This document shows, piece by piece, positions 1-64,000 of a DNA stretch of 64,000 nucleotides; position 1 is the first letter of the stretch, and each line of letters starts with the position of its first letter. The notes beneath the pieces were generated by a model that was not told the origin of the DNA, made no database searches, and saw only the letters and a program-made list of their open reading frames with translations. The stretch comes from Patescibacteria group bacterium. GTDB taxonomy: Bacteria; Patescibacteriota; Microgenomatia; UBA10105; UBA927. The DNA lies in the NCBI GenBank assembly GCA_035510735.1, contig DATKGN010000002.1, forward strand, positions 3,275-67,274. The letters are read 5' to 3'. The translations under genes were made by a program, and so were the position numbers.

Positions 1-479
1 AAGCATAAAATCCAACTCCTCGTACAGTGCAGGGGTAAAAAAATGGAATTGTTTGGATGGCAGCGTTTCCCCTTCTATGAATTGTTCCGTAATTATTTGA
101 GGATATTGAGCAACTTGATCCGCAAATAAAATCAGAAAACAATCAACCACAATTTGGCACCGGATACGAAACCCCTTCGACCGTTTTCTATCTTCCCGCA
201 ATCGGGCAAGATAGTGTTCTTGCCAACCGCCATATTCATTCCGAGTATAGTCTCTGCCTTTTCTGGCAAGAAAGTATACCGCTGGTTTAGTAAGGGTTCC
301 ATAAATCGGAGTAAAGTCTCGATCTATATATTCCTTCTCCACTAAATCTTTTAACCACGCATTAATTCGTCTGTGATCTTTATGCTGTAGAAATGTCTGT
401 AGTTGTTTACTGTTGATAAATCTGAAAGTAAAAATAAGGGTAAGTATTGTTTGTTGTTTTTTAGTTAGTATTTTAGCCA
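1..479 (-). CDS. Replication-relaxation family protein (plasmid/mobile-element type), N-terminal part only; gene runs off the window start
   Basis: Minus-strand ORF starting at ATG (complement of 477-479) with no stop before position 1, so it is absent from the ORF track. Hand translation MAKILTKKQQTILTLIFTFRFINSKQLQTFLQHKDHRRINAWLKDLVEKEYIDRDF... matches the N-terminal winged-helix pattern of replication-relaxation (PF13814-like) proteins. Confidence 0.45.
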
Positions 480-749
480 TATGAATATATAGACGAGCAG
501 GAGATAATGATTACTATGTGATTACGTAGAGAAGAGCAGAATGTATATGGTTTGTAACGCCAGGGAACCCCTTTCCCTATTACTTGTAAAGGATAATACC
601 ATGGCACCCCAATCTGAATCAAGGCTAGAACTGTTGTATATTCGCCTAAATTTGTCCCAGAAGGGTGGGACAAAAATACTAAACCGCTGATACTAATATT
701 GTAGTGAGTTTTTCCCTATTTCTCGTCCTTCATTTGTCCGTTCTGAAAA

Positions 750-1700
750 GTCTTGCTATAGTATGGGTATGGGAAAGATAACGCTCTCAAAGTTTCAAGA
801 GATTATCCAGGCAGCTGCACAACCCGTGAAAGAATCAGGGAAAAAAGTGGTTCGAGAGAAGAGCGGTGGTTATAGCGGTAGGAAAACTCGTCAACATACA
901 GCTGTAAGTACTTCGGGGAAACGGCGTGATATGTCCCATGAATAGACCGCTTAAGTTGTGACCAAAATCCCTCAATAGTGTTGGTGTGAACATTTCCTCG
1001 TACGTATTCTTTTAGGCCGTGACTAATCACGTCATGTTGATATCCTTCTCTTGTAAGGCTTCGATAGGGCAAGTACTCATCGCTCATGATGTGGGTTCCA
1101 ATTTGAATATGGCTTCGAATAATCGGCATGACGGTTTTCCGTTTCGTATCACCGGTCACTTTTGCTTGAACGATTCCCTTTCTTTCAACCATGCCAAACA
1201 CCGGCGTCTTATGTTCTGACCCGCGACCACGTTTGTTGTTTCCACCTTTACCTCCGACATAACTTTCATCCAGTTCGACTATTCCTGATAATAATTGTCT
1301 GTTTTGTTCAAAAAGCAATCGGATCTGTTTTGCCATTCTCCATGCACACTTATAGGTAACTCCTAATTGTCTTTGTAATTCCATAGCGGATACCCCGTTT
1401 TTCGAAGTTGAGAACAGATACAGAGCATAAAACCAGTTCTTAAGAGGCGTCTCCGATTTATGAAAAATAGTATGGGCAACGGGGTGTAATTGGAAACCAC
1501 AGAATTGACAACAATAACATTTACGCTCTTTAATCCGATTAAACTTTGTTTCTTTCTGACATTTAGGGCAAACTGTTATGCGTCCGTATCGCGCTTTAAA
1601 AATTTCATCGAGGCACACGTTATCATTGGGATATCGCTTATGGAAGTCATTGATGGTAAACTTCATAAGGCAAGTATAGCTTAAATACTAACTGTTGTCA
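750..1700 (-). mobile_element. IS1595-family insertion sequence (single transposase ORF; ends approximate)
   Basis: Contains only the 287-aa IS1595/ISXO2-like transposase. Candidate imperfect terminal inverted repeats lie near 754-770 (cttgctatagta) and 1671-1690 (caagtatagctt). The element abuts the truncated glycosyltransferase paralog. Confidence 0.55.
803..1666 (-). CDS. IS1595-family (ISXO2-like) DDE transposase with N-terminal zinc ribbon
   Basis: N-terminal CPKC...CCQFC zinc ribbon and C-terminal GFWSQLKRSIHGTYHAVSPKYLQLYVDEFSYRYNHR motif typical of IS1595 transposases. Confidence 0.85.
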   Translation of the reverse strand: MKFTINDFHKRYPNDNVCLDEIFKARYGRITVCPKCQKETKFNRIKERKCYCCQFCGFQLHPVAHTIFHKSETPLKNWFYALYLFSTSKNGVSAMELQRQLGVTYKCAWRMAKQIRLLFEQNRQLLSGIVELDESYVGGKGGNNKRGRGSEHKTPVFGMVERKGIVQAKVTGDTKRKTVMPIIRSHIQIGTHIMSDEYLPYRSLTREGYQHDVISHGLKEYVRGNVHTNTIEGFWSQLKRSIHGTYHAVSPKYLQLYVDEFSYRYNHRSSLEPLFSLILSRVVQLPG

Positions 1701-1735
1701 AGGGATAGTTACCTTTATTAATCCTCTCTTTTTTT

Positions 1736-2767
1736 GTCTTTTTAGGAACATTAACCAGATATGAAAACTGGGTAATAGCCATATCAATCGTTCTCGGAAT
1801 TATCCTAACATTTTATTCAAACAGGTCATTTAGCTGGATTAATTTCAAGAAACTTGAATCAAATTTAATCCTTTTCTCCTACTGCGCATTCTTTGGTATA
1901 GGACTTTGGTTTCTTTGGAATTTACTTATTTTTCACAACCCACTTTATTTTTTACATAGTGTCTGGTCCGCAGAAGCTTTTCAATTTGATTCTATTAAGA
2001 ACGGTTTAAACAAACCTTATCACAATGTCTATTATGCATTTATATATTATTTACATTCAGTTGCAGATGTAAGTTCATGGCTTTTGGTAGCAATGGGATT
2101 TATTGGAGCAATAACTATCCTCATCAGAAAAAGATCGTTAGAAGTACTTGCACTTATTGGGGTGTCTTTTTCGGTTTTTGTGTTTGAATCCTACTCGATA
2201 TTTAAAGGGAATACTACAATCTTTCTTCCAGAGTTATTTCCTTTTGACTACTACAATATTCGCTATGGTCTTTACTCTTTACCATTCTTTATTATGTTTA
2301 CCTCGTCTTTATTTATAATAAAAAATAAATTCATTAGTTTCCTAACCATATTAGTAATCATTTACGCTGTCGGCTTTCCTTTATATAAATTTAAACCCAT
2401 CACCTTAACAGATGCGATTGTATCCAGAAATGGTAATGCAGGGTATGAAAAAGTTGTACCAGAATATGTCACATTTTTTCATAAAAATTACTCTGGTGGC
2501 TTAATACTACTTTCATCGGGTGTCGCGAGTGATATATTACTCGAGGCAGATATAAATCTCAAAAATTATATAACAGAGGGTAATGGCAAATACTGGGATG
2601 GGTCACTTGTAAACCCTGAAAAATATGCATCGTGGGTTATATTAAATAAAGATACTTCAAATATAAGAAACCTTCTTGGAATAAAACTAATAAACTCACC
2701 GAAACTCGCAAAATATTACAACCTCATTTATAGCGATAACCAAATATTGATTTACAAAAGATTGTAA
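1736..2767 (+). pseudogene. 5'-truncated paralog of the GT-C glycosyltransferase at 2908..4416 (equivalent to residues ~170-502; first ~170 codons missing)
   Basis: Frame-2 reading is open from 1709 to 2767 (ORF track shows only the ATG-initiated part, 2084..2767). Its translation ...LGTLTRYENW...GIGLWFLWNLLIFHNPLYF...VTLTDAIVSRNG...GGLILLSSGVASD... aligns colinearly with ...LATLTRYDGW...GIALWLLWNLTIFHDALYF...VTLTDGILGLKN...GGLILTSLASHD... of the downstream gene. Homology begins abruptly next to the IS1595 element. Confidence 0.6.
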
Positions 2768-2907
2768 TAGGAACATGTTAACTTATATTTACCATCTTAG
2801 GTTCGAGTTGGTTTGTCCTATTTGGCTTTTTTTGTACAATTCATCTTTTCTCTACAATTGTAATTCAGTCTTGGGAATCCTAAAAACTCAATAGGAAATA
2901 AAACAAT

Positions 2908-4416
2908 ATGTGGGGCAACACAAGTAAAATAGAAAGAATATTATTTATCCTTCTCGTCTTGCTCTCAGTGGGAACATGGTTCGTTATCTTTCACGCCGGA
3001 TATGTGTTGACCTATAACGATGCCGCATCGCATCTCAATATCGCCCGTCGGGTTGTCGATAACCTCACTCCCGGTCTTGCTCAAATCGGGACGGTCTGGC
3101 TCCCGTTACCGCATGTTTTTATGCTTCTGTTTGCATGGAACGATATGCTTTGGCATACCGCCTTTGCCGGAAGCATTGTTTCTATGATTTCTTTTGTCGT
3201 ATGCGCATTTTTTGTCTATAAAACTCTGATGCTGCTTACAAAAAATAAATGGAGTGCTCTCATCGGCACTGCCATTGTCGCGTTCAATCCGAATTTGCTA
3301 TACCTGCAATCCACCCCCATGACAGAACCGTTATTTCTTGCAACATTCACACTGTCTATATATTTCTTTGTCCGCTATATGGAATTTGAGCAGATTGTCG
3401 ATCTTGTTCTCACCGGTGTCTGTGTCGCACTCGCAACGCTTACCCGGTATGACGGATGGTTCCTTTTTGTCGCCCTCCTTATAATTATTCCCCTACGGGC
3501 GTTGATAACCAAAAGTTCGAAGAAAGCAGAGGGTGCACTCTTTCTATTTGCCTGCATCGGCGGATTCGGAATCGCATTGTGGTTGCTATGGAACCTTACA
3601 ATTTTTCACGATGCCCTGTATTTCATCACAGGACCATATTCTGCGTATGCACAACAAAAAGTTCTTCGGAGTGTCGGCCAACTGCCGACACAGGGAAATC
3701 TGTTAACTGCTCTGTCTTACTTTACTTGGTCGGTTATCGATAATAACGGATTCATACTCACAGGGTTAAGCTTTATAGCAGTTTGTGTTCTTATCACACG
3801 GTTTAAAGACAAAAAGACGTGGTATCTTATATTGGCATTATCCTCTCCGTTTGTTTTTAACATCATTGCTCTTTTTACCGGCCAGTCCGCAATGAACGTC
3901 CCGCAAGCCGCCGCAAACCCCGGATATTTCAATATCCGCTACGGTATGTTGGTATTACCAAGTATCGCTATCCTAATCGGTATGCTTTCCGATCGACGAG
4001 TGTTCCGGTATATCGCTGTAATTGCAATTAGCATCCAGCTTATCTGGTTTGTTTTTTCCGGATATCCGGTCACACTGACCGACGGAATATTAGGGTTAAA
4101 AAATACGTATTATACGGTGGAAGCAAGCACGTGGTTACGCGAGCATTATGCCGGAGGACTGATATTAACAAGCCTGGCGTCTCATGATGCCTTTGTGGCC
4201 CGTGCAGGTCTCCCGATGCGTAACTATATCCATGAAGGGACACGCGAGTACTGGCAAAACGCATTACTTCATCCGTCTCATCAGGCACAATATATCGCGA
4301 CACTTTCGTATCCGCCTGATGTGGTCTATCGGGCGCTCGCGAAAAATCCGGATTTTATCAAAAATTACACCCTCGTCCACAGCTATGGAACGTTTGGGAT
4401 CTATGAACGCAAATGA
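2908..4416 (+). CDS. GT-C fold membrane glycosyltransferase (PMT/ArnT-like, GT39/GT83-type), ~11-13 TM helices
   Basis: 502 aa and highly hydrophobic. The first extracytoplasmic loop has the acidic motif YNDAASHL expected for the DE-type catalytic loop of PMT/ArnT-like enzymes. A truncated paralog lies just upstream. Confidence 0.55.
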   Translation: MWGNTSKIERILFILLVLLSVGTWFVIFHAGYVLTYNDAASHLNIARRVVDNLTPGLAQIGTVWLPLPHVFMLLFAWNDMLWHTAFAGSIVSMISFVVCAFFVYKTLMLLTKNKWSALIGTAIVAFNPNLLYLQSTPMTEPLFLATFTLSIYFFVRYMEFEQIVDLVLTGVCVALATLTRYDGWFLFVALLIIIPLRALITKSSKKAEGALFLFACIGGFGIALWLLWNLTIFHDALYFITGPYSAYAQQKVLRSVGQLPTQGNLLTALSYFTWSVIDNNGFILTGLSFIAVCVLITRFKDKKTWYLILALSSPFVFNIIALFTGQSAMNVPQAAANPGYFNIRYGMLVLPSIAILIGMLSDRRVFRYIAVIAISIQLIWFVFSGYPVTLTDGILGLKNTYYTVEASTWLREHYAGGLILTSLASHDAFVARAGLPMRNYIHEGTREYWQNALLHPSHQAQYIATLSYPPDVVYRALAKNPDFIKNYTLVHSYGTFGIYERK

Positions 4417-5705
4417 AACGGAACATTCCCTATTTTGTTATCGTATGTATTTCCGTTTTTCTCGGCATTTTATTTTTTTCACCGAAGCAGGTTGTTCGTT
4501 CTGAGGGGCAATCACCGGCGATATGGCCAGTACGGTCGGTCGATACGATGAAAACATCCCGTGATATGGCGCGCGTGAAACTCAATGACCCGTCGTACGA
4601 TACATCGATTCAAAAAGAACTCACGCGTATAAAGGAACTCGGCGCCAACTACGTCACTATTGACACCCCATATGATGACGAGTTTTATCCATATCTCCTG
4701 CGGTGGGTCACCTTAGCGAGAAAAACCGGCCTGCATGTGTGGTTTCGCGGTAATTTCTCCGGGTGGGAAGGATGGTTTGACTATCCAAAAAATATTGATC
4801 CGCAGGAGCACCAACGGAGAACTGCTGAATTTATCGCCACCCATAGTGAGTTATTTCAGGACGGGGATGCGTTCGATCCGTGTCCTGAATGCGAAAATGC
4901 CGGGTTTTGGAAGCAACCCGAGGGAAATACCGCATTTAACGAGTTTATCATGAATCAACAGGTGGTTTTAAAAAATTCTTTCGATCAAATCCATAAGAAT
5001 GTTCATATAAACTGGACCTCTATTATCGGGGGCAGGGCAAAAGAGGTCTTAGATACTCAAGCGGTACGTGCCTTGGGAAATCTCATAACCATAGATCACT
5101 ATGTAAAAACTCCAAAGGACATGGAAACCTACATCAATTATTTTTCTCAATCGATGAAATCCGATGTACTTATTGGTGAATTCGGTGCGCCGATTCCGGA
5201 TATCAACGGCCCGATGACTGAGGACCAACAGGCAAACTTTGTTGATTCAATTTTCAATGTACTTTATGCAAAAAAACAATATGTCGAGGGAGTTAATTAT
5301 TTTGCGTTATCAAACGGTACGACAGAAATAATTGATGCTCTGGGAAATGTAACGAAAGCATATAACGTCATTAAGAAATATTATATTCCTGGACAAATTA
5401 CGGGTGACGTTACAAATACACTGGGTGATTTCGTATCGAACGAACCCGTTAAAACTATTGATGGAACAAATCAAACCGTTACGGATGCAAAAGGGAAATT
5501 TTCGCTCGTCGGGCCGGCCGTACCCACGACCATAGTCGTTGGCGGAAAGATATATCAGTCGCTGCAGTATGCGTTTGATCTCACGAATGGCGATACTATA
5601 CATAGTAACATCCAGTTATCACCAATAAAACCAAATAGAATCTACATTATCCGTTTATGGCTCCGTAGCTTTATTAATACGCTAAAACAAAGATTTACTT
5701 CGTAG
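4413..5705 (+). CDS. Secreted/anchored glycoside-hydrolase-like protein (TIM-barrel, clan GH-A-like) with C-terminal carboxypeptidase-regulatory-like beta-sandwich domain
   Basis: N-terminal signal/TM anchor. Shares the conserved core GANYVTIDTPYDDEF...HVWFRGNFSGWEGWF...LIGEFGAPIPDINGPMTEDQQ with the paralog at 6247..7500. The GEFG/GEIG motif sits where the GH-A nucleophile Glu is expected. The C-terminus (ITGDVTNTLGDFV...TDAKGKFSL) looks like a CarboxypepD_reg domain. Start overlaps the upstream gene by 4 nt. Confidence 0.4.
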   Translation: MKRNIPYFVIVCISVFLGILFFSPKQVVRSEGQSPAIWPVRSVDTMKTSRDMARVKLNDPSYDTSIQKELTRIKELGANYVTIDTPYDDEFYPYLLRWVTLARKTGLHVWFRGNFSGWEGWFDYPKNIDPQEHQRRTAEFIATHSELFQDGDAFDPCPECENAGFWKQPEGNTAFNEFIMNQQVVLKNSFDQIHKNVHINWTSIIGGRAKEVLDTQAVRALGNLITIDHYVKTPKDMETYINYFSQSMKSDVLIGEFGAPIPDINGPMTEDQQANFVDSIFNVLYAKKQYVEGVNYFALSNGTTEIIDALGNVTKAYNVIKKYYIPGQITGDVTNTLGDFVSNEPVKTIDGTNQTVTDAKGKFSLVGPAVPTTIVVGGKIYQSLQYAFDLTNGDTIHSNIQLSPIKPNRIYIIRLWLRSFINTLKQRFTS

Positions 5706-5857
5706 TCAATGCTTCCGGAGCGCACCCGATACTCGGAAACCTTGAGTCGGCAATTCGGTTTCTGACTTCCGAAAATTCCTTATCCGTAAGATACATTACA
5801 TCATAATTAACGTATATCCTGTAGTATGTAATTCAGGCTTAACTATAAAACTGCGTT

Positions 5858-6133
5858 ATGCATATAAAACAAATTCTTCTCATATTGTTCACTTCAAGTG
5901 TATTATCTACGTTCGTTATTTTGATTGTCATAGCATCAGGTGCTTTCTCAGTAAAGAGAAGTAATGAACAGGTGTTTAACCAATGTGAGGATTTCGAGAA
6001 AGAGGGCGTGATTCCTGAGAATAGTTGTAACTGTACAAAACATCTTTTTAAAAACTTTTCGGATAGTTACGATTGGACTGATTCCTGTAAAATTGTTCAA
6101 TCATCGTCATCTTTAAACATAGCTTTTAATTAA
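5858..6133 (+). CDS. Small Cys-containing secreted or membrane-anchored hypothetical protein
   Basis: 91 aa with an N-terminal hydrophobic helix and four Cys in the mature part. Sits between the two hydrolase paralogs. No recognisable family. Confidence 0.3.
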   Translation: MHIKQILLILFTSSVLSTFVILIVIASGAFSVKRSNEQVFNQCEDFEKEGVIPENSCNCTKHLFKNFSDSYDWTDSCKIVQSSSSLNIAFN

Positions 6134-6246
6134 CTTCAAATATTTCTACTTTACCCTTTAGGGTATTACAGTAATACTTTGCTTTATCTCTACAATCTTG
6201 TTATAAAAGATTAGGAGCATTCAAACCTGATTACCACTATCACATC

Positions 6247-7500
6247 ATGAAATTCAGACAATTTATCTTCATTGTTATCCTTTTGGTTCTCGGCCTGACC
6301 GCATACCGGTTTATGCAAAAGAAGGCGAATCCGATCACGGCGACTCAGACGGGGTGGTGGCAGATACAATCGATTGATACGATGAAGTACTCGCGGGACA
6401 TGGCGCAAGTAGGCCTCGAAGACCCGAAGTTTGATACGACGATTGACCAACAGTTGAAGGCGATCGCCATGACCGGTGCTAACTATGTGGCTGTGGGCAC
6501 GCCGTATGATGAAAAATTTATCCCCATGCTCACGCGGTGGGTGACGATCGCGCGGAAATATAATCTCCACGTCTGGTTCCGCGGCAACTTCGCCGGGTGG
6601 GAAGGCTGGTTTGATATGCCCAAAATCTCGCGTGAACAGCATCTGGCCATGTTAACGGAATTCCTCGCCCGGCACGGCGACCTGTTTGAAAACGGGGATT
6701 TATTTACACCATGTCCGGAGTGCGAAAACGGCGGGCCCGGCGACCCCCGTCAGACCGGAGACATCGAAGGATACCGGTTATTTCTCACGACCGAATACCG
6801 GATGTCAGAAGATTCCTTCAAACAGATGGGGAAGGATATAAAGATCTATGATTCCATGAACTATGACGTTGCAAGCCAGGTGATGGACCCTAGGACGACT
6901 CAAGCCCTGGGAGGAGTGGTCACCATAGACCATTACGTGGCGTCTCCTGACCAATTAGTGCATGATGTCCGCGCAATTGCCGATGCTTCGGGGGGCAGAG
7001 TTTTCTTAGGTGAAATCGGCGCGCCGATTCCCGACATTAACGGCGATATGAGCGATGCCCAGCAGGCCGAGTGGCTCCGAAGCGCCTTATCCAAATTAAG
7101 CAGCATGCCGCAGGTTATCGGCATCAATTATTGGGTCAATGTCGGCGGATCGACGGCGATTTGGGATGACCAGGTAAATCCAAAGCCCGCGGTTCTCGCG
7201 ATAACAACATTTTTCTCTCCTGAAATAATTACGGGCTCAGTAAAAGATCAGTATAACAATCTTATAGCAAATGCCAAAGTGCGCACGATGGAAAAGGCGG
7301 TATACACCGACACCTCAGGCAACTTCTCCATACCGGCCCTGCCGACTGATACACTTCTCTACATCTCAGCAGATAAATATGTTGATAAATCAATCAAAAT
7401 ATACGATAACACAAAAAATATGGACATCGTTATCGAGCGTCCGACGCAGTCTTCCGTCCAATCATTTTTGGATTACCTCCGAGGTCTTCTTTCCCGATAG
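6247..7500 (+). CDS. Secreted glycoside-hydrolase-like protein, paralog of 4413..5705, with C-terminal CarboxypepD_reg-like domain
   Basis: Signal anchor followed by GANYVAVGTPYDEKF...HVWFRGNFAGWEGWF...LGEIGAPIPDINGDMSDAQQ. The C-terminus (ITGSVKDQYNNLIANAKVRTMEKAVYTDTSGNFSIPALPTDTLLYISADKY) fits carboxypeptidase-regulatory-like domains. Confidence 0.4.
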   Translation: MKFRQFIFIVILLVLGLTAYRFMQKKANPITATQTGWWQIQSIDTMKYSRDMAQVGLEDPKFDTTIDQQLKAIAMTGANYVAVGTPYDEKFIPMLTRWVTIARKYNLHVWFRGNFAGWEGWFDMPKISREQHLAMLTEFLARHGDLFENGDLFTPCPECENGGPGDPRQTGDIEGYRLFLTTEYRMSEDSFKQMGKDIKIYDSMNYDVASQVMDPRTTQALGGVVTIDHYVASPDQLVHDVRAIADASGGRVFLGEIGAPIPDINGDMSDAQQAEWLRSALSKLSSMPQVIGINYWVNVGGSTAIWDDQVNPKPAVLAITTFFSPEIITGSVKDQYNNLIANAKVRTMEKAVYTDTSGNFSIPALPTDTLLYISADKYVDKSIKIYDNTKNMDIVIERPTQSSVQSFLDYLRGLLSR

Positions 7501-7505
7501 GGGAT

Positions 7506-7534
7506 TTGACAAGCCCATAATAGTGTGTTAGAAT
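7506..7534 (+). promoter_or_regulatory. Candidate sigma70-type promoter TTGACA-17-TAGAAT
   Basis: TTGACA at 7506-7511 and TAGAAT at 7529-7534 with a 17-bp spacer, about 40 nt upstream of the sortase-substrate gene. Confidence 0.45.
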
Positions 7535-7575
7535 ACACCCTATAGCTAAAACTACCAGGACCAACTGAAAGTTCT

Positions 7576-8232
7576 ATGAAACGATCTATTTATTACGGAC
7601 TTATTGGAGTCGTTGCCTCTGCCTTTGTGGCAGTTCCCTCTGTGTTTGCATCCGTGAGCGTCCCGAATTTTCCCTCCTGTTTAAGCCCGCAAGGTTCGGC
7701 AATCGCCTCCTATAACGACGGCGACCACGGAATTGTGGGAAGCGATGCTACCTACACCGGGAGCGATGCAGTCTACCAAGCGAGCGATATTACCCTTATT
7801 CAGTGCTTCTGTTCGACAAGCGGGCAGGGGATTCAGACCAACTGGTGGAGGGCCTCTAGCCTTACAAATGACGAGATCAAGGAGCTGGAATCAGAAGGCT
7901 GGACGTATGTCCCCTCAGGCACACCGTGGGGATTGGACGACGGTTTTTACCTTACCCAAAACAGCTCGTACAGCTGCTTGGCACCGACGCCGACACCGGG
8001 TGGCGGAGATGGCGGCGGGGGCGGTGGTGGCGGATCTTCATCCGGCGGCAGTTCCTCGTCCAGTAATTCGAGTTCCAGTAACACGGTCGTTGCGGGAGCA
8101 GAAACCAGTGAGGGTCAGATTCTTGGCCTCGCATCAACCGGTGACATCGTCAAAGTCTACGGCGTTTTTGCAATCGCATTTTTCTCACTTATCACGGGGT
8201 TTGCTCTTCTTAAACGGCACGAAAGCCGGTAA
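7576..8232 (+). CDS. Cell-wall-anchored surface protein (sortase substrate) with LAxTG-type sorting signal
   Basis: Signal peptide, a ~130-aa Cys-containing domain, then a Gly/Ser-rich linker (GGGDGGGGGGGGSSSGGSSSSSNSSSSN). The C-terminal sorting signal is LASTG, followed by a hydrophobic helix (IVKVYGVFAIAFFSLITGFALL) and a basic tail (KRHESR). Confidence 0.7.
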   Translation: MKRSIYYGLIGVVASAFVAVPSVFASVSVPNFPSCLSPQGSAIASYNDGDHGIVGSDATYTGSDAVYQASDITLIQCFCSTSGQGIQTNWWRASSLTNDEIKELESEGWTYVPSGTPWGLDDGFYLTQNSSYSCLAPTPTPGGGDGGGGGGGGSSSGGSSSSSNSSSSNTVVAGAETSEGQILGLASTGDIVKVYGVFAIAFFSLITGFALLKRHESR

Positions 8233-8237
8233 CCCCT

Positions 8238-8801
8238 ATGGCACGCTTTGCTGCCATTATATTTCTCACAATCGGATGTAGTTTCCTCGCCCTTGGACTT
8301 TTTCTCATGTGGCAGCGGAATGACCCCAACAGTCTCGCATTTTACGGACCGGACATGGTCACTCTACAGACGGCATCAGCGAGTGCGCAAATGCCTGTTC
8401 GGTTTTCTATTCCTGCGGCCCGCATCAATTTACCCGTGTATCCTTCCGTTATAACGGAACATACGTGGGCTGATACGAAAAAAGGCGTATCATTTCTCAA
8501 AACTTCACCGCTCCCGGGCGAAATAGGGAACAGTATTATCTACGGACATAATTGGAATGTGCTGTTGGGACGATTGACGACGGTGAAACCCGGGGACAAA
8601 ATTTTTGTGACGTATCCTGATTCGCTCAAAGTTTTTACCGTGCGCTTTACGGCAACGATATCACCCAATGAAACGTTTATTTTAAAGCCAACCACGGATA
8701 GGAGAATCACTGTCTACACATGCACCGGATTTCTTGACTCTAAACGGTTTGTCGTGACGGCAACACTCGACGAGCCAAAGACCCTCTCAACGGCAAATTA
8801 A
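8238..8801 (+). CDS. srtE: Sortase (class E-like transpeptidase)
   Basis: N-terminal TM anchor. Catalytic His in IIYGHNW, catalytic Cys in the TLXTC-type motif ITVYTCTGF, and a downstream Arg. Lies immediately downstream of an LAxTG substrate. Confidence 0.75.
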   Translation: MARFAAIIFLTIGCSFLALGLFLMWQRNDPNSLAFYGPDMVTLQTASASAQMPVRFSIPAARINLPVYPSVITEHTWADTKKGVSFLKTSPLPGEIGNSIIYGHNWNVLLGRLTTVKPGDKIFVTYPDSLKVFTVRFTATISPNETFILKPTTDRRITVYTCTGFLDSKRFVVTATLDEPKTLSTAN

Positions 8802-9111
8802 ATCCAGCCGCGAAAAGGGGGGTATCCCTTCCTCGCTTCTTATGTATATAGAAGAAGCACGATCTATATTAACAGTACGTTGTGTAATCTACAGCACATA
8901 CAGATTATTTTATTACCCCTACAGTGATAATAGATACCGTATTTTGCTTGACAGGATATAGCTGCCCACACATCCTTTTATCTCGCTATTTGTCATGATT
9001 ACGATAAAAATAGTCTGCTTGAGGCGCCTGAGCACCCGGCGCAAGGTCCTTATTTTCAGTCTCCTTCGCAGATAACTGCCCGGCCCCGCGTCTTCAGGTA
9101 TAATAAGCCCT

Positions 9112-9630
9112 ATGAACGGTATCGAACTCTTTTTTATTCTTCTCCAGATCGGCTTCATTATATACATACTGTATTACATCATTGCGTTCCTCTCGGGCGC
9201 CCCGTTTGTCCCGTCAACCAGCGTAACAAGCAAATCAATGATCGAGCTTGCGGAACTTAAAAAAGGGAAAAAAGTGTATGACCTGGGGTCCGGAAATGGC
9301 AAACTGCTTCTTCTTGCAGCTCAAAAGGGGGCAATTGCGGTCGGATTTGAAATCAATCCTATTCTCGTACTTTTCTCCAATATCCGCACGTTCTTTTCAC
9401 CATATAAAGATAACGTTAGGACAATTCTCAAAGATTTCTGGCTCGCGGATATTCACGACGCTGATGTTGTATTCGTCTACTTACTCCCGTGGCGGATGGA
9501 AAAACTTGCACAAAAACTAAAAGAAGAAACACAACCGGGGACGGTTATCGTCTCCAACAGTTTTATATTCCCGAAATGGAAAGTGCTTCGCCAGGATGTG
9601 GATCATCATGTTTACGTATTCAAACGCTGA
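9112..9630 (+). CDS. Small class I SAM-dependent methyltransferase with N-terminal TM helix
   Basis: Motif I VYDLGSGNGKLLLLAA (GxGxG) and an acidic motif II loop (VGFEINP). The N-terminus is hydrophobic. The ATG lies ~10 nt after a TATAAT box, so the start is probably leaderless. Confidence 0.55.
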   Translation: MNGIELFFILLQIGFIIYILYYIIAFLSGAPFVPSTSVTSKSMIELAELKKGKKVYDLGSGNGKLLLLAAQKGAIAVGFEINPILVLFSNIRTFFSPYKDNVRTILKDFWLADIHDADVVFVYLLPWRMEKLAQKLKEETQPGTVIVSNSFIFPKWKVLRQDVDHHVYVFKR

Positions 9631-9670
9631 CGCATTGACAGGAGTGACACGTTAACGCAATAATCGGACT

Positions 9671-10243
9671 ATGACCAGCGAATTTGACGGACAGCAGGAA
9701 GGGGAACGGGTCCTCTACGTCATTACACCGCATCCGATTGCCAAACATCTCGCGATCGCGCGCATTGTATTTCTGGCTGTATTTTTCTTCGGTGTACTGT
9801 TTTTAATCGGAACTGTGGTACCCGCCCAGGCAATGATGCTTCAAGTCATCGGTTTCATTCTGTCAATTGTTCTTCTGCTCGTCGGCATATGGTGGAATCT
9901 GACGGTGTATAAAAAATCCAGATCATATATCACGGACCGGAGAATCATCCGGTTTGACGTCGTTTCTCCGTTTTTTATGACGAAGCGTGCACTATTCTGG
10001 AACGAGGCACTCAAAACCAAAGCGTACTCGCCGAATTTTCTTTTTAGGTCCTTGAAGATCGGCACGATTGACGTCGAACCACAGCTTGCAACAGGCGAGG
10101 ATGTCCGTGTGACCGACGTTTATTATTTTGAGGATTTGGGTAATTATATCGATAAAATCCTCTTCACCTTTAAAAATACGCCCTCTGAAGTCGCTGTTCT
10201 CCATCCCTTTGTCCCGAAACCCAAAGGCCAACGCGATACATAA
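9671..10243 (+). CDS. Membrane protein with bacterial PH domain (bPH_2/YdbT-like)
   Basis: Two TM helices followed by ...YITDRRIIRFDVVSPFFMTKRALFWNEAL...IGTIDVEP..., which fits the bPH_2 topology. Confidence 0.45.
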   Translation: MTSEFDGQQEGERVLYVITPHPIAKHLAIARIVFLAVFFFGVLFLIGTVVPAQAMMLQVIGFILSIVLLLVGIWWNLTVYKKSRSYITDRRIIRFDVVSPFFMTKRALFWNEALKTKAYSPNFLFRSLKIGTIDVEPQLATGEDVRVTDVYYFEDLGNYIDKILFTFKNTPSEVAVLHPFVPKPKGQRDT

Positions 10244-10280
10244 GTGTATGAGGCCTCCGACCGATGACTCCGCCGATCTT

Positions 10281-10306
10281 GTTATCATGTTCCGTTACAT
10301 GATAAC
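10281..10306 (+). promoter_or_regulatory. 26-bp palindrome GTTATCATGT-TCCGTT-ACATGATAAC (copy 1) overlapping the putative promoter of the TrpR-like regulator gene
   Basis: Perfect 10-bp inverted arms with a 6-bp spacer. The arms embed TTGTTA (-35-like) and GATAAC (-10-like) 17 bp apart. An extra half-site TATCATG at 10310-10317 overlaps the start codon. Confidence 0.55.
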
Positions 10307-10314
10307 GTAATATC

Positions 10315-10755
10315 ATGACACAAATATCAAGACGGCATCTCGATGCCAAAACGCAAAAACGTATATATGAAATATTTACCGACGTTATTGCGGATGTAAA
10401 AACGCCATCTGAAGTTCAGGCATTGCTCGAAGATTTTTTCACCCCAACCGAACGCGTGATGCTTCCTAAGCGCTTATGTATCGCCTTCTTATTACTAAAA
10501 GGCTACGATCACAGAACGATTGCATCATATTTGAAAGTAAGCTTCACCACAATCAATCGCGTTAGTACCTCATTAAAAGTCGGTGGAAAAGGATATACTC
10601 TTGTTCTTACCCGTTTACGCAAACGCAAACAATTTGAATCTGTACTTACACAAATTGAAAATGGAATCGTTTCGATGTTAGCTTCAATTGGCGGACCAAG
10701 CCGTTTATGGAAAACAGTTCAAAACACACAACATAACTCTAAGTATATAGACTGA
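10315..10755 (+). CDS. TrpR-like DNA-binding protein, YerC/YecD family
   Basis: FFTPTERVMLPKRLCIAFLLLKGYDHRTIASYLKVSFTTINRVSTSLKVGG matches the YerC/YecD (Trp-repressor-fold) helix-turn-helix pattern. The gene is flanked on both sides by the same palindrome. Confidence 0.6.
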   Translation: MTQISRRHLDAKTQKRIYEIFTDVIADVKTPSEVQALLEDFFTPTERVMLPKRLCIAFLLLKGYDHRTIASYLKVSFTTINRVSTSLKVGGKGYTLVLTRLRKRKQFESVLTQIENGIVSMLASIGGPSRLWKTVQNTQHNSKYID

Positions 10756-10770
10756 AGCCTCTTTCAATTT

Positions 10771-10796
10771 GCTATCATGTAACGGAACATGATAAC
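10771..10796 (+). promoter_or_regulatory. 26-bp palindrome GCTATCATGT-AACGGA-ACATGATAAC (copy 2, spacer reverse-complemented relative to copy 1)
   Basis: Lies 16 nt after the regulator stop and ~25 nt upstream of the thrS -35 box. Confidence 0.5.
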
Positions 10797-10820
10797 AACT
10801 AAATTCCATCATGAGTAGCA

Positions 10821-10849
10821 TTGACAAGAGCATCTATACCATTTAGACT
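10821..10849 (+). promoter_or_regulatory. thrS promoter candidate TTGACA-17-TAGACT
   Basis: TTGACA 10821-10826, 17-bp spacer, TAGACT 10844-10849. About 235 nt upstream of the thrS ATG, which implies a long leader. Confidence 0.5.
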
Positions 10850-10855
10850 ATGAAT

Positions 10856-11086
10856 ACTTCCCGTTTGCATGAGACGTAACGAACCTCAAAGAGAAGCGCG
10901 AGTCTCAGCGTAAAGAGAATAATTAAGTCACCATTGTTGGATGGAACCTCGAAGCGAAAGCTGAGATCCAACGAGAACGGGTGACTTTTTTGATGGACAG
11001 TTAACGATCCGTCAGTTTACGGAGAGTTTACTGCCATCAATCCTCCGAAGCCTTGGCGAAGGAGGATGTACAATAAGGAGGAATCT
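10856..11086 (+). promoter_or_regulatory. Structured thrS 5' leader; candidate T-box-like riboswitch/attenuator
   Basis: The ~230-nt untranslated leader holds a complex intrinsic terminator and a Stem-I-like hairpin TGAGAC...GTCTCA whose loop carries an ACC (Thr) triplet. The segment GGATGGAACCTCG resembles the T-box core AGGGTGGNACCGCG (10/13). An anti-SD hairpin ATCCTCC/GGAGGAT lies just before the SD AAGGAGG. Confidence 0.4.
10927..10991 (+). terminator. Intrinsic terminator/attenuator inside the thrS leader
   Basis: Outer stem GTCACC (10927-32)/GGTGAC (10980-85) and inner stem GTTGGAT (10936-42)/ATCCAAC (10966-72), followed by T6 (10986-91). Confidence 0.5.
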
Positions 11087-12841
11087 ATGAAAAACGAAGA
11101 ATATCTTGATCAAATTCGACACTCGTGTAGCCACTTACTGACGGCTGCAATTGAAGCCCTTTACCCAGGTGTCAAACAAACCATCGGTCCACCGATTGAA
11201 AACGGGTTTTACCATGATTACGATTTAGGTGACATGAAAATCTCGGAAGATGATTTCCCTAAAATTGAACAAAAAATGCACGAACTCGTGAAAAATTGGA
11301 AATCGTTTGAAGGACGGGAAGAGACGGAAAAGGAAGCACTCGCACAGTTTAAGGATAACGAGTACAAACAGGAATTGATCCGGGAATTCGCGAAAGACAA
11401 GCAAAAACTGACACTCTACACCTCCGGCGGGTTTATCGATTTGTGCCACGGTGGTCACACTGCTCACCCGGACGAGGAGCTCAAATACTTTAAGCTCCTC
11501 TCGGTTGCCGGTGCCTATTGGCGGGGAAGTGAAAAGAATAAGATGCTCACGAGAATTTATGGCACGTGTTTCCCGACACAAAAAAAATTGGATGACTATC
11601 TGGCGGCCCGCAAGCTTGCTGAGGAGTCTGATCACAGGAAAATCGGCAAGGATCTCAATCTCTTCGTTTTTTCCGATCTTGTCGGCCGCGGCTTGCCGCT
11701 CTTAACCCCGAAGGGAAGTATCATCCGGCGGATTCTTGAGCGCTTCGTCGTCGATACGGAAATTGCCTGGGGCTATTCGCACGTCTATACACCGCCGATT
11801 GCCAAAACAGATCTCTACAAAACATCGGGTCACTATCCGTACTATAAAGACACGATGTATCCCGTTATGAAAGTTGATGAGGATGAACTAATCCTGCGGC
11901 CCATGACGTGCCCGCATCATTTTATGCTCTACAAAAGCTCGCCCAGGAGTTATAAAGAGCTGCCGCTTAAACTCGCTGAGATCGCGCCGCAGTTCCGGTA
12001 CGAAAAGAGCGGTGAACTCTCCGGACTTATGCGGGTCAGGACGTTCATGCTGTCGGATTCCCATATATTTACCCAAAAAGAAAAGGCAAAAGACGTCATC
12101 CTCGAGGTTATCAAGTTAATCGATTACTTAAACGGTGCCCTTGGATTCAAAAAAGGTGAGGACTACCGTTTCCGGCTGTCGTTGGGCGAACGAAACGATG
12201 AGAAAAAATATTACAAAGACGATAAAGCGTGGGATGAGGCCGAGGAAGTCCTGCGTAGCGTTCTAAAGGAAATCGACGCGCCGTACTTTGAAGCTCCTAA
12301 CGAGGCGGCATTTTACGGGCCAAAAATTGACGTCCAGATAAAAAAGGTCAACGGCCAGGAAGAAACGGCCTTCACGGTACAATATGACTTTGTCATGCCC
12401 AAGCGGTTTGAACTGACCTACACAAATGATAAAGGTGAAAAAGAAGAACCGGTCGTCATCCACAGGGCATCAATCGGCGCTCTGGAGCGAACGATGGCAT
12501 TTCTTATCGAAAAGTACAAAGGCGCCATGCCGCTGTGGCTTTCCCCGGTGCAGGTAGCGCTCATTCCTATCGCCGAGCGGCATAATGAAGCAGCCAAAAA
12601 GACAGCGGAATTTCTGCGTAAACGTGGGGTTAGGGTCGATATTGACGACCGCAGTGAGTCTATGCAGGCCAAGATTCGGTATAACACTTTACAAAAAGTC
12701 CCCTATTTAGGTATAATAGGGGATCGAGAAGCAAGTTCTGACAGCATTTCTGTGAGAACTCGGAAAGGTGAAGATCTCAAGGCAATGAGCCGTGAGATAT
12801 TTGCTGACCGTCTTGGGAGCGAGATTGAGCACAAACTTTAG
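11087..12841 (+). CDS. thrS: Threonyl-tRNA synthetase (lacks the N-terminal TGS domain)
   Basis: HSCSHLL editing-domain zinc motif, class II core, DHRKIGKDLNLF motif and a C-terminal anticodon-binding domain. The start is set at the ATG 7 nt after the SD AAGGAGG; the ORF-track start at 11066 adds only 7 codons. Confidence 0.92.
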   Translation: MKNEEYLDQIRHSCSHLLTAAIEALYPGVKQTIGPPIENGFYHDYDLGDMKISEDDFPKIEQKMHELVKNWKSFEGREETEKEALAQFKDNEYKQELIREFAKDKQKLTLYTSGGFIDLCHGGHTAHPDEELKYFKLLSVAGAYWRGSEKNKMLTRIYGTCFPTQKKLDDYLAARKLAEESDHRKIGKDLNLFVFSDLVGRGLPLLTPKGSIIRRILERFVVDTEIAWGYSHVYTPPIAKTDLYKTSGHYPYYKDTMYPVMKVDEDELILRPMTCPHHFMLYKSSPRSYKELPLKLAEIAPQFRYEKSGELSGLMRVRTFMLSDSHIFTQKEKAKDVILEVIKLIDYLNGALGFKKGEDYRFRLSLGERNDEKKYYKDDKAWDEAEEVLRSVLKEIDAPYFEAPNEAAFYGPKIDVQIKKVNGQEETAFTVQYDFVMPKRFELTYTNDKGEKEEPVVIHRASIGALERTMAFLIEKYKGAMPLWLSPVQVALIPIAERHNEAAKKTAEFLRKRGVRVDIDDRSESMQAKIRYNTLQKVPYLGIIGDREASSDSISVRTRKGEDLKAMSREIFADRLGSEIEHKL

Positions 12842-13349
12842 ACACTATCGCCTAAATTATCAGATCACCAGCCCGACCCTGCGACTTTTAGATGAGACAG
12901 GAAAGCAGATCGGCGTGGTCAGTAAACTTGAAGCTTTACAGCTGGCTAAAGAACAGGGGCTCGATGTCGTTGAAATTGCCCAAAAGGCAGTTCCAGCAGT
13001 AGCGAAGCTTATCGATTTTAAAAAGTTTAAATATCAGGAAGCGAAAAAAGAACGGGAATCGAAGAAGAATCAGAAGAATGTGGGAGTGAAGGAAATCAGG
13101 TTACGTCCGTTTATCGGACAGCACGATTTCGATACGAGGAAAGCTCAGGCACAGGAATTTATTAAAGATGGGAATCAGGTCAAGATAGTCGTATTTTTCA
13201 GAGGCCGGGAGATCACGAGGAAAGAATTTGGATTTGACGTCATGAAGAGGTTCATAGGATCACTTGAAGCGGTTCGGACAGTCCGCGAAGCGCACATGGA
13301 GGGAAGGACACTCGTCGCCATGATCATAACGGACAAAAAAAGGGATTAA
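12792..13349 (+). CDS. infC: Translation initiation factor IF-3 (start uncertain; probably a non-ATG start at TTG 12825, or near 12864)
   Basis: ...TLRLLDETGKQIGVVSKLEALQLAKEQGLDVVEI... is the IF3 N-domain and ...IVVFFRGREITRKEFG... the C-domain. No in-frame ATG after the thrS stop; IF3 genes classically use atypical start codons. Confidence 0.85.
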   Translation: MRYLLTVLGARLSTNFRHYRLNYQITSPTLRLLDETGKQIGVVSKLEALQLAKEQGLDVVEIAQKAVPAVAKLIDFKKFKYQEAKKERESKKNQKNVGVKEIRLRPFIGQHDFDTRKAQAQEFIKDGNQVKIVVFFRGREITRKEFGFDVMKRFIGSLEAVRTVREAHMEGRTLVAMIITDKKRD

Positions 13350-13353
13350 ACAT

Positions 13354-13551
13354 ATGCCGAAAATGAAAACCAAAAAAATAGTGAGAAAACGCTTTAAGAT
13401 TACCAAGGGCGGTAAAGTGATGCACCGGGCCCAGGGCGCACGGCATCTTCGGAGCCGCAAAAACAAAGCGCGTCAACGCCGACAGGATGAGCCGAAACAA
13501 ATTATGAACATCAAATATAGCCGGATGATTAAACGGTATTTACAAACGTAA
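13354..13551 (+). CDS. rpmI: 50S ribosomal protein L35
   Basis: MPKMKTKKIVRKRFKITKGGKVMHR... is a canonical bL35 sequence; conserved infC-rpmI-rplT order. Confidence 0.9.
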   Translation: MPKMKTKKIVRKRFKITKGGKVMHRAQGARHLRSRKNKARQRRQDEPKQIMNIKYSRMIKRYLQT

Positions 13552-13561
13552 AGGAGATTCT

Positions 13562-13912
13562 ATGAGAGTTAAACGCGGAGTCACATCACACGCAAAACAC
13601 AAAAAATTATTCGCAGCCAACAAAGGCTATCGCATGACCAAGCGCAGGCTCACCCGCGTCGCAAAGCAGGCATTTCTTCACACCGGTGAATATGCTCGTG
13701 CTGGTCGAAGGATGCGGAAGCGCGATTTCAGACAATTGTGGATTACGAGAATATCAGAGAGCGTCAAACAGAATGGATTATCCTACGGATCGTTCATCAG
13801 CAAATTGAAATCGAATAACATCGAGGTTGACCGCAAGATGCTCGCAAATCTCATTCTCGAGAATCCCGACGCATTTGTAGCAATCCTAGATAAACTCAAA
13901 ACCGTTAACTAA
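13562..13912 (+). CDS. rplT: 50S ribosomal protein L20
   Basis: MRVKRGVTSHAKHKKLFAANKGYRMTKRRLTRVAKQAF... is a canonical bL20 sequence. Confidence 0.95.
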   Translation: MRVKRGVTSHAKHKKLFAANKGYRMTKRRLTRVAKQAFLHTGEYARAGRRMRKRDFRQLWITRISESVKQNGLSYGSFISKLKSNNIEVDRKMLANLILENPDAFVAILDKLKTVN

Positions 13913-13916
13913 TCAC

Positions 13917-13961
13917 ATGGTAAAGAACGTTTTTTTCGGATTCACATTTACAACCTCCTAA
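13917..13961 (+). CDS. pheM: pheST leader peptide MVKNVFFGFTFTTS (14 aa, 4 Phe codons)
   Basis: ATG at 13917, 5 nt after the rplT stop. Codons are ATG GTA AAG AAC GTT TTT TTC GGA TTC ACA TTT ACA ACC TCC TAA. Immediately followed by antiterminator and terminator structures upstream of pheS. Too short for the ORF track. Confidence 0.6.
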   Translation: MVKNVFFGFTFTTS

Positions 13962-13996
13962 ACGGTGGGGTTTTGTGAGTCGGCAATAGAACAAAA

Positions 13997-14018
13997 CCCC
14001 GCTAGCCGGGGTTTTTTT
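13997..14018 (+). terminator. Intrinsic terminator of the pheST attenuator
   Basis: CCCCG-CTAGC-CGGGG followed by T7 (14012-14018). The upstream GGGGTTTTG (13967-75) can pair with CAAAACCCC (13992-14000), which overlaps the terminator 5' arm, to form an antiterminator. Confidence 0.7.
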
Positions 14019-14075
14019 GTACAATGAAGTCATCGCTTGCCCGTGAGTAGCTTAAAAACGTACAATAACTATATT

Positions 14076-15167
14076 GGTATGGACGATACAAAAAATATAA
14101 AGGAACACACCGAGATTATCGGTGCATCAAACATCATCGGGCTCCTTTTGGAAACCCAACAGGACGCCCTTTCTGAGATAGAACGTGCCGAGAAAAACGA
14201 AAACGATTTGCGGCTCGAATTATTGGGAGGGAAAAGCGACCTTGCGCTCCTTGCCAAAAAAATTAAGAATGTCCCCCAGGCGGACCGTGCGCAGGTAGGT
14301 ACCGTTATTAACCAGGTAAAGCAAACAATTGAATCAGCATTAAGCTCTCTGAAAGCAAGAGAATCGGTTGCAACTGGCGCCAAAACAGATTTTGACGTCA
14401 CCATGCCCGGCATTTTGCCACCTGAAGGGCACCTTCATATCGTCTCGCAAGCCATAAGCGAGATCACTCACATTTTTGAAAAAATAGGATTCAGCCGCGT
14501 ACGGCACCCTGAGGTCGACTGGGATTGGTTTGCGTTTGAATCGTTAAACATGCCGGCAAATCACCCTGCCCGCGATGAATGGGAAACGTTCTTCATCGAC
14601 TATCCAGGACGCCCCGGGCACGATCCCCACAAACAAAGGATGGCGCTCACACCGCACACGAGTAACGGTCAGGTCCGGGAAATGGGTAAAAAGGTGTTGC
14701 CTATCAGGATGATCAACATTGCAAAATGTTATCGTCGTCAATCGGATGTTTCCCACGTTCCGATGTTTCACCAGTTCGAGGGCATGTATATTGATAAAAA
14801 CGTATCCATTGGCCACCTCAAAGGATTTATTAATTTTTTTATCAAGCAATATTTCGGTCCCGATAGAAAATTCCGGCTGAGACCGTTTCACTTTCAGTTT
14901 ACCGAACCGTCATTTGAAGTAGACATATCCTGTGATGTGTGCAAAGGACGTGGCTGCAGGCTATGCAAAGAAGGATGGCTTGAGCTTGCAGGTTCCGGCA
15001 TGATTCACCCTAATGTACTAAGAAACGGCGGGATTGACCCGAATCAGTATAACGGATTTGCCATCGGATGGGGAGTGGAACGGACCTATATGATGAAAGC
15101 AGGAACAAGGCTTGATGATATCCGGCTTTTATACAGTAATGACATCCGATTCTTGGAGCAATTTTAG
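14076..15167 (+). CDS. pheS: Phenylalanyl-tRNA synthetase alpha subunit
   Basis: Class II aaRS motifs (FRLRPFHFQFTEPSFEVD, GWLELAGSGMIHPNVL, GFAIGWGVERT). First ATG taken at 14076; the ORF track begins at an upstream TTG (14037). Confidence 0.9.
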   Translation, partial: GMDDTKNIKEHTEIIGASNIIGLLLETQQDALSEIERAEKNENDLRLELLGGKSDLALLAKKIKNVPQADRAQVGTVINQVKQTIESALSSLKARESVATGAKTDFDVTMPGILPPEGHLHIVSQAISEITHIFEKIGFSRVRHPEVDWDWFAFESLNMPANHPARDEWETFFIDYPGRPGHDPHKQRMALTPHTSNGQVREMGKKVLPIRMINIAKCYRRQSDVSHVPMFHQFEGMYIDKNVSIGHLKGFINFFIKQYFGPDRKFRLRPFHFQFTEPSFEVDISCDVCKGRGCRLCKEGWLELAGSGMIHPNVLRNGGIDPNQYNGFAIGWGVERTYMMKAGTRLDDIRLLYSNDIRFLEQF

Positions 15168-15224
15168 TTCGGTTTGTCATTTTCATGTAGGCGGGAATCG
15201 GTTTTACTTGCGTAAAGAAAGATG

Positions 15225-15245
15225 ATCCCCGATCAAGTCGGGGAT
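15225..15245 (+). other. Perfect GC-rich hairpin ATCCCCGA-tcaag-TCGGGGAT between pheS and pheT, no U-tract
   Basis: 8-bp perfect stem with a 5-nt loop, 15 nt upstream of the pheT ATG. The arms resemble the two hairpins at 28842-28908. Confidence 0.4.
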
Positions 15246-15260
15246 GACAGGAAAAAACAT

Positions 15261-17291
15261 ATGAATATATTAGTACCTGACAATTGGCTAAGAAGCTTTG
15301 TAAAAACGAAGGCCACAGCGCGGAAAATTAAGGAGTATTTATCGCTGTGCGGTCCGTCTGTCGAACGGATAAACGGGACGGGGAAAGACATCGTTTACGA
15401 TATAGAGATCACCACCAACAGGCCTGACGCCATGAGTGTCGTCGGCGTTGCACGTGAGGCTGCCGCGATTTTACCCCGCTTCGGTATTGGGGCAACACTT
15501 ATTAATGATCCCTATAAACTTGATGTTAAAAAATTCGTTGAAACCCACAAACGAGAAGGCGCAAAACGCCTGGAGATAACGACAAACGCTGATCTTAATC
15601 CCAGGTGGACATCCATCGTGCTAACCGGCGTAAAAATCGGACCATCGCCCGACTGGCTTAAGGAAAACCTCGAAGCATCCGGGATTCGATCACTTAATTC
15701 GGTCGTTGATATAACAAATTATCTTATGCGCGCATATGGTCAGCCGGCTCATGCATTTGATTTCGACCGCATCCGGATCGACGATATCACGGCGGTTATG
15801 AAACTGCGCGCGAGCCGCAAAGGCGAAACACTCACGACGCTCGACGGCAAGAAACATACGCTTCCGGGCGGCGACATCGTCATTGAGGACGGAAAAGGAA
15901 GACTTATTGACCTCGCCGGCATCATGGGCGGGCAAAACAGCAGCATTACGGACAAAACAACAACCGTCATTCTCTTCATGCAAACGTATAACCCTGTAAC
16001 TATCAGACGCACATCCATGGCGCTCGCTCACAGGACAGAAGCTTCCTCACTTTTTGAAAAAGGCCATGACAGTGAGCTCGTGCTTCCGGCAATCACAAGG
16101 GGAGTTGAGCTGTTAAAAGAACTTACCGGAGCGCAAACGGGAAGTAAATTGTATGATATCTATCCGTCTCCCTATAAACCATACCCGGTCACCGTCTCAA
16201 AAGCGAAAACGTTCGCGTATATCGGAAACGTATTAACTGACGGCGATATCGAACACATGCTCAAACCGCTTGGATTTACAACCAAACTCAATAAAACTGA
16301 AATTACCGCTCTTGTCCCGAGCTGGCGGAGTGACATTCAAATAGACGTTGATGTTATCGAGGAGGTTGCACGGATGTTCGGCTATCACAATATTACGCCA
16401 CGACTCCCTGAGACCGAACCGCCGATCGTAATACCTGACTCAACGCTCTTCTGGGAACAGGAAATAAAAATCAGATTGAGGGATTGGGGCTTCACGGAGC
16501 TATACACGTATTCAATGATCTCAGAGAATCAAATGGATATATTCGGCCTTGATACATCCAAAGCGTATAAAATTGCCAATCCGCTTTCGCAAGAATGGGT
16601 CTATATGCGGCCGAGCCTTTGGCCGAGCGTCCTTGCGTCAGTCCGTGAGAATCTCCATGTTACACAGTCACTCAAATTATTCGAATTGAGCCAGACGTAT
16701 CACTATCGGGAATATGAACTACCTGCGGAAGCGCCCACGCTCCTTGTGGCGTTTACCGGACACAAATTTCTCGAAGCAAAAGGCGTTGCGCAGGCATTAT
16801 TCACTATGTTTGGCATTCCGTTTCCGGCCACTCCGTCAATACATGATGAATATCCAAAAGATTGGACCGATGAAAAACAATTCTCCTTGGACAAATACGG
16901 CATAATCTGTGAAGTGCGAAAACAACTTCTCGGGATGGTCAGCATTACGCTGCCGGTTACCATCCTTGAACTCCATATTGATGAGCTCGTTAAACACGCC
17001 CACCCGATACCGACATATCTTCCCATTCCCAAATTCCCTCCGGCAGTCGAAGATCTTGCATTCATCGTCCCTTCGGGGTTTGCGGTCGGACCACTTACGG
17101 AAACCCTGAAAAAAGTCAGTAAATTAATTTATCGCGTAACCTTACTTGATGCACATAATGATACACGGACGTTTCATATTGAATATCTGGACCGCGATAA
17201 GAATTTAACAAGCGAAGATATACGGCCAGTGCGTGAAAAACTCATTGCAGCGGCCCGCAGCGCGTACGGAGTCGAATTAAAAACCGCATGA
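15261..17291 (+). CDS. pheT: Phenylalanyl-tRNA synthetase beta subunit
   Basis: Starts MNILVPDNWLRSFVK (classic PheT N-terminus) and contains B3/B4, B5 and anticodon-binding-like regions. The ORF-track start 15222 is an upstream extension. Confidence 0.9.
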   Translation: MNILVPDNWLRSFVKTKATARKIKEYLSLCGPSVERINGTGKDIVYDIEITTNRPDAMSVVGVAREAAAILPRFGIGATLINDPYKLDVKKFVETHKREGAKRLEITTNADLNPRWTSIVLTGVKIGPSPDWLKENLEASGIRSLNSVVDITNYLMRAYGQPAHAFDFDRIRIDDITAVMKLRASRKGETLTTLDGKKHTLPGGDIVIEDGKGRLIDLAGIMGGQNSSITDKTTTVILFMQTYNPVTIRRTSMALAHRTEASSLFEKGHDSELVLPAITRGVELLKELTGAQTGSKLYDIYPSPYKPYPVTVSKAKTFAYIGNVLTDGDIEHMLKPLGFTTKLNKTEITALVPSWRSDIQIDVDVIEEVARMFGYHNITPRLPETEPPIVIPDSTLFWEQEIKIRLRDWGFTELYTYSMISENQMDIFGLDTSKAYKIANPLSQEWVYMRPSLWPSVLASVRENLHVTQSLKLFELSQTYHYREYELPAEAPTLLVAFTGHKFLEAKGVAQALFTMFGIPFPATPSIHDEYPKDWTDEKQFSLDKYGIICEVRKQLLGMVSITLPVTILELHIDELVKHAHPIPTYLPIPKFPPAVEDLAFIVPSGFAVGPLTETLKKVSKLIYRVTLLDAHNDTRTFHIEYLDRDKNLTSEDIRPVREKLIAAARSAYGVELKTA

Positions 17292-18502
17292 AACGACATA
17301 TCGTCATCGGAATCACGGGCGGTATTGCGGCATTTAAGGTCATCGACCTCGTAGGTCATCTCGTTAAGAAGAATTTTGATGTAGACGTCATCATGACCAA
17401 GTCTGCGACGTTCATCGCAGACCCCCATGAGTTTGAGAAAATAACGGGACACAACGTGTTCGTTGATCTTTTCAATGCATCGTTCTTGCGAGAAACAATT
17501 CTCACGAACCGATCCGTCGACCATGTCCAGTTGGGACAAAAAGCGGATTTGTTCGTCATCGTACCGGGGACGGCGAACGTTATTGCAAAATTGGCACATG
17601 GCATCGCTGATGATTTTCTCACGACAGCGGCCCTCGCAGCGACGTGTCCCATCCTTGTATGCCCATCCATGAACGTATTTATGTGGAACAATCCGGCAAC
17701 ACAAAACAATGTAAGCCGGCTTCATGAATTAGGCATTCACACGTTCGGCCCCGATGAGGGGATGCTCGCATGCGGCTATGAAGGGAAAGGCAGACTTCCA
17801 GAAATCACATCCATCGAAATAGAAATAGACCGGTGGCTCACACGCCGCGATTTACTCAAAGGAAAAACAGTACTTGTGACTGCGGGCGGCACCGTGGAAC
17901 CAATTGATGACGTGCGCGTTATCACGAATAAAAGCTCAGGTAAAATGGGCGTCGCAATCGCCGAAAGCGCTATGCGGTGCGGGGCCAGCGTTATTCTTCT
18001 TCGCTCAGAAACAGCAGTTTCCTCACGCCTGGGACTTAACGAATATTTGTTTGATACAGCGGCAAGTTTAAAACAACTGCTTACACAGCATCTGCCGAAA
18101 ACAGATATCTGCGTTCACGCTGCTGCGGTTTCTGACTTTACCGTAAAACACACGATACAAGGCAAATCGTCTAGCGATAAACCGTTATCCCTTGAATTGG
18201 AACCGCAGATGAAAATACTGGACAACATAAAAACAATAAATCCGAAACTTTTTCTTGTCGCCTTCAAAGCAGAATATAATTTGCGGCCCAACGATCTTGT
18301 CACCATATCACAAGAACGCCTTAAACAGGCACATGCAGATATGATCGTGGCAAACGATATTGGAATTGAAGGCCAGGGGTTTGCCTCTGATTATAATGAA
18401 GTATATGTCATAGATAAGGGAGGCAGGGCCGTCCATATCGAACGATCGACCAAGTCTGACATCGCTGACCGCATTGTAGAACTCATCGCCTCTGAAATAT
18501 GA
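17288..18502 (+). CDS. coaBC: Bifunctional phosphopantothenoylcysteine decarboxylase / phosphopantothenate-cysteine ligase
   Basis: N-terminal flavoprotein domain (IVIGITGGIAAFK, PAMN-like) and C-terminal CoaB domain (LVTAGGTVEPIDDVRVITNKSSGKMG). Overlaps pheT by 4 nt. Confidence 0.9.
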   Translation: MKRHIVIGITGGIAAFKVIDLVGHLVKKNFDVDVIMTKSATFIADPHEFEKITGHNVFVDLFNASFLRETILTNRSVDHVQLGQKADLFVIVPGTANVIAKLAHGIADDFLTTAALAATCPILVCPSMNVFMWNNPATQNNVSRLHELGIHTFGPDEGMLACGYEGKGRLPEITSIEIEIDRWLTRRDLLKGKTVLVTAGGTVEPIDDVRVITNKSSGKMGVAIAESAMRCGASVILLRSETAVSSRLGLNEYLFDTAASLKQLLTQHLPKTDICVHAAAVSDFTVKHTIQGKSSSDKPLSLELEPQMKILDNIKTINPKLFLVAFKAEYNLRPNDLVTISQERLKQAHADMIVANDIGIEGQGFASDYNEVYVIDKGGRAVHIERSTKSDIADRIVELIASEI

Positions 18503-18539
18503 GACAAATGTATCAAAAATGGACATAACCGCTTCATTA

Positions 18540-21107
18540 CTATGTGGGAGTAGGGGTCGGGGTTGTATAGTCCTGGTTAATTGAAAAGTGTATATCATGA
18601 TCTGCGGATTGACCTTTGTCATCCGTCGCGTGAGCCCGTAATTCGTGGAGACCATTCCCCGGGATGTTTATGGTATCTGAGACGCTTTTATTCCCGTATT
18701 CCTTTACCTTATTTCCGTCGACATATAATTCTATTTTCGTAATATTTCCAAGGCTTGCAGAATCAATCTGAATCGGCACGTCATTGGTATTCACACGCGA
18801 TCCGTCCGACGGACTTTTAATCGATACGAAAATACTAGAGTCGCCGGTGTAGGTATCTTTCGGCGGATGAAACTTGGAGTCAGACTGACCATTCACCCAT
18901 GCATCAATGGCTTCCTGCCAGCGATTTTTACCATCACCCGATACCGGATCCTGTTCGGTAAATACAATATACTGTTTCGTATCATATTCCCCTTTGGTCA
19001 CTTCAACGGTATTTGCGAGTTTAGAGCTGTCCTTCCGGGAAATTTTCAGATTCTGATAGATGGGAGACGGACCGGTCGGTTCTGTGCCTTTAATGAACCG
19101 CTCTTTTCTCGTCGGCTGACCCGAAACTGGAAGTCCACCGCCATAGGCGTCTATATCCATTTCGACAATATCGCTCGGACGAACGAATGGCTCGTCTTTC
19201 CGTCCTTTGAGCGCCTCAACCATAATCCTGTTCCAGATGGGAGCAGCTCCTGTAATTCCTGAGGCAAGCGCCTGGTTCATTGGACTGTTATCGTTATTAC
19301 CGACCCATGTGCCCACAACGACGCTTGGCGTATAGCCCAACGTCCAATTGTCCCGTTTATCATCGGTCGTACCGGTTTTCGCGGCAACGGTATAGCCGGG
19401 AACATACAGTGATGAATGCGATCCGAATTCATCTTTCCGTGCGTCATTATCTGAGAGAACATCGGAAATCATATACGCAACGTCTGTCGGCAACACCTGT
19501 TGGGGCGGAATCGGATTATATTGGTAAAGCACATTCCCCTTGGCATCTTCAACTTTAAGAATCGAGACCGGCGGAACCCGCGCTCCGGCGTTAGCGAATA
19601 CCCCGTATGCGCTCGTGAGGTCAAGAAGAGTGACTTCACCGCCACCCAGGGTCATTGACAGGCCTAACCGGCTCAGGTTGTCCTGCGTCGGTTGGAGGGA
19701 ACTGATACCCATATCGTAAGCGGTCTGGAGCGCATCTTTAACGCCTACGAGCGCACTTACCTTAACCGCAATGGTATTAATGGAGTTACCCAGAGCATAT
19801 CGAAGCTGCATCGGACCCCGGAATTTACCGTCATAATTTTTCGGTTCATACTCAGGCTTCGTCGTATCACCGGAGGGATACTTTGTGTCAACATCCATAA
19901 GAAGAGTCGAAGCGGTATAGCCTTTTTTAAACGCCGTTGCGTACGTGAAGGGCTTTATGGAACTTCCGGGTTGCCGAAGTCCTTGTGTGGCCACATTAAA
20001 TTTATAGCCGCCGCTGTCGGTGGCCGAGTAATCCTTAGAGCCGATCATAGCCAAAATTTCACCTGTTTTTGGGTTTATGACGACAGCCGCGCCGTTACTG
20101 ACTTTTAATACTTTTGCTTTTGCCACTTCCTCCTTCACGATCTCTTGCGCTTTCTGCTGGAGCTGCCAGTCAAGGCTGGTCGTCACCTTAAGTCCACCGC
20201 CCTCAACCATCGTTGACCCGAATTTTTCAACCAGCTGATCTTTCACATATGCAACAAAGTGGGGAGCCCGCAGCCCGCCGGTGTCTTCTACAAACTGAAT
20301 CGTATTGAGTTGATTATTCGCCTGGGTTTCCTGACCCGATGTGATATATCCGTCCTCCGTCATCCTGCGCAATACCTGCTGCGTCCGCCAGACATATGCT
20401 TTCGGCTGGCCGGTGAACGGTGAATACACGGAGGGTGATTGGGGTAAACCCGCAAGTATTGCACATTCGATAAGGTTAAGACTTTTTACCGGTTTCCCGA
20501 AGTAATACTCCGCCGCCGACTCAACACCGACTGCCGTTCCACCATATGGTGCTTCATTGAGATACATCTGAAGAATCTCGTCTTTTGTATATTTCTTCTC
20601 AATTTGAATGGCAAGAATGGCTTCCTTAATTTTTCTCGGAAGCGTGCGCTCGTTCGTCAGTAACACGTTTTTCACAAGTTGTTGGGTAAGCGTCGAGCCG
20701 CCCTCAACACCACGGAAGGTGATAATATTGAGAATTGACCGTAAAATGCCTGTTGTCGATAAACCCTGATGCTGGTAAAAATTTTTATCCTCAATAGAGA
20801 TGGTTGCCTGTTTCAGATAATCTGGAATGTCGGCAAACGCAACCGGAAGCCTGTTTTGATTTTGATAGATGTCGTAGAGCGTCTCACCGTTTCGGTCTAA
20901 GATAACGGTCGATAATCCATTTGTGCGTTGCACCGTGTCAGGACGGGGCAAATCCCGTGCATACCATGCAAATAGAATGCCGGTTCCAAGAATCAAAACG
21001 ATAAGCCCGATGAACCCCGCCATGGCGATCGTCGCCCAGGTACTCGTCTTCAAACGCCGCGCACCGAATCTTCTTCTGAACTGCCGGTCATTGAAAATAT
21101 CGAGCAT
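18540..21107 (-). CDS. Class A penicillin-binding protein (PBP1A-type transglycosylase/transpeptidase) with C-terminal Ig-like extension
   Basis: N-terminal TM anchor, GT51 motifs (EDKNFYQHQG, RKIKEAILAIQIE), and transpeptidase motifs SxxK (SSIKP), SxN and KTGT (AAKTGTTDD). The C-terminal ~150 aa form an extra beta-rich domain ending in TPTPTPT. Start set at MLDIFNDRQF (21107); the ORF-track start 21185 is an unsupported extension. Confidence 0.9.
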   Translation of the reverse strand: MLDIFNDRQFRRRFGARRLKTSTWATIAMAGFIGLIVLILGTGILFAWYARDLPRPDTVQRTNGLSTVILDRNGETLYDIYQNQNRLPVAFADIPDYLKQATISIEDKNFYQHQGLSTTGILRSILNIITFRGVEGGSTLTQQLVKNVLLTNERTLPRKIKEAILAIQIEKKYTKDEILQMYLNEAPYGGTAVGVESAAEYYFGKPVKSLNLIECAILAGLPQSPSVYSPFTGQPKAYVWRTQQVLRRMTEDGYITSGQETQANNQLNTIQFVEDTGGLRAPHFVAYVKDQLVEKFGSTMVEGGGLKVTTSLDWQLQQKAQEIVKEEVAKAKVLKVSNGAAVVINPKTGEILAMIGSKDYSATDSGGYKFNVATQGLRQPGSSIKPFTYATAFKKGYTASTLLMDVDTKYPSGDTTKPEYEPKNYDGKFRGPMQLRYALGNSINTIAVKVSALVGVKDALQTAYDMGISSLQPTQDNLSRLGLSMTLGGGEVTLLDLTSAYGVFANAGARVPPVSILKVEDAKGNVLYQYNPIPPQQVLPTDVAYMISDVLSDNDARKDEFGSHSSLYVPGYTVAAKTGTTDDKRDNWTLGYTPSVVVGTWVGNNDNSPMNQALASGITGAAPIWNRIMVEALKGRKDEPFVRPSDIVEMDIDAYGGGLPVSGQPTRKERFIKGTEPTGPSPIYQNLKISRKDSSKLANTVEVTKGEYDTKQYIVFTEQDPVSGDGKNRWQEAIDAWVNGQSDSKFHPPKDTYTGDSSIFVSIKSPSDGSRVNTNDVPIQIDSASLGNITKIELYVDGNKVKEYGNKSVSDTINIPGNGLHELRAHATDDKGQSADHDIHFSINQDYTTPTPTPT

Positions 21108-21113
21108 AGAACT

Positions 21114-21142
21114 ATTGTACGTTGAATTGCACGAATTGACAA
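21114..21142 (-). promoter_or_regulatory. Candidate PBP1A promoter TTGTCA-17-TACAAT (minus strand), leaderless start
   Basis: On the minus strand TTGTCA (complement of 21137-21142), a 17-bp spacer, then TACAAT (complement of 21114-21119). The ATG follows 6 nt later. Interleaved with the divergent aro promoter. Confidence 0.4.
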
Positions 21143-21155
21143 CGAAGTGTATAAT
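21127..21155 (+). promoter_or_regulatory. Candidate aromatic-operon promoter TTGCAC-17-TATAAT
   Basis: TTGCAC 21127-32 and TATAAT 21150-55. The transcript would begin a few nt before the leader-peptide ATG at 21169. Confidence 0.5.
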
Positions 21156-21168
21156 ACGAATTCGTAGT

Positions 21169-21249
21169 ATGAAAACACAAAGCAACCAACAGTATTACTT
21201 TTATTTTACTCCATCCCTTGGAGGGGCTGCTCTTGTGGCACATACCTAA
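21169..21249 (+). CDS. Aromatic-pathway leader peptide MKTQSNQQYYFYFTPSLGGAALVAHT (26 aa; run of Tyr-Tyr-Phe-Tyr-Phe codons)
   Basis: ATG at 21169. Five consecutive aromatic codons TAT TAC TTT TAT TTT at 21193-21207. The peptide stops 24 nt before an intrinsic terminator that precedes the DAHP synthase gene. Confidence 0.6.
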   Translation: MKTQSNQQYYFYFTPSLGGAALVAHT

Positions 21250-21273
21250 ATAAAAGTATCGATCCACACTGAA

Positions 21274-21296
21274 CCCCGCCAAGGCGGGGTTTTTTT
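21274..21296 (+). terminator. Intrinsic terminator of the aromatic-operon attenuator
   Basis: CCCCGCC-aa-GGCGGGG then T7. No upstream co-directional gene, so it is not an operon-end terminator. The leader segment CCCTTGGAGGGG (21213-27) can pair with either terminator arm (antiterminator). Confidence 0.7.
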
Positions 21297-21381
21297 GTGG
21301 CTTAGTGGTTATTTAGCGAGTCGAGTCATCGAGACAAGCTTAATAACCACAATCCAGCAAAGCTGGATACATTAAAGATAT

Positions 21382-22146
21382 ATGAACATAAAAACAAAAT
21401 GCAAAAAACCAATAATTATCGCCGGTCCCTGTGCCGCCGAATCGAAAGCGCAAATCGCGTTGTCCCTGCGCGAGGCCAAAAAACGGGCTATCGACTTCGT
21501 GCGCATCAGCCTCTGGAAACCAAGGACCAAACCCGGATTTGAGGGCCTGGGATTTCGAGGAATTGACCTTCTCATTGAGGCCGCACGACTCGGCCTTTCC
21601 CCTGCCACTGAAGTCATTCTGCCTGAGCAGGCCCGCGCCGTCATGGATGCGGTATTAGGTGAAGTGCCGGAGACACGGCTCATGCTCTGGATTGGCGCGC
21701 GCAATCAAAATCACTACATCCAAAGGGAAATTGCGCGTGTTGCAGCGTCCGATAAGCGGGTCCTGCTGATGGTTAAAAACCAACCGTGGAGCAATGAGGA
21801 TCACTGGGAAGGCATTGTCGGACATGTATTAAGCGGTGGAATCGATAAGGCCCGCGTAATTCTCTGTCACCGTGGTTTTATACCCAACGGCGTTAATCCA
21901 TTCGGATACAAAAACGTGCCTGATTATGAGATGGCGATGAGAATAAAACATACATCAGGGTTACCAATGATATTTGACCCATCGCACACAGGCGGAACTG
22001 TTGATAAAGTTTTGCAAATTATGGACGAGGCCATGAAGCATGAGTTTGACGGGATTATCGTTGAGGTGCATCCCGATCCGACTCATGCGCTCACGGATGC
22101 GAAGCAACAATTGACATGGAAGGAATTTGATCAATTACGCGTATGA
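21382..22146 (+). CDS. aroG: 3-deoxy-7-phosphoheptulonate (DAHP) synthase, type I-beta (KDO8PS-like fold)
   Basis: IIAGPCAAES and the (beta/alpha)8 DAHPS/KDO8PS family signature, with no regulatory extension. First gene of the shikimate operon. Confidence 0.8.
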   Translation: MNIKTKCKKPIIIAGPCAAESKAQIALSLREAKKRAIDFVRISLWKPRTKPGFEGLGFRGIDLLIEAARLGLSPATEVILPEQARAVMDAVLGEVPETRLMLWIGARNQNHYIQREIARVAASDKRVLLMVKNQPWSNEDHWEGIVGHVLSGGIDKARVILCHRGFIPNGVNPFGYKNVPDYEMAMRIKHTSGLPMIFDPSHTGGTVDKVLQIMDEAMKHEFDGIIVEVHPDPTHALTDAKQQLTWKEFDQLRV

Positions 22147-23237
22147 ATACAATTATTTTGAACCAATCACAAAAAGAAAAAACTCAGGCGTGCCCGATTA
22201 TCATCGGGAATAATCTTGTGGGGAAAATTAATACGCTTTTTGACCTGTCCGTGTTTTCCCGGATAGTGGTTGTTACGGATACCAATACCGAGCGGCTCTT
22301 CCTTAAAACGCTTCTTTGTGCACTGCCAAAAAGTGCAGCGCGTGTCGTGTTACCCACGGGCGAGAAAGAAAAGAATTTCAAAAACGTTCAAAAAATATTG
22401 ATTGCGATGCACAAGGCATATTGTGATAGGGATACTCTCGTTATCAATCTTGGCGGCGGGGTCGTGAGCGATATCGGAGGATTTGCCGCAAGCATATTTA
22501 TGCGGGGCGTAAGTATACTCAACATTCCGACAACATTGCTTGCCCAGGCGGACGCAAGTATCGGAGGCAAAACCGGCATCAACTTTTTGGGAATTAAGAA
22601 TCTTGTTGGGACGTTTGCCCAACCGATAGGCGTCGTTATTGATGTGACAACGTTGCGGTCGCTTCCGGGGCGTGAATTGATCTCAGGGTTTGCCGAAATA
22701 ATTAAACACGGGCTCGTTGCTAATCGCACATTATTTCATTTAGCAACGTGCAAAACACCGCGGGATTTTACGAATAATAAACTCATCGCTATTATCACCA
22801 AATCATGCCGGGTAAAGGCCGACATCGTGAGTTGCGATCATACGGAACAACACGAGCGGAAACTCCTTAATTTCGGCCATACGATCGGACATGCCGTAGA
22901 AGCATTAAGCCAAACGTCCGTAAATCCCATTCTCCACGGAGAAGCGGTTGTCATCGGTATGATGGTCGAGGCAAAAATTTCAGAGCTCTCCGGTCTCCTG
23001 TCGCAAACCTCATGTTCTGTTATCGAAGAAGCTCTTACTTCACTTCCATTACCCAAATTACCGGAAGTAATACCGATTCAGAACATCATGGATGTGATCC
23101 GGTCGGATAAAAAAAGTAAAAACGGAATTATTCAGTGGACGCTCTTAACGGAAATCGGCAAAGGAATAATTAATCAGGTTGTCTGCGATAACACAGTTAT
23201 TGCAGCACTCAAACAAACGAAAGGAATAATCGTATGA
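22143..23237 (+). CDS. aroB: 3-dehydroquinate synthase
   Basis: NAD-binding GGGVVSDIGGFAAS motif and metal-binding NFGHTIGHAVE motif. Confidence 0.9.
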   Translation: MNTIILNQSQKEKTQACPIIIGNNLVGKINTLFDLSVFSRIVVVTDTNTERLFLKTLLCALPKSAARVVLPTGEKEKNFKNVQKILIAMHKAYCDRDTLVINLGGGVVSDIGGFAASIFMRGVSILNIPTTLLAQADASIGGKTGINFLGIKNLVGTFAQPIGVVIDVTTLRSLPGRELISGFAEIIKHGLVANRTLFHLATCKTPRDFTNNKLIAIITKSCRVKADIVSCDHTEQHERKLLNFGHTIGHAVEALSQTSVNPILHGEAVVIGMMVEAKISELSGLLSQTSCSVIEEALTSLPLPKLPEVIPIQNIMDVIRSDKKSKNGIIQWTLLTEIGKGIINQVVCDNTVIAALKQTKGIIV

Positions 23238-23668
23238 AAATATTAGTCGTCAATGGACCGAATTTGAATTTATTGGGTAAGCGCGATCACTCAAAGTACG
23301 GAACGATAACGCTTGGCCAACTCAATAACCAACTCAATCGTATAGCCAAAGAAACCGGCGTCAGTCTGACGTTTTTCCAATCGAATCACGAGGGAGCCAT
23401 TATTGATTTTCTCCAAAAAGATGCATCACGGGATGCGGACGGCGTCCTTATCAATCCGGGTGCTCTTGTGCGATACGGTTGGTCTTTGCGTCAAGCGCTC
23501 ATTGATCTTGGAAAACCGATTGTTGAAGTGCATATGTCTGACATTAATAGCACCGGCGTCAATAAAGCGGTTAACGTATTAGAAGGTATTCGCATAGATC
23601 AAATTGTCGGGTTAAAAGAGCAAAGTTACGAGTTGGGTCTTAAAAAATTATTACAAATAATTCTATGA
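23234..23668 (+). CDS. aroQ: 3-dehydroquinate dehydratase, type II
   Basis: MKILVVNGPNLNLLGKRD...INPGAL...HMSDI is the type II DHQase pattern. Confidence 0.9.
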   Translation: MKILVVNGPNLNLLGKRDHSKYGTITLGQLNNQLNRIAKETGVSLTFFQSNHEGAIIDFLQKDASRDADGVLINPGALVRYGWSLRQALIDLGKPIVEVHMSDINSTGVNKAVNVLEGIRIDQIVGLKEQSYELGLKKLLQIIL

Positions 23669-24972
23669 ACTTACACGTCCTACCGGCACAATCAATAAAA
23701 GGGGAAGTGGCAATGCCAAGAAGTAAAACCCACTCATTCAGGGCGCTCGTTCTTGCGGCCCTTGCAGATGGCACATCGACTATCCGAAAGCCCAAAATAA
23801 GTAATGATTGGAATATCGCAGTGGGTGGACTTCAACAGTTCGGCGCAACGATTAAAGAAACAGAGCCGAATGTCTTTCGTGTCACCGGCGTCGGGGGCAA
23901 TCTGCAAACCCCCAAGGAAGTTATTCATGTCGGAAACTCGGGGACGATGCTCTTCTTCCTCGCGGGTGTTGCAGCCGCTTGTCCGGGTATTTCTATCATC
24001 ACGGGGGATGAATCGATTAGATTACTGAGGATAATATCACGAAATCTATTTCAACCGTTTGAAGAACTCGGCGTGAGCATTACCTCGTCAAAGAATGACG
24101 GTATGGCCCCGCTCATCATCAAGGGGAACGTGAACGGTGGAGTCGCGCATATGGACGGCACCGGTTGCCAGCCCGTATTCAGCATTCTTATCGCGTCGGC
24201 CCTTTCATCAAAACCTGTTGAACTATTCGTTACAAGCCCGGGTGAAACGGCGTATATTGATTTACTTCTATTCTGGTTCAAAAAGGCAGGGATTGAGTGT
24301 CAAAACGTCGGGGGGACCCACTCGCATTATGTTTTTCCGGGAAACCAGCTGGCCAAAGCGTTCGATGAAACAATACCGCTCGAATGGTCAGCCTCCGCGT
24401 ATCCGCTTCTTGCGGCTCTTATTCTGCCGAATTCAAAAATGACGGTAAAGAATATGGACTTTGCCGATCCGTATGGAGATAAATTTGTTATCGATGTTCT
24501 GCGGCAAATGGGCGGAGACATTAGAGTGCATGATGGTAACCTGACTGCACAATCAAGCAGGCTTCATGGCATTGAAGTCGACATGAATCTGCTCCCTGAT
24601 CAAGTGCCCACGGTTGCGGTTGCCGCGTGTTTTGCGAAAGGAGCAACTGTTATCACAAATGCGCTAACAGCCCGATGGAAAGAGTGCGACCGTATTTCGG
24701 CTATTTGCAAGGAACTTAAAAAAATGGGAGCCGATATTCGCGAAAAGAGCGACGGACTCGTCATCCATGGCATCGAGGGAAAGAACATGCACGGCGCATC
24801 CATTGACGGTCATAAGGATCATCGTATGGTTTTGTCGTTAGCTGTCGCGGGAATGCAAGCCACTGGGGAAACAGTAATCACAGATGCCGAGATGGTCGAA
24901 AAATCATTTGAGACATTTATCCCGGACATGACACATGCAGGTGCTCTATTTGCACTGAAGGAGAGAACATGA
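23665..24972 (+). CDS. aroA: 3-phosphoshikimate 1-carboxyvinyltransferase (EPSP synthase)
   Basis: 435 aa with MPRSKTHSFRALVLAALADG...GNSGTMLFFLAG... and the EPSPS two-domain architecture. Confidence 0.9.
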   Translation: MNLHVLPAQSIKGEVAMPRSKTHSFRALVLAALADGTSTIRKPKISNDWNIAVGGLQQFGATIKETEPNVFRVTGVGGNLQTPKEVIHVGNSGTMLFFLAGVAAACPGISIITGDESIRLLRIISRNLFQPFEELGVSITSSKNDGMAPLIIKGNVNGGVAHMDGTGCQPVFSILIASALSSKPVELFVTSPGETAYIDLLLFWFKKAGIECQNVGGTHSHYVFPGNQLAKAFDETIPLEWSASAYPLLAALILPNSKMTVKNMDFADPYGDKFVIDVLRQMGGDIRVHDGNLTAQSSRLHGIEVDMNLLPDQVPTVAVAACFAKGATVITNALTARWKECDRISAICKELKKMGADIREKSDGLVIHGIEGKNMHGASIDGHKDHRMVLSLAVAGMQATGETVITDAEMVEKSFETFIPDMTHAGALFALKERT

Positions 24973-25496
24973 AAAATATAATTCTTATCGGCATGAAAGG
25001 ATGCGGCAAATCGACCGTAGGCCGAGTGTTATCAAAAAAACTCGGTATGCGTTTTGTGGAACTTGATGATGAAATATCAATGCTTTATGAAAAGAAAACG
25101 GGAAAACGACTGTCGTGCCGGAAAATATTTAGAAACATCGGCGAAGAAGACTTTCGTCAACTCGAAACGGACGCGCTAAATAATGTGAAACGTATACAAA
25201 ATATGGCTCTATCCTGCGGCGGCGGCACGCCGTTATCGGAAACAAATCAGGGAATGCTCCGATCTATGGGCACGGTCGTATTTCTTGATACCGACGAAGA
25301 CATTCTATTAAAACGAATAAAAACAGGCGGTATCCCTTCGTTTTTTAAAAAAAATGAAGACCATAAAACATCGCTCCATCAAGTGTTGGAAACGCGTTTT
25401 CCGGTGTACGAAAAAATTGCGGGCGTTCGTCTCGCACTTCGTGATGAATCACCCGAAGAAATAGCAACGCATATTTCTGAAAGGATTGGACTATGA
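24969..25496 (+). CDS. aroK: Shikimate kinase
   Basis: Walker A GMKGCGKSTVG, a small NMP-kinase fold and operon context. Confidence 0.85.
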   Translation: MKNIILIGMKGCGKSTVGRVLSKKLGMRFVELDDEISMLYEKKTGKRLSCRKIFRNIGEEDFRQLETDALNNVKRIQNMALSCGGGTPLSETNQGMLRSMGTVVFLDTDEDILLKRIKTGGIPSFFKKNEDHKTSLHQVLETRFPVYEKIAGVRLALRDESPEEIATHISERIGL

Positions 25497-26320
25497 ATAT
25501 AAACGGGGAAACAAAAATTATCGGTTTTTTGGGTGCAACGTTCAAAACAAGCAGAATATACGCGTTGTACAATGCCGCGTTTGCCGCATTACATCTCAAT
25601 TTTGTCTATATACCGCTTCCCTTTGGTGACGTTGAAAAGGCGGTAGAGGGAATACGAAACATGCGGATAGCTGCCGTAGGCGTAACCGTGCCGTTTAAAA
25701 TATCGATCCTGCCGTTTTTAGACGGTCTGGATAGACAAGCAAAACGAGTACGAGCCGTAAATGTCGTTATCAACGATAACGGAAAACTAATCGGCGGCAA
25801 CACCGACGGCGAAGGCGGCGTGCTTGCGCTCAAAGAAAAAACGGCTCTAGGTGGTAAAGGCGTTTTGTTGTTAGGTGCAGGCGGAGCAGCGCGGGCGATT
25901 GCTTTTTCGCTCATTGATAATGGCGCAGACGTGACGATTGTTAATAGAACAGTTGCTGCAGCCGGGGAGTTGGCCACCTCAGCAGGTTGCCGTTTCGATC
26001 AACTTACATCGTTATCAAGACATATAAAAAATGCAGACATTCTCATTAATGCAACAACTGTGGGTATGGGGCCGAATACGGATAAATCGTTAGTTCCTAA
26101 AGCATTACTCCGTCCTGATCTAACCGTATTGGATGTCGTAAGTAATCCCAAAGAAACACAGCTTGTTAGCGATGCACGAAGCGCGGGTTGCACGGTAGTC
26201 AGTGCCGACAGGATGCTTCTCTGGCAGGCGGCATTGAAGTTCAAACTATTTACAGGAGTTGAAGCGCCTATTTCTGTTATGGAAACGGCACTCAAGGAAA
26301 CGGAGGCTTATGGCAGGTAA
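25493..26320 (+). CDS. aroE: Shikimate 5-dehydrogenase
   Basis: NADP-binding LLLGAGGAARAIAF, N-terminal substrate domain and operon context. Confidence 0.85.
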   Translation: MNINGETKIIGFLGATFKTSRIYALYNAAFAALHLNFVYIPLPFGDVEKAVEGIRNMRIAAVGVTVPFKISILPFLDGLDRQAKRVRAVNVVINDNGKLIGGNTDGEGGVLALKEKTALGGKGVLLLGAGGAARAIAFSLIDNGADVTIVNRTVAAAGELATSAGCRFDQLTSLSRHIKNADILINATTVGMGPNTDKSLVPKALLRPDLTVLDVVSNPKETQLVSDARSAGCTVVSADRMLLWQAALKFKLFTGVEAPISVMETALKETEAYGR

Positions 26321-27395
26321 TACGTTTGGTCAATTATTTCGTATCACAACCTTCGGCGAATCCCATGGAGGGGCCGTCGGCGTGGTCGTTGACGGATGTC
26401 CGCCGGGTTTGGAGCTTTCAACCGAAGACGTACAAAAAGAACTGGACCGGAGAAAACCCGGACAAAGCGCCATTACATCACCACGAAAAGAACAGGACGA
26501 AATCCATATTATGTCGGGAGTTCACGACGGCAAAACAACGGGGACGCCGATTATGCTCATGGCATTGAATACCGATGCAAAACCCGAGGATTATCTCACA
26601 CTGAAAGATCTCTATCGGCCGGGTCACGCGGATTTTACATTTGAAAAAAAATTCGGTATCCGTGATTGGAGAGGTTCCGGCCGGGCATCAGCAAGAGAAA
26701 CGCTTGGAAGAGTAGCGGCAGGGGCCATAGCAAAGAAATTCCTTAAGGAAAAATTACATATCGAAATCTTCAGTTTCGTCGAACAGGTTGGTAATATAAA
26801 GACGGGCGTTGATTTTAACACTGTCAGTTTAGCCGAAATAGAATCGAACATCGTCCGTTGTCCAGACCCGAAAGTGGCCAAAAGGATGATTGCACTTATC
26901 GAAAAAGTTAGAGACGAGGGTGATTCCGTCGGTGGTGTTATCCGCGGCGTTATAAAGAACGTACCCGTGGGCTTAGGCGAACCGGTGTTTGATAAGTTAT
27001 CTGCCGATTTAGGAAAAGCAATGCTCTCAATTAACGCCGTCAAAGGTTTTGATATCGGATCGGGATTTGACGGAGTCACGATGCAGGGGAGCAGACATAA
27101 TGACGAATTCGTTACCAATAAGAACGGCACGATACGTACAAAAACAAACAATGCAGGCGGAACATTGGGCGGTATTTCCAACGGCGAGACAATCTATTTC
27201 CGTGTCGGGATGAAACCTGTCTCAACGATACGCAAAAAGCAACGAACGGTAAATGCCCAAGGCAAACCCGTTGACCTTGAGGCGACCGGTCGTCATGATC
27301 CGTGTGTGTTGCCGCGGGCGGTTCCGATCGTAGACGCGATGGCAGCGCTTGTCGTTATGGATCATTATTTACGGCACAAAGCGCAAAACGGATAA
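26310..27395 (+). CDS. aroC: Chorismate synthase
   Basis: Starts MAGNTFGQLFRITTFGESHG, the canonical AroC N-terminus, preceded by SD AAGGAAACGGAGG. The ORF-track start 26259 is an extension overlapping aroE. Confidence 0.9.
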   Translation: MAGNTFGQLFRITTFGESHGGAVGVVVDGCPPGLELSTEDVQKELDRRKPGQSAITSPRKEQDEIHIMSGVHDGKTTGTPIMLMALNTDAKPEDYLTLKDLYRPGHADFTFEKKFGIRDWRGSGRASARETLGRVAAGAIAKKFLKEKLHIEIFSFVEQVGNIKTGVDFNTVSLAEIESNIVRCPDPKVAKRMIALIEKVRDEGDSVGGVIRGVIKNVPVGLGEPVFDKLSADLGKAMLSINAVKGFDIGSGFDGVTMQGSRHNDEFVTNKNGTIRTKTNNAGGTLGGISNGETIYFRVGMKPVSTIRKKQRTVNAQGKPVDLEATGRHDPCVLPRAVPIVDAMAALVVMDHYLRHKAQNG

Positions 27396-27399
27396 TCAT

Positions 27400-27675
27400 A
27401 TGCAAAACGCATCCCTTAACCATTGGCGAGACCAAATCGATAAGCTTGATAATGAGCTTCTGTCTCTATTGGCAAAACGGATGGAGATCGTACAAAAAAT
27501 CGGAAGAATAAAACAATCATCGCATGCCTCCATCCTCGATAAAAAACGCTGGCAACAAGTACTTGAGGGAATCGACGCAAAAGCGAAAAAACTTAAACTT
27601 CCCAAAAAATTCGTTCATGAATTATTTACCCGTATTCACCAGCAAGCTTTGGAGACAGAAAGGAAAGACCTATGA
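27400..27675 (+). CDS. Chorismate mutase (AroQ class, monofunctional)
   Basis: ~91 aa helical protein (DKLDNELLSLLAKRMEIVQKIGRIK) in the aro operon. Start chosen at the ATG just after the aroC stop. Confidence 0.65.
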   Translation: MQNASLNHWRDQIDKLDNELLSLLAKRMEIVQKIGRIKQSSHASILDKKRWQQVLEGIDAKAKKLKLPKKFVHELFTRIHQQALETERKDL

Positions 27676-28823
27676 AAGCGTTTCAACTCTCCAATCGTCT
27701 TAACCAATTTCCGGAATATATTTTTTCTGCACTCAATAAACAAGTTGTTGAGGTAGAAAAAAAATCGGGCCGCAAGGTACTTAATTTAGGCATCGGGTCA
27801 CCCGATTTCCCCCCGAGCCGGATGTACCTCAATAAACTCAAAGAATATATTGATGAGAAGGGGAGTCATTTATATCCGGGCAATGGTGCAATCCCTGAGT
27901 TAGAAGAAGGACTGCAACATTGGTACAACTCGCGGTTTAACGTGACGCTCGCACAAAATGAGCTCTACCCATTATTGGGCAGCAGGGACGGCGTTGCCCA
28001 CTTACCACTGGCCCTCTGCAATAGGGGAGACGAGATAGTGGTTCCCGATCCTGGGTACCCTGCATTTACCGGTCCCGCTCTCATGATCGGCGTTAAACCA
28101 ATATATTACAATCTCGTGGCCGCAAACAATTTCAAAATTAACCTTAAGGAATTGGAAAGGAAAATCACACGAAAAACAAAATACATGTGGGTTAACTTTC
28201 CTTCAAACCCGACGGGGCAGGTTGCCACCATTGAAGAATTGCGAACTCTTGTCGCGTTCGCAAAAAATCACAATATCTGGCTTCTCTACGATAATGCGTA
28301 TGCAGAAATTACGTTTGACGGTTTTGTCGCACCGAGCATTCTTCAAATCGAGGGCGCGAAAGACATCGCGGTCGAAATCGGATCATTTTCCAAAACATTT
28401 TCATTTGCCGGTTTTCGCATGGGCTGGATTGTTGGAAATAGTGAGATTATTGCTGCCTTAGCAAAAATTAAATCTCAGATGGATTCAGGATTGTCTCTAC
28501 CGTTTCAAAAACTGGGCGGATTCGCGCTCACGCATCCGGATCGCGCTTGGCATGCTGAAATGATTGCAGCGTACCAACTCCGACGGGATATCATTATCAA
28601 GGCCCTGAAAACTATTGGTCTTGACGCCAATAAAACTAAGGGAAGCCTGTATCTTTGGGTTAACATACCGGATCGGTTTTCTGACTCGAAACACTACGCA
28701 CAAACGGTGTTGAGAGAAAAACAAATACTCCTGACTTCCGGAACGGCATTCGGAAAAAACGGAACAAGATATGTTCGTGTGAGTGTTTGCGCTAATATAG
28801 ATTCAATTGCCGAATATTTATAA
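27672..28823 (+). CDS. Class I PLP-dependent aminotransferase (probably aromatic/prephenate aminotransferase)
   Basis: NPTGQV motif, PLP-lysine region SFSKTFSFAGFRMGW and operon context. Confidence 0.8.
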   Translation: MKAFQLSNRLNQFPEYIFSALNKQVVEVEKKSGRKVLNLGIGSPDFPPSRMYLNKLKEYIDEKGSHLYPGNGAIPELEEGLQHWYNSRFNVTLAQNELYPLLGSRDGVAHLPLALCNRGDEIVVPDPGYPAFTGPALMIGVKPIYYNLVAANNFKINLKELERKITRKTKYMWVNFPSNPTGQVATIEELRTLVAFAKNHNIWLLYDNAYAEITFDGFVAPSILQIEGAKDIAVEIGSFSKTFSFAGFRMGWIVGNSEIIAALAKIKSQMDSGLSLPFQKLGGFALTHPDRAWHAEMIAAYQLRRDIIIKALKTIGLDANKTKGSLYLWVNIPDRFSDSKHYAQTVLREKQILLTSGTAFGKNGTRYVRVSVCANIDSIAEYL

Positions 28824-28841
28824 TACGATACACACCTTGTC

Positions 28842-28867
28842 ATCCTCGGGCCGAAGGACCCGAGGAT
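28842..28867 (+). other. Perfect hairpin ATCCTCGGG-ccgaagga-CCCGAGGAT, no U-tract
   Basis: 9-bp perfect stem located 19 nt after the aminotransferase stop. Confidence 0.45.
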
Positions 28868-28888
28868 CAAGGCTAAATGAAAAAATGG

Positions 28889-28908
28889 ATTCCCGCCTTC
28901 GCGGGAAT
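28889..28908 (+). other. Perfect hairpin ATTCCCGC-cttc-GCGGGAAT, no U-tract
   Basis: 8-bp perfect stem, 18 nt upstream of the tyrA-pheA fusion gene. Confidence 0.45.
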
Positions 28909-28925
28909 GACAAATACAAAATTAT

Positions 28926-30257
28926 ATGAAAAAAATAAGTATTGTCGGTTTCGGAAGATTCGGAAAAGTCTTATATCGTTTAGTAAAGGACGATTTCGTT
29001 GTCACGGTCTATACCAGAAAACCAATTAATTCAGGAACGGAAATATCACCTAATACAGTATTAACCAATTCCATACAAGATATTTACAAAAGCGATGTCA
29101 TATTTTTCGCTGTTCCGATTGATGCATTTGAAAGCGTCATAAAAGCGCATAAAAAATACTTTATACCGGGACACCTTCTTATTGATGTGTTGTCGGTAAA
29201 GCTGCATCCGCGAAGCGTATTTGAGAAACACCTCAAAGGCAGTAAAACACAGGTTCTGTTAACGCACCCTATGTTCGGGCCTGACAGCAGCCGTAATGGC
29301 TTTGATGGCTTACCCATTATCATGGACCGGTTCAAAGCGGATGAAACGAACTATGTTTTCTGGAAGAATTACTTCACCAATAAACATCTGCATGTTATTG
29401 AGATGTCAGCGCGGGATCATGACAGGCTTGCGGCAAATTCCCAGGGGTTGACGCATTTCGTCGGGCGCTTATTGGATTCCTATGGCCTACGACCGACTCA
29501 AATTGACTCATTAGGTACAAAAAAATTATTGGAAGTCATTGACCAAACGTGTAATGACTCGTGGCAGTTATTTACGAATTTGCAGCATTTTAATCCCTAC
29601 ACCAAACGGATGCGGATGGAACTTGGCGATACGTATGACCGGCTATACAATAAATTATTGCCGAAGCAGCATAATCCGCATTACATAACGTTCGGCATCC
29701 AGGGCGGAAAAGGAAGCTTTAATGAACAGGCGATACACGATTACGTAGAAAAAGAAGAGATTAAGCACTATAGAATCAAATATCTATACACGACAGCCGC
29801 GGTGATGCGTGCGCTCCACACTGGAGAAATCGATTTCGGACAATTCGCTATCCATAATTCGGTGGGTGGGATTGTGGGTGAATCGATTAACGCGATGGCG
29901 GACTACAGATTTACAATCGTAAAAGAGTTCGCTATCAAAATTTCGCATGCACTTATGATCCGGAAGGACGCCACATTAGAGGACGCGACGACAATTATGA
30001 CCCATCCGCAGGTTCTCGCGCAGTGCAAAGCAACGCTTGCCCGAAAGTATCCGCAATTGGCGCAAACGTCAGGGACGGGAATCCTATTGGATCATGCTGT
30101 GGTTGCAAGGCAATTGGGTTGCGGTAAACTACCGAAAGAAATTGCGACCATGGGGAGCAGAATCCTCGCTACGCTTTATGGTTTGAAAATTGTCGAGGTC
30201 AATCTGGAGGACGCCAAGGAAAACTTTACGATCTTTCTCATTGTCACACGCACATAA
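28926..30257 (+). CDS. Fusion protein: prephenate dehydrogenase (TyrA, N-terminal) - prephenate dehydratase (PheA, C-terminal)
   Basis: The N-terminus MKKISIVGFGRFGKV is a Rossmann NAD-binding fold typical of TyrA. From ~residue 255, ITFGIQGGKGSFNEQA...TRFLIV-like begins a PDT domain. Confidence 0.7.
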   Translation: MKKISIVGFGRFGKVLYRLVKDDFVVTVYTRKPINSGTEISPNTVLTNSIQDIYKSDVIFFAVPIDAFESVIKAHKKYFIPGHLLIDVLSVKLHPRSVFEKHLKGSKTQVLLTHPMFGPDSSRNGFDGLPIIMDRFKADETNYVFWKNYFTNKHLHVIEMSARDHDRLAANSQGLTHFVGRLLDSYGLRPTQIDSLGTKKLLEVIDQTCNDSWQLFTNLQHFNPYTKRMRMELGDTYDRLYNKLLPKQHNPHYITFGIQGGKGSFNEQAIHDYVEKEEIKHYRIKYLYTTAAVMRALHTGEIDFGQFAIHNSVGGIVGESINAMADYRFTIVKEFAIKISHALMIRKDATLEDATTIMTHPQVLAQCKATLARKYPQLAQTSGTGILLDHAVVARQLGCGKLPKEIATMGSRILATLYGLKIVEVNLEDAKENFTIFLIVTRT

Positions 30258-30269
30258 TCCAACCATTTT

Positions 30270-30295
30270 GTTATCATGTACCGTTACATGATAGC
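30270..30295 (+). promoter_or_regulatory. 26-bp palindrome GTTATCATGT-ACCGTT-ACATGATAGC (copy 3) upstream of tyrS
   Basis: Same arms as copies 1 and 2; sits 63 nt upstream of the tyrS ATG, overlapping a -35/-10-like pair. Confidence 0.5.
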
Positions 30296-30357
30296 AAAGA
30301 TAAAAAAAGGAAATTACTGAGAAAATGCGAAAAACATGATATAGTAAAGAAGCTCAT

Positions 30358-31572
30358 ATGGATCAAATAGAACAATTATTAACCCGCGGGGTGGACAGTA
30401 TTTATCCCTCCAAAGAGGCACTTGAAAAAGTGCTTCGGTCAGGGAAAAAATTAACGCTGTATCAGGGTTTTGATCCAACGGGAACACAGCTCCATATCGG
30501 ACACGCAGTCGGATTCCGGAAACTCCGTCAGTGGCAGGATCTTGGACACCATGTGATTTTCCTTATCGGAGACGGCACGGGGCTTGCCGGCGATCCGTCG
30601 GGAAAAATGAAAGCCCGCGGCCGCTTCATGAGCCGGCAGGAACTCAGAGATAACGCGGTCTCCTATCTTAAGCAGGCCTCTAAAATCGTACGTTTTGAGG
30701 GGGAAAATCCTATTGAAATCCGATATAACGGCGACTGGCTAACGAAATTAAAATTAGAAGATATCCTTAACATCGCTCAAAATTTCACGGTGCAGCAGAT
30801 GATCGAACGGGATATGTATCAAACCCGAATAAAAGCAGGCGATCCGATAAATTTGCGTGAATTTTTATACCCAATTTTGCAGGGATATGATTCCGTAGTT
30901 ATGAAAGTAGATCTAGAACAGGGTGGAACTGATCAGACCTTTAATATGCTCGCAGGCCGAACGTTAGTAAAAGCGATGCTCGGAAAGGAAAAATTTGTGA
31001 TGACCGTGCCGCTTCTTGCCGATTCCAAGGGTGTGAAAATTGGAAAGACAGAAGGAAACGTCATTGGCTTGACCGACGCGCCGAACGATTTATACGCAAA
31101 AATCATGTCTTTAAGCGATGACGCGATCGTCCCGTGCTTTAAATTTCTGACCGATTTGCCAATGGAAGAAATTGAATCAATGAAACAAGAAATGAAGAAC
31201 GGAATAAACCCAATGAATTTCAAAAAGAAGCTCGCATTTGAACTTACAAAATATCTACATGCCGAAAAGGAAGCACAAGAAGCTCAGGAGCAATTCGTAC
31301 AAACTTTTCAGAAAAAAGATTTATCAAAAGTCCACATCGAGGAAACTCCGATTGCCGTAGTCCCTAACGCTAATAATGTTAACATTGTTGACTTAGTGTC
31401 TCTCGGCGATTTAAGATTAGCGTCAAGTAGATCAGAGGCTAAACGCCAAATAATTGGGGGCGCAGTAGAAATTAATGGTAAAAAAATCTTAGATACAAAT
31501 GCTATAATAAAACTTAATCCTGGAGATATTATTAAGGTTGGCAAGGTAAGATTCAAGAAATTTATTAAATAG
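30358..31572 (+). CDS. tyrS: Tyrosyl-tRNA synthetase
   Basis: HIGH motif (HIGHAVG), KMSKS-like KIGKTEG and a C-terminal S4-like domain. Confidence 0.9.
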   Translation: MDQIEQLLTRGVDSIYPSKEALEKVLRSGKKLTLYQGFDPTGTQLHIGHAVGFRKLRQWQDLGHHVIFLIGDGTGLAGDPSGKMKARGRFMSRQELRDNAVSYLKQASKIVRFEGENPIEIRYNGDWLTKLKLEDILNIAQNFTVQQMIERDMYQTRIKAGDPINLREFLYPILQGYDSVVMKVDLEQGGTDQTFNMLAGRTLVKAMLGKEKFVMTVPLLADSKGVKIGKTEGNVIGLTDAPNDLYAKIMSLSDDAIVPCFKFLTDLPMEEIESMKQEMKNGINPMNFKKKLAFELTKYLHAEKEAQEAQEQFVQTFQKKDLSKVHIEETPIAVVPNANNVNIVDLVSLGDLRLASSRSEAKRQIIGGAVEINGKKILDTNAIIKLNPGDIIKVGKVRFKKFIK

Positions 31573-31573
31573 T

Positions 31574-31678
31574 ATGAACTTTTTTAGGAAACATGAAAAA
31601 TTCTGGAAAATAATTGTCGTTATCGCGTCGGTTGCATTAATAGCAAGTTCTTTCCTACCACTTCTTTCACTTCGGTAA
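31574..31678 (+). CDS. Possible 34-aa single-TM micro-protein MNFFRKHEKFWKIIVVIASVALIASSFLPLLSLR
   Basis: ATG 1 nt after the tyrS stop codon, with one hydrophobic helix. Too short for the ORF track and may be spurious. Confidence 0.25.
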   Translation: MNFFRKHEKFWKIIVVIASVALIASSFLPLLSLR

Positions 31679-31713
31679 GCTCAGCGTAAACCCCTCGATA
31701 ATTTCGGGCGTAC

Positions 31714-33813
31714 GTGTATAATCGGGTCATGGAACTGTCCCTGGAAACCTCAATTCGATACCTGCCTCATGTCGGCCCCGTCATGGCTTCACGGCTCACG
31801 AAATTAGGTATTGAAACGGTCGAACAACTTCTCTTTCACATCCCATTCCGCTACGATGATTTCTCGCTTGTTTCAACGATCGGGGAGGTGCAACCGGGGG
31901 AAACGGTGACAGTGAAAGGAACGGTCGAAAAATTCAGTGCTTTTTTTACTAAAACCGGCAAGAAAATACAGGAAGCGCGGGTCGCAGATGACACGGGGAA
32001 ACTATCGGTTGTCTGGTTCAACCAGCCCTATCTCCGGAGTGTCATTCGAGAAGGGCTAACGGTACGACTTTCAGGCAACATCACGTGGTTCGGGCATAAA
32101 CTGGTCATGAATTCACCGCAATATGAAATCGTAACTGATGAGGGAGCATCGTCGCTTCACACCGGACGGCTTGTCCCCGTATACCCGGAAACGGAGGGAG
32201 TTTCATCCAAATGGCTCCGAGGGCGGATTGCATTTATTCTAGAAAGTATCGCAAAAGATGTCGTGGATTACATGCCGAAGGAAATTCTTGCAAACGAGCA
32301 TTTTATGCCACTCAAAAACGCTATTGAGACCATCCATTTCCCGCAATCTCTTGAAAAAGCCGGAGAAGCGCGTGATCGGCTTGCCTTTGACGAAATGTTA
32401 ACGCTCCAGGTACGCGCGTACGAACAGAAGTACGAGAGGTTGAAGCACGAACGGGCGCACTCATTTTCCATTCCGAAAAAAGAAATAGCTGCACTTATTT
32501 CCTCTCTCCCATTTAGGCTTACCGATGATCAGGATAATGCACTTGCCGATATTTTCTCGGATTTAGAGCACACATATCCTATGAACCGATTGCTTGAGGG
32601 AGACGTCGGATCAGGAAAAACAGTCGTTGCAGCAATCGCAATGTACGTGGCGTTTAAAAACGGTTTCCAGTCTGTTCTCATGGCCCCAACACAGATTCTC
32701 GCACAGCAGCATTTTAAAACTATTTCGGCCCTTCTTCACCCTCTATCCATCCGTGTCGACTTAGTTACCGGAGACGTTAAAACACTGCCGCAGGCGCATC
32801 CGAAAAATCAGACGACGATTACGGGAGACACTCAAACAGCTCCGTCGGTGATTATCGGAACGCATGCACTTCTTACGGATTCGCTCATGATCGACAACCT
32901 GGGTCTCGTCGTCATTGATGAACAGCACCGTTTTGGTGTCACACAACGGGCGACCCTCATGAAAAAAAGTGAAACTGGTAAAATTCCGCACCTTCTCACG
33001 ATGACGGCAACGCCGATCCCGCGGACGATAGCAAAAACAATTCTGGGTCATTTGGATCTTTCGGCACTCAATATGATGCCGCAAGGGCGTCAAAAAATAA
33101 AAACGTGGGTCGTTCCAAATGAAAAAAGAAAATCAGCCTATGCATGGATAACGAAACAAATTAAGGAAACCGGCGGCCAGGTATTTGTCATTTGTCCACT
33201 TATCGAAGAGTCGGAAAGCCTCACAACGGTTAAAGCGGTCACAAAGGAATTTGAACACCTTAAAAAGGTTTTCCCGAAACTGTCCCTTGGATTACTCCAT
33301 GGCAGGATGAAACCCGCTCAAAAAACGAACGTTCTTGAGGATTTCCGGAAGAAAAAACTTGAGATACTTGTTGCTACTCCCGTTGTTGAAGTAGGTATTG
33401 ATATCCCAAACGCCACGATCATGCTCATTGAAGCCGCAGACCGTTTTGGCTTGGGACAGCTGCATCAGATGCGGGGGCGGGTAGGCCGCGGATCGCTTGC
33501 CTCCTACTGCTTACTGTTTACGGAATCAGACGATGAGAAGACCCGCGAACGCCTGAAAGCTCTTGAAACGGTACACAGCGGTCCGGAGCTTGCGGAAATT
33601 GATCTTACCCTCCGAGGTGCGGGTGAGCTACTGGGAACCAGACAGCACGGCATTCCCAGTCTTAAAATCGCCTCATTCACGGACACGAAGACTATTACAA
33701 AAACGCAACATGCTATGGCAACGCTGACCGCCATTGATCCGAGCCTTAAAGCGTTTGGCCCCTTGAGACAACACGCAAAACAGGGTATAATAAAACCTAT
33801 TACGCAGGATTAA
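31714..33813 (+). CDS. recG: ATP-dependent DNA helicase RecG
   Basis: N-terminal wedge/OB domain, Walker A DVGSGKTVVAA, DEQH box (VIDEQHRFG) and a C-terminal helicase domain. ATG lies 12 nt after a TATAAT box. Confidence 0.9.
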   Translation: MYNRVMELSLETSIRYLPHVGPVMASRLTKLGIETVEQLLFHIPFRYDDFSLVSTIGEVQPGETVTVKGTVEKFSAFFTKTGKKIQEARVADDTGKLSVVWFNQPYLRSVIREGLTVRLSGNITWFGHKLVMNSPQYEIVTDEGASSLHTGRLVPVYPETEGVSSKWLRGRIAFILESIAKDVVDYMPKEILANEHFMPLKNAIETIHFPQSLEKAGEARDRLAFDEMLTLQVRAYEQKYERLKHERAHSFSIPKKEIAALISSLPFRLTDDQDNALADIFSDLEHTYPMNRLLEGDVGSGKTVVAAIAMYVAFKNGFQSVLMAPTQILAQQHFKTISALLHPLSIRVDLVTGDVKTLPQAHPKNQTTITGDTQTAPSVIIGTHALLTDSLMIDNLGLVVIDEQHRFGVTQRATLMKKSETGKIPHLLTMTATPIPRTIAKTILGHLDLSALNMMPQGRQKIKTWVVPNEKRKSAYAWITKQIKETGGQVFVICPLIEESESLTTVKAVTKEFEHLKKVFPKLSLGLLHGRMKPAQKTNVLEDFRKKKLEILVATPVVEVGIDIPNATIMLIEAADRFGLGQLHQMRGRVGRGSLASYCLLFTESDDEKTRERLKALETVHSGPELAEIDLTLRGAGELLGTRQHGIPSLKIASFTDTKTITKTQHAMATLTAIDPSLKAFGPLRQHAKQGIIKPITQD

Positions 33814-33826
33814 TCGGGATTACTAT

Positions 33827-34027
33827 ATGGCTCCATTACCAAAACGAAGACATAGCACACGGCGAGGCGGCAAAAGAAAAGCTGCTATTAAATTAACGCT
33901 CCTTGGGCTCACCAAGTGCAGTAATTGCGGCGTTCTAAGGCCCGCTCACCAGGTCTGTCCGTCGTGTGGCTATTACAACGGGAAGGAAGTAGTGAAGCAA
34001 AAAGTAAAGAAAGAAAAGAAGTCATAG
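33827..34027 (+). CDS. rpmF: 50S ribosomal protein L32
   Basis: Short basic protein with the bL32 zinc motif CSNCG...CPSCGYYNGK. Confidence 0.75.
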   Translation: MAPLPKRRHSTRRGGKRKAAIKLTLLGLTKCSNCGVLRPAHQVCPSCGYYNGKEVVKQKVKKEKKS

Positions 34028-34067
34028 AGTTAAGAATTAGGAATTAAACCGACTCTGACGGTCTTAA

Positions 34068-34445
34068 TTGATAATTCGTAATTCTTCACAAATGAAGACA
34101 GCAAACGATCCCCGACACCAAAAACGAATTGACCGCATGCAGAAACTCTTCGCCTACAGTTTCAGAGAGGAACTGGTAGACCGCGATATATCAGATATAG
34201 TAAAAGTACTGCCTACAGTCGACGCGAAAATCCAAAAAGCGGCGCCCGAATGGCCTTTGCCAAAAATCGCCCACATCGATCTAGCGATCCTCCGACTCGC
34301 CGTCTATGAACTCACGACAACGAAAAGTGAGCCTCCAAAAGTCGTAATTGATGAGGCGGTAGAGCTTGCAAAATCATACGGGAATGAAAACAGCGCCAAG
34401 TTCGTGAACGGTGTGTTGGGAACAATTCTCAAGGAGGAAGCATGA
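34068..34445 (+). CDS. nusB: Transcription antitermination factor NusB
   Basis: All-helical ~125 aa protein; LAILRLAVYEL and IDEAVELAKSYG are NusB family motifs. Confidence 0.85.
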   Translation: MIIRNSSQMKTANDPRHQKRIDRMQKLFAYSFREELVDRDISDIVKVLPTVDAKIQKAAPEWPLPKIAHIDLAILRLAVYELTTTKSEPPKVVIDEAVELAKSYGNENSAKFVNGVLGTILKEEA

Positions 34446-35128
34446 CACTTACGGATCTTTCCTCAACCATTAAAATCAATTTCCATAACGATGAACTTCT
34501 CAAACGTGCGTTTATTCACCGTTCGTACCTCAACGAGGCAAAACATCTGCAGTCATCAAATGAACGCTTGGAATTTTTAGGCGACTCCGTATTGTCGTTT
34601 TTGACATCCCATTTTCTCTATGAGCGCTACCCGGATTTTCCCGAGGGGACGCTGACCAATATCAGATCAAGCCTTGTGAAAACTCAGAGTTTGGCCGAAG
34701 TCGCCAAAAAACTGGATCTTGGGAATCTTCTCCAGTTAAGTCATGGAGAGGAAGCCTCAGGAGGCCGTCAGAATTCCTCACTTCTTGCCGATGCATTTGA
34801 GGCGCTGTTGGGGGCAATTTTCCTTGACCAGGGTGTCGAGACGGCCCGCACGTTTCTCGCGACCTATCTTTTCCCGAACGCACAGGATATTGTTGATAAT
34901 AAATCCTATATCGACTATAAAAGTCTGCTTCAGGAGATTATCCAGAAAGAATCGCGGGTGTCTCCGACGTACCAGGTCGTCAAAAGCGAAGGACCCGACC
35001 ACGCTAAAACGTTCTGGGTAGAAGCAACAACGGGGAGTACGGTCCTCGGGAACGGGTCCGGTAAGTCAAAACAGGAAGCCGAACAGATGGCAGCGGCTTC
35101 GGCGCTTGAGAAGATCGGCAAAACATGA
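34442..35128 (+). CDS. rnc: Ribonuclease III
   Basis: RNase III signature ERLEFLGDSVL and a C-terminal dsRBD. Confidence 0.9.
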   Translation: MTLTDLSSTIKINFHNDELLKRAFIHRSYLNEAKHLQSSNERLEFLGDSVLSFLTSHFLYERYPDFPEGTLTNIRSSLVKTQSLAEVAKKLDLGNLLQLSHGEEASGGRQNSSLLADAFEALLGAIFLDQGVETARTFLATYLFPNAQDIVDNKSYIDYKSLLQEIIQKESRVSPTYQVVKSEGPDHAKTFWVEATTGSTVLGNGSGKSKQEAEQMAAASALEKIGKT

Positions 35129-35143
35129 TATTATATAGCCTCA

Positions 35144-35368
35144 ATGCTTAAAATCAGACTCGCACAAACAGGCACAACAAACCGCAAAACCTACAGAATC
35201 GTCGCGATCGAGGAGGGGAAGCGCCGTGACGGAAAACAGGTTGAAATTCTCGGATTTTATAATCCACTGGTGAAACCACCGCAGATTCAGATAAAAAAGG
35301 ACCGTGTTGACTATTGGGTAAAAAACGGCGCACAGATTACTGACGCTGTTCAAAAACTCTTGTCATAA
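35144..35368 (+). CDS. rpsP: 30S ribosomal protein S16
   Basis: MLKIRLAQTGTTNRKTYRIVA... is a canonical bS16 sequence. Confidence 0.9.
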   Translation: MLKIRLAQTGTTNRKTYRIVAIEEGKRRDGKQVEILGFYNPLVKPPQIQIKKDRVDYWVKNGAQITDAVQKLLS

Positions 35369-35371
35369 TTC

Positions 35372-35623
35372 ATGAAAGATACCTTACTTTTTCTCCTTCA
35401 AAAAATCGTCGATCACCCTGATGACATCGTTATCGATGAAAGTCATGAAGATACACGGATGCTTCTGACTATTCACGCGAATCAGGAGGATATCGGTAAG
35501 ATCATCGGAAAAAACGGCAGAATCATAAAGGCCCTCCGTGATCTACTCAAACTGATGGCTACGAAGGAAAACGTCTACGTCGATCTTGTGCTTGCTGAAG
35601 AAGTAACAGAGGAACAGTCCTAA
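35372..35623 (+). CDS. KH-domain RNA-binding protein (YlqC/UPF0109 family)
   Basis: GKIIGKNGRIIKALRDLL is a KH GXXG motif. Conserved position between rpsP and trmD. Confidence 0.7.
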   Translation: MKDTLLFLLQKIVDHPDDIVIDESHEDTRMLLTIHANQEDIGKIIGKNGRIIKALRDLLKLMATKENVYVDLVLAEEVTEEQS

Positions 35624-35636
35624 ATCATCTCCCGAT

Positions 35637-36317
35637 ATGCTCCATATCAGTATATTGACGCTTTTCCCCGACATGTTCGAAGGCCCATTTAATCAGTCAA
35701 TCATCCATCGTGCAATTGAAAAAAAAATAGCTTCGATAGAGTACATTGATCTTAGAAACTACGCGGCTGACAAGTATAAAAGCGTCGATGACCACCCGTA
35801 CGGCGGGGGACACGGCATGATTTTACGGGTAGATGTCATAGACCACGCAATTATAGATATAAAACGGCGTTTTCACGAAAAGGCCCATGCCATCCTTCTG
35901 GATCCGCAGGGAATTACCTATTCGCAATCAAAAGCAAAGGAATTAAGCCGCAAAAACCATATTATTCTTATCTGTGGCCACTATGAAACCTTTGATGAAC
36001 GCGTGCGAAATCTCGTTGATGAAGAGATATCAATCGGAGATTATATTGTGACCGGCGGAGAAATACCTGCAATGGCCGTTGTCGACAGCGTCATACGGCT
36101 TCTCCCGAATGCCCTTTCAAAAACACAGGCAACGAACGACGAATCTTTTTCAAAACCGGTCCTCGAATACCCGCAATACACGCGGCCTCTCGTCTATGAA
36201 AACCGTAAAGTCCCCGCAATATTATTATCGGGAGATCATAAGAAAATTGACTCCTGGAGACAAACCCAGGCTCTTGCCCGCACCAAAAAGCGACGGCCGG
36301 ATCTACTCAAAGGTTAA
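35637..36317 (+). CDS. trmD: tRNA (guanine37-N1)-methyltransferase
   Basis: SPOUT-fold TrmD motifs (ILTLFPDMFEGP..., GGYEGIDERV-like region, ISIGDYIVTGGE). Confidence 0.9.
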   Translation: MLHISILTLFPDMFEGPFNQSIIHRAIEKKIASIEYIDLRNYAADKYKSVDDHPYGGGHGMILRVDVIDHAIIDIKRRFHEKAHAILLDPQGITYSQSKAKELSRKNHIILICGHYETFDERVRNLVDEEISIGDYIVTGGEIPAMAVVDSVIRLLPNALSKTQATNDESFSKPVLEYPQYTRPLVYENRKVPAILLSGDHKKIDSWRQTQALARTKKRRPDLLKG

Positions 36318-36329
36318 AACAATAATCTG

Positions 36330-37073
36330 CTAAGGTGAAAACGGGTCCGAGCGGGTTTCATTCGAAGTCGGAGATATTACAGCTTGCCCTTCGGTTGCGA
36401 CACTGAGAATAGGCATTTTTTCCACCGTTGCAATTATCTGATTTTCTTTCGCGGAAAGAGGCTGTAATTGCGACTCTGTGGCGCCTATAGTGACGGTTAA
36501 GGGTGAATAAAATGCATCCATCCCCATACGCACGGAAATGTTTGATGGGTCTAAAAATGAAATCTCAAAATTTCGGACACGGAAGAACCGTCGGACAGAA
36601 ATTGACTGAGCAAGAAAATCATGTATCTGCTGGTAGTTTCCTACAACGGTTACTTCAAACGGTAAAAGACTCGAACCTATCTGACGTTCCTCATTCGTCA
36701 GTTTTTGAGCCGATTGGCTTGCGATGGATCCTGGTTTGGAAAGCGACACATCCGTAACGGCGACGCCACTTTGTGCAGCAAGTGCATCAAGCGTGGTAAA
36801 AAGCGTCGTTAACGACTTATCAGCAGGGACTGCAGCAATAAGTTGCTGAAGCTGATTTTTATACGTTGCTTCATCTTCGCTGTCGAGAACTGTTACTTTT
36901 GTCTGCAATTGAGCAATACTCTCGGAAAGCGCAACAGAGTCGCTCCGGATCTGAATAATTTTCCCAATGATGGGGATGATCCCGAAAACAGTTCCGAGTA
37001 TCGATATGAGTATCATCGCTCCCGATATACTGATACCCTGATACTTGCGTAAATATTTAGAATAGGGTTGCAT
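36330..37073 (-). CDS. pilO: Type IV pilus assembly protein PilO-like
   Basis: N-terminal TM helix plus coiled-coil, immediately downstream of pilN in the pilMNO arrangement. Confidence 0.6.
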   Translation of the reverse strand: MQPYSKYLRKYQGISISGAMILISILGTVFGIIPIIGKIIQIRSDSVALSESIAQLQTKVTVLDSEDEATYKNQLQQLIAAVPADKSLTTLFTTLDALAAQSGVAVTDVSLSKPGSIASQSAQKLTNEERQIGSSLLPFEVTVVGNYQQIHDFLAQSISVRRFFRVRNFEISFLDPSNISVRMGMDAFYSPLTVTIGATESQLQPLSAKENQIIATVEKMPILSVATEGQAVISPTSNETRSDPFSP

Positions 37074-37078
37074 AGTAA

Positions 37079-37627
37079 TTAAAAAACAGCAAAAAATGTA
37101 ACGGACGCCAGTATACCGCCGTTCGCCTGAATCTGTATTGATGTCAATTGAGGATTTACCAAATGATTGGATTGCGTCTGGGTGATTATCGCATTGACCA
37201 CTTGGAGGAGCGCCTCAAAAGAAGAAACGTTCATTGAAAGTGAAATTTTATCCTGATCATCTACTACGATATCCGTCAGTGACCCAGCTGGTACAAATAT
37301 ATTTATTCTATCAAGCAGGTCAGCCCACGGCCGTTGATTTTGCATGGCGTTCCCGACAATGAACGTACGATTCTTAATAGAGACGAAAAGACCTTCCTTT
37401 TTTGCATCGCCCGTAACTTCATTAATCAAATTCCGTTTTGAGGACTGTAAATTCTGTTTACTTTGATTAAAGAGGATATAGATTACTGCACAGACAAGAC
37501 TCACGCATAGAAATCCGACAACGCCGACATATCCCGTTCGTCTGAGACTGGTTTCGATGGCATCGAGCTGTGGAGACGTACCGGTCTTTGTTCGTATAAG
37601 GTTTATACTACTTTGAAGTGGTGCCAT
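37079..37627 (-). CDS. pilN: Type IV pilus assembly protein PilN
   Basis: N-terminal INLI motif, a single TM helix and its position after pilM. Confidence 0.7.
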   Translation of the reverse strand: MAPLQSSINLIRTKTGTSPQLDAIETSLRRTGYVGVVGFLCVSLVCAVIYILFNQSKQNLQSSKRNLINEVTGDAKKEGLFVSIKNRTFIVGNAMQNQRPWADLLDRINIFVPAGSLTDIVVDDQDKISLSMNVSSFEALLQVVNAIITQTQSNHLVNPQLTSIQIQANGGILASVTFFAVF

Positions 37628-37637
37628 ATGTGGAATA

Positions 37638-38660
37638 TTATTGACGCAGTGCCAAACCTACGGCAATACAGAAATTCGGCCCTTCGGTACTTAAGACGTT
37701 AAACCGCTTATCACGTACGATTCCGATCCAGGGATTTGCCATTTGAACCTCCACATTGATGCTTTCGGCAATATACACGACCATGCCGGGTAAGCGGGCC
37801 GTGCCGCCGCTTAACATAATCGTTTCGACATGCTGATCTTTATATTTCTCCTCATAAAACGCAACCGCGCGTTTCATTTCATTTATAATCGTATCCATGA
37901 TCGGCTTTGTCGCATTCACGATTTTCCCTTCAAGCTTGTCTTTCTGAAGCCCGTAGGTCCGTTTATACTCTTCTCCCTGAGTCATGGTAAAATCTAAATT
38001 CTGAGAGATAGCGCGGGTGATCGCTTCTCCGCCGGCGCTGACTGACCTCGTAAATACTAAAATGCCGCTTCGTAAAATCGCGATGTCTGTCGTTTGAGCG
38101 CCGAGTGAAACAACCATAACGGTCCTGACATTCGGTATGGACCTCGCTATGGCTCTGGAGGTCGCAATAATTTCTGTTTCAGCTGCAATTGCTGTGAGGC
38201 CGGACATCTCTAAAATTGTTAAATACTTATCCATAAGCGCTTTGGGAGCTGCGACCAATAACACCTCCATTTTATTCGTTCCAGTATCTTTGCTCTCCCG
38301 AAGAACCGTAAAATCCACATTTACCTGATCGAGCGGTAACGGAATATATTGCTCCGCCTCCCATTTAATGGCTGAAGTCAGCTCACGCGCAGACAACTGG
38401 GGAACTTCTATCACCCTCGTAAATACTTTCGATTCAGGAAGCGCGATATTCACCTCATGGGATTTAGTGCCGGTATCTTTCACTAATTGTTTCAGTGCAA
38501 CCGACACGGCCTCTAAATCTGCCTGGACCGATGATGTTAAGGCTTTCGGGGGAGTCGGCACGCTTCCAGCAGCCATGAGCGCAATCTGATTTCCTTCTTT
38601 TGCAAATTCAATGAGTTTGATGCTGTGCGAACCTATATCAATGCCGACGGATGTATTCAT
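37638..38660 (-). CDS. pilM: Type IV pilus assembly ATPase-fold protein PilM
   Basis: Actin-like fold starting GIDIGSHSIKLIEF..., ~340 aa. Confidence 0.8.
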   Translation of the reverse strand: MNTSVGIDIGSHSIKLIEFAKEGNQIALMAAGSVPTPPKALTSSVQADLEAVSVALKQLVKDTGTKSHEVNIALPESKVFTRVIEVPQLSARELTSAIKWEAEQYIPLPLDQVNVDFTVLRESKDTGTNKMEVLLVAAPKALMDKYLTILEMSGLTAIAAETEIIATSRAIARSIPNVRTVMVVSLGAQTTDIAILRSGILVFTRSVSAGGEAITRAISQNLDFTMTQGEEYKRTYGLQKDKLEGKIVNATKPIMDTIINEMKRAVAFYEEKYKDQHVETIMLSGGTARLPGMVVYIAESINVEVQMANPWIGIVRDKRFNVLSTEGPNFCIAVGLALRQ

Positions 38661-38716
38661 ATGGGCAGAAAATTTTCAAAAACTTCCTCATATTATATTG
38701 TATATCATTCCCCGGG

Positions 38717-39562
38717 CTACTGCGTTAATGATCCCTGACTGTATAGCGCCGCATCGAAAATTGTAGACGGAGAACGGTATTGTTGATAAACGACAATTTT
38801 CCTGTTCATACCGGTCGTCGTAGTGCCTGTCGATTCTATTCGGTGTCCCTGAAGCGGTAGCTGATTGGTACCCGCGTCAACGGCAATCGTCGCATCGTTA
38901 TAGACCGGTCGGATACGAAGCTCCATTAGCGTATCCGTGAGACGATTTATTCCTAAATCATTAAACGTCAATGTCGCCCTATAATCAGTGCCTGTATTGC
39001 CGCCGCATCCTCCGGAGGCAACTACTGTCGAAAAATTATCCGTTTGTGCACGGTCGCTGCTGGGATCAAATGCAGTATGCGCCACCTGATACGTTCCGTC
39101 GCTTTTTTTATAGAGTAAGGTCACGGCAAGCGCCGGTATCGTCGTCGCATCAGTGTTCCAACAAATATCAATCGATGGCGCATTATACCGGCCCGGATCG
39201 TTAGGATCTTCAATCGGAACATTATTCGCATCGTGATTCACCAGCCACACCGTGCCTGTTGAGCCGCGTTCTACTTTTGTCGGAAACTCAAATACCCCTG
39301 TTGAACTATTAATCGGTGATACTGTGACAGTATATGAAACGCCCGCGGTCAATTCATTTGCGCTATTGCTCGCGCTTTTCAGTGCTTCTTCAACGCCTGC
39401 CTCGGCTGCGCTGAACGCCCGGGATGATTCTACAACCTGGCTCGTTATCGTCGTATCCGTGGTTGTACGGGCAATGAGTGAAAGCGCCACTGTTGTAGCT
39501 ATGGTTAACACAAGAAGCGTTATCAAAACAACCTGACCGCTTGACCGTACAGTACCTTTCAT
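38717..39562 (-). CDS. Pilus-associated protein with N-terminal membrane anchor (PilX-like, Ser/Thr-rich)
   Basis: N-terminal hydrophobic anchor followed by a Thr/Ser-rich secreted domain. Last gene of the minor-pilin block. Confidence 0.4.
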   Translation of the reverse strand: MKGTVRSSGQVVLITLLVLTIATTVALSLIARTTTDTTITSQVVESSRAFSAAEAGVEEALKSASNSANELTAGVSYTVTVSPINSSTGVFEFPTKVERGSTGTVWLVNHDANNVPIEDPNDPGRYNAPSIDICWNTDATTIPALAVTLLYKKSDGTYQVAHTAFDPSSDRAQTDNFSTVVASGGCGGNTGTDYRATLTFNDLGINRLTDTLMELRIRPVYNDATIAVDAGTNQLPLQGHRIESTGTTTTGMNRKIVVYQQYRSPSTIFDAALYSQGSLTQ

Positions 39563-39604
39563 AATCTATTATTATTGTAGAGTCTGATACAAGCTTTGAC
39601 AAGC

Positions 39605-40147
39605 CTAGTTTCTCGGGGAAACTATAGTTTCAAAATTGGTATCTGCATTTTGAAATTGCCCTGACGGCACTCCGGCTTGACTTAACTGAAATTGAATCGA
39701 TATCTTTGACGGTTCGTCCGTATATGACGTACAGAAAAATACGAGTGTACTGTCGTTACAGGTCGTGCCTCCGAGTGAAACATTTGAGCTTGTCAGGAAA
39801 TCCGAAGCTCCCGAGGCAGCGCTCGTTGAGGCAATCCTTGTCACCCCGCTATCGGCAACACACCCGAATGTCGTATCAACCTCGTCAGCGTTTTTAATTT
39901 GCACGTAATTAAGAGTTGTTCCGGCTGGTGAACAATCTGATTCAACGCCCAGAGAATTTCGAATCATCCGCGTCATGCTTTCGACGGCAAAATCACCATT
40001 TTGTTTCACATCCTTTAACAGTTCCGATTTTGTATTTGACCTTGTTGTGGTAAAAAACACCTGGGTAATAAGAATACCGACGGATGCAATAATCGTCATA
40101 GCGACCAAAATTTCTAACAATGTATACCCTTCGCGTGTATGCTTCAT
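39605..40147 (-). CDS. Minor pilin / pseudopilin (class III signal peptide)
   Basis: Prepilin motif MKHTREGYTLLEILVAM (G|YTLLE, Glu+5). Confidence 0.7.
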   Translation of the reverse strand: MKHTREGYTLLEILVAMTIIASVGILITQVFFTTTRSNTKSELLKDVKQNGDFAVESMTRMIRNSLGVESDCSPAGTTLNYVQIKNADEVDTTFGCVADSGVTRIASTSAASGASDFLTSSNVSLGGTTCNDSTLVFFCTSYTDEPSKISIQFQLSQAGVPSGQFQNADTNFETIVSPRN

Positions 40148-40161
40148 ATATATGCGGCCGA

Positions 40162-40626
40162 CTACTTCCACTGTGTAAAATACGTCGTCAGAACGACAGG
40201 ATCGACCAAACTCCCGTCGACGCTGCCAACCGACGCCGTCACAACAGTAACATTTGGATCGGATTCTGACCCTGAAAATTGGATGCTCCGTGAATAAGTT
40301 CCGTCAGACAACACGATATTCCCAACACAATTATTATTAATTTGAGGCGTTAACGTGTTGTTACTGCCCATACAATACTGTCCGCTGTTTGTATCGCGGT
40401 ACGTGGTGAACGTATCCCAGCTATTGTCACGTATCGACCGAGCTGTCTCCAAAGCCTCCTGGGCAAATTTGACCGCTTCGGTCTTTTCACGGTCAACTCT
40501 TGCCGCTTTAAGCGATGCGGTCGTTCCCGCAATAAGTCCTGTTGACAAGAGGACGACAATGCCGATAACGACAATCGCCTCAACGAGTGTTTGTCCAAAC
40601 GAGTCGCGGGACCAAAATTTGTTCAT
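40162..40626 (-). CDS. Minor pilin / pseudopilin
   Basis: Prepilin-like N-terminus MNKFWSRDSFGQTLVEAIVVIGIV (G|QTLVE, Glu+5). Confidence 0.6.
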   Translation of the reverse strand: MNKFWSRDSFGQTLVEAIVVIGIVVLLSTGLIAGTTASLKAARVDREKTEAVKFAQEALETARSIRDNSWDTFTTYRDTNSGQYCMGSNNTLTPQINNNCVGNIVLSDGTYSRSIQFSGSESDPNVTVVTASVGSVDGSLVDPVVLTTYFTQWK

Positions 40627-40639
40627 ATTGTTACAACCA

Positions 40640-41104
40640 TTACTGCAATCCCAGATCACTTATGTCGCCGCTGGGACTTACGTCAAGCACATATTGTTTT
40701 GCGAATCCTACCAATGTTATCGTCGCGACAGCGGGAAGTGTCGTTCCACGGGAGAGTACGTTAAACGTTATGGTTGGAGGTGGTGGAGAGAACATAACAC
40801 CTGCTGGTAACGTCACATTTTGCGCAGCACCCTCCAATCCCTCAGGATTGCACAGCGCCCGTATTGAATAGTCTGAAGCATCGGTAAATGTCACAGAATA
40901 GCCTGAAAGTTGCGTACATTGTGAGGGTTTGTCTCCGGACATTGCTTTTGACTGTGCGAACCGAAAGTTATTTTTCAGCGTTAAAGCAGCCTGTTTTAAT
41001 ACCTGAATATCATTGTATGAATTATAATTTGCGATAATAAGGCCGGTTAAAAGCAGACCGATTGCAATAGAAACAACCAATTCTATAAGGGTAAATCCCT
41101 TCAT
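40640..41104 (-). CDS. Minor pilin / pseudopilin
   Basis: MKGFTLIELVVSIAIGLLL is a class III signal peptide. Confidence 0.75.
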   Translation of the reverse strand: MKGFTLIELVVSIAIGLLLTGLIIANYNSYNDIQVLKQAALTLKNNFRFAQSKAMSGDKPSQCTQLSGYSVTFTDASDYSIRALCNPEGLEGAAQNVTLPAGVMFSPPPPTITFNVLSRGTTLPAVATITLVGFAKQYVLDVSPSGDISDLGLQ

Positions 41105-41595
41105 GGATTTTTGAGGTAATAATTACAATTCTGATTCAGATCACTCGGATCACAGGAGTTTGAGATAAGATTCGTGCTGTTGGTCCCGTCGCATGCCGCT
41201 GTTGCTTCCAGACATCCACAGACACAATACCCATAATAGGAAGATCCTGACAATGTTTCGGCTTTATAATAATACGTCGCAGATGACCCGAGCGGATCGA
41301 CCGGAACTGCGGGCAAATAACTGTTCACCAAACCGGTGGTTTTATCTCCGGTATCAAGTCCGGATGCACTATTCCAATTTCCGCTTCCGACTGCCGGATA
41401 CGCTGCATAATCAGACCGATACATTTCAAGAGCTGATCGTATTTGTTCTAAATCGCTTTTTCTTTTCACATCACGGGACCGCTTATTGACTGCAGAATAG
41501 GAGACAACACCAATGACGGTCAGAACCGCAATGATGGTCGCCGTCACCAGAAGCTCAAGGAGGGTAAAACCGGATGTGTGGTTACGCTTTTCCAT
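41101..41595 (-). CDS. Minor pilin / pseudopilin
   Basis: MEKRNHTSGFTLLELLVTATIIAVL is a prepilin motif. Confidence 0.75.
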   Translation of the reverse strand: MEKRNHTSGFTLLELLVTATIIAVLTVIGVVSYSAVNKRSRDVKRKSDLEQIRSALEMYRSDYAAYPAVGSGNWNSASGLDTGDKTTGLVNSYLPAVPVDPLGSSATYYYKAETLSGSSYYGYCVCGCLEATAACDGTNSTNLISNSCDPSDLNQNCNYYLKNP

Positions 41596-41612
41596 ACTAT
41601 ATAACCCCCATG

Positions 41613-42044
41613 TTATTGCAAATTACTCACACAAAAATATGAATCACCGGATTTTCCCGACTCATAGACGCAACTTGTGTTAGAAGCATTTCCTGAAGTG
41701 TTTCCTGCCGGTTCCAGCTGTCCACAAAAACAATAATTGGTCACAGAAGGACAGGAAAACGTATAGTCCAATGCCGGATGTTTGGGATCCTGCGGTAAAC
41801 CGGCCGGCAAATACTTTGTCGTTGTGGTTAATGCGTCACACGTGCCATTTGGTGGATATTGACCATTATTATCCGCATAATACTGTTCTATCGCGCTTTG
41901 TGCCGCTTTCATATCGCCCTGACGACGGGCATTTCTGGATTTTATCTGCGCCTGTGCATAGGAGGCCACACCTATCGATATAAGAATGCCGATGATGGCG
42001 ATAACGATGAGAAGTTCGATTAACGTAAACGCACTTTTTTTCAT
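41613..42044 (-). CDS. Pilin-like protein (type IV pilin family)
   Basis: MKKSAFTLIELLIVIAIIGILISI is a prepilin motif; Cys pairs in the C-terminal region. The ORF-track start 42104 is an extension. Confidence 0.75.
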   Translation of the reverse strand: MKKSAFTLIELLIVIAIIGILISIGVASYAQAQIKSRNARRQGDMKAAQSAIEQYYADNNGQYPPNGTCDALTTTTKYLPAGLPQDPKHPALDYTFSCPSVTNYCFCGQLEPAGNTSGNASNTSCVYESGKSGDSYFCVSNLQ

Positions 42045-42048
42045 ATAG

Positions 42049-42798
42049 TTATAAATATATACTCCACAAATGCAACAGCTGTGTATGGAATACAAACACA
42101 ACACCTGTAGCGCCTATAAGAAACGGACCAAATGCAATCTTGCTTTTGAGTGTTTTTCGACCTCTAGCAATCAGTATGACACCGACCATTGCACCAGTCA
42201 AGAATGCGATATAGAGCGCTATAATAGCTTCAGGAAACCCAAGTAATAATCCGAGAACAAAGGACAATTTAACATCACCGAACCCGATTCCGCGGCCGTG
42301 AGTTAACAGCCATAACAGATAAAAAAAGAACATAATCCCAAAGGCCATTCCCAGATGAATCAGCGTATATATACCTATAGATTGAGATGTCAACAGTAAC
42401 CCGATGCCAATAATCGCGGTCACAATCATGCTGTCGGGTATTATTTGAAATTTGTAATCTGCAACGATCATAACCACAAACGTTGAATAAATAATACAGC
42501 TTGCAATAATAGACAGCGCCCCTGATTGATACGCAGCGATGCTGACAAATCCAATTGCAGTTACTACTTCTATAATCGGATATTGCCAGGATAATTTTTT
42601 GTCGCACCGCCTGCACGCCCCGACCTGAAGAACAAATGAAATAACCGGAACGAGTTCATACCAACGAAGCGTTTTTTTGCAATAATCACAATGAGAACGC
42701 CCCCAAAGGACATTCTGTCCTTTGGGCAAACGATCCGCAAGCACGTTGAGAAAAGATCCGACAAGAAGACCTAAAATGAACACGTATAAAAGGACCAT
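42049..42798 (-). CDS. pilD: Prepilin peptidase (A24 family)
   Basis: Zinc-binding CDYC...CRRC tetracysteine, multiple TM helices and conserved Asp regions. Confidence 0.85.
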   Translation of the reverse strand: MVLLYVFILGLLVGSFLNVLADRLPKGQNVLWGRSHCDYCKKTLRWYELVPVISFVLQVGACRRCDKKLSWQYPIIEVVTAIGFVSIAAYQSGALSIIASCIIYSTFVVMIVADYKFQIIPDSMIVTAIIGIGLLLTSQSIGIYTLIHLGMAFGIMFFFYLLWLLTHGRGIGFGDVKLSFVLGLLLGFPEAIIALYIAFLTGAMVGVILIARGRKTLKSKIAFGPFLIGATGVVFVFHTQLLHLWSIYL

Positions 42799-42895
42799 AT
42801 AGTATCAGTGTCGATGGTCTTGTGCCGACTGTCAAGCTCGGGAAAAGAGTACGTTATCCCTTGCGCCGATACTATAAACCGGCTACACTTTTGTC

Positions 42896-45070
42896 ATGAA
42901 ATTCCGTAGGGGGGATGTGCTTGCATTACTCGTGATTGTTATCATTATCGGCATATTTTTCATCCCGCTTTTTTACCCGATGGCGAAACTGGTCGTCACG
43001 CCGGATATCGGTGAAAGTGATTCGCTTTTGAATTTTGAATCCAAATATTTACTATGGCAGGGATTACAGCACAATCAAATTCCACTTTGGACCGAAACCA
43101 TGGGCGGAGGATTTCCACTATACGCAACTGGAGCGCTCGGCGTATTTTTTCTACCCAACCTCGTATTGTATAAATTATTTGATGCCGTGTCTGCGTATAA
43201 TCTTACGATCGTCGTATCATTTGTAACGCTCGCGTGGGGGACGTATCTCTGGCTCAGACTGTTGCGGCACAGTCAGTTCGCATCATTTTTCGGTGCTATG
43301 ACGCTCGCATTATCGGGCTATATGATCGTCCAAATTCCCCACAATACGGTTATCCAATCACTCAGTATCTTCCCGTTAGTATGTATATTTGTACTATTAT
43401 TAGTGAGAAAAAACTCCTGGATCTACTCAGGTCTATTGGCTTTTACCATAGGAGAGCAAATCCTTATTGGATTTCCGCAAACGGTATTTATTACGCTGCT
43501 TTTTGCCACAGCCTATGTTGTTTGGCTTCTGAAATCAGTTGAGGAGAGGGTGGGAATAACCGTAAAATACATTGTTGCATGCATCCTAGGTTTCGGAATC
43601 TCAGCAATTCAGTTGTTGCCTTCCCGCGAATTTCTATCCACCGTTGCAAACGGAACCGGATTTTCCCTACCCGATGCAACATTTTACTCATACCCACTTG
43701 CTCACCTAAAAACACTTCTTGACCCGTTTCTATTAGGCAATCCTAAATACGGTACCTATCCAACGTATATTCAGTTTTCTGGAAGTCTTTTTTGGGAAAA
43801 TACGGCGTATATCGGCATCATCCCCTTGATTCTTATGGCGGCAGCCCTCGTTATCGCTAAAGCGAAGAAAACCAAAAAGAACGTTTTTTCCGTCTCATCG
43901 GATGTACTCTTTTATGTTGCGATGACGGCAATTGCTTTTCTTTTGATGACGGGGAGTCATTCGCCATTGTATCTTGTCTATTCGTTTTGGCCATTCAATA
44001 TTTTCCGCGTACCTTCGAGATTTATATGGGTATTTATCGTCGGGCTTGTTCTCCTGAGCGTTGCGGCATTCGATTACATCAAAACGACAGTGAAGGGAAA
44101 TCGCATGATATCTGCCATGCTTATCTGTATTATCGGGATCCATATATTTCAGATTATTGTCATCTGGAGAGGATATCACGCGATAGAACCCGCAGGTACG
44201 TGGATATCAAAGCCGACACTCGCAAATCTCGTACCGCCCCATAACCGCATCTATACGATCGGCGCCGAACAGGCGCACGATAACATATTTTTCACCAAAG
44301 GCTGGATCGACATGAAGCCGTACATCATTCTTCAAAACATGCTCACGCCTGACAGAAGCGCGCTCTGGAATATTGCCAATGTCGATGAAAAAGTTGGCAG
44401 ATTTCTCAAACGATCGCTTATTGTGGACGACTATCTCTCAACTACTATAACGGAATCAACACATGAAGCAACAGTGAGTGCGACCGGTGAAAAATTATTA
44501 AATATTATCGCCATATCAGACCTCATAAGCGCCCTGCCGCTCACTCAATCCGGCCTGACACAAAACGCCATGTTATCGTATAAAAACGGCGCCATTACCC
44601 TTTACACCAATCCGAACGCCCCTGCGCGTATCTATTTAGCAACACGACCGGTTCTTGCATCGACTGCCGAAGACGCCTTAGGAGCCATAACTGCCGTTTC
44701 ATTTATACCTGGATCATCCGTCATTGTCGAAAGACCGATCAAACTCAGGGGCAGCGGAAACGTTGGGATACTCCGTATAAGCAAGTGGCAGGATGAGGAT
44801 ATTGTTATTCACGTCAACAAAAATACGCGGAGCTCAATTCTCGTTTACGCAGATTCCTATTTCCCCGGATGGATCGCAACCATAGACGGTAAACAAACGC
44901 AAATTATTCCGGTCAATATAAACCAAAAAGGAGTAATTGTGTCGCAGGGTGATCACATCATTCATCTGTATTATGCACCCGGCAGCCTTAAACAGGGCGC
45001 GATTATATCAGCTATCTCAATTCTATTAACCGTTATTGTAATGGCGTTTGCTCATTTTTTACCAGAGTAG
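42896..45070 (+). CDS. YfhO-family GT-C membrane glycosyltransferase
   Basis: 724 aa polytopic protein. The N-terminal ...HNQIPLWTETMGGGFPLYATGALGVFFLPN... fits the YfhO family (PF09586-like). Embedded in the pilus locus and convergent with the DUF2723 gene (3' ends overlap 45033-45070). Confidence 0.6.
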   Translation: MKFRRGDVLALLVIVIIIGIFFIPLFYPMAKLVVTPDIGESDSLLNFESKYLLWQGLQHNQIPLWTETMGGGFPLYATGALGVFFLPNLVLYKLFDAVSAYNLTIVVSFVTLAWGTYLWLRLLRHSQFASFFGAMTLALSGYMIVQIPHNTVIQSLSIFPLVCIFVLLLVRKNSWIYSGLLAFTIGEQILIGFPQTVFITLLFATAYVVWLLKSVEERVGITVKYIVACILGFGISAIQLLPSREFLSTVANGTGFSLPDATFYSYPLAHLKTLLDPFLLGNPKYGTYPTYIQFSGSLFWENTAYIGIIPLILMAAALVIAKAKKTKKNVFSVSSDVLFYVAMTAIAFLLMTGSHSPLYLVYSFWPFNIFRVPSRFIWVFIVGLVLLSVAAFDYIKTTVKGNRMISAMLICIIGIHIFQIIVIWRGYHAIEPAGTWISKPTLANLVPPHNRIYTIGAEQAHDNIFFTKGWIDMKPYIILQNMLTPDRSALWNIANVDEKVGRFLKRSLIVDDYLSTTITESTHEATVSATGEKLLNIIAISDLISALPLTQSGLTQNAMLSYKNGAITLYTNPNAPARIYLATRPVLASTAEDALGAITAVSFIPGSSVIVERPIKLRGSGNVGILRISKWQDEDIVIHVNKNTRSSILVYADSYFPGWIATIDGKQTQIIPVNINQKGVIVSQGDHIIHLYYAPGSLKQGAIISAISILLTVIVMAFAHFLPE

Positions 45071-47006
45071 CATATTCATCAAATAATTTTTTTGCGCTAC
45101 CCTTATCCTTTAAACAATCCCGATATGTCGTCGCTTCATCAAAGATTATTTGTTTATCCTGTGTGAACGAAACTTTTTTTGCTTCCTCAAATGATTGAAT
45201 TGCGTTTTGACATTCTTTCAGTTCCAATTCGCTAATACCTTTATCTTTGAGAGCCGTAGCCGTGTCTGAGTCTCCGCCATACGCGAGTGCAGCAATAAAT
45301 TGACCCTTCGCTGTCATAAAATCACCGCCGCGTAACAGTGTCTCCCCAAATGAAATCCTTGCTGCCTCATAGACATTTCTGACATCTGAGAGCATGAGAT
45401 GATTATAACGGGATAGAATACCTGCTGTCGGATTATGTGCCGTTTTCCAGAAACGTACATTGGTATCACGCATAACTTGGGTGCTCGGTAATCGATCTTT
45501 GGACACAAGCTCATACACAATCCCATAGGGCACCCAATACCAGGAGGAGCCAATTGAATATTTTGTGTATGAAAATAGACGAGTTTTCGCGGCATTGAGT
45601 ATAAGAAATTCCGGCAAAAATGAGGGGGACGCAAGAGGCGGCATCGGAAGGGAGGGATAATTACGATGAACGATTTGTTGATAATCCCCATAGGTGAGGC
45701 GGCTGCCATGAAGTACGACAATATCGCTTCGGAAATGTTCCACATACCGTACATATTGCGTTGTGAAAAGAACGGTATCACGATCCAAAAGAAGCACGCT
45801 GCCGTAGGGCAAATCCGCCAAAACATCATGCCCCAAATTCTCTGCGGTCCTATCGTTTGCGTAACCGGTAAATTTCAAAAGAGTAATGGTCAGAAGCGTG
45901 AATGTAAACATAAAGCACAAACATATAAACCCATTCGTTAAAATGGTATGAAATCGGTAGGTTCTCGTCAAAGACACAATATGATCGACGACAAACGAAA
46001 ATCCGATTCCCGCTCCTATCGCAATAATAACGTATGACGGCAGTAAAAACCGTTCAAACGTCCCAAGCGTGAAGTGGCTGATGAGCGGGAAACTTGCGTA
46101 AAAAAGAAACACCGGCCCCATACCCGCTAACGAAAGTATAAAGAGCCAAAAGACGTGTCGGTTCTTTTGCCATAATGAAACAAATCCGACTACCATAAAA
46201 CCCAACCCAAACCATTTGAAATCTTCAAAAAGATATTGAACGAATGCCTGTAATTCCAAAAACCGCTGAAACGGCAATTGCCCGTATGCGCCACTTGATT
46301 GAAACGTGCCGTAATCCGCCCGCGTCACGAGCTTTATAACATTGGTAATACTCGTTGCACTATCCCAAATAATCATTGAGTGTCCGTGAGTTGCCAAAAA
46401 GATATAGAGGTAGGGGAGTAATCCGCTAATAAAAAAAAGGGCGACCCATAGGACAGATATACGTTTCAGGTGTTTTCTCTCAAGCCACAAAAAATAGGCG
46501 ATCGCGGGGGTCAGAAACAATATAACCTGGTGATGAGTGAGTGATAAACCGCCGATAAAACTCAAAAGGTAAAACGTCTGTAATCGTCCGGATTCCTGCC
46601 ACCTGATGAGAAGCAAAAGCAACACAACGACGAATGCATCAAGGAGTGCGAATACCTCAGGGGTAATGCTATATAAAAAAAAGAGATAATTACCAAGGAT
46701 GAGGAGTGATGCAAATATGCCGGCTATGCGGCTTCGTGTCATCCTGACAACGAGTACATATACGATAGCTATAACAACTGCATGCGGGACAGAAGATAAT
46801 AGCCCGACGCGCCAGCTCACCGTAAAGACTGGAATACGGCTTGTTAACCAGCCCAAAAATGTATAAAACGGATAACCCGGAGGATGAGCAACACCGAACG
46901 TTGACGCCGCAGTCACTATATCGCCACTATCGCCTGCGGGTATACCCTGCGATTGAAATAATAGAAATAGAGCTACGCTTATGAAACCTAAAAGTGTCGC
47001 GATCAT
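45033..47006 (-). CDS. DUF2723/TMEM260-like GT-C protein O-glycosyltransferase with C-terminal TPR-like soluble domain
   Basis: The N-terminal hallmark GIPAGDSGDIVTAASTFGVAHPPGYPFYTFLGWL is the DUF2723 signature. ~11 TM helices, then a ~200-aa soluble alpha-helical tail. Starts 32 nt downstream of pilA on the same strand. Confidence 0.6.
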   Translation of the reverse strand: MIATLLGFISVALFLLFQSQGIPAGDSGDIVTAASTFGVAHPPGYPFYTFLGWLTSRIPVFTVSWRVGLLSSVPHAVVIAIVYVLVVRMTRSRIAGIFASLLILGNYLFFLYSITPEVFALLDAFVVVLLLLLIRWQESGRLQTFYLLSFIGGLSLTHHQVILFLTPAIAYFLWLERKHLKRISVLWVALFFISGLLPYLYIFLATHGHSMIIWDSATSITNVIKLVTRADYGTFQSSGAYGQLPFQRFLELQAFVQYLFEDFKWFGLGFMVVGFVSLWQKNRHVFWLFILSLAGMGPVFLFYASFPLISHFTLGTFERFLLPSYVIIAIGAGIGFSFVVDHIVSLTRTYRFHTILTNGFICLCFMFTFTLLTITLLKFTGYANDRTAENLGHDVLADLPYGSVLLLDRDTVLFTTQYVRYVEHFRSDIVVLHGSRLTYGDYQQIVHRNYPSLPMPPLASPSFLPEFLILNAAKTRLFSYTKYSIGSSWYWVPYGIVYELVSKDRLPSTQVMRDTNVRFWKTAHNPTAGILSRYNHLMLSDVRNVYEAARISFGETLLRGGDFMTAKGQFIAALAYGGDSDTATALKDKGISELELKECQNAIQSFEEAKKVSFTQDKQIIFDEATTYRDCLKDKGSAKKLFDEYATLVKNEQTPLQ

Positions 47007-47038
47007 TCACTATGCCCGTCTCAGGCAGGATGCAAATC

Positions 47039-47566
47039 TTACTGGACACAGAAATAACAGGGGCTAGTCCCTCCGGATGCATTGGCGCTTGTATCTGATT
47101 TACAATATCCCTGGGCCGGACTACTCCCATCCTTATTATACTGGGTATACCCGTCAACTTGAAAGCTCTTCGATTGGGGCTCATAGCAAACGATGATGCT
47201 ATCAGCAGATGTCGAGTTCACGAAAATCTGTCCGAGATTTGCGGTCCCCGCCAATTCCATAAATCCCGTCTTTAATTCCCCCCCGCCAATGAGTAAATTT
47301 ACCGCATCAGTCATGGTATTAAGCTGGGTTGCTGTAGCCAGACCCGTTCCGCCCCAGGGTAATACACCTTTATTCGCGTAATACCGAAGTGCCGCATTAT
47401 AAAACTCGGATACGGTATTTTTGGTTGAAGTATCACGGCCTTTTTTCAATTGTTCAAACGGGTCAATCGTCGCTAAAAGTCCGACAGCAAGTGCACCAAG
47501 AAGAGCGATAACGATAAGAAGTTCAATAAGTGTAAAACCTTTACGGAACTGAGCAGTGTTTTTCAT
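47039..47566 (-). CDS. pilA: Major type IVa pilin
   Basis: MKNTAQFRKGFTLIELLIVIALLGALAVGLLA has G|F cleavage and Glu+5. C-terminal Cys pairs and a Ser/Thr-rich C-terminal region. First gene after pilC with its own promoter-like TTGACA upstream. Confidence 0.85.
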   Translation of the reverse strand: MKNTAQFRKGFTLIELLIVIALLGALAVGLLATIDPFEQLKKGRDTSTKNTVSEFYNAALRYYANKGVLPWGGTGLATATQLNTMTDAVNLLIGGGELKTGFMELAGTANLGQIFVNSTSADSIIVCYEPQSKSFQVDGYTQYNKDGSSPAQGYCKSDTSANASGGTSPCYFCVQ

Positions 47567-47632
47567 AAAATAATACCTCTATCTATGTGTTTATCATCTT
47601 CAAAGAGGGGTTGTCAAGCACCGGAAAAATCA

Positions 47633-48844
47633 TTACTTGAACTGACTCGTCAGATTGTAAATCGGTGTGATAACAGAGATGACGATAAATCCCACGCCGA
47701 CGCCCAAAAAGACCATAATAATGGGCTCGATTGCCGTCGTGAGGCCCTTCACAAGATGCTCAGATTCGGATTCAAAATATTTGGACAATTTAAGAAGGGT
47801 ATCATCAAGCCTGCCGGTCTCTTCACCGACTTTCATCATCTGGGATACAATCGTGGGGAATACGTCATATTGCGCGAACGTATCACCCAGCGGAAACCCC
47901 TTTTCAACCTTTTTAGCAATTTCTGATATTGCATTCCGGAAAACCACGTTATCAAGTGAATCCCGCAGAATGCGTAAACCCTCTAATATATGTATGCCTG
48001 ATGCCACAAGCATTCCAAGCGTCCGCGTGAATTCAACGAGCATTATTTTCTTCTGCAGTTCGCCGAAAAGCGGCACTTTTAATATCAGGGTGTCAACAAT
48101 GAGTTGACCTTCGGGAGTCTTACGCCACGCGCGGAAAGCCGCAACCACACCAATTCCGCCGAAAATCATGAGCCACCACCAATGGACGAAAAATCCCGAT
48201 GTCGCCATAAGAATTTTCGTCGACATCGGTAAATCGATATTGAAGTCCTTATACAAATCAGTCAGTTTCGGAACGACAACTGTCATCATGATAAACACGA
48301 CAACCGCCATACCGATAAGAATAATAACCGGATAAATCATCGCACCCTGTACTTTTCCGTTGAATTCCCGCTGGGACTCAAGTATATCGGCGAGCCGCGC
48401 AAGCACACGGTCCATGGTGCCTGAGGATTCCCCGGCCCGAACAAGGGCAATATAGGTCGTACTAAACATGGCAGGATATTTCGACAATGCGTCAGCGAGC
48501 GTCCCGCCACTCACTATCTGATGTTCAACATCCTGCAACATCGCAATAAATATTTTATTGGTCGACTGTGTACGAAGAATTGTAAGGGCCTCGGGGAGCG
48601 ACAAGCCGGCAACCATCATGGTCGCAAGTTGTCTTGTAAAGTTCACGATGTCATTAAATCCAACGCGCTGAAACCGCTCGGTGAGGCCGGCAAACGACAT
48701 CTGTTCATTTGACTGAGTAAGCCCGATCACAAAAAGCTGTTTCTCATGGAGGAGCCTGGACGCAGTAGTTTCATTGGGTGCTTCAACCAAGCCGGTCAGA
48801 ATTTTTCCGTCAAGTCCCCTCGCTTTGTAGTGAAATAACGCCAT
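47633..48844 (-). CDS. pilC: Type IV pilus inner-membrane platform protein PilC
   Basis: GspF/PilC family with two repeated T2SSF domains; 403 aa. Confidence 0.85.
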   Translation of the reverse strand: MALFHYKARGLDGKILTGLVEAPNETTASRLLHEKQLFVIGLTQSNEQMSFAGLTERFQRVGFNDIVNFTRQLATMMVAGLSLPEALTILRTQSTNKIFIAMLQDVEHQIVSGGTLADALSKYPAMFSTTYIALVRAGESSGTMDRVLARLADILESQREFNGKVQGAMIYPVIILIGMAVVVFIMMTVVVPKLTDLYKDFNIDLPMSTKILMATSGFFVHWWWLMIFGGIGVVAAFRAWRKTPEGQLIVDTLILKVPLFGELQKKIMLVEFTRTLGMLVASGIHILEGLRILRDSLDNVVFRNAISEIAKKVEKGFPLGDTFAQYDVFPTIVSQMMKVGEETGRLDDTLLKLSKYFESESEHLVKGLTTAIEPIIMVFLGVGVGFIVISVITPIYNLTSQFK

Positions 48845-48854
48845 ACACGCCTCG

Positions 48855-49907
48855 CTATAGTTTTAATATGCGTCCTAATTCCTCAGGATGGACGGAGTAG
48901 GATATTGCCATTTCAACGCTTATTTTTCCTTCTTTCACTGCATTTGCAAGTGCTGTTTCAAGCGGCATCATCCCAAGTTCAGCGGAGGTTTGAATAATAT
49001 TATCGATAAGATGCGTTTTACCGTCCCGTATCGTCGTCCGTATGGCAGGCGTTCCGGTCATAATTTCTCCGACCACGATCCGCCCTCCCGAAATGGCAGG
49101 TATGAGCCGAAGCGACAACACGCCTTCGATTACCGTTGCAAGTTGTAGGCGGACCTGAATCTGCTGATTTTCCGGAAACACGTCAACGATACGGTCAACC
49201 GTTTGCGCTGCCGAGTTCGTGTGAAGCGTCGCAAAGACCAAGTGACCGGTCTCAGCAATCGTGAGCGCCGCCTGAATGGTCTCAAGATCCCGCATCTCCC
49301 CGATAAGAACAACATCAGGGTCTTCCCGAAGCACACTCCGGAGCGCTATGTTCCACGAGTGACTATCCTGATGCATCTCACGCTGAGAGATAATAGAGAG
49401 TCCCTTTGGGTAAATATATTCAATCGGATCCTCAATGGTTACAATATGATGGGCTTTTGTCTCGTTGATCTCATTTATAATAGAAGCGAGTGTCGTTGAT
49501 TTACCATGGCCAGTCGGTCCAGTAACTAAGATAAATCCCTGCCTGAGTTTCGCAAAATCATGACAAATAGAAGGCAGACCGAGCTGATCGATCGTCCGAA
49601 TCGTATTGGGGATAAGCCGGAAGTCGGCGGCAATTGAGCCTTTCTGGTAGTACACATTCGCCCGAAATCGGCCCGTGTCCGCGTCGATTGAAAAATCAAC
49701 TTCCTTATTCGTGAGCAGGAGCTCTTTTTGTGCAGAGTTAAGAATCTGATAAATAAGCGCCTCTGTATCCTCTCTAGTTAGCGTCTGGGACCCCGCAACA
49801 GGCGCCAATTTTCCGTCGACACGGAGCATCGGAGGATACCCGAAGATCAGATGTAAATCCGAGGCTTTGAGCCGCATTGTTTCCGCAAATAGTTGGTGTA
49901 TATCCAT
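48855..49907 (-). CDS. pilT: Type IV pilus retraction ATPase PilT
   Basis: Walker A VTGPTGHGKSTTLASIINEIN, Asp box and His box; 350 aa. Confidence 0.85.
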   Translation of the reverse strand: MDIHQLFAETMRLKASDLHLIFGYPPMLRVDGKLAPVAGSQTLTREDTEALIYQILNSAQKELLLTNKEVDFSIDADTGRFRANVYYQKGSIAADFRLIPNTIRTIDQLGLPSICHDFAKLRQGFILVTGPTGHGKSTTLASIINEINETKAHHIVTIEDPIEYIYPKGLSIISQREMHQDSHSWNIALRSVLREDPDVVLIGEMRDLETIQAALTIAETGHLVFATLHTNSAAQTVDRIVDVFPENQQIQVRLQLATVIEGVLSLRLIPAISGGRIVVGEIMTGTPAIRTTIRDGKTHLIDNIIQTSAELGMMPLETALANAVKEGKISVEMAISYSVHPEELGRILKL

Positions 49908-49909
49908 AG

Positions 49910-51631
49910 TTAATCCTGCGCGACGCGCAACACTTCCTCTATCGACGTTAACCCCTCAAGCGCCTTCATATACCCGTCCTGTTTCATAGTCATCATACCC
50001 TCCTCAACCGCCTGAGTCTCAATCTCGGTATTGGATGCGCGCTTCAATACCAGTTTACCTATCGCATCGGAAACGGGGAACACCTCAAAAATTCCGAGGC
50101 GTCCGTAATACATCGAACCCCCGCAGGTCTGACACGACTGCCCGTTCAGTGTCCCTTTTCCACGATACAGCTTCATCACGCGGTCAGCGGGTATTAACGG
50201 CCCTAACACTTTACGGATATCTGCTACCACTGGCTCTTCCGGCGTATATTCCTCCTTACACTGCGGACAGACTTTCCTCGCGATTCGTTGACCGACAATT
50301 CCCGTGAGCGCTGATGTCACAAGAAACGGTTCGGCCCCGAGGTCGATAAGACGGGGGATAGCGCCTGATGCATTATTCGTATGCAGTGTAGAAAACACCA
50401 AATGTCCGGTAAGCGCAGCCTGAATGGCAAGCTCTGTCGTTTCCCGATCGCGGATTTCTCCGACCAGAATAATGTTCGGGTCTTGCCGCAGAAAAGACCG
50501 CAAACCGGTTGCGAACGTCAATCCCGCCTGTTGATTAATCTGGACCTGGTTGACGCCTGATATCTGATACTCAACCGGGTCCTCAAGCGTCATGATATTC
50601 ACTTTCGAGTTATTTAATTTTGACAGAACCGAATAGAGCGTCGTCGTTTTACCGGAGCCGGTAGGGCCGGTCACAAGTATGATGCCGTGAGGCTTCATAA
50701 TACACGACTCGAGATTTTTAAGAGCCAGACCCCGGAGCCCTAAATCGTTAAGTGTGGGAATTCCGCCGGATTTTTTGAGAAGCCGCATAACGATCTTTTC
50801 TCCGTTGACCGTCGGCAATGTCGAGACACGGAGATCAACCTCCTGATCTCCCATCTTAAAATTGAAGCGGCCATCCTGAGGCACACGCTTTTCATCTATC
50901 TTCATGTTGCCTAAAATTTTTATACGGGAAACGACGGCGTCATGGAGTCGTTTCGGGAGCACTAACCGCTCCTGAAGAATACCGTCAACGCGATAACGAA
51001 TTCTCGTATCGCCGTCCTGCGGCTCAATATGAATATCTGACGCCCGAAGCTGCATCGCCTGCTCGAGTGTTGCCGATACGATCTGAGCAATAGGCGCTTC
51101 ACGAATTACTTCACCGAGACGGCCTGCTTCATACGTCTTAATCTCCGATGTCTCAGTTTCCTTAAGAGCAGCAGTCACGTCTTCACCAAGATTCTGCGTA
51201 TAGGATGTATCGATTGCCGCAAGGATATCATCTTTAACGCCCATAAATGCTCTGATCGTTTTGCCTGATTTTTTCTCCAAAAATTCAATGACCTGAAAGT
51301 CGAGAGGATCAAGCATCGCAACGGACAATTCATTGGTCTGGTTGTCAAACTGAAAGGGGAGAAGCGTATACCGGCGGATCACGGGTTCAGGAATGTAGCT
51401 CACAATATCCGGTGCAATCGCCCGGCCTGCAAGCGTTATAAACGGGATACCCAGTGATTTTGCGCGGGCTTTGGCAAAATCAAGATCACTGATCACGTGC
51501 TTCTTTCGAAGAATATCCTCTACTGACTCGCCGCTTGAAAGTGATTGGGTCATGACACTGTCCGCTTCCGCTTGACTTAAACGGCGGTCAGTGACAAGAA
51601 TAGCTAAAATTTCCTGGGCAGTACCGGGCAT
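49910..51631 (-). CDS. pilB: Type IV pilus extension ATPase PilB
   Basis: GspE/PilB family with N-terminal GSPII domain, Walker A VTGPTGSGKTTTLYS and the tetracysteine CPQC...CQTC. Confidence 0.85.
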   Translation of the reverse strand: MPGTAQEILAILVTDRRLSQAEADSVMTQSLSSGESVEDILRKKHVISDLDFAKARAKSLGIPFITLAGRAIAPDIVSYIPEPVIRRYTLLPFQFDNQTNELSVAMLDPLDFQVIEFLEKKSGKTIRAFMGVKDDILAAIDTSYTQNLGEDVTAALKETETSEIKTYEAGRLGEVIREAPIAQIVSATLEQAMQLRASDIHIEPQDGDTRIRYRVDGILQERLVLPKRLHDAVVSRIKILGNMKIDEKRVPQDGRFNFKMGDQEVDLRVSTLPTVNGEKIVMRLLKKSGGIPTLNDLGLRGLALKNLESCIMKPHGIILVTGPTGSGKTTTLYSVLSKLNNSKVNIMTLEDPVEYQISGVNQVQINQQAGLTFATGLRSFLRQDPNIILVGEIRDRETTELAIQAALTGHLVFSTLHTNNASGAIPRLIDLGAEPFLVTSALTGIVGQRIARKVCPQCKEEYTPEEPVVADIRKVLGPLIPADRVMKLYRGKGTLNGQSCQTCGGSMYYGRLGIFEVFPVSDAIGKLVLKRASNTEIETQAVEEGMMTMKQDGYMKALEGLTSIEEVLRVAQD

Positions 51632-51672
51632 AGTATATATCCATTATTGATAGTTTGCAGTAATATTGCAAT

Positions 51673-52323
51673 ATGCACGCATATTACATTGTCGGAGCTG
51701 ACGAAGAGGATCGTAAAAACAAAGTTAAGAATCTTCTCACCGATTGGTCCGTCGCCGCACCTGATCAAATAACCATATACGATGAAGAAGAGCATATCGG
51801 CATCGGTGCCGTACGGGAATTTCAAAAAAGACTCATGCTCACGCCGTTTCAGTCGGATCGCACTGTCGGTGTTATCATGCACGCAGAACGCCTGACAACA
51901 GAGGCCCAGAATGCGCTCCTCAAACTCCTGGAAGAACCTCCTCCCCATGCATATATCATCCTCGCGGGTCAAACAGTTGATGCGGTTCTTCCGACGATCA
52001 TCTCCCGATGCGAAGTGATGCTTATAACGGAAAAAATGAACGATGCGACCCGCGAAGAAGCCAAAATAATCACGGATCTTTTCAACTACACGGTCGTACA
52101 AAAATTGTCTTATGTTGATACGGTCGCCGATGACCGGTTAAAGGCAAAAAACTGGACATACAACACAATAAAAACCGGAAGTCAGCTTCTCCTTAAGTCC
52201 ACAACTCCGGGGGAACGATTGCGATATTCAAAATTGTTACGACTTCTCACAACCGCTTTAAGACAGCTTGAAGTAAATGTCAATCCGCGCCTTGTTCTTG
52301 ATTGTGCACTTCTGGATCTTTAA
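51673..52323 (+). CDS. holB: DNA polymerase III delta-prime subunit
   Basis: Short AAA+-like clamp-loader subunit with the SRC motif (PTIISRC). Confidence 0.65.
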   Translation: MHAYYIVGADEEDRKNKVKNLLTDWSVAAPDQITIYDEEEHIGIGAVREFQKRLMLTPFQSDRTVGVIMHAERLTTEAQNALLKLLEEPPPHAYIILAGQTVDAVLPTIISRCEVMLITEKMNDATREEAKIITDLFNYTVVQKLSYVDTVADDRLKAKNWTYNTIKTGSQLLLKSTTPGERLRYSKLLRLLTTALRQLEVNVNPRLVLDCALLDL

Positions 52324-52961
52324 TCGGCAGCATGCCGCGATTCACGCGAAACAACGGCTCCTGCGGAGTCAATATGATAGAGAACAAGCTCCCCTGTAGC
52401 AAGTTCAACGTTACATATCTGTTCATCCGATACGTGATCAAGATATTTTATGAGCGCCCGGAGACTATTGCCATGCGCTACAACGAGCACATGTTTCTCC
52501 TCTCTGAGTAATGGCGCAATGTGTTCCATGTAGTAGGGGATAACCCGCCCATATACCTGTTTGAGACTTTCACCTGAAGGAATCGGATAATCCCAGCCCC
52601 GCCGAAGCTTTAAAAACTCACGGTCACCAAGGCTCGCATGTATCTCAAGTTTATTTTTACCCGTATAGATGCCGTAGTCACGCTCATTGAGCGCAGCGTT
52701 TCTGGTGACGGTGACACCGGTTTGACCGAGCGTTTCTAACACAATACGCAGCGTTTCGTTGGCCCGTTTTAGATTTGATGTAAAAGCAGAATTAAACTGA
52801 ATATCCGTTAATTTCCCCGCACATGCACGCGCCTCATCTTCACCTTTTGGGGTAAGTCCGATATCTGTGAGGCCTGTCCAGATATTTTTTGCGTTCCACT
52901 CAGATTCCCCGTGACGGATAAGCACGAGCATACCGTCACCGTGTTGGGTTTCGTTATCCAT
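52320..52961 (-). CDS. gpmA: 2,3-bisphosphoglycerate-dependent phosphoglycerate mutase
   Basis: LVLIRHGESEWN catalytic His motif and the histidine phosphatase fold. Confidence 0.9.
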   Translation of the reverse strand: MDNETQHGDGMLVLIRHGESEWNAKNIWTGLTDIGLTPKGEDEARACAGKLTDIQFNSAFTSNLKRANETLRIVLETLGQTGVTVTRNAALNERDYGIYTGKNKLEIHASLGDREFLKLRRGWDYPIPSGESLKQVYGRVIPYYMEHIAPLLREEKHVLVVAHGNSLRALIKYLDHVSDEQICNVELATGELVLYHIDSAGAVVSRESRHAAD

Positions 52962-52971
52962 ATCTTCTATC

Positions 52972-54165
52972 CTACGCCGAATGGAATCCGTTTTTCAATG
53001 CGGCAATTGCCGGAAGCGTTCCCTTTTCGATAAATTCAAGCATCGCCCCGCCGCCGGTCGAAATAAGATCAATGCTTTTAAGTGCCTGCTCGTCGGTTAT
53101 CGTGGTAATCGTATCACCGCCCCCGACGATGCTCACGGATTTTGATTTGGCGATACTCTCACACGTTTTAATAGTCCCGGCGGCAAATCGTGCATCCTCG
53201 TAGAGTCCCATCGGGCCGTTCCAAATAATAGTACCGGCCTTTTGGATGATGCCATTAAGCTCCTCTTGGGCGCACGGGCCGATGTCATAAATCCCCAGTC
53301 CCATCGGCACCTGATTATAGGGGAGGACCATGGGTTTAGTTGTCCTCTCCGCATTACTCACAATCACATCGGCGGGTAATAACAATTGGGCGGGGACGCG
53401 GGTTGCTTTCCAGAGCACGTTCCTTGCCATTTCAATCATCTCATGATCGACCTTTGAAACGCCGACACCGATGCCCCAGGTTGCAAAGAACGTGTTGGCG
53501 ATTGCGCCCCCCAAATAAATTGTATTTGCCGTTTCCAGCAATTTCTCAATCACCCGTATTTTTTCCGGCGTCTTACCACCGCCGATGACGACCACAAGCG
53601 GACGCTTCGGTTTTGTGACAGCGTCGCCGATCATCGATATCTCCCGCCAAAAAAGTAAACCGGCATAGGACGGAAGAAATGCAGTAATACCGACCGTTGA
53701 TGCATGAGCTCGATGTGCGGTGCCAAATGCATCATTCACGAAAATGTCGCCCAACTGCGAAAGTTGTTTTGCAAACGCAACGTCGTTGAGTTCTTCGCCC
53801 GGATTGAACCGCAAATTTTCACACAACACGACGCTACCTGGTGCTAGCGCATTCATGGCTTGTGAGGCATGAGGGTCCAAGTAAGAATCAACGAACGACA
53901 CTTGTTTAGCTAAAAGCTCACTCAGTCGTTTCGCGACGCCGGAAAGCGTTAATGCAGGATCAACTTCGCCATTGGGTCTTCCTAAGTGAGAAAGAAGTAT
54001 TATTTTTGCATGTTGTTTGAGAAGATAGTGAATTGTGGGAACCGCGGCTCTTATGCGGCTGTCATTGGCAATTGCCTTATCTGCCGTGAGCGATACGTTA
54101 AAGTCAACGCGGACAATCACCCGTTTTCCGTTAACCTCTGCATCCTTAAGTTGCGGAATAGACAT
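52972..54165 (-). CDS. pgk: Phosphoglycerate kinase
   Basis: Starts MSIPQLKDAEVNGKRVIVRVDFNV, the canonical PGK N-terminus. The ORF-track start 54252 is an extension. Confidence 0.9.
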   Translation of the reverse strand: MSIPQLKDAEVNGKRVIVRVDFNVSLTADKAIANDSRIRAAVPTIHYLLKQHAKIILLSHLGRPNGEVDPALTLSGVAKRLSELLAKQVSFVDSYLDPHASQAMNALAPGSVVLCENLRFNPGEELNDVAFAKQLSQLGDIFVNDAFGTAHRAHASTVGITAFLPSYAGLLFWREISMIGDAVTKPKRPLVVVIGGGKTPEKIRVIEKLLETANTIYLGGAIANTFFATWGIGVGVSKVDHEMIEMARNVLWKATRVPAQLLLPADVIVSNAERTTKPMVLPYNQVPMGLGIYDIGPCAQEELNGIIQKAGTIIWNGPMGLYEDARFAAGTIKTCESIAKSKSVSIVGGGDTITTITDEQALKSIDLISTGGGAMLEFIEKGTLPAIAALKNGFHSA

Positions 54166-54167
54166 AA

Positions 54168-55166
54168 TTAGTACGACGAAATATAGAGCGCAAGTTCGAC
54201 GAGCCGGTTTGCATATCCCCATTCGTTGTCGTACCAGGCGGTCACATGACACAGCGTGCCCTCAACAACATCAGTAAGATATGGATCAACAATCGCGGAA
54301 TTCGGATTGCCGATATAATCAGAAGATACTAATTCATCCATTGCGACAGATAAAATTCCTTTTAGCGTCGACGAAGCGGCTTTTCGAAACGCGGTGTTCA
54401 CATCATCAATCGTGGTTTTCTTTTTTACCTCACAAACAAGTTCGATTAGGGAAACCGTTGGTGTCGGCACCCTTATAGACCTGCATGGCAATTTTCCTTT
54501 CAAATGAGGGAATAGTTTCGCGACATCGCGGGCACTGCCGCTCGTTGCTGGAATCAGATTTACAAGCGCACTCCTTCTAGAACGCACTTCTTTCCGGTGC
54601 GAATTATCCAATAAATTCTGTGAATCGGTGACAGCATGGACGGTCGTCATACTTCCTCGTATTACTCCAAGTTCATCATCAAGAACTTTTAACACGGTGG
54701 CGACACAATTGGTCGTACATGAGGAATTGGAGACAATCGGCTCTTCGGCATACTTCGTATGATTGACTCCCATAATATAGGTTGGTGTATCATCTTTGAC
54801 GGGCGCGGAAATAACTACGTGCTTTACATTTCCTTGAAGGTGACCTTGAACATCCTCAGTCGCCCGGAATTTGCCCGTGCATTCAAGAACGAGGTCGACA
54901 TCTGCATCACTCCAGGGAATTTCAGAAACCTCTTTTTTTTGGAAACAGGCAATCTTCGTTTTACCGGCAAGTATCGTTTGACCCTCTGCCGTAATATCCA
55001 TCGGAAACGTTCCCTGGCTTGAATCGTGTTTCAAAAGATATGCATGGGAAGCGGCATCAGAGTTACTGTTGATCGCGGCAAATACGACATCTTTCGACTC
55101 AAGAATAATCCGTGCGGCATTCCGGCCTATCCTCCCAAATCCGTTTATCCCGATTCGTACTGCCAT
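54168..55166 (-). CDS. gap: Glyceraldehyde-3-phosphate dehydrogenase
   Basis: Starts MAVRIGINGFGRIGRN, with the catalytic SCTTNC motif. Confidence 0.9.
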   Translation of the reverse strand: MAVRIGINGFGRIGRNAARIILESKDVVFAAINSNSDAASHAYLLKHDSSQGTFPMDITAEGQTILAGKTKIACFQKKEVSEIPWSDADVDLVLECTGKFRATEDVQGHLQGNVKHVVISAPVKDDTPTYIMGVNHTKYAEEPIVSNSSCTTNCVATVLKVLDDELGVIRGSMTTVHAVTDSQNLLDNSHRKEVRSRRSALVNLIPATSGSARDVAKLFPHLKGKLPCRSIRVPTPTVSLIELVCEVKKKTTIDDVNTAFRKAASSTLKGILSVAMDELVSSDYIGNPNSAIVDPYLTDVVEGTLCHVTAWYDNEWGYANRLVELALYISSY

Positions 55167-55260
55167 ATAAATACTATAACACTCTACAGAAACAATTCGT
55201 GGAATGCTTGACACTAAACTGACAAATAGTCGGGGCGCTAAAATGGCTCCTACAACGGTC

Positions 55261-55289
55261 TGGACAAGAAAAAGATGATAGTGTATGAT
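55261..55289 (+). promoter_or_regulatory. Candidate gyrB promoter TGGACA-17-TATGAT
   Basis: Hexamers with 17-bp spacing, ~45 nt upstream of the gyrB ATG. Confidence 0.35.
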
Positions 55290-55304
55290 GATTTGAAGAG
55301 CTGA

Positions 55305-57251
<1,947 letters not shown>

Positions 57252-57260
57252 CTAAGAATT

Positions 57261-57398
57261 GGCACTCGAAGTCCTGAGACACGAAGTGCGAAGGACCAAC
57301 GTGCTACCTTAGATATATAATGAAGTTTTAGCACACGAAGTCCCGAGCGAATACGAGGGGCAAAGTTATATTTGAAATAGATATATAATAGAGAGTGG
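57261..57398 (+). repeat. Imperfect tandem direct repeat (~70 bp x2), each unit ending in TAGATATATAAT
   Basis: Unit 1 is gcacTcgaagtccTgag...tagatatataatG and unit 2 is gcacAcgaagtccCgag...tagatatataatA. Located in the hppA upstream region. Confidence 0.5.
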
Positions 57399-57463
57399 AT
57401 TTGTGTTTTTGAGGCTATAATTTGGTACAATCTTGTAATAACCGGTAAAGAAGGAGGAATTAT

Positions 57464-59467
57464 ATGAATTATGTAGCTCTGTCAATTATTTCTGGATTTG
57501 CAGCTGTCGTGTACGGACTTATTTTGTCGCAAAACATCATTAAACTCCCCATGGGCACACCGGATATGAACGAAATTGCCCATGCAATTGCCGAAGGAGC
57601 CCAGGCGTTTCTCCGACGCCAATATAAGACCATCGGTCTGTTATCGGTGTTTATCGTTATTCTTCTCGGATTCTCGCTCGGCTGGGTGTCGGCGCTTGCA
57701 TTTGCCCTAGGCGCCGCCTGTTCTGCCACGGCCGGATTTATCGGCATGAATATAGCGGTACGGGCAAACATCAGAACGTCACAGGCTGCCAAAAAGGGTC
57801 TCGCGCAGGCGCTTTCCGTCGCATTCTCAGGAGGAGCGGTTACCGGCCTTATGGTTGCGGGTCTTGCGCTCCTTTCGGTTTCCGTTATGTATCTTATTCT
57901 TACCCATGTCGGAGGCGCGGTCCTTGACCTTAAGCCGCTTGTTGCTTTGGGATTCGGAGGGTCGCTTATTTCTGTATTTGCCCGTTTGGGCGGCGGCATA
58001 TACACAAAAGGCGCCGATGTCGGGACTGATATGGTAGGCAAAATTGAAAAAGGAATCCCCGAAGATGATCCACGGAATCCCGGAGTTATAGCCGATCTTG
58101 TCGGTGATAATGTCGGAGACGATGCCGGGATGGCCGCGGACTTATTTGAAACCTATGTCGTCACTGCAGTTGCCGCCATTCTTTTGGGACATCTCCTTAT
58201 GCCGACGTTTGGCAATGCTCTGCTTTTCCCCCTGGTCGTAGGCGCAGGCGGCATCGTCGCATCAATCATCGGCACGTTCGCCGTGCGACTCGGGAAAGAC
58301 AAAAAAATCATGCCCGCATTGTACCGAGGGTTACTCGCGGCATCGGGCATCTCCGCTGTGTTATTTTATTTCATTACACACAGTCTGATGGCGGCAAATG
58401 GCGTATACCCAACGTTTAATCTGTTCCTCGCGAGTCTTATAGGTATCGTTGTGACGGTCGGGATGGTCGGCATTACGGAATTTTACACATCCAAAAGCTA
58501 CGCTGCAGTGAAGCACCTTGCGGATGCATCAAATACCGGCCACGGGACAAACATCATCGCGGGGCTTGCCCTTTCGATGAAATCGACGTTTGCACCGGTT
58601 ATTCTCATTTCTGCGGCCATCTTTGTCGCATTCGGATTGGCAGGGCTCTATGGTGTCGCGGTTGCTGCGATGGCCATGTTGTCCTTAACCGCGATCGTCG
58701 TCTCAATTGACGCGTTCGGTCCTATTACGGATAATGCCGGGGGCATCGCAGAGATGACCAATCAACCCGCAGCGGTGCGGGATATTACCGACGCTCTTGA
58801 TGCCGTCGGCAATACGACAAAAGCTGTTACAAAGGCCTATGCCATCGCGTCCGCTGGCCTTGCAGCGCTTGTCTTATTTGCTAGCTACACGCAGGAATTG
58901 CATGGCCGGGCGGTATTTAAGCTTGACGACCCGATGGTGTTAATCGGATTATTCATCGGCGCGTCGCTTCCGTACGTTTTCGGAGCACTTGCCATGGAGG
59001 CTGTTGGAAAAGCGGCAGGAGCAGTCGTTATCGAGGTCCGCCGTCAATTTAAGACCATTAAGGGAATTATGGAGGGCAAAGCAAAACCGGAATACGGCAA
59101 AGCGGTCGATATCGTAACGCAAGCCGCACTCCACGAGATGATCGTGCCGGCGCTTATCCCGGTTGTCGCACCTATTCTCGTCGGATTCCTCCTTGGCTCA
59201 GCAGCCCTGGGCGGAATGCTGGTCGGAACCATCACGACCGGTCTTTTTGTCGGACTGTCTATGACGACCGGCGGAGCCGCGTGGGATAATGCGAAAAAGT
59301 ATATTGAGGAAGGCCACTTCGGAGGGAAAGGATCTCCTGCCCATCAGGCAGCAGTCACGGGAGACACCGTCGGAGACCCGTACAAAGATACAGCGGGTCC
59401 TGCCATCAACCCGATGATCAAAGTGGTCAACATCGTGGCGCTCTTGATCGCAGGGTTTATTCACTAA
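57464..59467 (+). CDS. hppA: Membrane-bound proton-translocating pyrophosphatase (K+-independent type)
   Basis: 667 aa with ~16 TM helices. The GNTTKA motif has Lys where K+-dependent enzymes have Ala. Strong SD GAAGGAGG. Confidence 0.9.
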
Positions 59468-59555
59468 AATACTTCGCGTGGGCGGTGCACGATTTGACAG
59501 CACCGTCACGTAGGGTATGGATCACGAAGCCGGAATATATAATGTTACTTGACGG

Positions 59556-59572
59556 GTGCGCAAATTGCGCAC
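59556..59572 (+). promoter_or_regulatory. 17-bp palindrome GTGCGCAA-A-TTGCGCAC in the gyrA 5' region
   Basis: Perfect 8-bp arms, ~13 nt downstream of a TATAAT box and 26 nt upstream of the gyrA ATG. Confidence 0.4.
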
Positions 59573-59597
59573 TGACCGAAGCGAATAATTATTAACT

Positions 59598-62117
59598 ATG
59601 GATATTGGAAAAATTAACCAATCGGAAGTCGTCGCTGAGATGCAGAAGTCGTATCTCGACTATGCTATGAGCGTCATCGTCGCGAGGGCGCTTCCCGACG
59701 TACGAGACGGCATGAAACCCGTCCACAGGCGCATCCTCTTCGCGATGCACCAGATGGGACTTCATCACACGTCAAAGTATAAAAAAAGTGCATCTGTTGT
59801 CGGAGAAGTGTTGGGTAAATACCATCCGCACGGTGACGCGCCGGTCTACGAGGCATTGGTCCGGCTTGCACAGGAATTTTCCATGCGCTATCGGCTCGTT
59901 GACGGCCAGGGAAACTACGGTTCCATTGACGGCGATCCTCCGGCAGCTATGCGGTACACCGAATGTCGGCTCGCAAGTATTGCCGATGAAATGCTTTTTG
60001 ACATCGAAAAGGAAACCGTCGACTTTATCCCGAACTTTGACGGCGCCATCGATGAGCCGGTCTATCTCCCAGCAAAGCTCCCAAATCTATTATTAATGGG
60101 CAGCGAGGGTATCGCCGTCGGTATGGCCACAAAAATTCCGCCGCATAACCTTTCCGAAGTCGTGGACGCCATCGTCCACCTTATCGCCAAAACAAAAGTT
60201 GAAAAACCGCAGAATTCGGCGAAAGCCGGCGATACAGCGTATGGAAAACCGGTCATGTCGTTTGATATCACGGTCGATGAGCTCATGGAACACATCCAGG
60301 GACCGGATTTCCCGACCGGCGGCGCGATCTATGACATCAATGAAATTAAAGCAGCCTACACGACCGGTCGCGGTAAAATCGTCATGCGGGGGAAGGCTGA
60401 AATCGAAGACATCGGAAACGGCAAGTCAGCAATAGCTATCACGGAGCTTCCGTATCAGGTCAATAAAGCGGTGTTGGTCGCACGAATCGCAGACCTTGTC
60501 CATGAGAAAAAACTCGAAGGCATATCAGACCTCCGGGATGAATCAGACCGCCGCGGTATCCGCGTGTACATAGAGCTTAAGCGCGACGCACGGCCAAAAC
60601 AAGTACTTAACAACCTATTTAAATATACGGCGCTCCAGACGACCTTCCCCGTCAATACTGTGGCACTTGTCGACAACACACCGCAAACCTGCTCCCTTAA
60701 ATTAATTTTGGAAGAATATGTGAAACATCGCCATGATGTCATACGGCGCCGGAGTGAATTTGAACTGCGTGAAGCCAAGGCCCGCGAACATATTCTTGAG
60801 GGATTAAAAATCGCTGTTGATCACATTGATGAAGTCATCGCCATTATCAAAAAGAGCAAAGATGCCGACGAAGCCAAACAGAAATTGATGAAGCGGTTCG
60901 GTCTCTCCGACATCCAGACCACCGCCATTTTGGACATGCAGCTCCGGAAGCTCGCAGCCCTTGAGCGCCAGAAAATCGAGGACGAACTTGCCATGATCCG
61001 CGAAACTATTGCGTACCTTAACGACCTTCTTTCCCACCCCGAAAAAATTCTCAAAGTCATAAAAGATGAAATCCTAAAGCTCAAAGAAAAATACGGCGAT
61101 GTCAGGAAAACCAAAGTCTATAAAAGCAAAGTCGGCGAATTCAGCGAGGAACAGCTTATTGCAAACGAAGATGTCATCATCACCATGAGCGAATCCGGCT
61201 ACATCAAGCGCCTTCCGCGAACGACATTTAAGATGCAGGAGCGGGGCGGTAAAGGCGTCATCGGCATGACGACCAAGGAAGAGGATACGATCGACAAGAT
61301 CATTACGGCGCAGACGCACGATAACATGCTCTTCATTACGGACAAGGGCCGGGTTTATCAGGTCCGCGTCTGGGATATCCCGGAGACATCGCGCCAGGCC
61401 AAGGGCCAGGCGGTTATAAACCTCATCAACACTGAATCAGGTGAGAAAGTGACCTCCGTATTAGCCTACACGCTCAAACGGCAGGAACAGAAGGAAAAGG
61501 GCGTCGGATTTATCATCATGGCCACGAAAAACGGGACGATCAAGAAATCCAAACTGTCAGAATATGAGAATATCAGACGAAGTGGCATCGTCGCTATCAA
61601 ACTGGAAAAGGGTGATGAGCTTGCGTGGGCAAAACTCACAAGCGGCGCAGATGACCTCCTTATCGTTTCGCATGACGGCAAGTCGATAAGATTCTCCGAG
61701 TCCGAGGTTCGTCCGACAGCGCGTGACACGATGGGCGTACGGGGAATACTCCTCAAGAGCCCGGACTTTGTCGTGAGCGTTGACGTCATAAATGATGAAA
61801 CCAGAAAAGGCGATTTCCTGACGGTCATGGAGAAGGGGATCGGCAAAAAAACGGCAATCAAGGACTTCCCGAAGCAGAAGCGGGGCGGTCAGGGCGTGAA
61901 AGTCGCGGAGGTGAAGGATAAGACGGGTAAAGTCGTCGTTTCCCAAATTGTCCCTGCGGAAACCGATAGTGTCATCCTCACGTCTATCAAAGGCCAGGTC
62001 GTGAAGCTTCCGATTAATTCAGTGCCGCGTCTCGGCCGGGCCACAAGCGGCGTCATCCTCATGCGCTTCGCCGATAAGGGCGACACTATTGCCGCCGCCA
62101 CCTGCCTCACAAAATAA
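59598..62117 (+). CDS. gyrA: DNA gyrase subunit A
   Basis: Active-site Tyr region, the QRDR-like motif ([11 protein letters not shown]) and a C-terminal beta-pinwheel. Confidence 0.95.
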
Positions 62118-62128
62118 TCCGCTTATCT

Positions 62129-62797
62129 ATGACGTATATAGAGCAGCTGGAAAAAATGCCCATAATCAAAAAAGAGTTGGAAGATCCGGGGGGTGAGTAT
62201 TCCAGATTAGTGAATGAGGTGAAACAAATGGAGATTCACGAGCAATACCTCGCGGGAAACATAATAGTGATGGGTCAAGATAATGCGTTTCCTGAACGGT
62301 GTCTGTTATGTACCCCCGAAACGCGTTTTCAAAAACTGAACGAGGATGTTTCGAAACTCGTCTACGTTAGTCCCAGATCATCTAACTATAGCCCGGAGCC
62401 ATTTCTGCAACCAAAAACGCATATAGAAAACTTCCCTTCGCAAGAAGAATTGAAGGCGCTACCACACGGAGGAGTCGCATATTACTCGCTCGATACTATC
62501 GAATATGTCTTTAGAAACTACCTTCCTTCATCTTCTTTCAACGCCATTTTTGAATTCCAGTCCAAGGAAATCGGTGAACAGCTACGCACCGGCGTACTAG
62601 AATTCTCGTTGTGTTCCAAACTGAAACCCGGCGGAGTGTTTGTCGGCTCAGGTCACATGGACGAAAACTTGTATCGAGATCTGCAACAAAAAGGTATTCA
62701 AGGCATGGATGTTATTCAAGCCACACATTTGTCGGCTCTCTTCGGACACCCATTTCCCAACTACGTGGGAGTAATCTTACAAAAACCCCTCCAATAA
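62129..62797 (+). CDS. Hypothetical protein (paralog A of a duplicated gene pair)
   Basis: 222 aa with no recognisable family. Homologous along its whole length to the frameshifted gene 62917..63637 (IIVMGQDNAFPERCLLC, GGVAYYSL, GVFVGSGH). Confidence 0.55.
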   Translation: MTYIEQLEKMPIIKKELEDPGGEYSRLVNEVKQMEIHEQYLAGNIIVMGQDNAFPERCLLCTPETRFQKLNEDVSKLVYVSPRSSNYSPEPFLQPKTHIENFPSQEELKALPHGGVAYYSLDTIEYVFRNYLPSSSFNAIFEFQSKEIGEQLRTGVLEFSLCSKLKPGGVFVGSGHMDENLYRDLQQKGIQGMDVIQATHLSALFGHPFPNYVGVILQKPLQ

Positions 62798-62862
62798 CCG
62801 GCGGCGCCGTCCTCATGCACTTCGGCGATAAAGGATATACGATAGCCGCAGGACTTGCCTCA
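62794..62862 (+). repeat. Degenerate duplicate of the gyrA 3' end (~70 nt, ~75% identical to 62045-62117)
   Basis: Reads ITGGAVLMHFGDKGYTIAAGLAS against gyrA C-terminal [24 protein letters not shown], and keeps a shifted ...ctcaccaaataa ending. Confidence 0.55.
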
Positions 62863-62916
62863 CCAAATAACCCCGTAAGTTAGTCTAGGCTCACACAAAG
62901 GAAGAAAAGACACTCT

Positions 62917-63637
62917 TTGATGGATAATTCATTCAAAACCTATAATAATGATATGATCTTCTCCATGTCCATAAAACAGGAGGGTCAAACATACGTTCAG
63001 CAACTTTACGATAAGATTCAAGATGAGCCATACAAGGAGCAGTTCACGGATTTTTTAGGAACGATCGCCCGATTGAATATTGAGCCGTCACATATTCAGG
63101 GACCAATCGCCGTTATCGGTCAAGCACAATTTTTCCCGGAACGATCACTTCTGTGTTATGACGACAACTATGAAAACCTCAAACCTGAAATATCGTTTCT
63201 TGCATGTATAGATAGTTCATTTTTCAGCAACCCTGAACGCTCGCTGAACACACAAGTAACCATTCACCCAAATAGCAAAAAAAATTGAGTCTCTTCCTTA
63301 TGGGTCAGTAGCATATTACTCTTGGGGGGCAAAATATATTTTTGATACAGACCCCGGTATTGCTGATAATTCTTTTCATACTATTACGGCATTCCAAATA
63401 CAAAACCTTGGAGAACAGTTGGAAAACGGTTTACTAGAATCAATTAGTAGGGTATTACAATCAAACGGAGTCTTTATTGGATCGGGCGGGACACATGGGG
63501 ATTATTATCAGCGTATACAGCAACAAAATAACTTTCCCCTTCATTTTACTCAAATAGTTAATCTTCCGAATCCCGGCTATTCAGGCTATCTGTTTAACGA
63601 ACATATCGGAATAATAATGCAAAAAGGTAAAGAATAA
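62917..63637 (+). pseudogene. Frameshifted paralog of 62129..62797 (split into ORFs 62917..63288 and 63419..63637; shift inside the A8 tract at 63277-63284)
   Basis: The frame-1 ORF ends HPNSKKN*. Frame 2 continues open from 63260 as ...KKIESLPYGSVAYYSWGAKYIFDTDPGIADNSFHTITAFQIQNLGEQLENGLLESISRVLQSNGVFIGSGG..., colinear with paralog A (PHGGVAYYSL...IGEQLRTGVLEFSL...GGVFVGSGH). Confidence 0.6.
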
Positions 63638-63664
63638 CGGAGAGCCTCTATTGTATACTAGTGA

Positions 63665-64000
63665 TATGCGCATCGACGGAAAAGCACTTTCAGAGACCAT
63701 CATTACAAAGCTGACGGATACGGTAGCCAGGATAAAGAGCACCGGAGTAACGCCAACACTTGCGGTCATCCTTGTTGGGAATGATGAGGGGTCTGTTTCC
63801 TATATCCGCCAAAAGCAGAAGGCGGCCGAGAGAATAGGCGCCAAAGTGATCTTTGATCAGATGGAAAAAAGTACGACACCGGAAATTCTCGCTTCAGCGG
63901 TCGCCCACTATAATAATGACACGTCGGTTCACGGGCTTATCGTCCAGCGGCCGGTGCCCGTCGCGGGAGTAGGGGACATCCTTAATTCTGTAGCACCCGC
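63665..64000 (+). CDS. folD: Bifunctional methylenetetrahydrofolate dehydrogenase/cyclohydrolase, N-terminal part (runs off window end)
   Basis: MRIDGKALSETIITKLTDTVARIKSTGVTPTLAVILVGNDEGSVSYIRQKQKAAERIGAKV... is the canonical FolD N-terminus. Confidence 0.85.

What the first reader, a model, noticed from the sequence alone, without database searches (positions are those of the whole stretch)
30258..30357. Third copy of the TrpR-like operator palindrome in the tyrS upstream region, next to the aromatic operon
GTTATCATGT-ACCGTT-ACATGATAGC at 30270-30295 lies between the TyrA-PheA fusion gene and tyrS, overlapping -35/-10-like elements. This ties the YerC/YecD-like regulator at 10315 to tyrosyl-tRNA synthetase and to the aromatic amino acid pathway, as TrpR/TyrR do in enterobacteria. 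No terminator or T-box-like leader is evident for tyrS, so this palindrome may be its main control element.
Basis: partly seen in the sequence, partly recalled or inferred. Interest (0 to 1): 0.55.

Follow-up and report, generated by a model that had tools for sequence, protein, structure and literature searches.

The report
Regulator binding site upstream of tyrS
The 30-base palindrome in front of the tyrosyl-tRNA synthetase gene is a real third copy of the DNA site recognised by a small Trp-repressor-like protein encoded 20 kb away, but this regulator, found across the ultra-small Patescibacteria, appears to control a mixed set of housekeeping genes, not aromatic amino acid synthesis.

Summary
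TATCATGT-N6-ACATGATA occurs exactly three times in the window (10283, 10773, 30272); 0.01 are expected by chance. The third copy lies 12 nt after the TyrA-PheA stop and 62-64 nt before the tyrS ATG. No T-box or terminator is present.

The link to the TrpR-family gene at 10315 is well supported. In 40 Patescibacteria loci a palindrome sits directly before the homologous gene. Its sequence changes between clades together with the protein's recognition helix.

The aromatic (TrpR/TyrR-like) reading is not supported:
- No site precedes the aro operon.
- The same site sits 58-59 nt before tyrS in two relatives that lack aro genes.
- It is absent from eight other tyrS loci.
- In metagenomes the motif precedes dcd, tdk, folA, folD, DNA ligase, alaS, thrS, tsaD, uppS and others.

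The protein is nearer HisR/YerC than TrpR and scores below both curated cut-offs.

At tyrS the site lies upstream of a conserved proximal TGnTATAGT promoter (centre about -70). The sign of control is therefore unknown.

Across the phylum the regulator gene is bracketed by two operator copies. This correlates with a C-terminal extension of the protein.

Verdict: a new subfamily, motif and regulon of a known kind. Interest is moderate.

The parts
30266..30299 (.). Third copy of the palindrome (TTTTGTTATCATGTACCGTTACATGATAGCAAAG). The core is 30270-30295 and the arms are 30268-30279 and 30286-30297. The centre is asymmetric, CCGTT in the direction of tyrS. It is the predicted binding site of the TrpR/HisR-family regulator.
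   Evidence: 55.8 bits, the best of the three sites. It lies 12 nt after the TyrA-PheA stop and 62 nt before the tyrS ATG.
30337..30345 (+). Extended -10-like element TGATATAGT, 12 nt before the tyrS ATG. It is probably the core tyrS promoter, giving a very short leader. It overlaps a chance-looking extra half-site ACATGATA at 30334-30341.
   Evidence: Promoter scan. The TGnTATAGT/TATTAT element is conserved 12-17 nt before the ATG in L058 and L122-L129, whether or not the palindrome is present; L130 shows no clear match. Half-site list.
30358..31572 (+). tyrS (tyrosine-tRNA ligase), the gene downstream of the site.
   Evidence: Pfam tRNA-synt_1b, 232 bits; TIGR00234, 341 bits.
28926..30257 (+). 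Prephenate dehydrogenase / prephenate dehydratase fusion, the last gene of the aro operon (21382-30257). Its stop codon is 12 nt before the site.
   Evidence: PDH_N plus PDT domains. Operon genes identified.
10277..10310 (.). First copy of the palindrome. It ends 8-10 nt before the ATG of the regulator gene. Its 3' half supplies an extended -10-like TGaTAACGT that ends 6 nt before the ATG. From this I infer an autoregulated promoter giving a leaderless mRNA.
   Evidence: The spacing is constant in 9 homologous loci.
10315..10755 (+). TrpR/HisR-family helix-turn-helix regulator, 146 aa, with a helical C-terminal extension of about 45 residues.
   Evidence: PF01371, 56.8 bits. Below the cut-offs of TIGR02531 and TIGR01321. 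Nearest solved structures are 3FRW, 3KOR and 3G1C. Structure model.
10767..10800 (.). Second copy of the palindrome, 15-17 nt after the regulator's stop codon and about 270 nt before thrS. Together with copy 1 it brackets the regulator gene.
   Evidence: The bracket is conserved across Patescibacteria.

Best explanation
The palindrome at 30268-30297 is a binding site (operator) for the dimeric TrpR/HisR-family protein encoded at 10315-10755.

**At the regulator's own gene (strongly inferred).** The site overlaps an embedded extended -10 promoter that starts a leaderless mRNA. Binding there should shut off the regulator's own synthesis.

**At tyrS (inferred).** The site lies just upstream of the core promoter. 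That promoter is TGaTATAGT at 30337-30345, with a transcription start near 30352. The site centre is therefore near -70 and its 3' edge near -55. The bound protein would modulate tyrS transcription from an upstream position. It could also block RNA polymerase reading through from the aro operon, which ends 12 nt before the site. By analogy with TrpR and HisR, repression with a small-molecule co-repressor is the default. The geometry would equally suit activation.

**Scope.** The regulator is not aromatic-specific. In related Gottesmanbacteria-like genomes the same motif precedes genes for dNTP and folate metabolism, DNA repair, several aminoacyl-tRNA synthetases, tRNA modification and envelope synthesis. 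The tyrS site is one lineage-variable member of a broad housekeeping regulon.

**Shown versus inferred.** Shown: the existence, significance and conservation of the sites; the co-variation with the protein; the gene contexts. Inferred: binding, the sign of regulation, the effector, and the transcription starts.
For: 1. There are three copies against 0.01 expected by chance.
2. In 40 of 45 loci encoding homologues across Patescibacteria, a palindrome lies 1-37 nt before the start codon. The exceptions are truncated, N-masked or ambiguous.
3. The palindrome class changes together with the second helix of the helix-turn-helix motif:
   - VSFTTINRVS goes with TATCATGT..CG..ACATGATA.
   - VSPSTVxRF goes with CGATATATCG.
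   - VTRITVSR goes with ATGTATCATAAG..TATGATACAT.
   - VSTSTVARVN goes with CTATGAATT..AATTCATAG.
4. The protein is a TrpR-family member (PF01371, 56.8 bits against a cut-off of 27). Its nearest solved relatives are HisR/YerC-type proteins (E 3e-10 to 4e-8; Foldseek top hits). Members of this family bind roughly 20-bp palindromes and autoregulate (PMC9413887).
5. The same site lies 58 nt (L058) and 59 nt (L129) before tyrS in other genomes, in the same CCGTT orientation and without any aro genes. This compares with 64 nt in the window.
6. A scan of metagenome contigs found 76 loci. About 62 non-redundant sites of this class are mostly intergenic and face gene starts at 8-67 nt. Orthologous GT4 genes of two species both carry the site at 20-22 nt.
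7. The targets were identified by Pfam: DCD, TK, DHFR, FolD, PRT, ATP-dependent DNA ligase, AlkZ-like, AlaRS, ThrRS, TsaD, MiaB-like, UppS, GT4, DedA and PfkB.
8. No T-box, riboswitch or terminator competes as a tyrS control element.
Against: - No binding or expression data exist; everything rests on comparative inference.
- Eight of eleven orthologous tyrS loci (L122-L128, L130) lack the palindrome. One of them, L124, comes from the same assembly as L004, which encodes the regulator with this motif. Control of tyrS is therefore not a conserved feature.
- At tyrS the site does not overlap the conserved proximal promoter. Simple occlusion is therefore unlikely, and the spacing to the -10 element (38, 41 and 46 nt) is not helically phased.
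- In L058 and L129 the site lies in a divergent intergenic region, so the other gene could be the target.
- The centre of the motif is asymmetric (CCGTT) in 62 of 62 sites. A simple symmetric homodimer model does not explain this.
- Some sites sit between convergent genes or right after stop codons. This hints at a role that is not purely promoter control.
Confidence: 0.65

Rival explanations
1. First reader's model. The regulator is a TrpR/TyrR-like sensor of aromatic amino acids. Through this palindrome it couples tyrS, and by extension the neighbouring aro operon, to aromatic amino acid supply.
For: - The regulator belongs to Pfam Trp_repressor.
- The site lies between the last aro gene and tyrS.
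- In several relatives aro genes (DAHP synthase, prephenate dehydrogenase) sit directly upstream of tyrS, so tyrS and aro genes are genomically linked in this lineage.
Against: - No site lies upstream of the aro operon or anywhere else in it.
- The tyrS site occurs in L058 and L129 without aro genes.
- Loci that do have aro genes next to tyrS (L125, L127) lack the site.
- Most targets in relatives are unrelated to aromatic metabolism.
- The protein scores 28.3 against a cut-off of 67.25 for the TrpR equivalog, and it is nearer to HisR-type proteins.
- TyrR is a different protein family.
Confidence: 0.08
2. The site works mainly at the 3' end of the upstream transcription unit. The bound protein acts as a roadblock or insulator that stops RNA polymerase leaving the aro operon from entering tyrS. 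The copy behind the regulator gene would insulate that gene in the same way.
For: - The site starts 12 nt after the TyrA-PheA stop.
- Across loci, sites lie 1-24 nt after the stop of a co-directional upstream gene, closer than to the downstream start.
- The second copy follows the regulator's stop codon at -24 to +61 nt in all clades, even where the next gene is convergent (L003, L013, L028, L041, L044, L045).
- No intrinsic terminator follows the aro operon.
Against: - Short distances to the upstream stop are expected anyway in compact genomes.
- Many sites face gene starts at 8-22 nt, where promoter occlusion is the simpler reading.
- In L058 and L129 the site is in a divergent region with no upstream co-directional gene.
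- This model is compatible with the main explanation and does not exclude it.
Confidence: 0.15
3. The palindrome acts as RNA. It would form a hairpin at the 3' end of the aro mRNA, or in a long tyrS leader, that terminates transcription or stabilises the transcript.
For: The transcribed palindrome would fold into a 15-bp hairpin: -15.8 kcal/mol, z = -5.4 against shuffles.
Against: - The hairpin is followed by an A-rich tract, not a U-rich one, and is preceded by U's. This holds on both strands, so it is not an intrinsic terminator in either direction.
- Any perfect DNA palindrome folds well as RNA.
- The copy before the regulator's ATG lies upstream of the inferred transcription start.
- RNA function does not explain the co-variation with the protein's recognition helix.
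Confidence: 0.05
4. The palindromes are REP-like dispersed repeats maintained or spread by their cognate binding protein. This would be analogous to REP elements and the RAYT genes they flank. They would not be a selected regulon.
For: - The protein gene is flanked on both sides by its clade-specific palindrome.
- The palindrome is also scattered in intergenic regions.
- The sequence is extremely uniform, including an asymmetric centre conserved in 62 of 62 sites.
Against: - The protein has only helices and a TrpR-type DNA-binding fold, with no nuclease or transposase domain.
- Copy density is low: one site outside the regulator locus in 64 kb.
- Gene order around the regulator is stable in Gottesmanbacteria-like genomes.
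- Orthologous genes keep the site at the same distance in different species: GT4 at 20-22 nt and tyrS at 58-64 nt.
- No similarity extends beyond about 34 bp.
Confidence: 0.07

Closest known systems
HisR (YerC) histidine repressor of Firmicutes, TrpR family (PMC9413887; structures 3G1C, 3FRW, 3KOR)
   Same: It is the nearest relative by sequence and fold (E 3e-10 to 4e-8; Foldseek top hits). It is a small helical helix-turn-helix protein. It binds palindromic operators with lineage-specific consensus sequences. A site frequently lies before its own gene, which implies autoregulation.
   Different: - HisR is under 110 aa; this protein is 146-150 aa with a conserved C-terminal helical extension.
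- It scores below the TIGR02531 cut-off (37.7 against 42.2).
- The HisR motif is cacTTTA-N6-TAAAgtg (20 bp); here the motif is TTGYTATCATGT-WCCGTT-ACATGATARCAA (30 bp).
- HisR controls his biosynthesis and uptake genes; here the targets are diverse housekeeping genes, and the regulator gene is bracketed by two sites.
E. coli TrpR and its operators (trpO, aroH, trpR, mtr, aroL)
   Same: It belongs to the same Pfam family (PF01371). It is autoregulated through an operator overlapping its own promoter. It binds a palindromic operator. Both motifs contain TGTA..TACA elements.
   Different: - It is only distantly related (E about 0.02; 28.3 bits against a cut-off of 67.25 for TIGR01321).
- The operator sequence and spacing differ: the TrpR motif is TGTACTnGTnnACnAGTACA (quoted).
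- There is no site at the aro operon.
- The effector is unknown.
T-box leader control of tyrS, as in Firmicutes
   Same: The regulated gene (tyrS) is the same, and both couple synthetase expression to a signal.
   Different: No T-box or any other Rfam family matches upstream of tyrS, in the window or in relatives. The leader is at most a few nucleotides long if the conserved proximal promoter is used.
Two-operator looping repressors (LacI O1-O2, GalR OE-OI, lambda CI OL-OR)
   Same: Two identical operators about 420-490 bp apart flank or span the controlled gene. This is the arrangement seen around the regulator gene here and in about 36 other Patescibacteria loci.
   Different: Looping is only an inference here. 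Nothing is known about the oligomeric state. The resemblance concerns copies 1 and 2, not the tyrS copy.

Membership tests
Trp_repressor superfamily (Pfam PF01371) | Sequence match to the family profile above the curated gathering score | tested here: met
   56.8 bits against a cut-off of 27, covering residues 20-101. All 66 homologues carry a PF01371 annotation.
TrpR proper (NCBIfam TIGR01321 equivalog) | Score above the equivalog cut-off | tested here: not met
   28.3 bits against a cut-off of 67.25. E about 0.02 to E. coli TrpR chains.
TrpR proper | Operators in front of trp/aro biosynthesis genes, i.e. an aromatic regulon | tested here: not met
   No site lies before the DAHP synthase gene at 21382 or anywhere else in the aro operon. 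Targets in relatives are mostly non-aromatic.
TrpR proper | Tryptophan as co-repressor | not testable with these tools
   This needs binding assays. Ligand-contact residues were not analysed in detail.
YerC/YecD = HisR (NCBIfam TIGR02531) | Score above the family cut-off | tested here: not met
   37.7 bits against a cut-off of 42.2. It is nevertheless the nearest family by sequence and fold.
YerC/YecD = HisR | 20-bp operator cacTTTA-N6-TAAAgtg before his genes and transporters | tested here: not met
   The motif here is TTGYTATCATGT-WCCGTT-ACATGATARCAA. No his biosynthesis genes were among the targets. hisS lies about 300 nt from a site in two contigs. The HisR motif is taken from PMC9413887.
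Autoregulated helix-turn-helix repressor with cognate palindromic operator (general kind) | A palindrome at the regulator's own promoter that co-varies with the recognition helix | tested here: met
Autoregulated helix-turn-helix repressor with cognate palindromic operator (general kind) | Direct protein-DNA binding and a repressive effect | not testable with these tools
   This needs EMSA or footprinting, plus a reporter or in vitro transcription assay.
T-box riboswitch (Rfam RF00230) upstream of tyrS | Covariance-model match in the leader | tested here: not met
   No match at gathering score in the window, nor at E<=10 in 30150-30450. No match at E<=1 in L058 or L129.
TyrR regulon | TyrR-type regulator (ACT/PAS, AAA+ and helix-turn-helix domains) and TyrR boxes | tested here: not met
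   The regulator is a 146-aa single-domain TrpR-family protein. No TyrR-type protein was looked for beyond the genes annotated.

The most novel reading that the evidence does not exclude
Patescibacteria carry a phylum-wide, undescribed branch of the TrpR/HisR family that acts as a general housekeeping regulator in these reduced genomes. Its apparent targets include dNTP and folate enzymes, DNA repair, several aminoacyl-tRNA synthetases, tRNA modification and envelope genes. Its gene forms a self-contained cassette bracketed by two copies of a clade-specific operator: one over a leaderless promoter and one right after the stop codon. The C-terminal extension, present only where the second operator is present, would mediate pairing of the two bound dimers (a DNA loop) or a roadblock. 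The tyrS site would be one output of this global switch.
Probability: 0.35. Interest if true: 0.75.

Novelty: new variant of a known kind. Interest (0 to 1): 0.55.

Why it matters
Almost nothing is known about transcriptional control in Patescibacteria (the candidate phyla radiation). They have very few regulators and cannot be grown alone.

This finding gives a concrete, testable regulator-operator pair:
- The motif is sharply defined.
- The code linking recognition helix to site sequence is clear across clades.
- The two-operator bracket around the regulator gene is unusual.
- The target list points to growth-related functions: thymidylate and folate metabolism, DNA repair, and synthetases.

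It also shows that tyrS in this lineage is controlled, if at all, by a protein site and a near-leaderless promoter. The T-box RNA typical of other Gram-positive-type bacteria is absent. The aromatic-pathway link suggested by the family name is misleading.

No paper on this branch was found in the searchable library.

Tried and rejected
- **T-box or other known RNA element for tyrS.** Rfam gave nothing at gathering threshold or at E<=10, and no terminator was found. Rejected.
- **Chance palindrome.** Rejected.
- **Additional degenerate sites in the window, for example before the aro operon or pheST.** None above background.
- **Universal conservation of the site before tyrS.** I fetched nine orthologous tyrS loci. 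Only L129, plus L058 from the motif scan, carries the site. L064 has it 1.6 kb upstream, with a racemase gene in between.
- **The extra half-site ACATGATA at 30334 as a second operator element.** It overlaps the TGnTATAGT promoter element. The ATGATA part occurs in relatives irrespective of the palindrome, so it is probably promoter sequence.
- **Helical phasing of the operator relative to the tyrS -10.** Spacings of 38, 41 and 46 nt show no clear phasing.
- **Orientation of the asymmetric centre relative to the target gene.** There is only a weak bias, about 18 to 7 by my count.
- **Intrinsic terminator reading of the palindrome.** There is no U tract on either strand.
- **Structure prediction.** Confidence was only moderate (pLDDT 69). 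It was enough to recover TrpR/HisR-type folds but not to interpret the C-terminal extension or a ligand pocket.
- **Literature search for this regulator in the candidate phyla radiation.** Nothing found.
- **Other palindrome classes returned by the metagenome scan** (TGTATCATGTATCGATACATGATACA; GGTATCATGTAACGTTACATGATACC). They belong to other organisms and were set aside.

Full report
**1. Observation**

The stated sequence is at the stated place. With its conserved flanks it reads TTGTTATCATGT-ACCGTT-ACATGATAGCAA (30268-30297). It starts 12 nt after the stop of the prephenate dehydrogenase/dehydratase fusion gene (28926-30257) and ends 62-64 nt before the ATG of tyrS (30358-31572).

The pattern occurs exactly three times in the 64-kb window: 10283, 10773 and 30272. 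Shuffles give 0.01 on average. A weight matrix built from 62 related sites finds nothing else in the window.

Rfam finds no T-box or other family in the window or around tyrS, and no terminator-like site is present. One point needs correction. The only promoter-like match (CTGAGA-17-TGaTATAGT, 30317-30345) lies downstream of the palindrome and does not overlap it.

**2. Organism and genes**

The window is from a Patescibacteria (Gottesmanbacteria-like) genome of 46% G+C. The local gene order is:
- methyltransferase, hypothetical gene, TrpR-family gene (10315)
- thrS, infC, pheS, pheT, coaBC
- PBP1 on the minus strand
- an aro operon: DAHP synthase, aroB, aroQ, aroA, aroK, aroE, aroC, an aminotransferase and the TyrA-PheA fusion
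- tyrS, recG

**3. Whose site is it?**

The 146-aa protein matches Pfam Trp_repressor (56.8 bits). It falls below the curated cut-offs of both TrpR (28.3 against 67.25) and YerC/YecD (37.7 against 42.2). Its nearest solved relatives are HisR/YerC-type proteins (3FRW, 3KOR, 3G1C; E 3e-10 to 4e-8). E. coli TrpR is distant (E about 0.02). A moderate-confidence model (pLDDT 69) recovers the same folds and shows a helical C-terminal extension.

HisR is a histidine-dependent repressor that binds lineage-specific 20-bp palindromes and is often autoregulated (PMC9413887).

A scan of one genome per species gave 45 loci with homologues across Microgenomates, Parcubacteria, Saccharibacteria and WWE3. In nearly all of them a palindrome lies 1-37 nt before the start codon. 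Its sequence differs between clades. The palindrome class tracks the sequence of the recognition helix. This co-variation, together with the autoregulatory position, is strong evidence that the palindrome is the protein's cognate site.

In the Gottesmanbacteria-type loci the spacing between the site and the ATG is fixed. The 3' half-site reads TGaTA(G/A)C(A/G)T, an extended -10-like element ending 6 nt before the ATG. From this I infer a leaderless, self-repressed promoter.

**4. The bracket around the regulator gene**

The second window copy (10773) is not primarily a thrS element. In about 36 of 39 loci that encode the long form of the protein, a second copy of the clade's own palindrome lies -24 to +61 nt from the stop codon. 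This holds whatever the next gene is, including convergent genes (L003, L013, L028, L041, L044, L045). The three loci with short proteins (104-108 aa: L018, L020, L023) lack it.

By my own hypergeometric estimate from these counts, that split has a chance probability of about 0.002. The arrangement suggests that the two bound dimers pair up through the C-terminal extension, or that the downstream site acts as a roadblock. Neither could be tested here.

**5. The tyrS copy in relatives**

The ancestral gene order is pheS-pheT-PBP1(minus)-tyrS-recG-nusB-rnc. The content of the PBP1-tyrS gap varies between relatives:
- nothing (L123, L126) or only a small hypothetical ORF (L122)
- DAHP synthase alone (L127)
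- DAHP synthase, an unknown gene and prephenate dehydrogenase (L125)
- a methyltransferase plus Meth_synt_2 (L124, L128)
- the full aro operon (the window)

The palindrome is present before tyrS in three loci: the window (64 nt from the 22-mer to the ATG), L058 (58 nt, with PBP1 divergent) and L129 (59 nt, with a divergent hypothetical gene). All three are in the same CCGTT orientation. It is absent in L122-L128 and L130. L124 comes from the same assembly as L004, which encodes the regulator with this motif.

L058 and L122-L129 keep a proximal TGnTATAGT/TATTAT element 12-17 nt before the ATG; L130 shows no clear match. The site is therefore a recurrent but lineage-variable addition upstream of a conserved, near-leaderless tyrS promoter. 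In the window its centre is near -70 relative to the inferred start. Whether it represses, activates, or blocks read-through from the aro operon cannot be decided from sequence.

**6. The regulon is not aromatic**

A scan of metagenome contigs for TATCATGTNNCGNNACATGATA returned 76 loci. About 62 non-redundant sites share the extended consensus TTGYTATCATGT-WCCGTT-ACATGATARCAA. Most are intergenic and face gene starts at 8-67 nt.

The genes, identified by Pfam, fall into these groups:
- the regulator itself
- dNTP and folate metabolism: dCTP deaminase, thymidine kinase, dihydrofolate reductase, FolD, a phosphoribosyltransferase
- DNA repair: an ATP-dependent DNA ligase, an AlkZ-like glycosylase
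- translation: AlaRS, ThrRS, TyrRS, TsaD, a MiaB-like enzyme, ribosomal protein S2 (223 nt away), HisRS (about 300 nt away)
- envelope and other: UppS, a GT4 glycosyltransferase (in two species at 20-22 nt), DedA, PfkB

No aromatic biosynthesis gene is among them, and the window's aro operon has no site at its 5' end. The TrpR/TyrR analogy is therefore rejected, while the regulator-site link is kept.

**7. Rivals**

- An RNA hairpin role is unlikely. The fold is -15.8 kcal/mol, but there is no U tract on either strand, and this does not explain the protein co-variation.
- A REP-like selfish repeat is suggested by the bracket and by the strictly conserved asymmetric centre (62 of 62 sites). Against it are the low copy density, stable gene order, conserved positions before orthologous genes, and the lack of any catalytic domain.
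- A roadblock or insulator role is compatible with the main model and remains open.

**8. Verdict**

The site is real and is very probably a binding site for a new, extended branch of the TrpR/HisR family. It is a new variant of a known kind. The specific claim of aromatic-pathway control is not supported. Control of tyrS is plausible but lineage-specific and of unknown sign. The wider pattern is a phylum-wide bracketed regulator cassette with a housekeeping regulon. It is the more interesting lead.

Noticed in passing
window 10277-10800; loci L001-L045: The regulator gene is bracketed by two copies of a clade-specific palindrome: one just before the ATG and one -24 to +61 nt from the stop. 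This holds in about 36 of 39 loci with the long (130 aa or more) protein, whatever the downstream gene. The three loci with short 104-108 aa proteins lack the second copy. In L005 the second copy is split by a 17-bp insertion.
   Followed up: yes
window 10821-11065 (thrS leader); also L049, L004, L118: A sigma-70-like promoter (TTGACA-17-TAGACT) is followed by a conserved, strongly structured leader (z = -5.6). The leader has a long hairpin plus a U run, an anti-Shine-Dalgarno pairing, and a T-box-like stretch GGAUGGAACCUC. No Rfam family matches it, T-box included. It may be a divergent T-box or a new thrS attenuator.
   Followed up: partly
window 21382-30257; L122-L128, L013: The aro genes occupy a variable gap between PBP1 and tyrS. 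Relatives have nothing there, DAHP synthase alone, DAHP synthase plus prephenate dehydrogenase, or unrelated methyltransferase genes. The TyrA-PheA fusion, for which no ACT domain was reported, has a 62% identical homologue in a Daviesbacteria genome whose regulator is only 37% identical. This suggests transfer or differential loss of the operon.
   Followed up: partly
window 30337-30357; L063, L094, L072, L101, L110: Many genes in these genomes have a TGnTAnnnT or TAnnnT element only 6-13 nt before the ATG and no Shine-Dalgarno sequence (alaS, PfkB, folD, AlkZ-like, tyrS, the regulator). This points to frequent leaderless or near-leaderless mRNAs, although thrS has a strong Shine-Dalgarno sequence.
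   Followed up: partly
62 sites in L001-L121 and the window: The centre of the palindrome is always asymmetric (CCGTT/AACGG). It is never the symmetric AACGTT or CCGG that the filter would also have accepted. Its orientation is only weakly biased relative to the downstream gene (about 18 to 7). A symmetric homodimer model does not explain this.
   Followed up: partly
L058 328-356: A second inverted repeat, ACATACTC-N12-GAGTATGT, lies between the operator and the tyrS -10 element in this relative. It is absent from the window.
   Followed up: no
L067, L069, L077, L079, L096, L104, L111, L112; L046, L078, L082, L102, L103: The metagenome scan also returned two other perfect-palindrome classes from different, partly G+C-rich organisms. 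TGTATCATGTATCGATACATGATACA lies 7-10 nt before a 174-178 aa gene of unknown family. GGTATCATGTAACGTTACATGATACC is the second class. They may be other regulator-operator pairs that share the ATCATGT half-site.
   Followed up: no
L122 7205-7315, L123 7199-7309, L125 4202-4309, L126 4199-4309: A 35-36 codon ORF is called immediately after tyrS in several relatives. The corresponding 140-nt tyrS-recG gap of the window (31573-31713) was not examined.
   Followed up: no

Follow-up and report, generated by a model that had tools for sequence, protein, structure and literature searches.

In Pseudomonas aeruginosa strains belonging to group IV, the gene directly downstream of pilA encodes TfpW, a 646-aa GT-C enzyme with 11 transmembrane helices and a C-terminal TPR domain (bioRxiv 10.1101/2020.04.19.049825). 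In group I strains, the same position is held by tfpO, the product of which (TfpO/PilO) glycosylates a C-terminal serine of the pilin. TMEM260, the loss of which leads to the SHDRA heart-kidney syndrome, is to our knowledge the one characterised member of glycosyltransferase family GT117, and the numerous bacterial homologues of the family have no role that we could find in the literature. A D52A mutant of TMEM260 fails to restore O-mannosylation of IPT domains (PMC10214176). Among enzymes of the YfhO family, PgtC2 and PgfM1 attach O-glycans to streptococcal proteins, in Ser/Thr-rich regions outside the cytoplasm (PMC12041528). In cultivated Saccharibacteria, type IV pili aid host binding and twitching motility, and pilin glycosylation is so far an in silico prediction only, with the enzyme left unnamed (PMC11623550).

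Here, we analyse a type IV pilus locus within a 64-kb stretch of Patescibacteria DNA (hereafter the window, meaning the whole stretch at its full length), in which a GT-C glycosyltransferase gene of the DUF2723/TMEM260-like (GT117) family follows pilA—an association on which we found no paper—and a YfhO-family GT-C gene lies beside it. If the neighbouring pilin were a conserved substrate, this would give the first bacterial GT117 function, together with a simple model system.

The pilus locus and its GT-C enzymes

The pilus locus spans positions 36330..51631 of the window. Housekeeping genes border it, with trmD at one end and holB-like, gpm, pgk and gap genes at the other. On the minus strand, pilB (extension ATPase; 49910..51631; Pfam T2SSE 9e-129 plus MshEN), pilT (retraction ATPase, 350 aa; 48855..49907; T2SSE 1e-42) and pilC (platform protein; 47633..48844; T2SSF 2.6e-61, two repeats) precede pilA (47039..47566), which encodes a presumed major prepilin of 175 aa with N_methyl and TIGR02532 matches and a KG/FTLIELL cleavage motif. 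The pilA stop is separated by 32 nt (47007..47038) from the start of the DUF2723 gene (45033..47006, minus strand; 657 aa), which is convergent with the plus-strand gene for the YfhO-family protein (42896..45070; 724 aa), the two sharing 38 bp at their 3′ ends (45033..45070). The YfhO-like gene is in turn divergent from pilD (prepilin peptidase; 42049..42798; A24_N_bact 3e-31, Peptidase_A24 4e-11), which, like all that follow, is on the minus strand: five minor (pseudo)pilin genes recognised by N_methyl (39605..42104, namely 41613-42104, 41101-41595, 40640-41104, 40162-40659 and 39605-40171, the match for 40162-40659 falling under the Pfam cut-off), a gene for a PilX-like protein found at the same position in related loci (38717..39562; PilX_N 1.3e-3), pilM (37638-38660; PilM_2 2.8e-66), a pilN-like gene assigned by position only (37079-37627) and pilO (36330-37073; PilO 1.1e-6). 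The gene order, 32-nt gap and 38-bp convergent overlap given in the original prediction for this locus are all exact on these coordinates. Scanning the window for Rfam families and for tRNAs returned no matches.

No terminator or attenuator of the kind found with Pseudomonas accessory genes was detected between pilA and the DUF2723 gene, where the hairpin is weak. Because the 32-nt gap lacks a terminator-like site, co-transcription of the two genes is plausible on sequence grounds. The YfhO-like gene lies on the opposite strand and its co-regulation is therefore not evident, which weighs against a role in pilin glycosylation.

The 657-aa protein matches PF11028 (TMEM260-like) at 76.4 bits (E = 3.1e-21; cut-off 24.2), with further matches to PMT_2 and, weakly, TPR_16 (4e-4), and PF11028 is carried by every homologue listed. 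The 724-aa protein matches PF09586 (YfhO) at 56.8 bits (cut-off 28.5), a profile also matched by 16 of 17 orthologues; both predicted family assignments thus exceed the curated Pfam cut-offs. A profile of the DUF2723 protein and its relatives (alignment A1, 19 sequences) matched the solved human TMEM260 (PDB 9rql) with E = 4.6e-63, aligning query residues 6-465 to residues 32-492 of the chain and GGDSGE to AGDSGD. Judged by its sequence profiles, the protein is a true TMEM260/GT117 homologue. The N-terminal motif quoted for it in advance corresponds to residues 21-50 (46857..46946, minus strand), which the HMM alignment to 9rql places in the first extracytoplasmic loop and in which D26 (46929-46931) aligns with the catalytic D52 of TMEM260. 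Alignment A1 shows no variation at D26, G28, D29 or HPPGYP, and the invariance of the catalytic aspartate and of the whole loop-1 motif argues for an active enzyme.

An AF2 model of the DUF2723 protein (pLDDT 84, pTM 0.80) retrieved STT3, PglB, Emb, AftA and DPY19 in Foldseek searches. TPR-like helical repeats, presumed to form an acceptor-recognition domain, cover residues ~540-652 (45051..45389, minus strand), as indicated by TPR_16, by matches of PDB TPR proteins at positions 550-620 and by helix pairs in the model; as modelled, the protein is a GT-C fold with a C-terminal TPR domain. Structure prediction for the YfhO-like protein, built with database homologues, gave pLDDT 91.2 and pTM 0.91, with Foldseek matches to AftD (9e-9), STT3, PglB, DPY19 and ArnT. 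In the conserved stretch ...TPDxGxSD..., D42 never varies and D37 is nearly invariant (at least 90%), and model and homology suggest that the first loop faces outward. PDB sequence searches with this protein gave no match, and it matched the C-termini of NCBIfam PgfM1/M2 weakly (22 bits; cut-offs 1400-1500). Profile-HMM searches and structure prediction, both proposed as checks at the outset, agree in identifying the two as GT-C enzymes whose catalytic-loop aspartates are intact.

Linkage of DUF2723 genes to pilA

Adjacency in one genome would be no more than chance, because the window holds three GT-C genes, a number that itself counts against reading the pair as pilin-glycosylating enzymes. 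A lack of conservation of the pilA-DUF2723 adjacency had been named beforehand as grounds for refutation, and the outcome clearly favoured the prediction. Of 36 Patescibacteria-type genome loci, which represent species-level genomes, 29 have a prepilin gene directly upstream of DUF2723 and in the same orientation; such strong conservation across genomes makes the adjacency more than chance. It is kept down to 26% enzyme identity, with loci labelled Gottesman-, Woese- and Levyibacteria, and the pair survives inversion of pilBTC (L020, L024, L044, L046). Two loci labelled Curtissbacteria (L018, L023) have 1-3 genes between pilin and enzyme, and a few further Patescibacteria DUF2723 genes do not adjoin pilA (L021, L022, L027, L032, L051); type IV pilus genes lie within ~6 kb of DUF2723 in 35 of the 36 loci. 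Outside the Patescibacteria, none of 44 DUF2723 loci showed the pilA adjacency. Some Proteobacteria (L075, L161) also carry the family within pilS-pilR/pilin loci.

PilA orthologues (36-63% identity) hold the same position in related loci. When the search was made from the PilA side, DUF2723 occupied the slot between pilA and pilD in 28 of 71 metagenome loci, and pilD followed pilA directly in 25; given its presence in 28 of 71, DUF2723 behaves as a variable accessory cassette of the pilin. The pilus does not depend on the enzyme, about 60% of the loci with a PilA homologue being without DUF2723, a point against pilin glycosylation. A second GT-C gene stands beside DUF2723 in most loci and is, depending on lineage, YfhO-type, PMT_2-type or absent; it is fused to DUF2723 in L034 (PMT_2-type; 1019 aa) and co-directional with it in L087. 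In one 927-aa protein encoded directly after pilA (P0184), the N-terminus of DUF2723 (~250 aa) continues into YfhO from residue ~72. Its source is a single Logan contig of 4.5 kb, and it may be an artefact of assembly or of recombination; it was therefore set aside as Rosetta-stone evidence.

The PilA C-terminus cited as Ser/Thr-rich, ...KDGSSPAQGYCKSDTSANASGGTSPCYFCVQ, matches our translation. The candidate acceptor region is a Ser/Thr/Gly-rich loop at residues 155-170, from Cys155 to Cys170 (CKSDTSANASGGTSPC; 47057..47104, minus strand). An alignment of 20 PilA orthologues (A2) keeps C170 and C173 throughout and C155 almost throughout; the loop between C155 and C170 varies in sequence, yet is S/T-rich in all 20. 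Over the last 45 residues, the Ser+Thr fraction is 0.217 in DUF2723-linked pilins, 0.146 in pilD-linked pilins and 0.187 in second-pilin-linked pilins, the enrichment in the first group being modest (Mann-Whitney p = 0.002, a statistic that ignores phylogeny). The composition of this region is a weak hint that it may be the glycan acceptor site. Ser132 (PESKS) was dropped as a specific acceptor, since pilins that lack DUF2723 conserve it just as well.

Proposed pilin O-glycosylation and its alternatives

We put at about 60% the probability that the GT117 enzyme encoded downstream of pilA O-glycosylates the major pilin extracytoplasmically, with the YfhO-type enzyme adding a second sugar. DUF2723 follows pilA in dozens of relatives, usually with a second GT-C, and the pili are therefore probably sugar-coated. 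Each of the two families has members that are proven to O-glycosylate proteins (TMEM260; PgtC2 and PgfM1), which also counts for pilin O-glycosylation; YfhO had been framed as a teichoic-acid enzyme only, a view contradicted by the streptococcal enzymes (PMC12041528). Synteny, GT-C folds and catalytic aspartates together support the original prediction, and it is from these that we infer pilin glycosylation.

The GT117 enzyme would act on PilA, and possibly on minor pilins, on the outside of the cytoplasmic membrane, either ahead of pilus assembly or in the course of it, with loop 1 and its D26 facing outward by homology with TMEM260. Its donor would be a polyprenyl-phosphate-sugar, from which one sugar, most probably mannose or a different hexose, would pass to Ser/Thr residues in the globular domain of the pilin, the acceptor being held by the C-terminal alpha/beta and TPR domain. 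The YfhO-family enzyme would then contribute a second sugar, by elongating from the first or at Ser/Thr sites elsewhere, and variation of the second enzyme between lineages (YfhO-type, PMT_2-type or absent) would diversify the pilus glycan.

The proposed 'glycosylation module' stands in so far as two GT-C enzymes are present and is incomplete in lacking a donor synthase or flippase in the window and related loci. Pfam searches of the larger ORFs in the window found no GT2 polyprenyl-P-sugar synthase (CsbB/GtrB/PgfS), GtcA/GtrA flippase or sugar-nucleotide genes. A tblastn search of limited sensitivity, for which two proteins resembling GT2 polyprenyl-P-sugar synthases were taken from proteobacterial GT117 loci, gave no match in the window or in the Patescibacteria loci. 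Donor genes may lie elsewhere in the genome.

Unlinked donor genes would also suit a general extracytoplasmic protein O-glycosylation system with many clients, in which pilins are one client or none and the place in the pilus locus serves co-expression only. Comparable arrangements exist in the actinobacterial Pmt and the streptococcal GtrB/PgtC2 and Pgf pathways, and homologues do serve several clients: TMEM260 modifies IPT domains of several receptors, and PgtC2/PgfM1 modify many Ser/Thr-rich proteins. The few Patescibacteria DUF2723 genes away from pilA point the same way. Such a system nevertheless gives no reason for an exact slot downstream of pilA at 26-47% identity or through pilBTC inversion, nor does it sit easily with pilus genes near almost every Patescibacteria-type DUF2723 gene; presence or absence in the pilA-pilD slot is the pattern of a pilin accessory gene, and we consider this reading unlikely.

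We give still less credence to the idea that the GT-C proteins modify a non-protein part of the envelope (a lipid- or wall-linked glycopolymer, or peptidoglycan at the pilus exit) or are non-catalytic accessory factors like TfpY and TfpZ. Its nearest characterised homologue (E = 4.6e-63), with the same TPR architecture, makes the DUF2723 protein look like a protein O-mannosyltransferase, and polymer-synthesis genes were not found nearby, even though Bacillus and Listeria YfhO homologues act on teichoic acids and the Foldseek matches include the arabinan builders AftD, Emb and AftA. Non-enzymatic pilin accessory proteins are known in Pseudomonas (PMC11841053), but invariance of the catalytic aspartate and loop-1 motif speaks against that variant. 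Finally, two among many GT-C genes might have landed here with no functional meaning; three such genes in 64 kb would allow it, and a single genome proves nothing. Adjacency in 29 of 36 species-level genomes and on 28 independently sampled metagenome contigs effectively refutes this explanation, to which we attach almost no probability.

Returning to pilin O-glycosylation by the GT117 enzyme, coated pili on episymbiotic cells would, if real, affect host recognition, DNA uptake or phage evasion, and a lineage-variable pilus glycan would have consequences for host range, for resistance to phages and for the uptake of DNA across a large uncultured radiation. More tentatively, and with the odds somewhat against it, bacterial GT117 enzymes might be dedicated type IV pilin O-glycosyltransferases, forming in Microgenomates the core of a lipid-donor-dependent two-enzyme pathway, with a swappable second GT-C, that coats and diversifies pili. 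Since GT117 genes occur in proteobacterial pilin loci, pilin modification may even be an ancestral bacterial role of the family from which human TMEM260 arose.

Comparison with known systems

The YfhO-like protein shares its Pfam family with B. subtilis YfhO/CsbB and Listeria GtlB, which carry out extracytoplasmic transfer from a polyprenyl-P-sugar donor; their acceptor is lipoteichoic or wall teichoic acid, and no sign of teichoic-acid genes was seen at this pilus locus. It shares both the family and the GT-C fold with streptococcal PgtC2 and PgfM1/PgfM2, which act outside the membrane on surface or membrane proteins, and PgfM1 and PgfM2 offer an example of two GT-C enzymes cooperating in one pathway. 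Unlike the Pgf systems, the locus has no adjacent GT2 (PgfS/GtrB) or epimerase gene and similarity is low; the Pgf substrates are adhesins, PrsA and others, not pilins.

The DUF2723 protein resembles human TMEM260 (GT117) in its homologous GT-C module, catalytic aspartate, ~11 transmembrane helices and C-terminal TPR domain. TMEM260 is a eukaryotic ER enzyme that uses Dol-P-Man, with the IPT domains of cMET, RON and plexins as acceptors, and beyond their TPR-like character the two C-terminal domains are unalignable (the alignment ends at ~residue 465).

The parallel first drawn was with pilA-tfpO. A gene of a different enzyme family directly after pilA is indeed what we see, but the closest precedent is pilA-tfpW, TfpO being Wzy_C-type. 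TfpO/PilO and PglL of Neisseria produce an O-glycosylated pilus surface, the same end result as proposed here; they belong to the Wzy_C/O-antigen-ligase family and move preassembled Und-PP-oligosaccharides en bloc, whereas Pfam found no Wzy_C domain in the DUF2723 or YfhO-like protein.

By analogy, TfpW (AAM52060.1) is the best functional counterpart of the DUF2723 protein, albeit from a different GT-C family. As with TfpW of Pa5196 and PA7, the gene lies directly after pilA and encodes a GT-C protein of ~650 aa that combines ~11 transmembrane helices with a TPR domain at the C-terminus and an acidic motif in the first periplasmic loop. TfpW has been described as resembling Emb/ArnT, and its loop 1 contains a DDX motif where the DUF2723 protein has GDSGD. 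The TfpW loop-4 motif YX6PFX7P occurs neither in the window protein nor in any of the DUF2723 proteins examined (regex Y.{6}PF.{7}P), and none of the 120 matches listed in a homologue search seeded with the gammaproteobacterial GT117 protein of L075 was named TfpW or Pseudomonas. For these reasons, and following the published motif and description of TfpW, we treat it as distinct from GT117 rather than as a member, a separation that falls short of proof. No D-Araf synthesis genes (DprE1/E2) were found in the window and, unlike the TfpW system, a second GT-C gene is present and the host is a monoderm-like Patescibacterium. TfpW O-glycosylates pilin Ser/Thr at the outer face of the membrane from a polyprenyl-phosphate-linked monosaccharide donor; the same role is predicted here, and a GT-C glycosyltransferase with a TPR domain encoded after pilA in both settings would represent parallel evolution from different enzyme families in distant phyla.

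The pilus locus and its surroundings

Open reading frames in the window were mapped to a 724-aa YfhO-family protein (42896-45070, plus strand), a 657-aa DUF2723 protein (45033-47006, minus strand) and a 175-aa prepilin, PilA (47039-47566, minus strand), matching exactly the coordinates of the original prediction. Also reproduced were the 32-nt gap between the pilA stop and the DUF2723 start codon and the convergent arrangement of the DUF2723 and YfhO genes, with its 38-bp overlap, and both the N-terminal loop motif of the 657-aa protein and the Ser/Thr-rich C-terminus of PilA (…CKSDTSANASGGTSPCYFCVQ) were found as previously described. Pfam searches bore out the gene order PilB, PilT, PilC, PilA, DUF2723 on the minus strand and placed PilD, five minor pilins, a PilX-like protein, PilM, a PilN-like protein and PilO beyond the plus-strand YfhO gene; housekeeping genes occupy both flanks. 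The convergent 3′ overlap (45033-45070) is kept in all five relatives checked (L001, L003, L004, L006 and L008), with lengths of 29-104 nt by ORF coordinates, a hint that the two units may interfere with each other's transcription or be coupled in their termination. Database records include an identical DUF2723 protein, from a ‘Patescibacteria group bacterium’ MAG; its nearest named relatives are Gottesmanbacteria.

The families originally assigned to the two enzymes agreed with Pfam, which placed the 657-aa protein in PF11028 (TMEM260-like; 76 bits), with PMT_2 in addition, and the 724-aa protein in PF09586 (YfhO), a match shared by 16 of 17 orthologues. A 19-homologue profile of the DUF2723 protein matched the human TMEM260 structure 9rql (E = 4.6e-63, residues 6-465), pairing a 26-residue stretch of TMEM260 with one of equal length in the DUF2723 protein and aligning TMEM260 D52 with D26. 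D52 is needed for TMEM260 activity, as a D52A variant was expressed normally and did not restore O-mannosylation of IPT domains (PMC10214176). D26, D29 and HPPGYP are all invariant among the aligned DUF2723 homologues, as is D42 in the first loop of the YfhO protein among its aligned homologues. AlphaFold modelled the DUF2723 protein (pLDDT 84, pTM 0.80) as a multi-helix membrane module, an alpha/beta domain and C-terminal TPR-like repeats, for which Foldseek returned the GT-C enzymes STT3, PglB, EmbA/B, AftA and DPY19; the YfhO model was very confident (pLDDT 91, pTM 0.91) and structurally matched AftD, STT3, PglB, DPY19 and ArnT. By their Pfam families, models, Foldseek matches and invariant loop aspartates, both proteins are GT-C glycosyltransferases with intact catalytic loops. 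By every sequence and structure criterion tested, the DUF2723 protein belongs to GT117, with putative enzymatic activity.

Elsewhere in the window, positions 1-7500 are low in GC (0.39 vs about 0.46) and encode an IS1595-family transposase (803-1666) and the third GT-C glycosyltransferase of the window (PMT/PMT_2; 2908-4416). Behind these come two CarboxypepD_reg-domain proteins that are probably secreted (4413-5705 and 6247-7500), and the region may be an island for surface glycosylation gained by horizontal transfer. A sortase gene (PF04203; 8238-8801) is consistent with a monoderm-type envelope with covalently anchored surface proteins. Genes for making chorismate and the aromatic amino acids lie in one unbroken set at 21382-30257 (DAHP synthase, DHQ synthase, dehydroquinase, EPSP synthase, shikimate kinase, shikimate dehydrogenase, chorismate synthase, an aminotransferase and a prephenate dehydrogenase/dehydratase fusion), and a Trp-repressor-like gene lies at 10315-10755. 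Patescibacteria are generally poor in amino-acid biosynthesis, and such a gene set is unusual for them.

Conservation of the pilA-DUF2723 pair

Because the window encodes a third GT-C enzyme (2908-4416), a single genome is uninformative on gene placement. We scanned species-representative genomes from the enzyme side, obtaining 80 DUF2723 loci, 36 of them Patescibacteria-type (L001-L030, L032, L034, L044-L046 and L051). The proposed adjacency proved to be kept among relatives: a prepilin gene lies directly upstream on the same strand in 29 of these 36, with labels including Gottesmanbacteria, Woesebacteria and Levyibacteriota and with DUF2723 identities as low as 26%. The two genes remain together despite an inverted pilB-pilT-pilC in L020, L024, L044 and L046. 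In two loci labelled Curtissbacteria (L018 and L023), pilin and DUF2723 are separated by one to three genes, the intervening gene in L023 being another PMT_2-type GT-C, and four of the remaining five have pilus genes within ~6 kb. Adjacency to pilA was seen in none of the 44 DUF2723 loci that belong to other phyla.

Scanning from the pilin side, with the PilA alignment against metagenome contigs, gave 80 independent loci, 71 of which extend far enough past pilA to be assessed. The gene directly after pilA was DUF2723 in 28, pilD in 25, a second pilin in 13 and something else in five, two of which have DUF2723 ~1 kb further on. The pilA-pilD slot thus carries the DUF2723 gene as an accessory cassette that varies between loci.

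The second GT-C differs between lineages in the Patescibacteria-type genome and metagenome loci. YfhO accompanies DUF2723 in loci labelled Gottesman-, Woese- and Curtissbacteria, usually in convergent orientation with the 3′ ends overlapping, and in one case (L087) in the same direction. Several of the more distant loci, among them one labelled Levyibacteriota, have a PMT_2-type GT-C of 382-399 aa instead, and pilD directly follows DUF2723 in L019, L024 and L029. Thus, pilA has DUF2723 as its constant partner, and the second GT-C can be swapped. A 1019-aa ORF after pilA in L034 (9899-12958), the N-terminal part of which is DUF2723 (PF11028; tblastn match to 11512), reads as a fusion with a PMT_2-type GT-C, because its remainder sits where a ~390-aa enzyme of that type is a separate downstream gene in L020, L025, L026, L044 and L046.

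Some loci show further arrangements. P0184, a 927-aa protein encoded directly after pilA on one Logan contig (ERR14098938_14805; L163:1020-4352), joins the first ~250 residues of a DUF2723 enzyme to a YfhO enzyme from about residue 72 onward; known from this contig, it either arose by true gene fusion or recombination or is a chimera of the assembly. In L018, the interval that separates DUF2723 from the pilins (5813-9277) encodes a SAM-dependent methyltransferase and two multi-TM proteins (432 and 443 aa) that match no Pfam family. These may be additional modifying enzymes, and in L105 DUF2723 is followed by a relative of the 432-aa protein.

Two proteobacterial loci likewise have GT117 genes next to genes for PilS-PilR and T4a pilins. 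In the Gammaproteobacteria MAG contig JAURNY010000009 (L075:6982-19640), the order is pilS, pilR, GT117 (loop motif VLEDDALF...GVAHPPGYP), a 526-aa membrane protein, a T4a pilin (PF00114), a TPR-sulfotransferase, a second pilin, a 622-aa membrane protein and a GT2-like match (tblastn only). The other (L161:5010-9965) reads sucCD, pilS, pilR, GT117 and has TPR/GT41 and GT2 genes no more than 8 kb away. An association of this family with pili may therefore extend outside Patescibacteria.

Proposed mechanism and acceptor

Building on TMEM260 homology and the precedent of TfpW, the GT-C enzyme of Pseudomonas aeruginosa group IV, we propose that the DUF2723 enzyme glycosylates the pilin, and predict a glycan. 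The enzyme would move a single sugar from a polyprenyl-phosphate-sugar onto Ser/Thr of the pilin globular domain at the outer face of the membrane, the acceptor being bound by its C-terminal TPR domain, and the second GT-C would attach a further sugar or modify other sites. The original prediction had YfhO enzymes acting on teichoic acids; that they do so exclusively is contradicted by PgtC2 and PgfM1, YfhO-family enzymes which O-glycosylate streptococcal proteins in their extracytoplasmic, Ser/Thr-rich regions (PMC12041528), and the family is suited to the second role. Against the model count the position of the YfhO gene on the strand opposite to DUF2723 and a search near the pilus locus that found no donor synthase or flippase gene.

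A variable Ser/Thr/Gly-rich loop lies between conserved C-terminal cysteines in all 20 aligned PilA orthologues, and Ser/Thr make up 0.217 of the last 45 residues in DUF2723-linked pilins vs 0.146 and 0.187 in pilins without the enzyme (p = 0.002, uncorrected for phylogeny), which is suggestive of the C-terminus as a candidate acceptor. Ser132 was discarded as an enzyme-specific acceptor, this conserved residue not being specific to enzyme-linked pilins. The first minor pilin (41613-42104) ends …GNTSGNASNTSC… and has three N-x-S/T sequons there, and the C-terminal loop of PilA (47039-47566) contains a NAS sequon; N-linked modification of either pilin is conceivable.

Comparison with known systems

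Bacterial work on GT117 was not found in our literature search, nor was any publication joining DUF2723 or TMEM260 with pilins; the only paper found naming DUF2723, the TMEM260 study, mentions ‘distant homologs in bacteria’ without a function (PMC10214176). A preprint on the Saccharibacteria pilus predicts pilin O-glycosylation in silico without naming an enzyme (PMC11623550). The pilin O-oligosaccharyltransferases TfpO and PglL are Wzy_C-type enzymes, different in kind from the DUF2723 and YfhO proteins. The closest functional analogue of pilA-DUF2723 is pilA-tfpW: TfpW, whose gene comes directly after pilA, is a 646-aa GT-C that has 11 TM helices, ends in a TPR domain and puts D-arabinofuranose on pilin Ser/Thr (bioRxiv 10.1101/2020.04.19.049825). 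The YX6PFX7P motif published for TfpW occurs in none of the DUF2723 proteins examined, and loop 1 of the DUF2723 protein reads GDSGD in place of the DDX of TfpW, so on these motifs we do not file the latter as a member of the TfpW family. In the pilA-pilD slot, the DUF2723 cassette behaves as Pseudomonas pilin accessory genes do. A pilin-linked accessory glycosyltransferase is already known as a kind of system; new here are the different GT-C families, the different phylum and the two-enzyme layout.

Follow-up and report, generated by a model that had tools for sequence, protein, structure and literature searches.

Organization of the gyrA–folD locus

The 64,000-nt stretch of DNA that we analyzed (hereafter, the window) comes from an uncultured member of the Gottesmanbacteria (Patescibacteria) and carries two strongly diverged methyltransferase-like genes in tandem 3' of gyrA, with a copy of the gyrA end lodged between them. 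All the features described below lie on the + strand. The gyrA gene itself (59598..62117, from the ORF call) is complete and functional. It codes for 839 aa, shares 99% amino acid identity with its counterpart in the sister species L005 at an omega of 0.011, and is identical to a gene in L090 that is recognized by the Pfam models DNA_topoisoIV and DNA_gyraseA_C. Its last ~75 nt (62043/62047..62120), delineated by alignments and by the direct-repeat family D2/D9, form the first copy of the repeat and are referred to here as the live tail. A consensus scan picked out the hexamer AATAAT (62113..62118), which overlaps the gyrA stop codon and lies 10 nt 5' of the ATG of the following gene, as a putative -10-like box. 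Comparable TATAAT boxes precede the homologues of this gene by 6-18 nt in L002, L093, L094, and L005.

The gene that follows, ORF1 (62129..62797; NCBI HUD18882.1), is intact and encodes 222 aa, and the ORF call thereby confirms the gene that the initial annotation had placed after the gyrA tail. Immediately downstream lies the displaced gyrA-tail relic (62797/62801..62873), identified by alignment and blastn, which reads TGGAVLMHFGDKGYTIAAxTCLTK* across a 1-nt deletion. It is 78-80% identical to the live tail, with a local alignment score of 32.5 (shuffled tails reach 11 at most) and a blastn E value of 1.8e-11, so that the degenerate gyrA 3'-end copy proposed earlier is borne out. A TATAAT hexamer (62941..62946), found by the same consensus scan and predicted to be a promoter-like box, lies 5' of the likely starts of the second gene, ORF2. 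The N-terminal part of ORF2 (62917..63288, frame 1) ends in ...NSKKN* at the TGA at 63286-63288, just after an A8 homopolymer (63277..63284) at which the reading frame is shifted by 1 nt and which was inferentially A7 in the ancestor. Its C-terminal part (63285..63637) is open in the +1 frame up to the stop at 63635-63637 and is carried by a second-frame ORF spanning 63260..63637. The right conserved flank of this variable slot is the 5' part of folD (63666..64000), which runs off the window; it was identified by synteny, traced with tblastn across about 45 loci of Gottesmanbacteria, and by the match of the Pfam model THF_DHG_CYH to the identical gene in L087. A scan of 61900-63750 recovered no terminator, and Rfam had no match over the whole window.

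The frameshift in ORF2

The switch between the two frames of ORF2 falls exactly on the A8 run at 63277-63284 (CAAAAAAAAT), as had been mapped initially, and the C-terminal frame is offset by +1 from the N-terminal one. The accompanying claim that either the insertion or the deletion of a single A would repair the gene stands only for the deletion: A7 opens a full frame of 239 codons from 62917, whereas one extra A leads into stops, and the only other restoring state is A10, with two As added. The A7 repair reads ...NSKKIESLPYG... through the tract. The alignment of ORF1 with the repaired ORF2 continues collinearly through the break (30% identity; E value of 1e-28), and the C-terminal part of ORF2 aligns to the C-terminal halves of ORF1 and of the homologues P0003 and P0004. 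Translation of ORF2 probably begins at the ATG at 62953 or 62965 rather than at the TTG at 62917, because M17 marks where its homologues start and because gene calls in databases, with lengths of 111 and 107 aa, fit these two positions; the 107-aa call, covering the N-terminal part, is NCBI HUD18883.1.

Indels in homopolymers are a common class of error, and the frameshift is the single lesion in an otherwise open ORF2, both of which would fit the sequencing or assembly error entertained in the initial annotation. However, besides the window itself, A8 was found in six of the six contigs that we fetched, which derive from six samples and three sources (four from Logan, one from ENA, and one from JGI) and match the window at 99.9-100% identity; further, the identical truncated ORF2 product of 122 aa is present on 10 contigs in public assemblies. 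The window contains 147 homopolymers of at least 6 nt, among which the A8 tract is the sole one shown to break a gene. Four further homopolymer sites were flagged as possible gene breaks (4473, 13335, 23642, and 37081-37096), and the two of these that were checked, 23642 and 37081, proved to be pairs of adjacent genes (144 aa/435 aa and 182 aa/247 aa, respectively). The recurrence of A8 across samples and sources refutes the error hypothesis, to which we assign a negligible probability. As these contigs amount to little more than a single clone, whose sampling sites may be related, A8 is fixed in the sense of that clone only. The comparison covered assemblies, in which neither low-frequency A7 variants nor slippage at the RNA level would be visible.

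A second way to account for an A8 tract in an otherwise open gene is that ORF2 is still expressed, through phase variation of the tract, transcriptional slippage, or +1 ribosomal slippage. Several features are compatible with such expression: the tract is a simple-sequence run within a coding region, as in contingency genes; within A8, a Lys-tRNA bound to AAA can move forward by one base and still pair without mismatch; after this one-base shift the codons read IESLPYG as in the homologues; and both halves of ORF2 are free of further stops. Slippage at runs of A has precedent in bacteria, and the locus resembles the homopolymer-slippage pseudogenes, contingency loci, and poly(A) rescue cases of reduced genomes, in which a one-base change in poly(A) breaks the frame and some slippage would be allowed (PMC5009743). 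In contrast to those loci, the ORF2 tract shows no length polymorphism among assemblies. All six fetched contigs have A8, the assemblies searched yielded neither an A7 nor an A10 allele, and no product of either one, under four choices of start, occurs among 15 billion proteins. Hence, the phase variation originally suggested, which would call for both ON and OFF tract lengths, finds no support. Moreover, the tract is not conserved. The SKKIE of the repaired protein aligns with SEEIA and TKTIQ in homologues, whose codons at this site read AGT GAA GAA ATT, ACT AAA ACG ATT, and similar, and none of the homologues compared has an A run at the equivalent position, and therefore there is no conserved recoding site of the kind expected of a programmed frameshift. 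Nor was a stimulatory element seen, and efficient transcriptional slippage has been described for runs of 9 A/T (reviewed in PMC5009743), one more than the 8 of ORF2. We accordingly consider continued expression of ORF2 quite improbable. Instead, with A8 in six contigs and no intact allele, the evidence favors the option of decay of the second copy into a plain pseudogene: ORF2 appears to be a true pseudogene, broken by one extra A throughout the sampled population and presumably nonfunctional.

A rare methyltransferase-fold family

The structure prediction that had been proposed for the intact paralog supplied a fold for the family. An AF2 model of ORF1, built from a 57-sequence alignment, has a pLDDT of 91.8 and a pTM of 0.90, and the top 50 matches retrieved with it by Foldseek from the PDB are nearly all SAM-dependent methyltransferases (E values of 1e-6 to 1e-5; probability of 1.00), with one being SpnF, a related cyclase. 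The closest class I structures are NodS (3ofj), NTM1 (7d8d), TrmI (5c1i), and YtqB/MnmM (4pon/8h0s), with which ORF1 shares a confidently predicted Rossmann-like fold and an LKPGG-type motif. The TM-scores to these structures are only about 0.45-0.6, and the Pfam and NCBIfam models all stay below threshold. Neither ORF1 nor the repaired ORF2 matches a Pfam family or has a PADLOC match, and the NCBIfam match is at chance level only. The best E value in a profile search of the PDB is 9e-4, and 15 of 57 relatives have weak matches to Methyltransf_11 (best E value of 5.5e-5). The family consensus at motif I is VLVxGxGxxFPER, in which the FPER motif with its invariant Glu is specific to this family. 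ORF1 has IIVMGQDNAFPER and ORF2 has IAVIGQAQFFPER at this site, so that only the first Gly of GxGxG is retained and, unlike in known methyltransferases, GQD/GQA replaces GxG in both window copies. On the basis of these observations, we predict that ORF1 adopts the class I methyltransferase fold and belongs to a rare, uncharacterized family of putative SAM-dependent enzymes.

Searches that rely on word indexing returned just 2 matches each, whereas an exhaustive search yielded a family of 58 representatives. A metagenome scan with the family alignment recovered only two contigs, both from the L005 species. For the members located away from gyrA (L001 and L095), Pfam detected no domains in the neighboring genes. 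The omega of ORF1 is about 0.2 against its L004 and L005 orthologues, which indicates that ORF1 is functional and evolving under purifying selection.

Relationship of the two genes

The initial annotation interpreted the locus as a tandem segmental duplication of the gyrA 3' end together with the downstream gene. The two-unit anatomy holds and is exactly what such an event would give, and the sister species L005 likewise has a gene of the ORF1 type followed by one of the ORF2 type. In this scenario, the duplication would be an ancient one that occurred in situ; the genes would since have diverged to 30% identity, whereas repeated gene conversion, or selection on some function of the relic, would have preserved its resemblance to the live tail. 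The genes themselves argue against this. In a neighbor-joining tree, ORF2 groups with P0003 (support of 100) and then with P0004/P0006 (86), whereas ORF1 forms a clade with P0005 and the ORF1 of L005 (96); thus, ORF1 and ORF2 are not sisters but belong to different clades of one family. The ORF2 clade includes single-copy genes with a gyrA–MT–folD arrangement (MT, methyltransferase-fold gene) from other lineages, and the second copy in L005 falls in yet another subclade. The divergences are also mismatched: the tails are 78-80% identical at the DNA level, but the proteins ORF1 and ORF2 are merely 30% identical, and therefore the parts of the two units do not share the age of one in-situ duplication. 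The relic has no predicted structure and does not overlap the promoter-like box, which also counts against this scenario. Codon by codon, the window relic differs from the live tail by 8 synonymous changes, 6 nonsynonymous changes, and 1 indel, a mixture like that of a drifting copy, and this pattern alone does not reject an origin in situ. The relics of related genomes described below add to the case, and overall we view in-situ duplication as unlikely.

The gyrA–folD slot and gyrA-tail relics in related genomes

A survey of orthologous loci, the check put forward at the outset, showed that both single-copy and variant arrangements exist. Among related Gottesmanbacteria, the gap between gyrA and folD ranges from 4 bp to 2.6 kb and holds unrelated cargo. 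L093 and L094 have the single-copy gyrA–MT–folD arrangement, whereas the order in L005 is gyrA–ORF1–(286-aa ORF)–nonorthologous ORF2 type–folD, with no relic; the 286-aa ORF and the small cargo ORFs of the slot have no Pfam matches. L004 shares the junction between the ORF1 stop and the relic with the window, and its ORF1 differs from that of L005 by a dS of only 0.035, yet the relic is present in L004. A sliding-window comparison of the window and L005 revealed no recombination breakpoint inside gyrA, where identity is uniform at 85-91%. This is expected if the event predates the split of the two and gives no positive support. The first ~160 nt of folD are unusually divergent in the same comparison (72% identity), a weak hint of a right-hand crossover.

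Relics of the gyrA tail recur. Four relic sites lie in the 210 kb surveyed downstream of gyrA, as against none in a 188-kb upstream control. Apart from the window, they flank an MntA/HepT toxin-antitoxin pair in L030, a NUDIX gene in L021, and a 103-aa ORF in L002, and cargo unrelated to the methyltransferase-like genes is difficult to reconcile with in-situ duplication of a tail and its adjoining gene. Each relic best matches the tail of another lineage, although these nearest-neighbor assignments are noisy, given relic lengths of 30-75 nt. In L030 and L002, relic and live tail differ mostly at synonymous sites (synonymous/nonsynonymous changes of 8/2 and 5/0, respectively), a bias with a P value of 2.8e-4 relative to the 40% synonymous share expected under neutral drift in situ. 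A search for own-tail repeats in L005 was negative.

The recurrence of these repeats brings up the possibility that small, promoter-bearing cassettes without an integrase (ORF1, MntA/HepT, NUDIX, and others) use the gyrA 3' end as a true attachment site, being inserted there by a recombinase encoded elsewhere and each bringing a substitute gyrA end in the manner of islands that target the 3' ends of tRNAs and other genes. Genomic islands and prophages leave displaced 3'-end copies of their targets as attL/attR at the ends of tRNA, tmRNA, and protein-coding genes. The loci described here resemble them in that the cargo has the whole target gene on one side and, downstream, an incomplete repeat of that gene's 3' end on the other, with direct repeats of the target flanking four unrelated cargoes at four loci (the window, L002, L021, and L030). 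In L030 and L002, the peptide encoded by the displaced copy is still that of the target, an intact or near-intact gyrA end, and a TATAAT-like box of its own precedes every cassette gene. Furthermore, the gyrA codon at which the repeat begins, about -75 nt, is nearly the same in the window and in L030, and this shared 5' boundary could instead reflect a site-specific mechanism. The likeness fails in other respects. No integrase gene occurs in or next to any of the cargoes, which comprise the methyltransferase-like genes, MntA/HepT, NUDIX, and unknowns, encode no recombinase domain, and measure only 0.3-1.3 kb at the relic loci. The repeats are unequal (about 75, 75, 33, and 30 nt), starting at -32 in L002 and covering -46 to -17 in L021, and they have no identical core. 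The attC-like hairpin of integron cassettes is absent, the single-stranded DNA folds of tails and relics having z-scores of -0.36 to +0.38 against shuffles. Finally, about 25 cargo-bearing gaps, the majority of the occupied gyrA–folD slots, have no relic. An attachment site of this kind consequently strikes us as doubtful, and the stronger proposal, that the last ~75 nt of Gottesmanbacteria gyrA serve as such a site for tiny integrase-less cassettes moved in trans, as slightly less likely. Were it correct, the ultrasmall genomes of Patescibacteria would harbor an integron-like or IMEX-like system for accessory genes, of which the window ORF1 plus the relic would be one cassette.

A model for the history of the locus

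We favor, at a probability of roughly 0.55, a history in which two diverged alleles were stacked by recombination between lineages at a gyrA/folD hot spot and ORF2 later died through the change from A7 to A8. The gyrA–folD slot of the Gottesmanbacteria clade would be a recombination hot spot with changing accessory genes; in several lineages it is occupied by one methyltransferase-fold gene (gyrA–MT–folD). In an ancestor of the window, genes of the ORF1 type and the ORF2 type, already very divergent, would have been brought into tandem by unequal or illegitimate recombination between DNAs of different lineages, with the conserved gyrA and folD flanks as anchors and the join some 75 nt short of the end of one gyrA copy. 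The locus would thereby have kept one complete gyrA, and the gyrA end of the other lineage would have been displaced to become a noncoding relic between the genes. ORF1 would then have remained under purifying selection, while lineage-specific Glu-to-Lys codon changes in ORF2 may have created an A7 tract, which replication slippage would have lengthened by one A, inactivating the gene before A8 became fixed in the sampled population.

We know of no demonstration of homology-facilitated illegitimate recombination or of transformation-triggered tandem duplication in Patescibacteria. In both processes, as described elsewhere, one conserved anchor combined with a nonhomologous join or an alternative pairing can add foreign DNA and generate duplications, no dedicated recombinase being needed (PMC3240628; Johnston et al. 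2013, PMC3784515). The window would be similar in its anchored, recombinase-free join and differs from those systems in that its "copies" were already highly diverged alleles of different lineages and in that the mechanism is deduced from scars only. The window also encodes type IV pilus-type genes. Machinery of this type mediates DNA uptake in other bacteria.

Taken alone, the window locus is an ordinary pseudogene beside a recombination scar. Its comparison with related genomes draws attention to a rare, uncharacterized, gyrA-linked family with the methyltransferase fold and points to a fixed slot between the essential genes gyrA and folD at which accessory genes turn over in the reduced genomes of Patescibacteria. 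The displaced gyrA ends would be datable scars of exchange between lineages, and apparent "tandem paralogues" may, in such genomes, be stacked alleles of different lineages. If the boundaries of the relics are site specific, they would point to a CPR cassette system that operates without an integrase of its own.

Organization of the locus

On the basis of 80 loci retrieved with the GyrA C-terminal domain, the window is placed in Candidatus Gottesmanbacteria (Patescibacteria, = CPR). Its gyrA (59598..62117) is followed by ORF1, an intact gene of 222 aa (62129..62797), a noncoding copy of the gyrA 3' end (the relic; 62797/62801..62873), ORF2, which is split over two frames (62917..63288 and 63260..63637), and folD, which starts at 63666, confirming the two-unit anatomy of the initial annotation. 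ORF1 and the N-terminal fragment of ORF2 correspond to the NCBI entries HUD18882.1 and HUD18883.1, both on a 225-kb MAG contig. The relic is 78-80% identical to the live gyrA tail (62043/62047..62120; blastn E 1.8e-11), with a local-alignment score of 32.5, whereas shuffled tails reach at most 11. The start of ORF2 is probably ATG 62953 or ATG 62965 rather than 62917, as these two fit gene calls of 111 and 107 aa in databases, respectively, and homologues begin where ORF2 has Met17.

TATAAT-like boxes lie only 6-18 nt 5' of the ATG of each gene held between gyrA and folD and of folD itself, both in the window (62113-62118, 62941-62946, and 63654-63659) and at loci compared with it (L002:~622-627, L093:~610-615, L094, and L005:~6585-6592). 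This suggests that each cassette gene carries its own promoter and that 5' leaders are very short or absent.

A frameshifted second gene

The frame of ORF2 breaks exactly in CAAAAAAAAT (63277-63284). Deletion of one A yields a continuous frame of 239 codons whose product is collinear with ORF1 across the break (30% identity, E 1e-28). The earlier proposal that a single A insertion or deletion would restore the frame holds for the deletion, whereas on the insertion side two A's are needed and one does not suffice. The exact truncated product of 122 aa is recorded on 10 contigs, and all 6 of those retrieved (four from Logan samples and one each from an ENA and a JGI assembly; 99.9-100% identity to the window) carry A8. 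Five repaired versions (four A7 forms differing in start and one A10 form) were all absent from ~15 billion proteins. These observations make an assembly error, one explanation offered initially, very unlikely; likewise, with the A7 and A10 products missing from that protein set, there is no sign of the ON alleles that phase variation would entail. The A8 frameshift is thus a real mutation that has become fixed in the clone sampled.

Where repaired ORF2 reads AGC AAA AAA ATT GAG (SKKIE), the aligned homologue codons are AGT GAA GAA ATT GCG (SEEIA) and ACT AAA ACG ATT CAG (TKTIQ). Since homologues lack an A run here, the tract is likely to be an A7 specific to this lineage that became A8 by slippage rather than a conserved recoding site. 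Low-level bypass of A8 could occur by a +1 slip of Lys-tRNA within the run or by RNA polymerase slippage (for slippage on homopolymer runs, compare PMC5009743) but is not supported. Both halves of ORF2 are free of other lesions, implying recent inactivation. Hence, of the explanations first put forward, decay of the second copy is favored, and ORF2 is most likely a recent pseudogene.

A second slippage-prone tract occurs in the family: the C terminus ...QKK* of the homologues P0003 and P0004 derives from an A8 run abutting the stop codon (L001:3520-3527 and L002:1298-1305), harmless there owing to its 3'-terminal position. Screening the 147 homopolymers of at least 6 nt across the window flagged four other sites where long ORFs would be joined by a 1-nt edit (23642-23647, 37081-37096, 4473, and 13335). 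The first two were inspected and rejected as frameshifts, being boundaries of adjacent genes (144 aa/435 aa and 182 aa/247 aa, respectively).

A methyltransferase-like family

A small family of 58 members, all of ~200-240 aa, emerged from an exhaustive HMMER search against 1.8 billion representatives. Neither ORF1 nor ORF2 has a Pfam or PADLOC match, and their sole NCBIfam match is at chance level. Structure prediction for the intact paralog, a step suggested initially, yielded for ORF1 an AlphaFold model based on the family alignment, with a pLDDT of 91.8. Its structural matches, of modest TM-score, are almost only class I SAM-dependent methyltransferases, and weak Methyltransf_11/25 matches in 15 of 57 relatives agree with this result. 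This confident model predicts a class I SAM-dependent methyltransferase-like fold. The family consensus has GxG as motif I, but the two window genes read GQD/GQA, the second glycine being lost in both and in their close relatives. Directly after motif I stands a family-specific FPER motif (ORF1 residues 53-57; alignment A2), whose Glu56 is invariant in 57 sequences. With an omega of ~0.2 versus L004 and L005, ORF1 evolves under purifying selection. The closest homologue of ORF2, P0003 (54% by BLASTP; L001:2856-3530), does not adjoin gyrA, and P0008 (L095:1208-1912) is likewise away from it, both among unknown genes without a Pfam match; the family therefore also occurs outside the gyrA-folD interval.

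Probably two stacked alleles rather than a simple duplication

The divergences within the locus are discordant: ORF1 and ORF2 share 30% identity in protein, versus ~80% in DNA for the noncoding relic, suggesting that the gene pair and the relic differ in age. In a neighbor-joining tree with bootstrap, ORF2 clusters first with P0003 (100) and next with P0004/P0006 (86), and ORF1 clusters with the ORF1 of L005 and P0005 (96), so that the two are not sister paralogues.

A check of orthologous loci for single versus duplicated copies, likewise suggested at the outset, revealed variable arrangements. L093 and L094 have one ORF2-type gene only between gyrA and folD. In the sister species L005 (gyrA dS 0.88, 99% aa identity), the order is gyrA, 91 bp, ORF1, an unknown ORF of 286 aa, an ORF2-type gene, and folD, with no gyrA-tail relic; this ORF2-type gene belongs to a different subclade (35-40% identity to window ORF2). 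In L002, gyrA is followed by an unrelated 103-aa ORF, then by a 33-nt relic and an intact ORF2-type gene. L004 shares the ORF1-stop/relic junction with the window, and its dS versus L005 in ORF1 is only 0.035. The two strains, L004 and L005 (L005:4841-5600), lose all similarity immediately downstream of the ORF1 codons ...LQKP, the former continuing into the gyrA-tail relic and the latter into a different C terminus and the 286-aa ORF, which marks a very recent rearrangement. In L005, short strings in the 91-bp spacer between gyrA and ORF1 and immediately past ORF1 (GCTCACCAAAAG, ACCTGCtATAA, and ACAAAATAAataattcccgct; L005:4770-4782, 4833-4846, and 5530-5552) resemble the extreme gyrA end; earlier events may have left them as micro-relics, or the resemblance may be fortuitous.

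Thus, while the unit anatomy of the "tandem segmental duplication" first described stands, the discordant ages, non-sister genes, and variable orthologous loci speak against a simple duplication. The locus is more aptly viewed as a pair of divergent gyrA-linked alleles that were stacked by interlineage recombination at a hot spot.

The gyrA-folD interval and its relics

Synteny of gyrA and folD is conserved across Gottesmanbacteria, with a gap from gyrA stop to folD start of 4 bp to 2.6 kb (L005-L084) that is occupied by unrelated genes, with SIMPL-type and NUDIX genes as confirmed examples besides many ORFs without known function. The interval behaves as a gene flux hot spot between two essential genes. 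The SIMPL-type gene occurs in the neighborhood of the window clone; by eye only, other ORFs have a YerC/TrpR-type, cupin, peroxiredoxin, VIT-type, or histidine phosphatase look.

Comparison of every gyrA tail with all downstream DNA detected relics at four sites in 210 kb and none in a 188-kb upstream control. The associated cargo is the methyltransferase-like ORF1 in the window, an MntA/HepT toxin-antitoxin pair (nucleotidyltransferase and HEPN RNase) together with a 100-aa ORF after a complete gyrA in L030 (75-nt relic; L030:4747-6132), a NUDIX gene in L021 (30 nt; L021:4735-5243), and the 103-aa ORF in L002 (L002:250-620). The best tail match of each relic is the gyrA of another lineage. 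Codon by codon, the relics differ from their live tails by 8 synonymous and 2 nonsynonymous changes in L030, where a near-perfect gyrA C terminus is still encoded, and by 5 and 0 in L002 (jointly, P = 2.8e-4 versus the 40% synonymous share expected of a relic drifting since in situ duplication). This excess implies that these two mostly diverged as working gyrA ends in other lineages. The window relic, with 8 synonymous and 6 nonsynonymous changes and a 1-nt deletion, is older, consistent with its having been in place before the window and L004 separated.

The simplest account is interlineage exchange anchored on the flanks. Diverged relatives would exchange DNA using the conserved flanks as anchors, with a nonhomologous or misregistered join near -75 in a gyrA tail, by homology-facilitated illegitimate recombination or unequal crossover (compare PMC3240628 and PMC3784515). 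Two alleles of the "gene after gyrA" would thereby be stacked and one gyrA end stranded. The first ~160 nt of folD (63666-63825 versus L005:7390-7550) are 72% identical versus 86% further in, with gyrA at 85-91% throughout; the difference might reflect either a right-hand crossover within folD or simply weaker constraint. Together with the GC of the interval genes, which is below that of the flanks, it is weakly consistent with such exchange. Alternatively, gyrA might contain an att site for site-specific insertion of cassettes mobilized in trans, as the repeats of the window and L030 begin at nearly the same gyrA codon and every cassette gene has its closely spaced TATAAT-like box; however, there is no recombinase in any cargo and no hairpin structure, repeat length is not constant between loci, and most occupied intervals lack the relic. 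The locus represents biology that is already known, here in a phylum that has been little studied, and is of modest interest.
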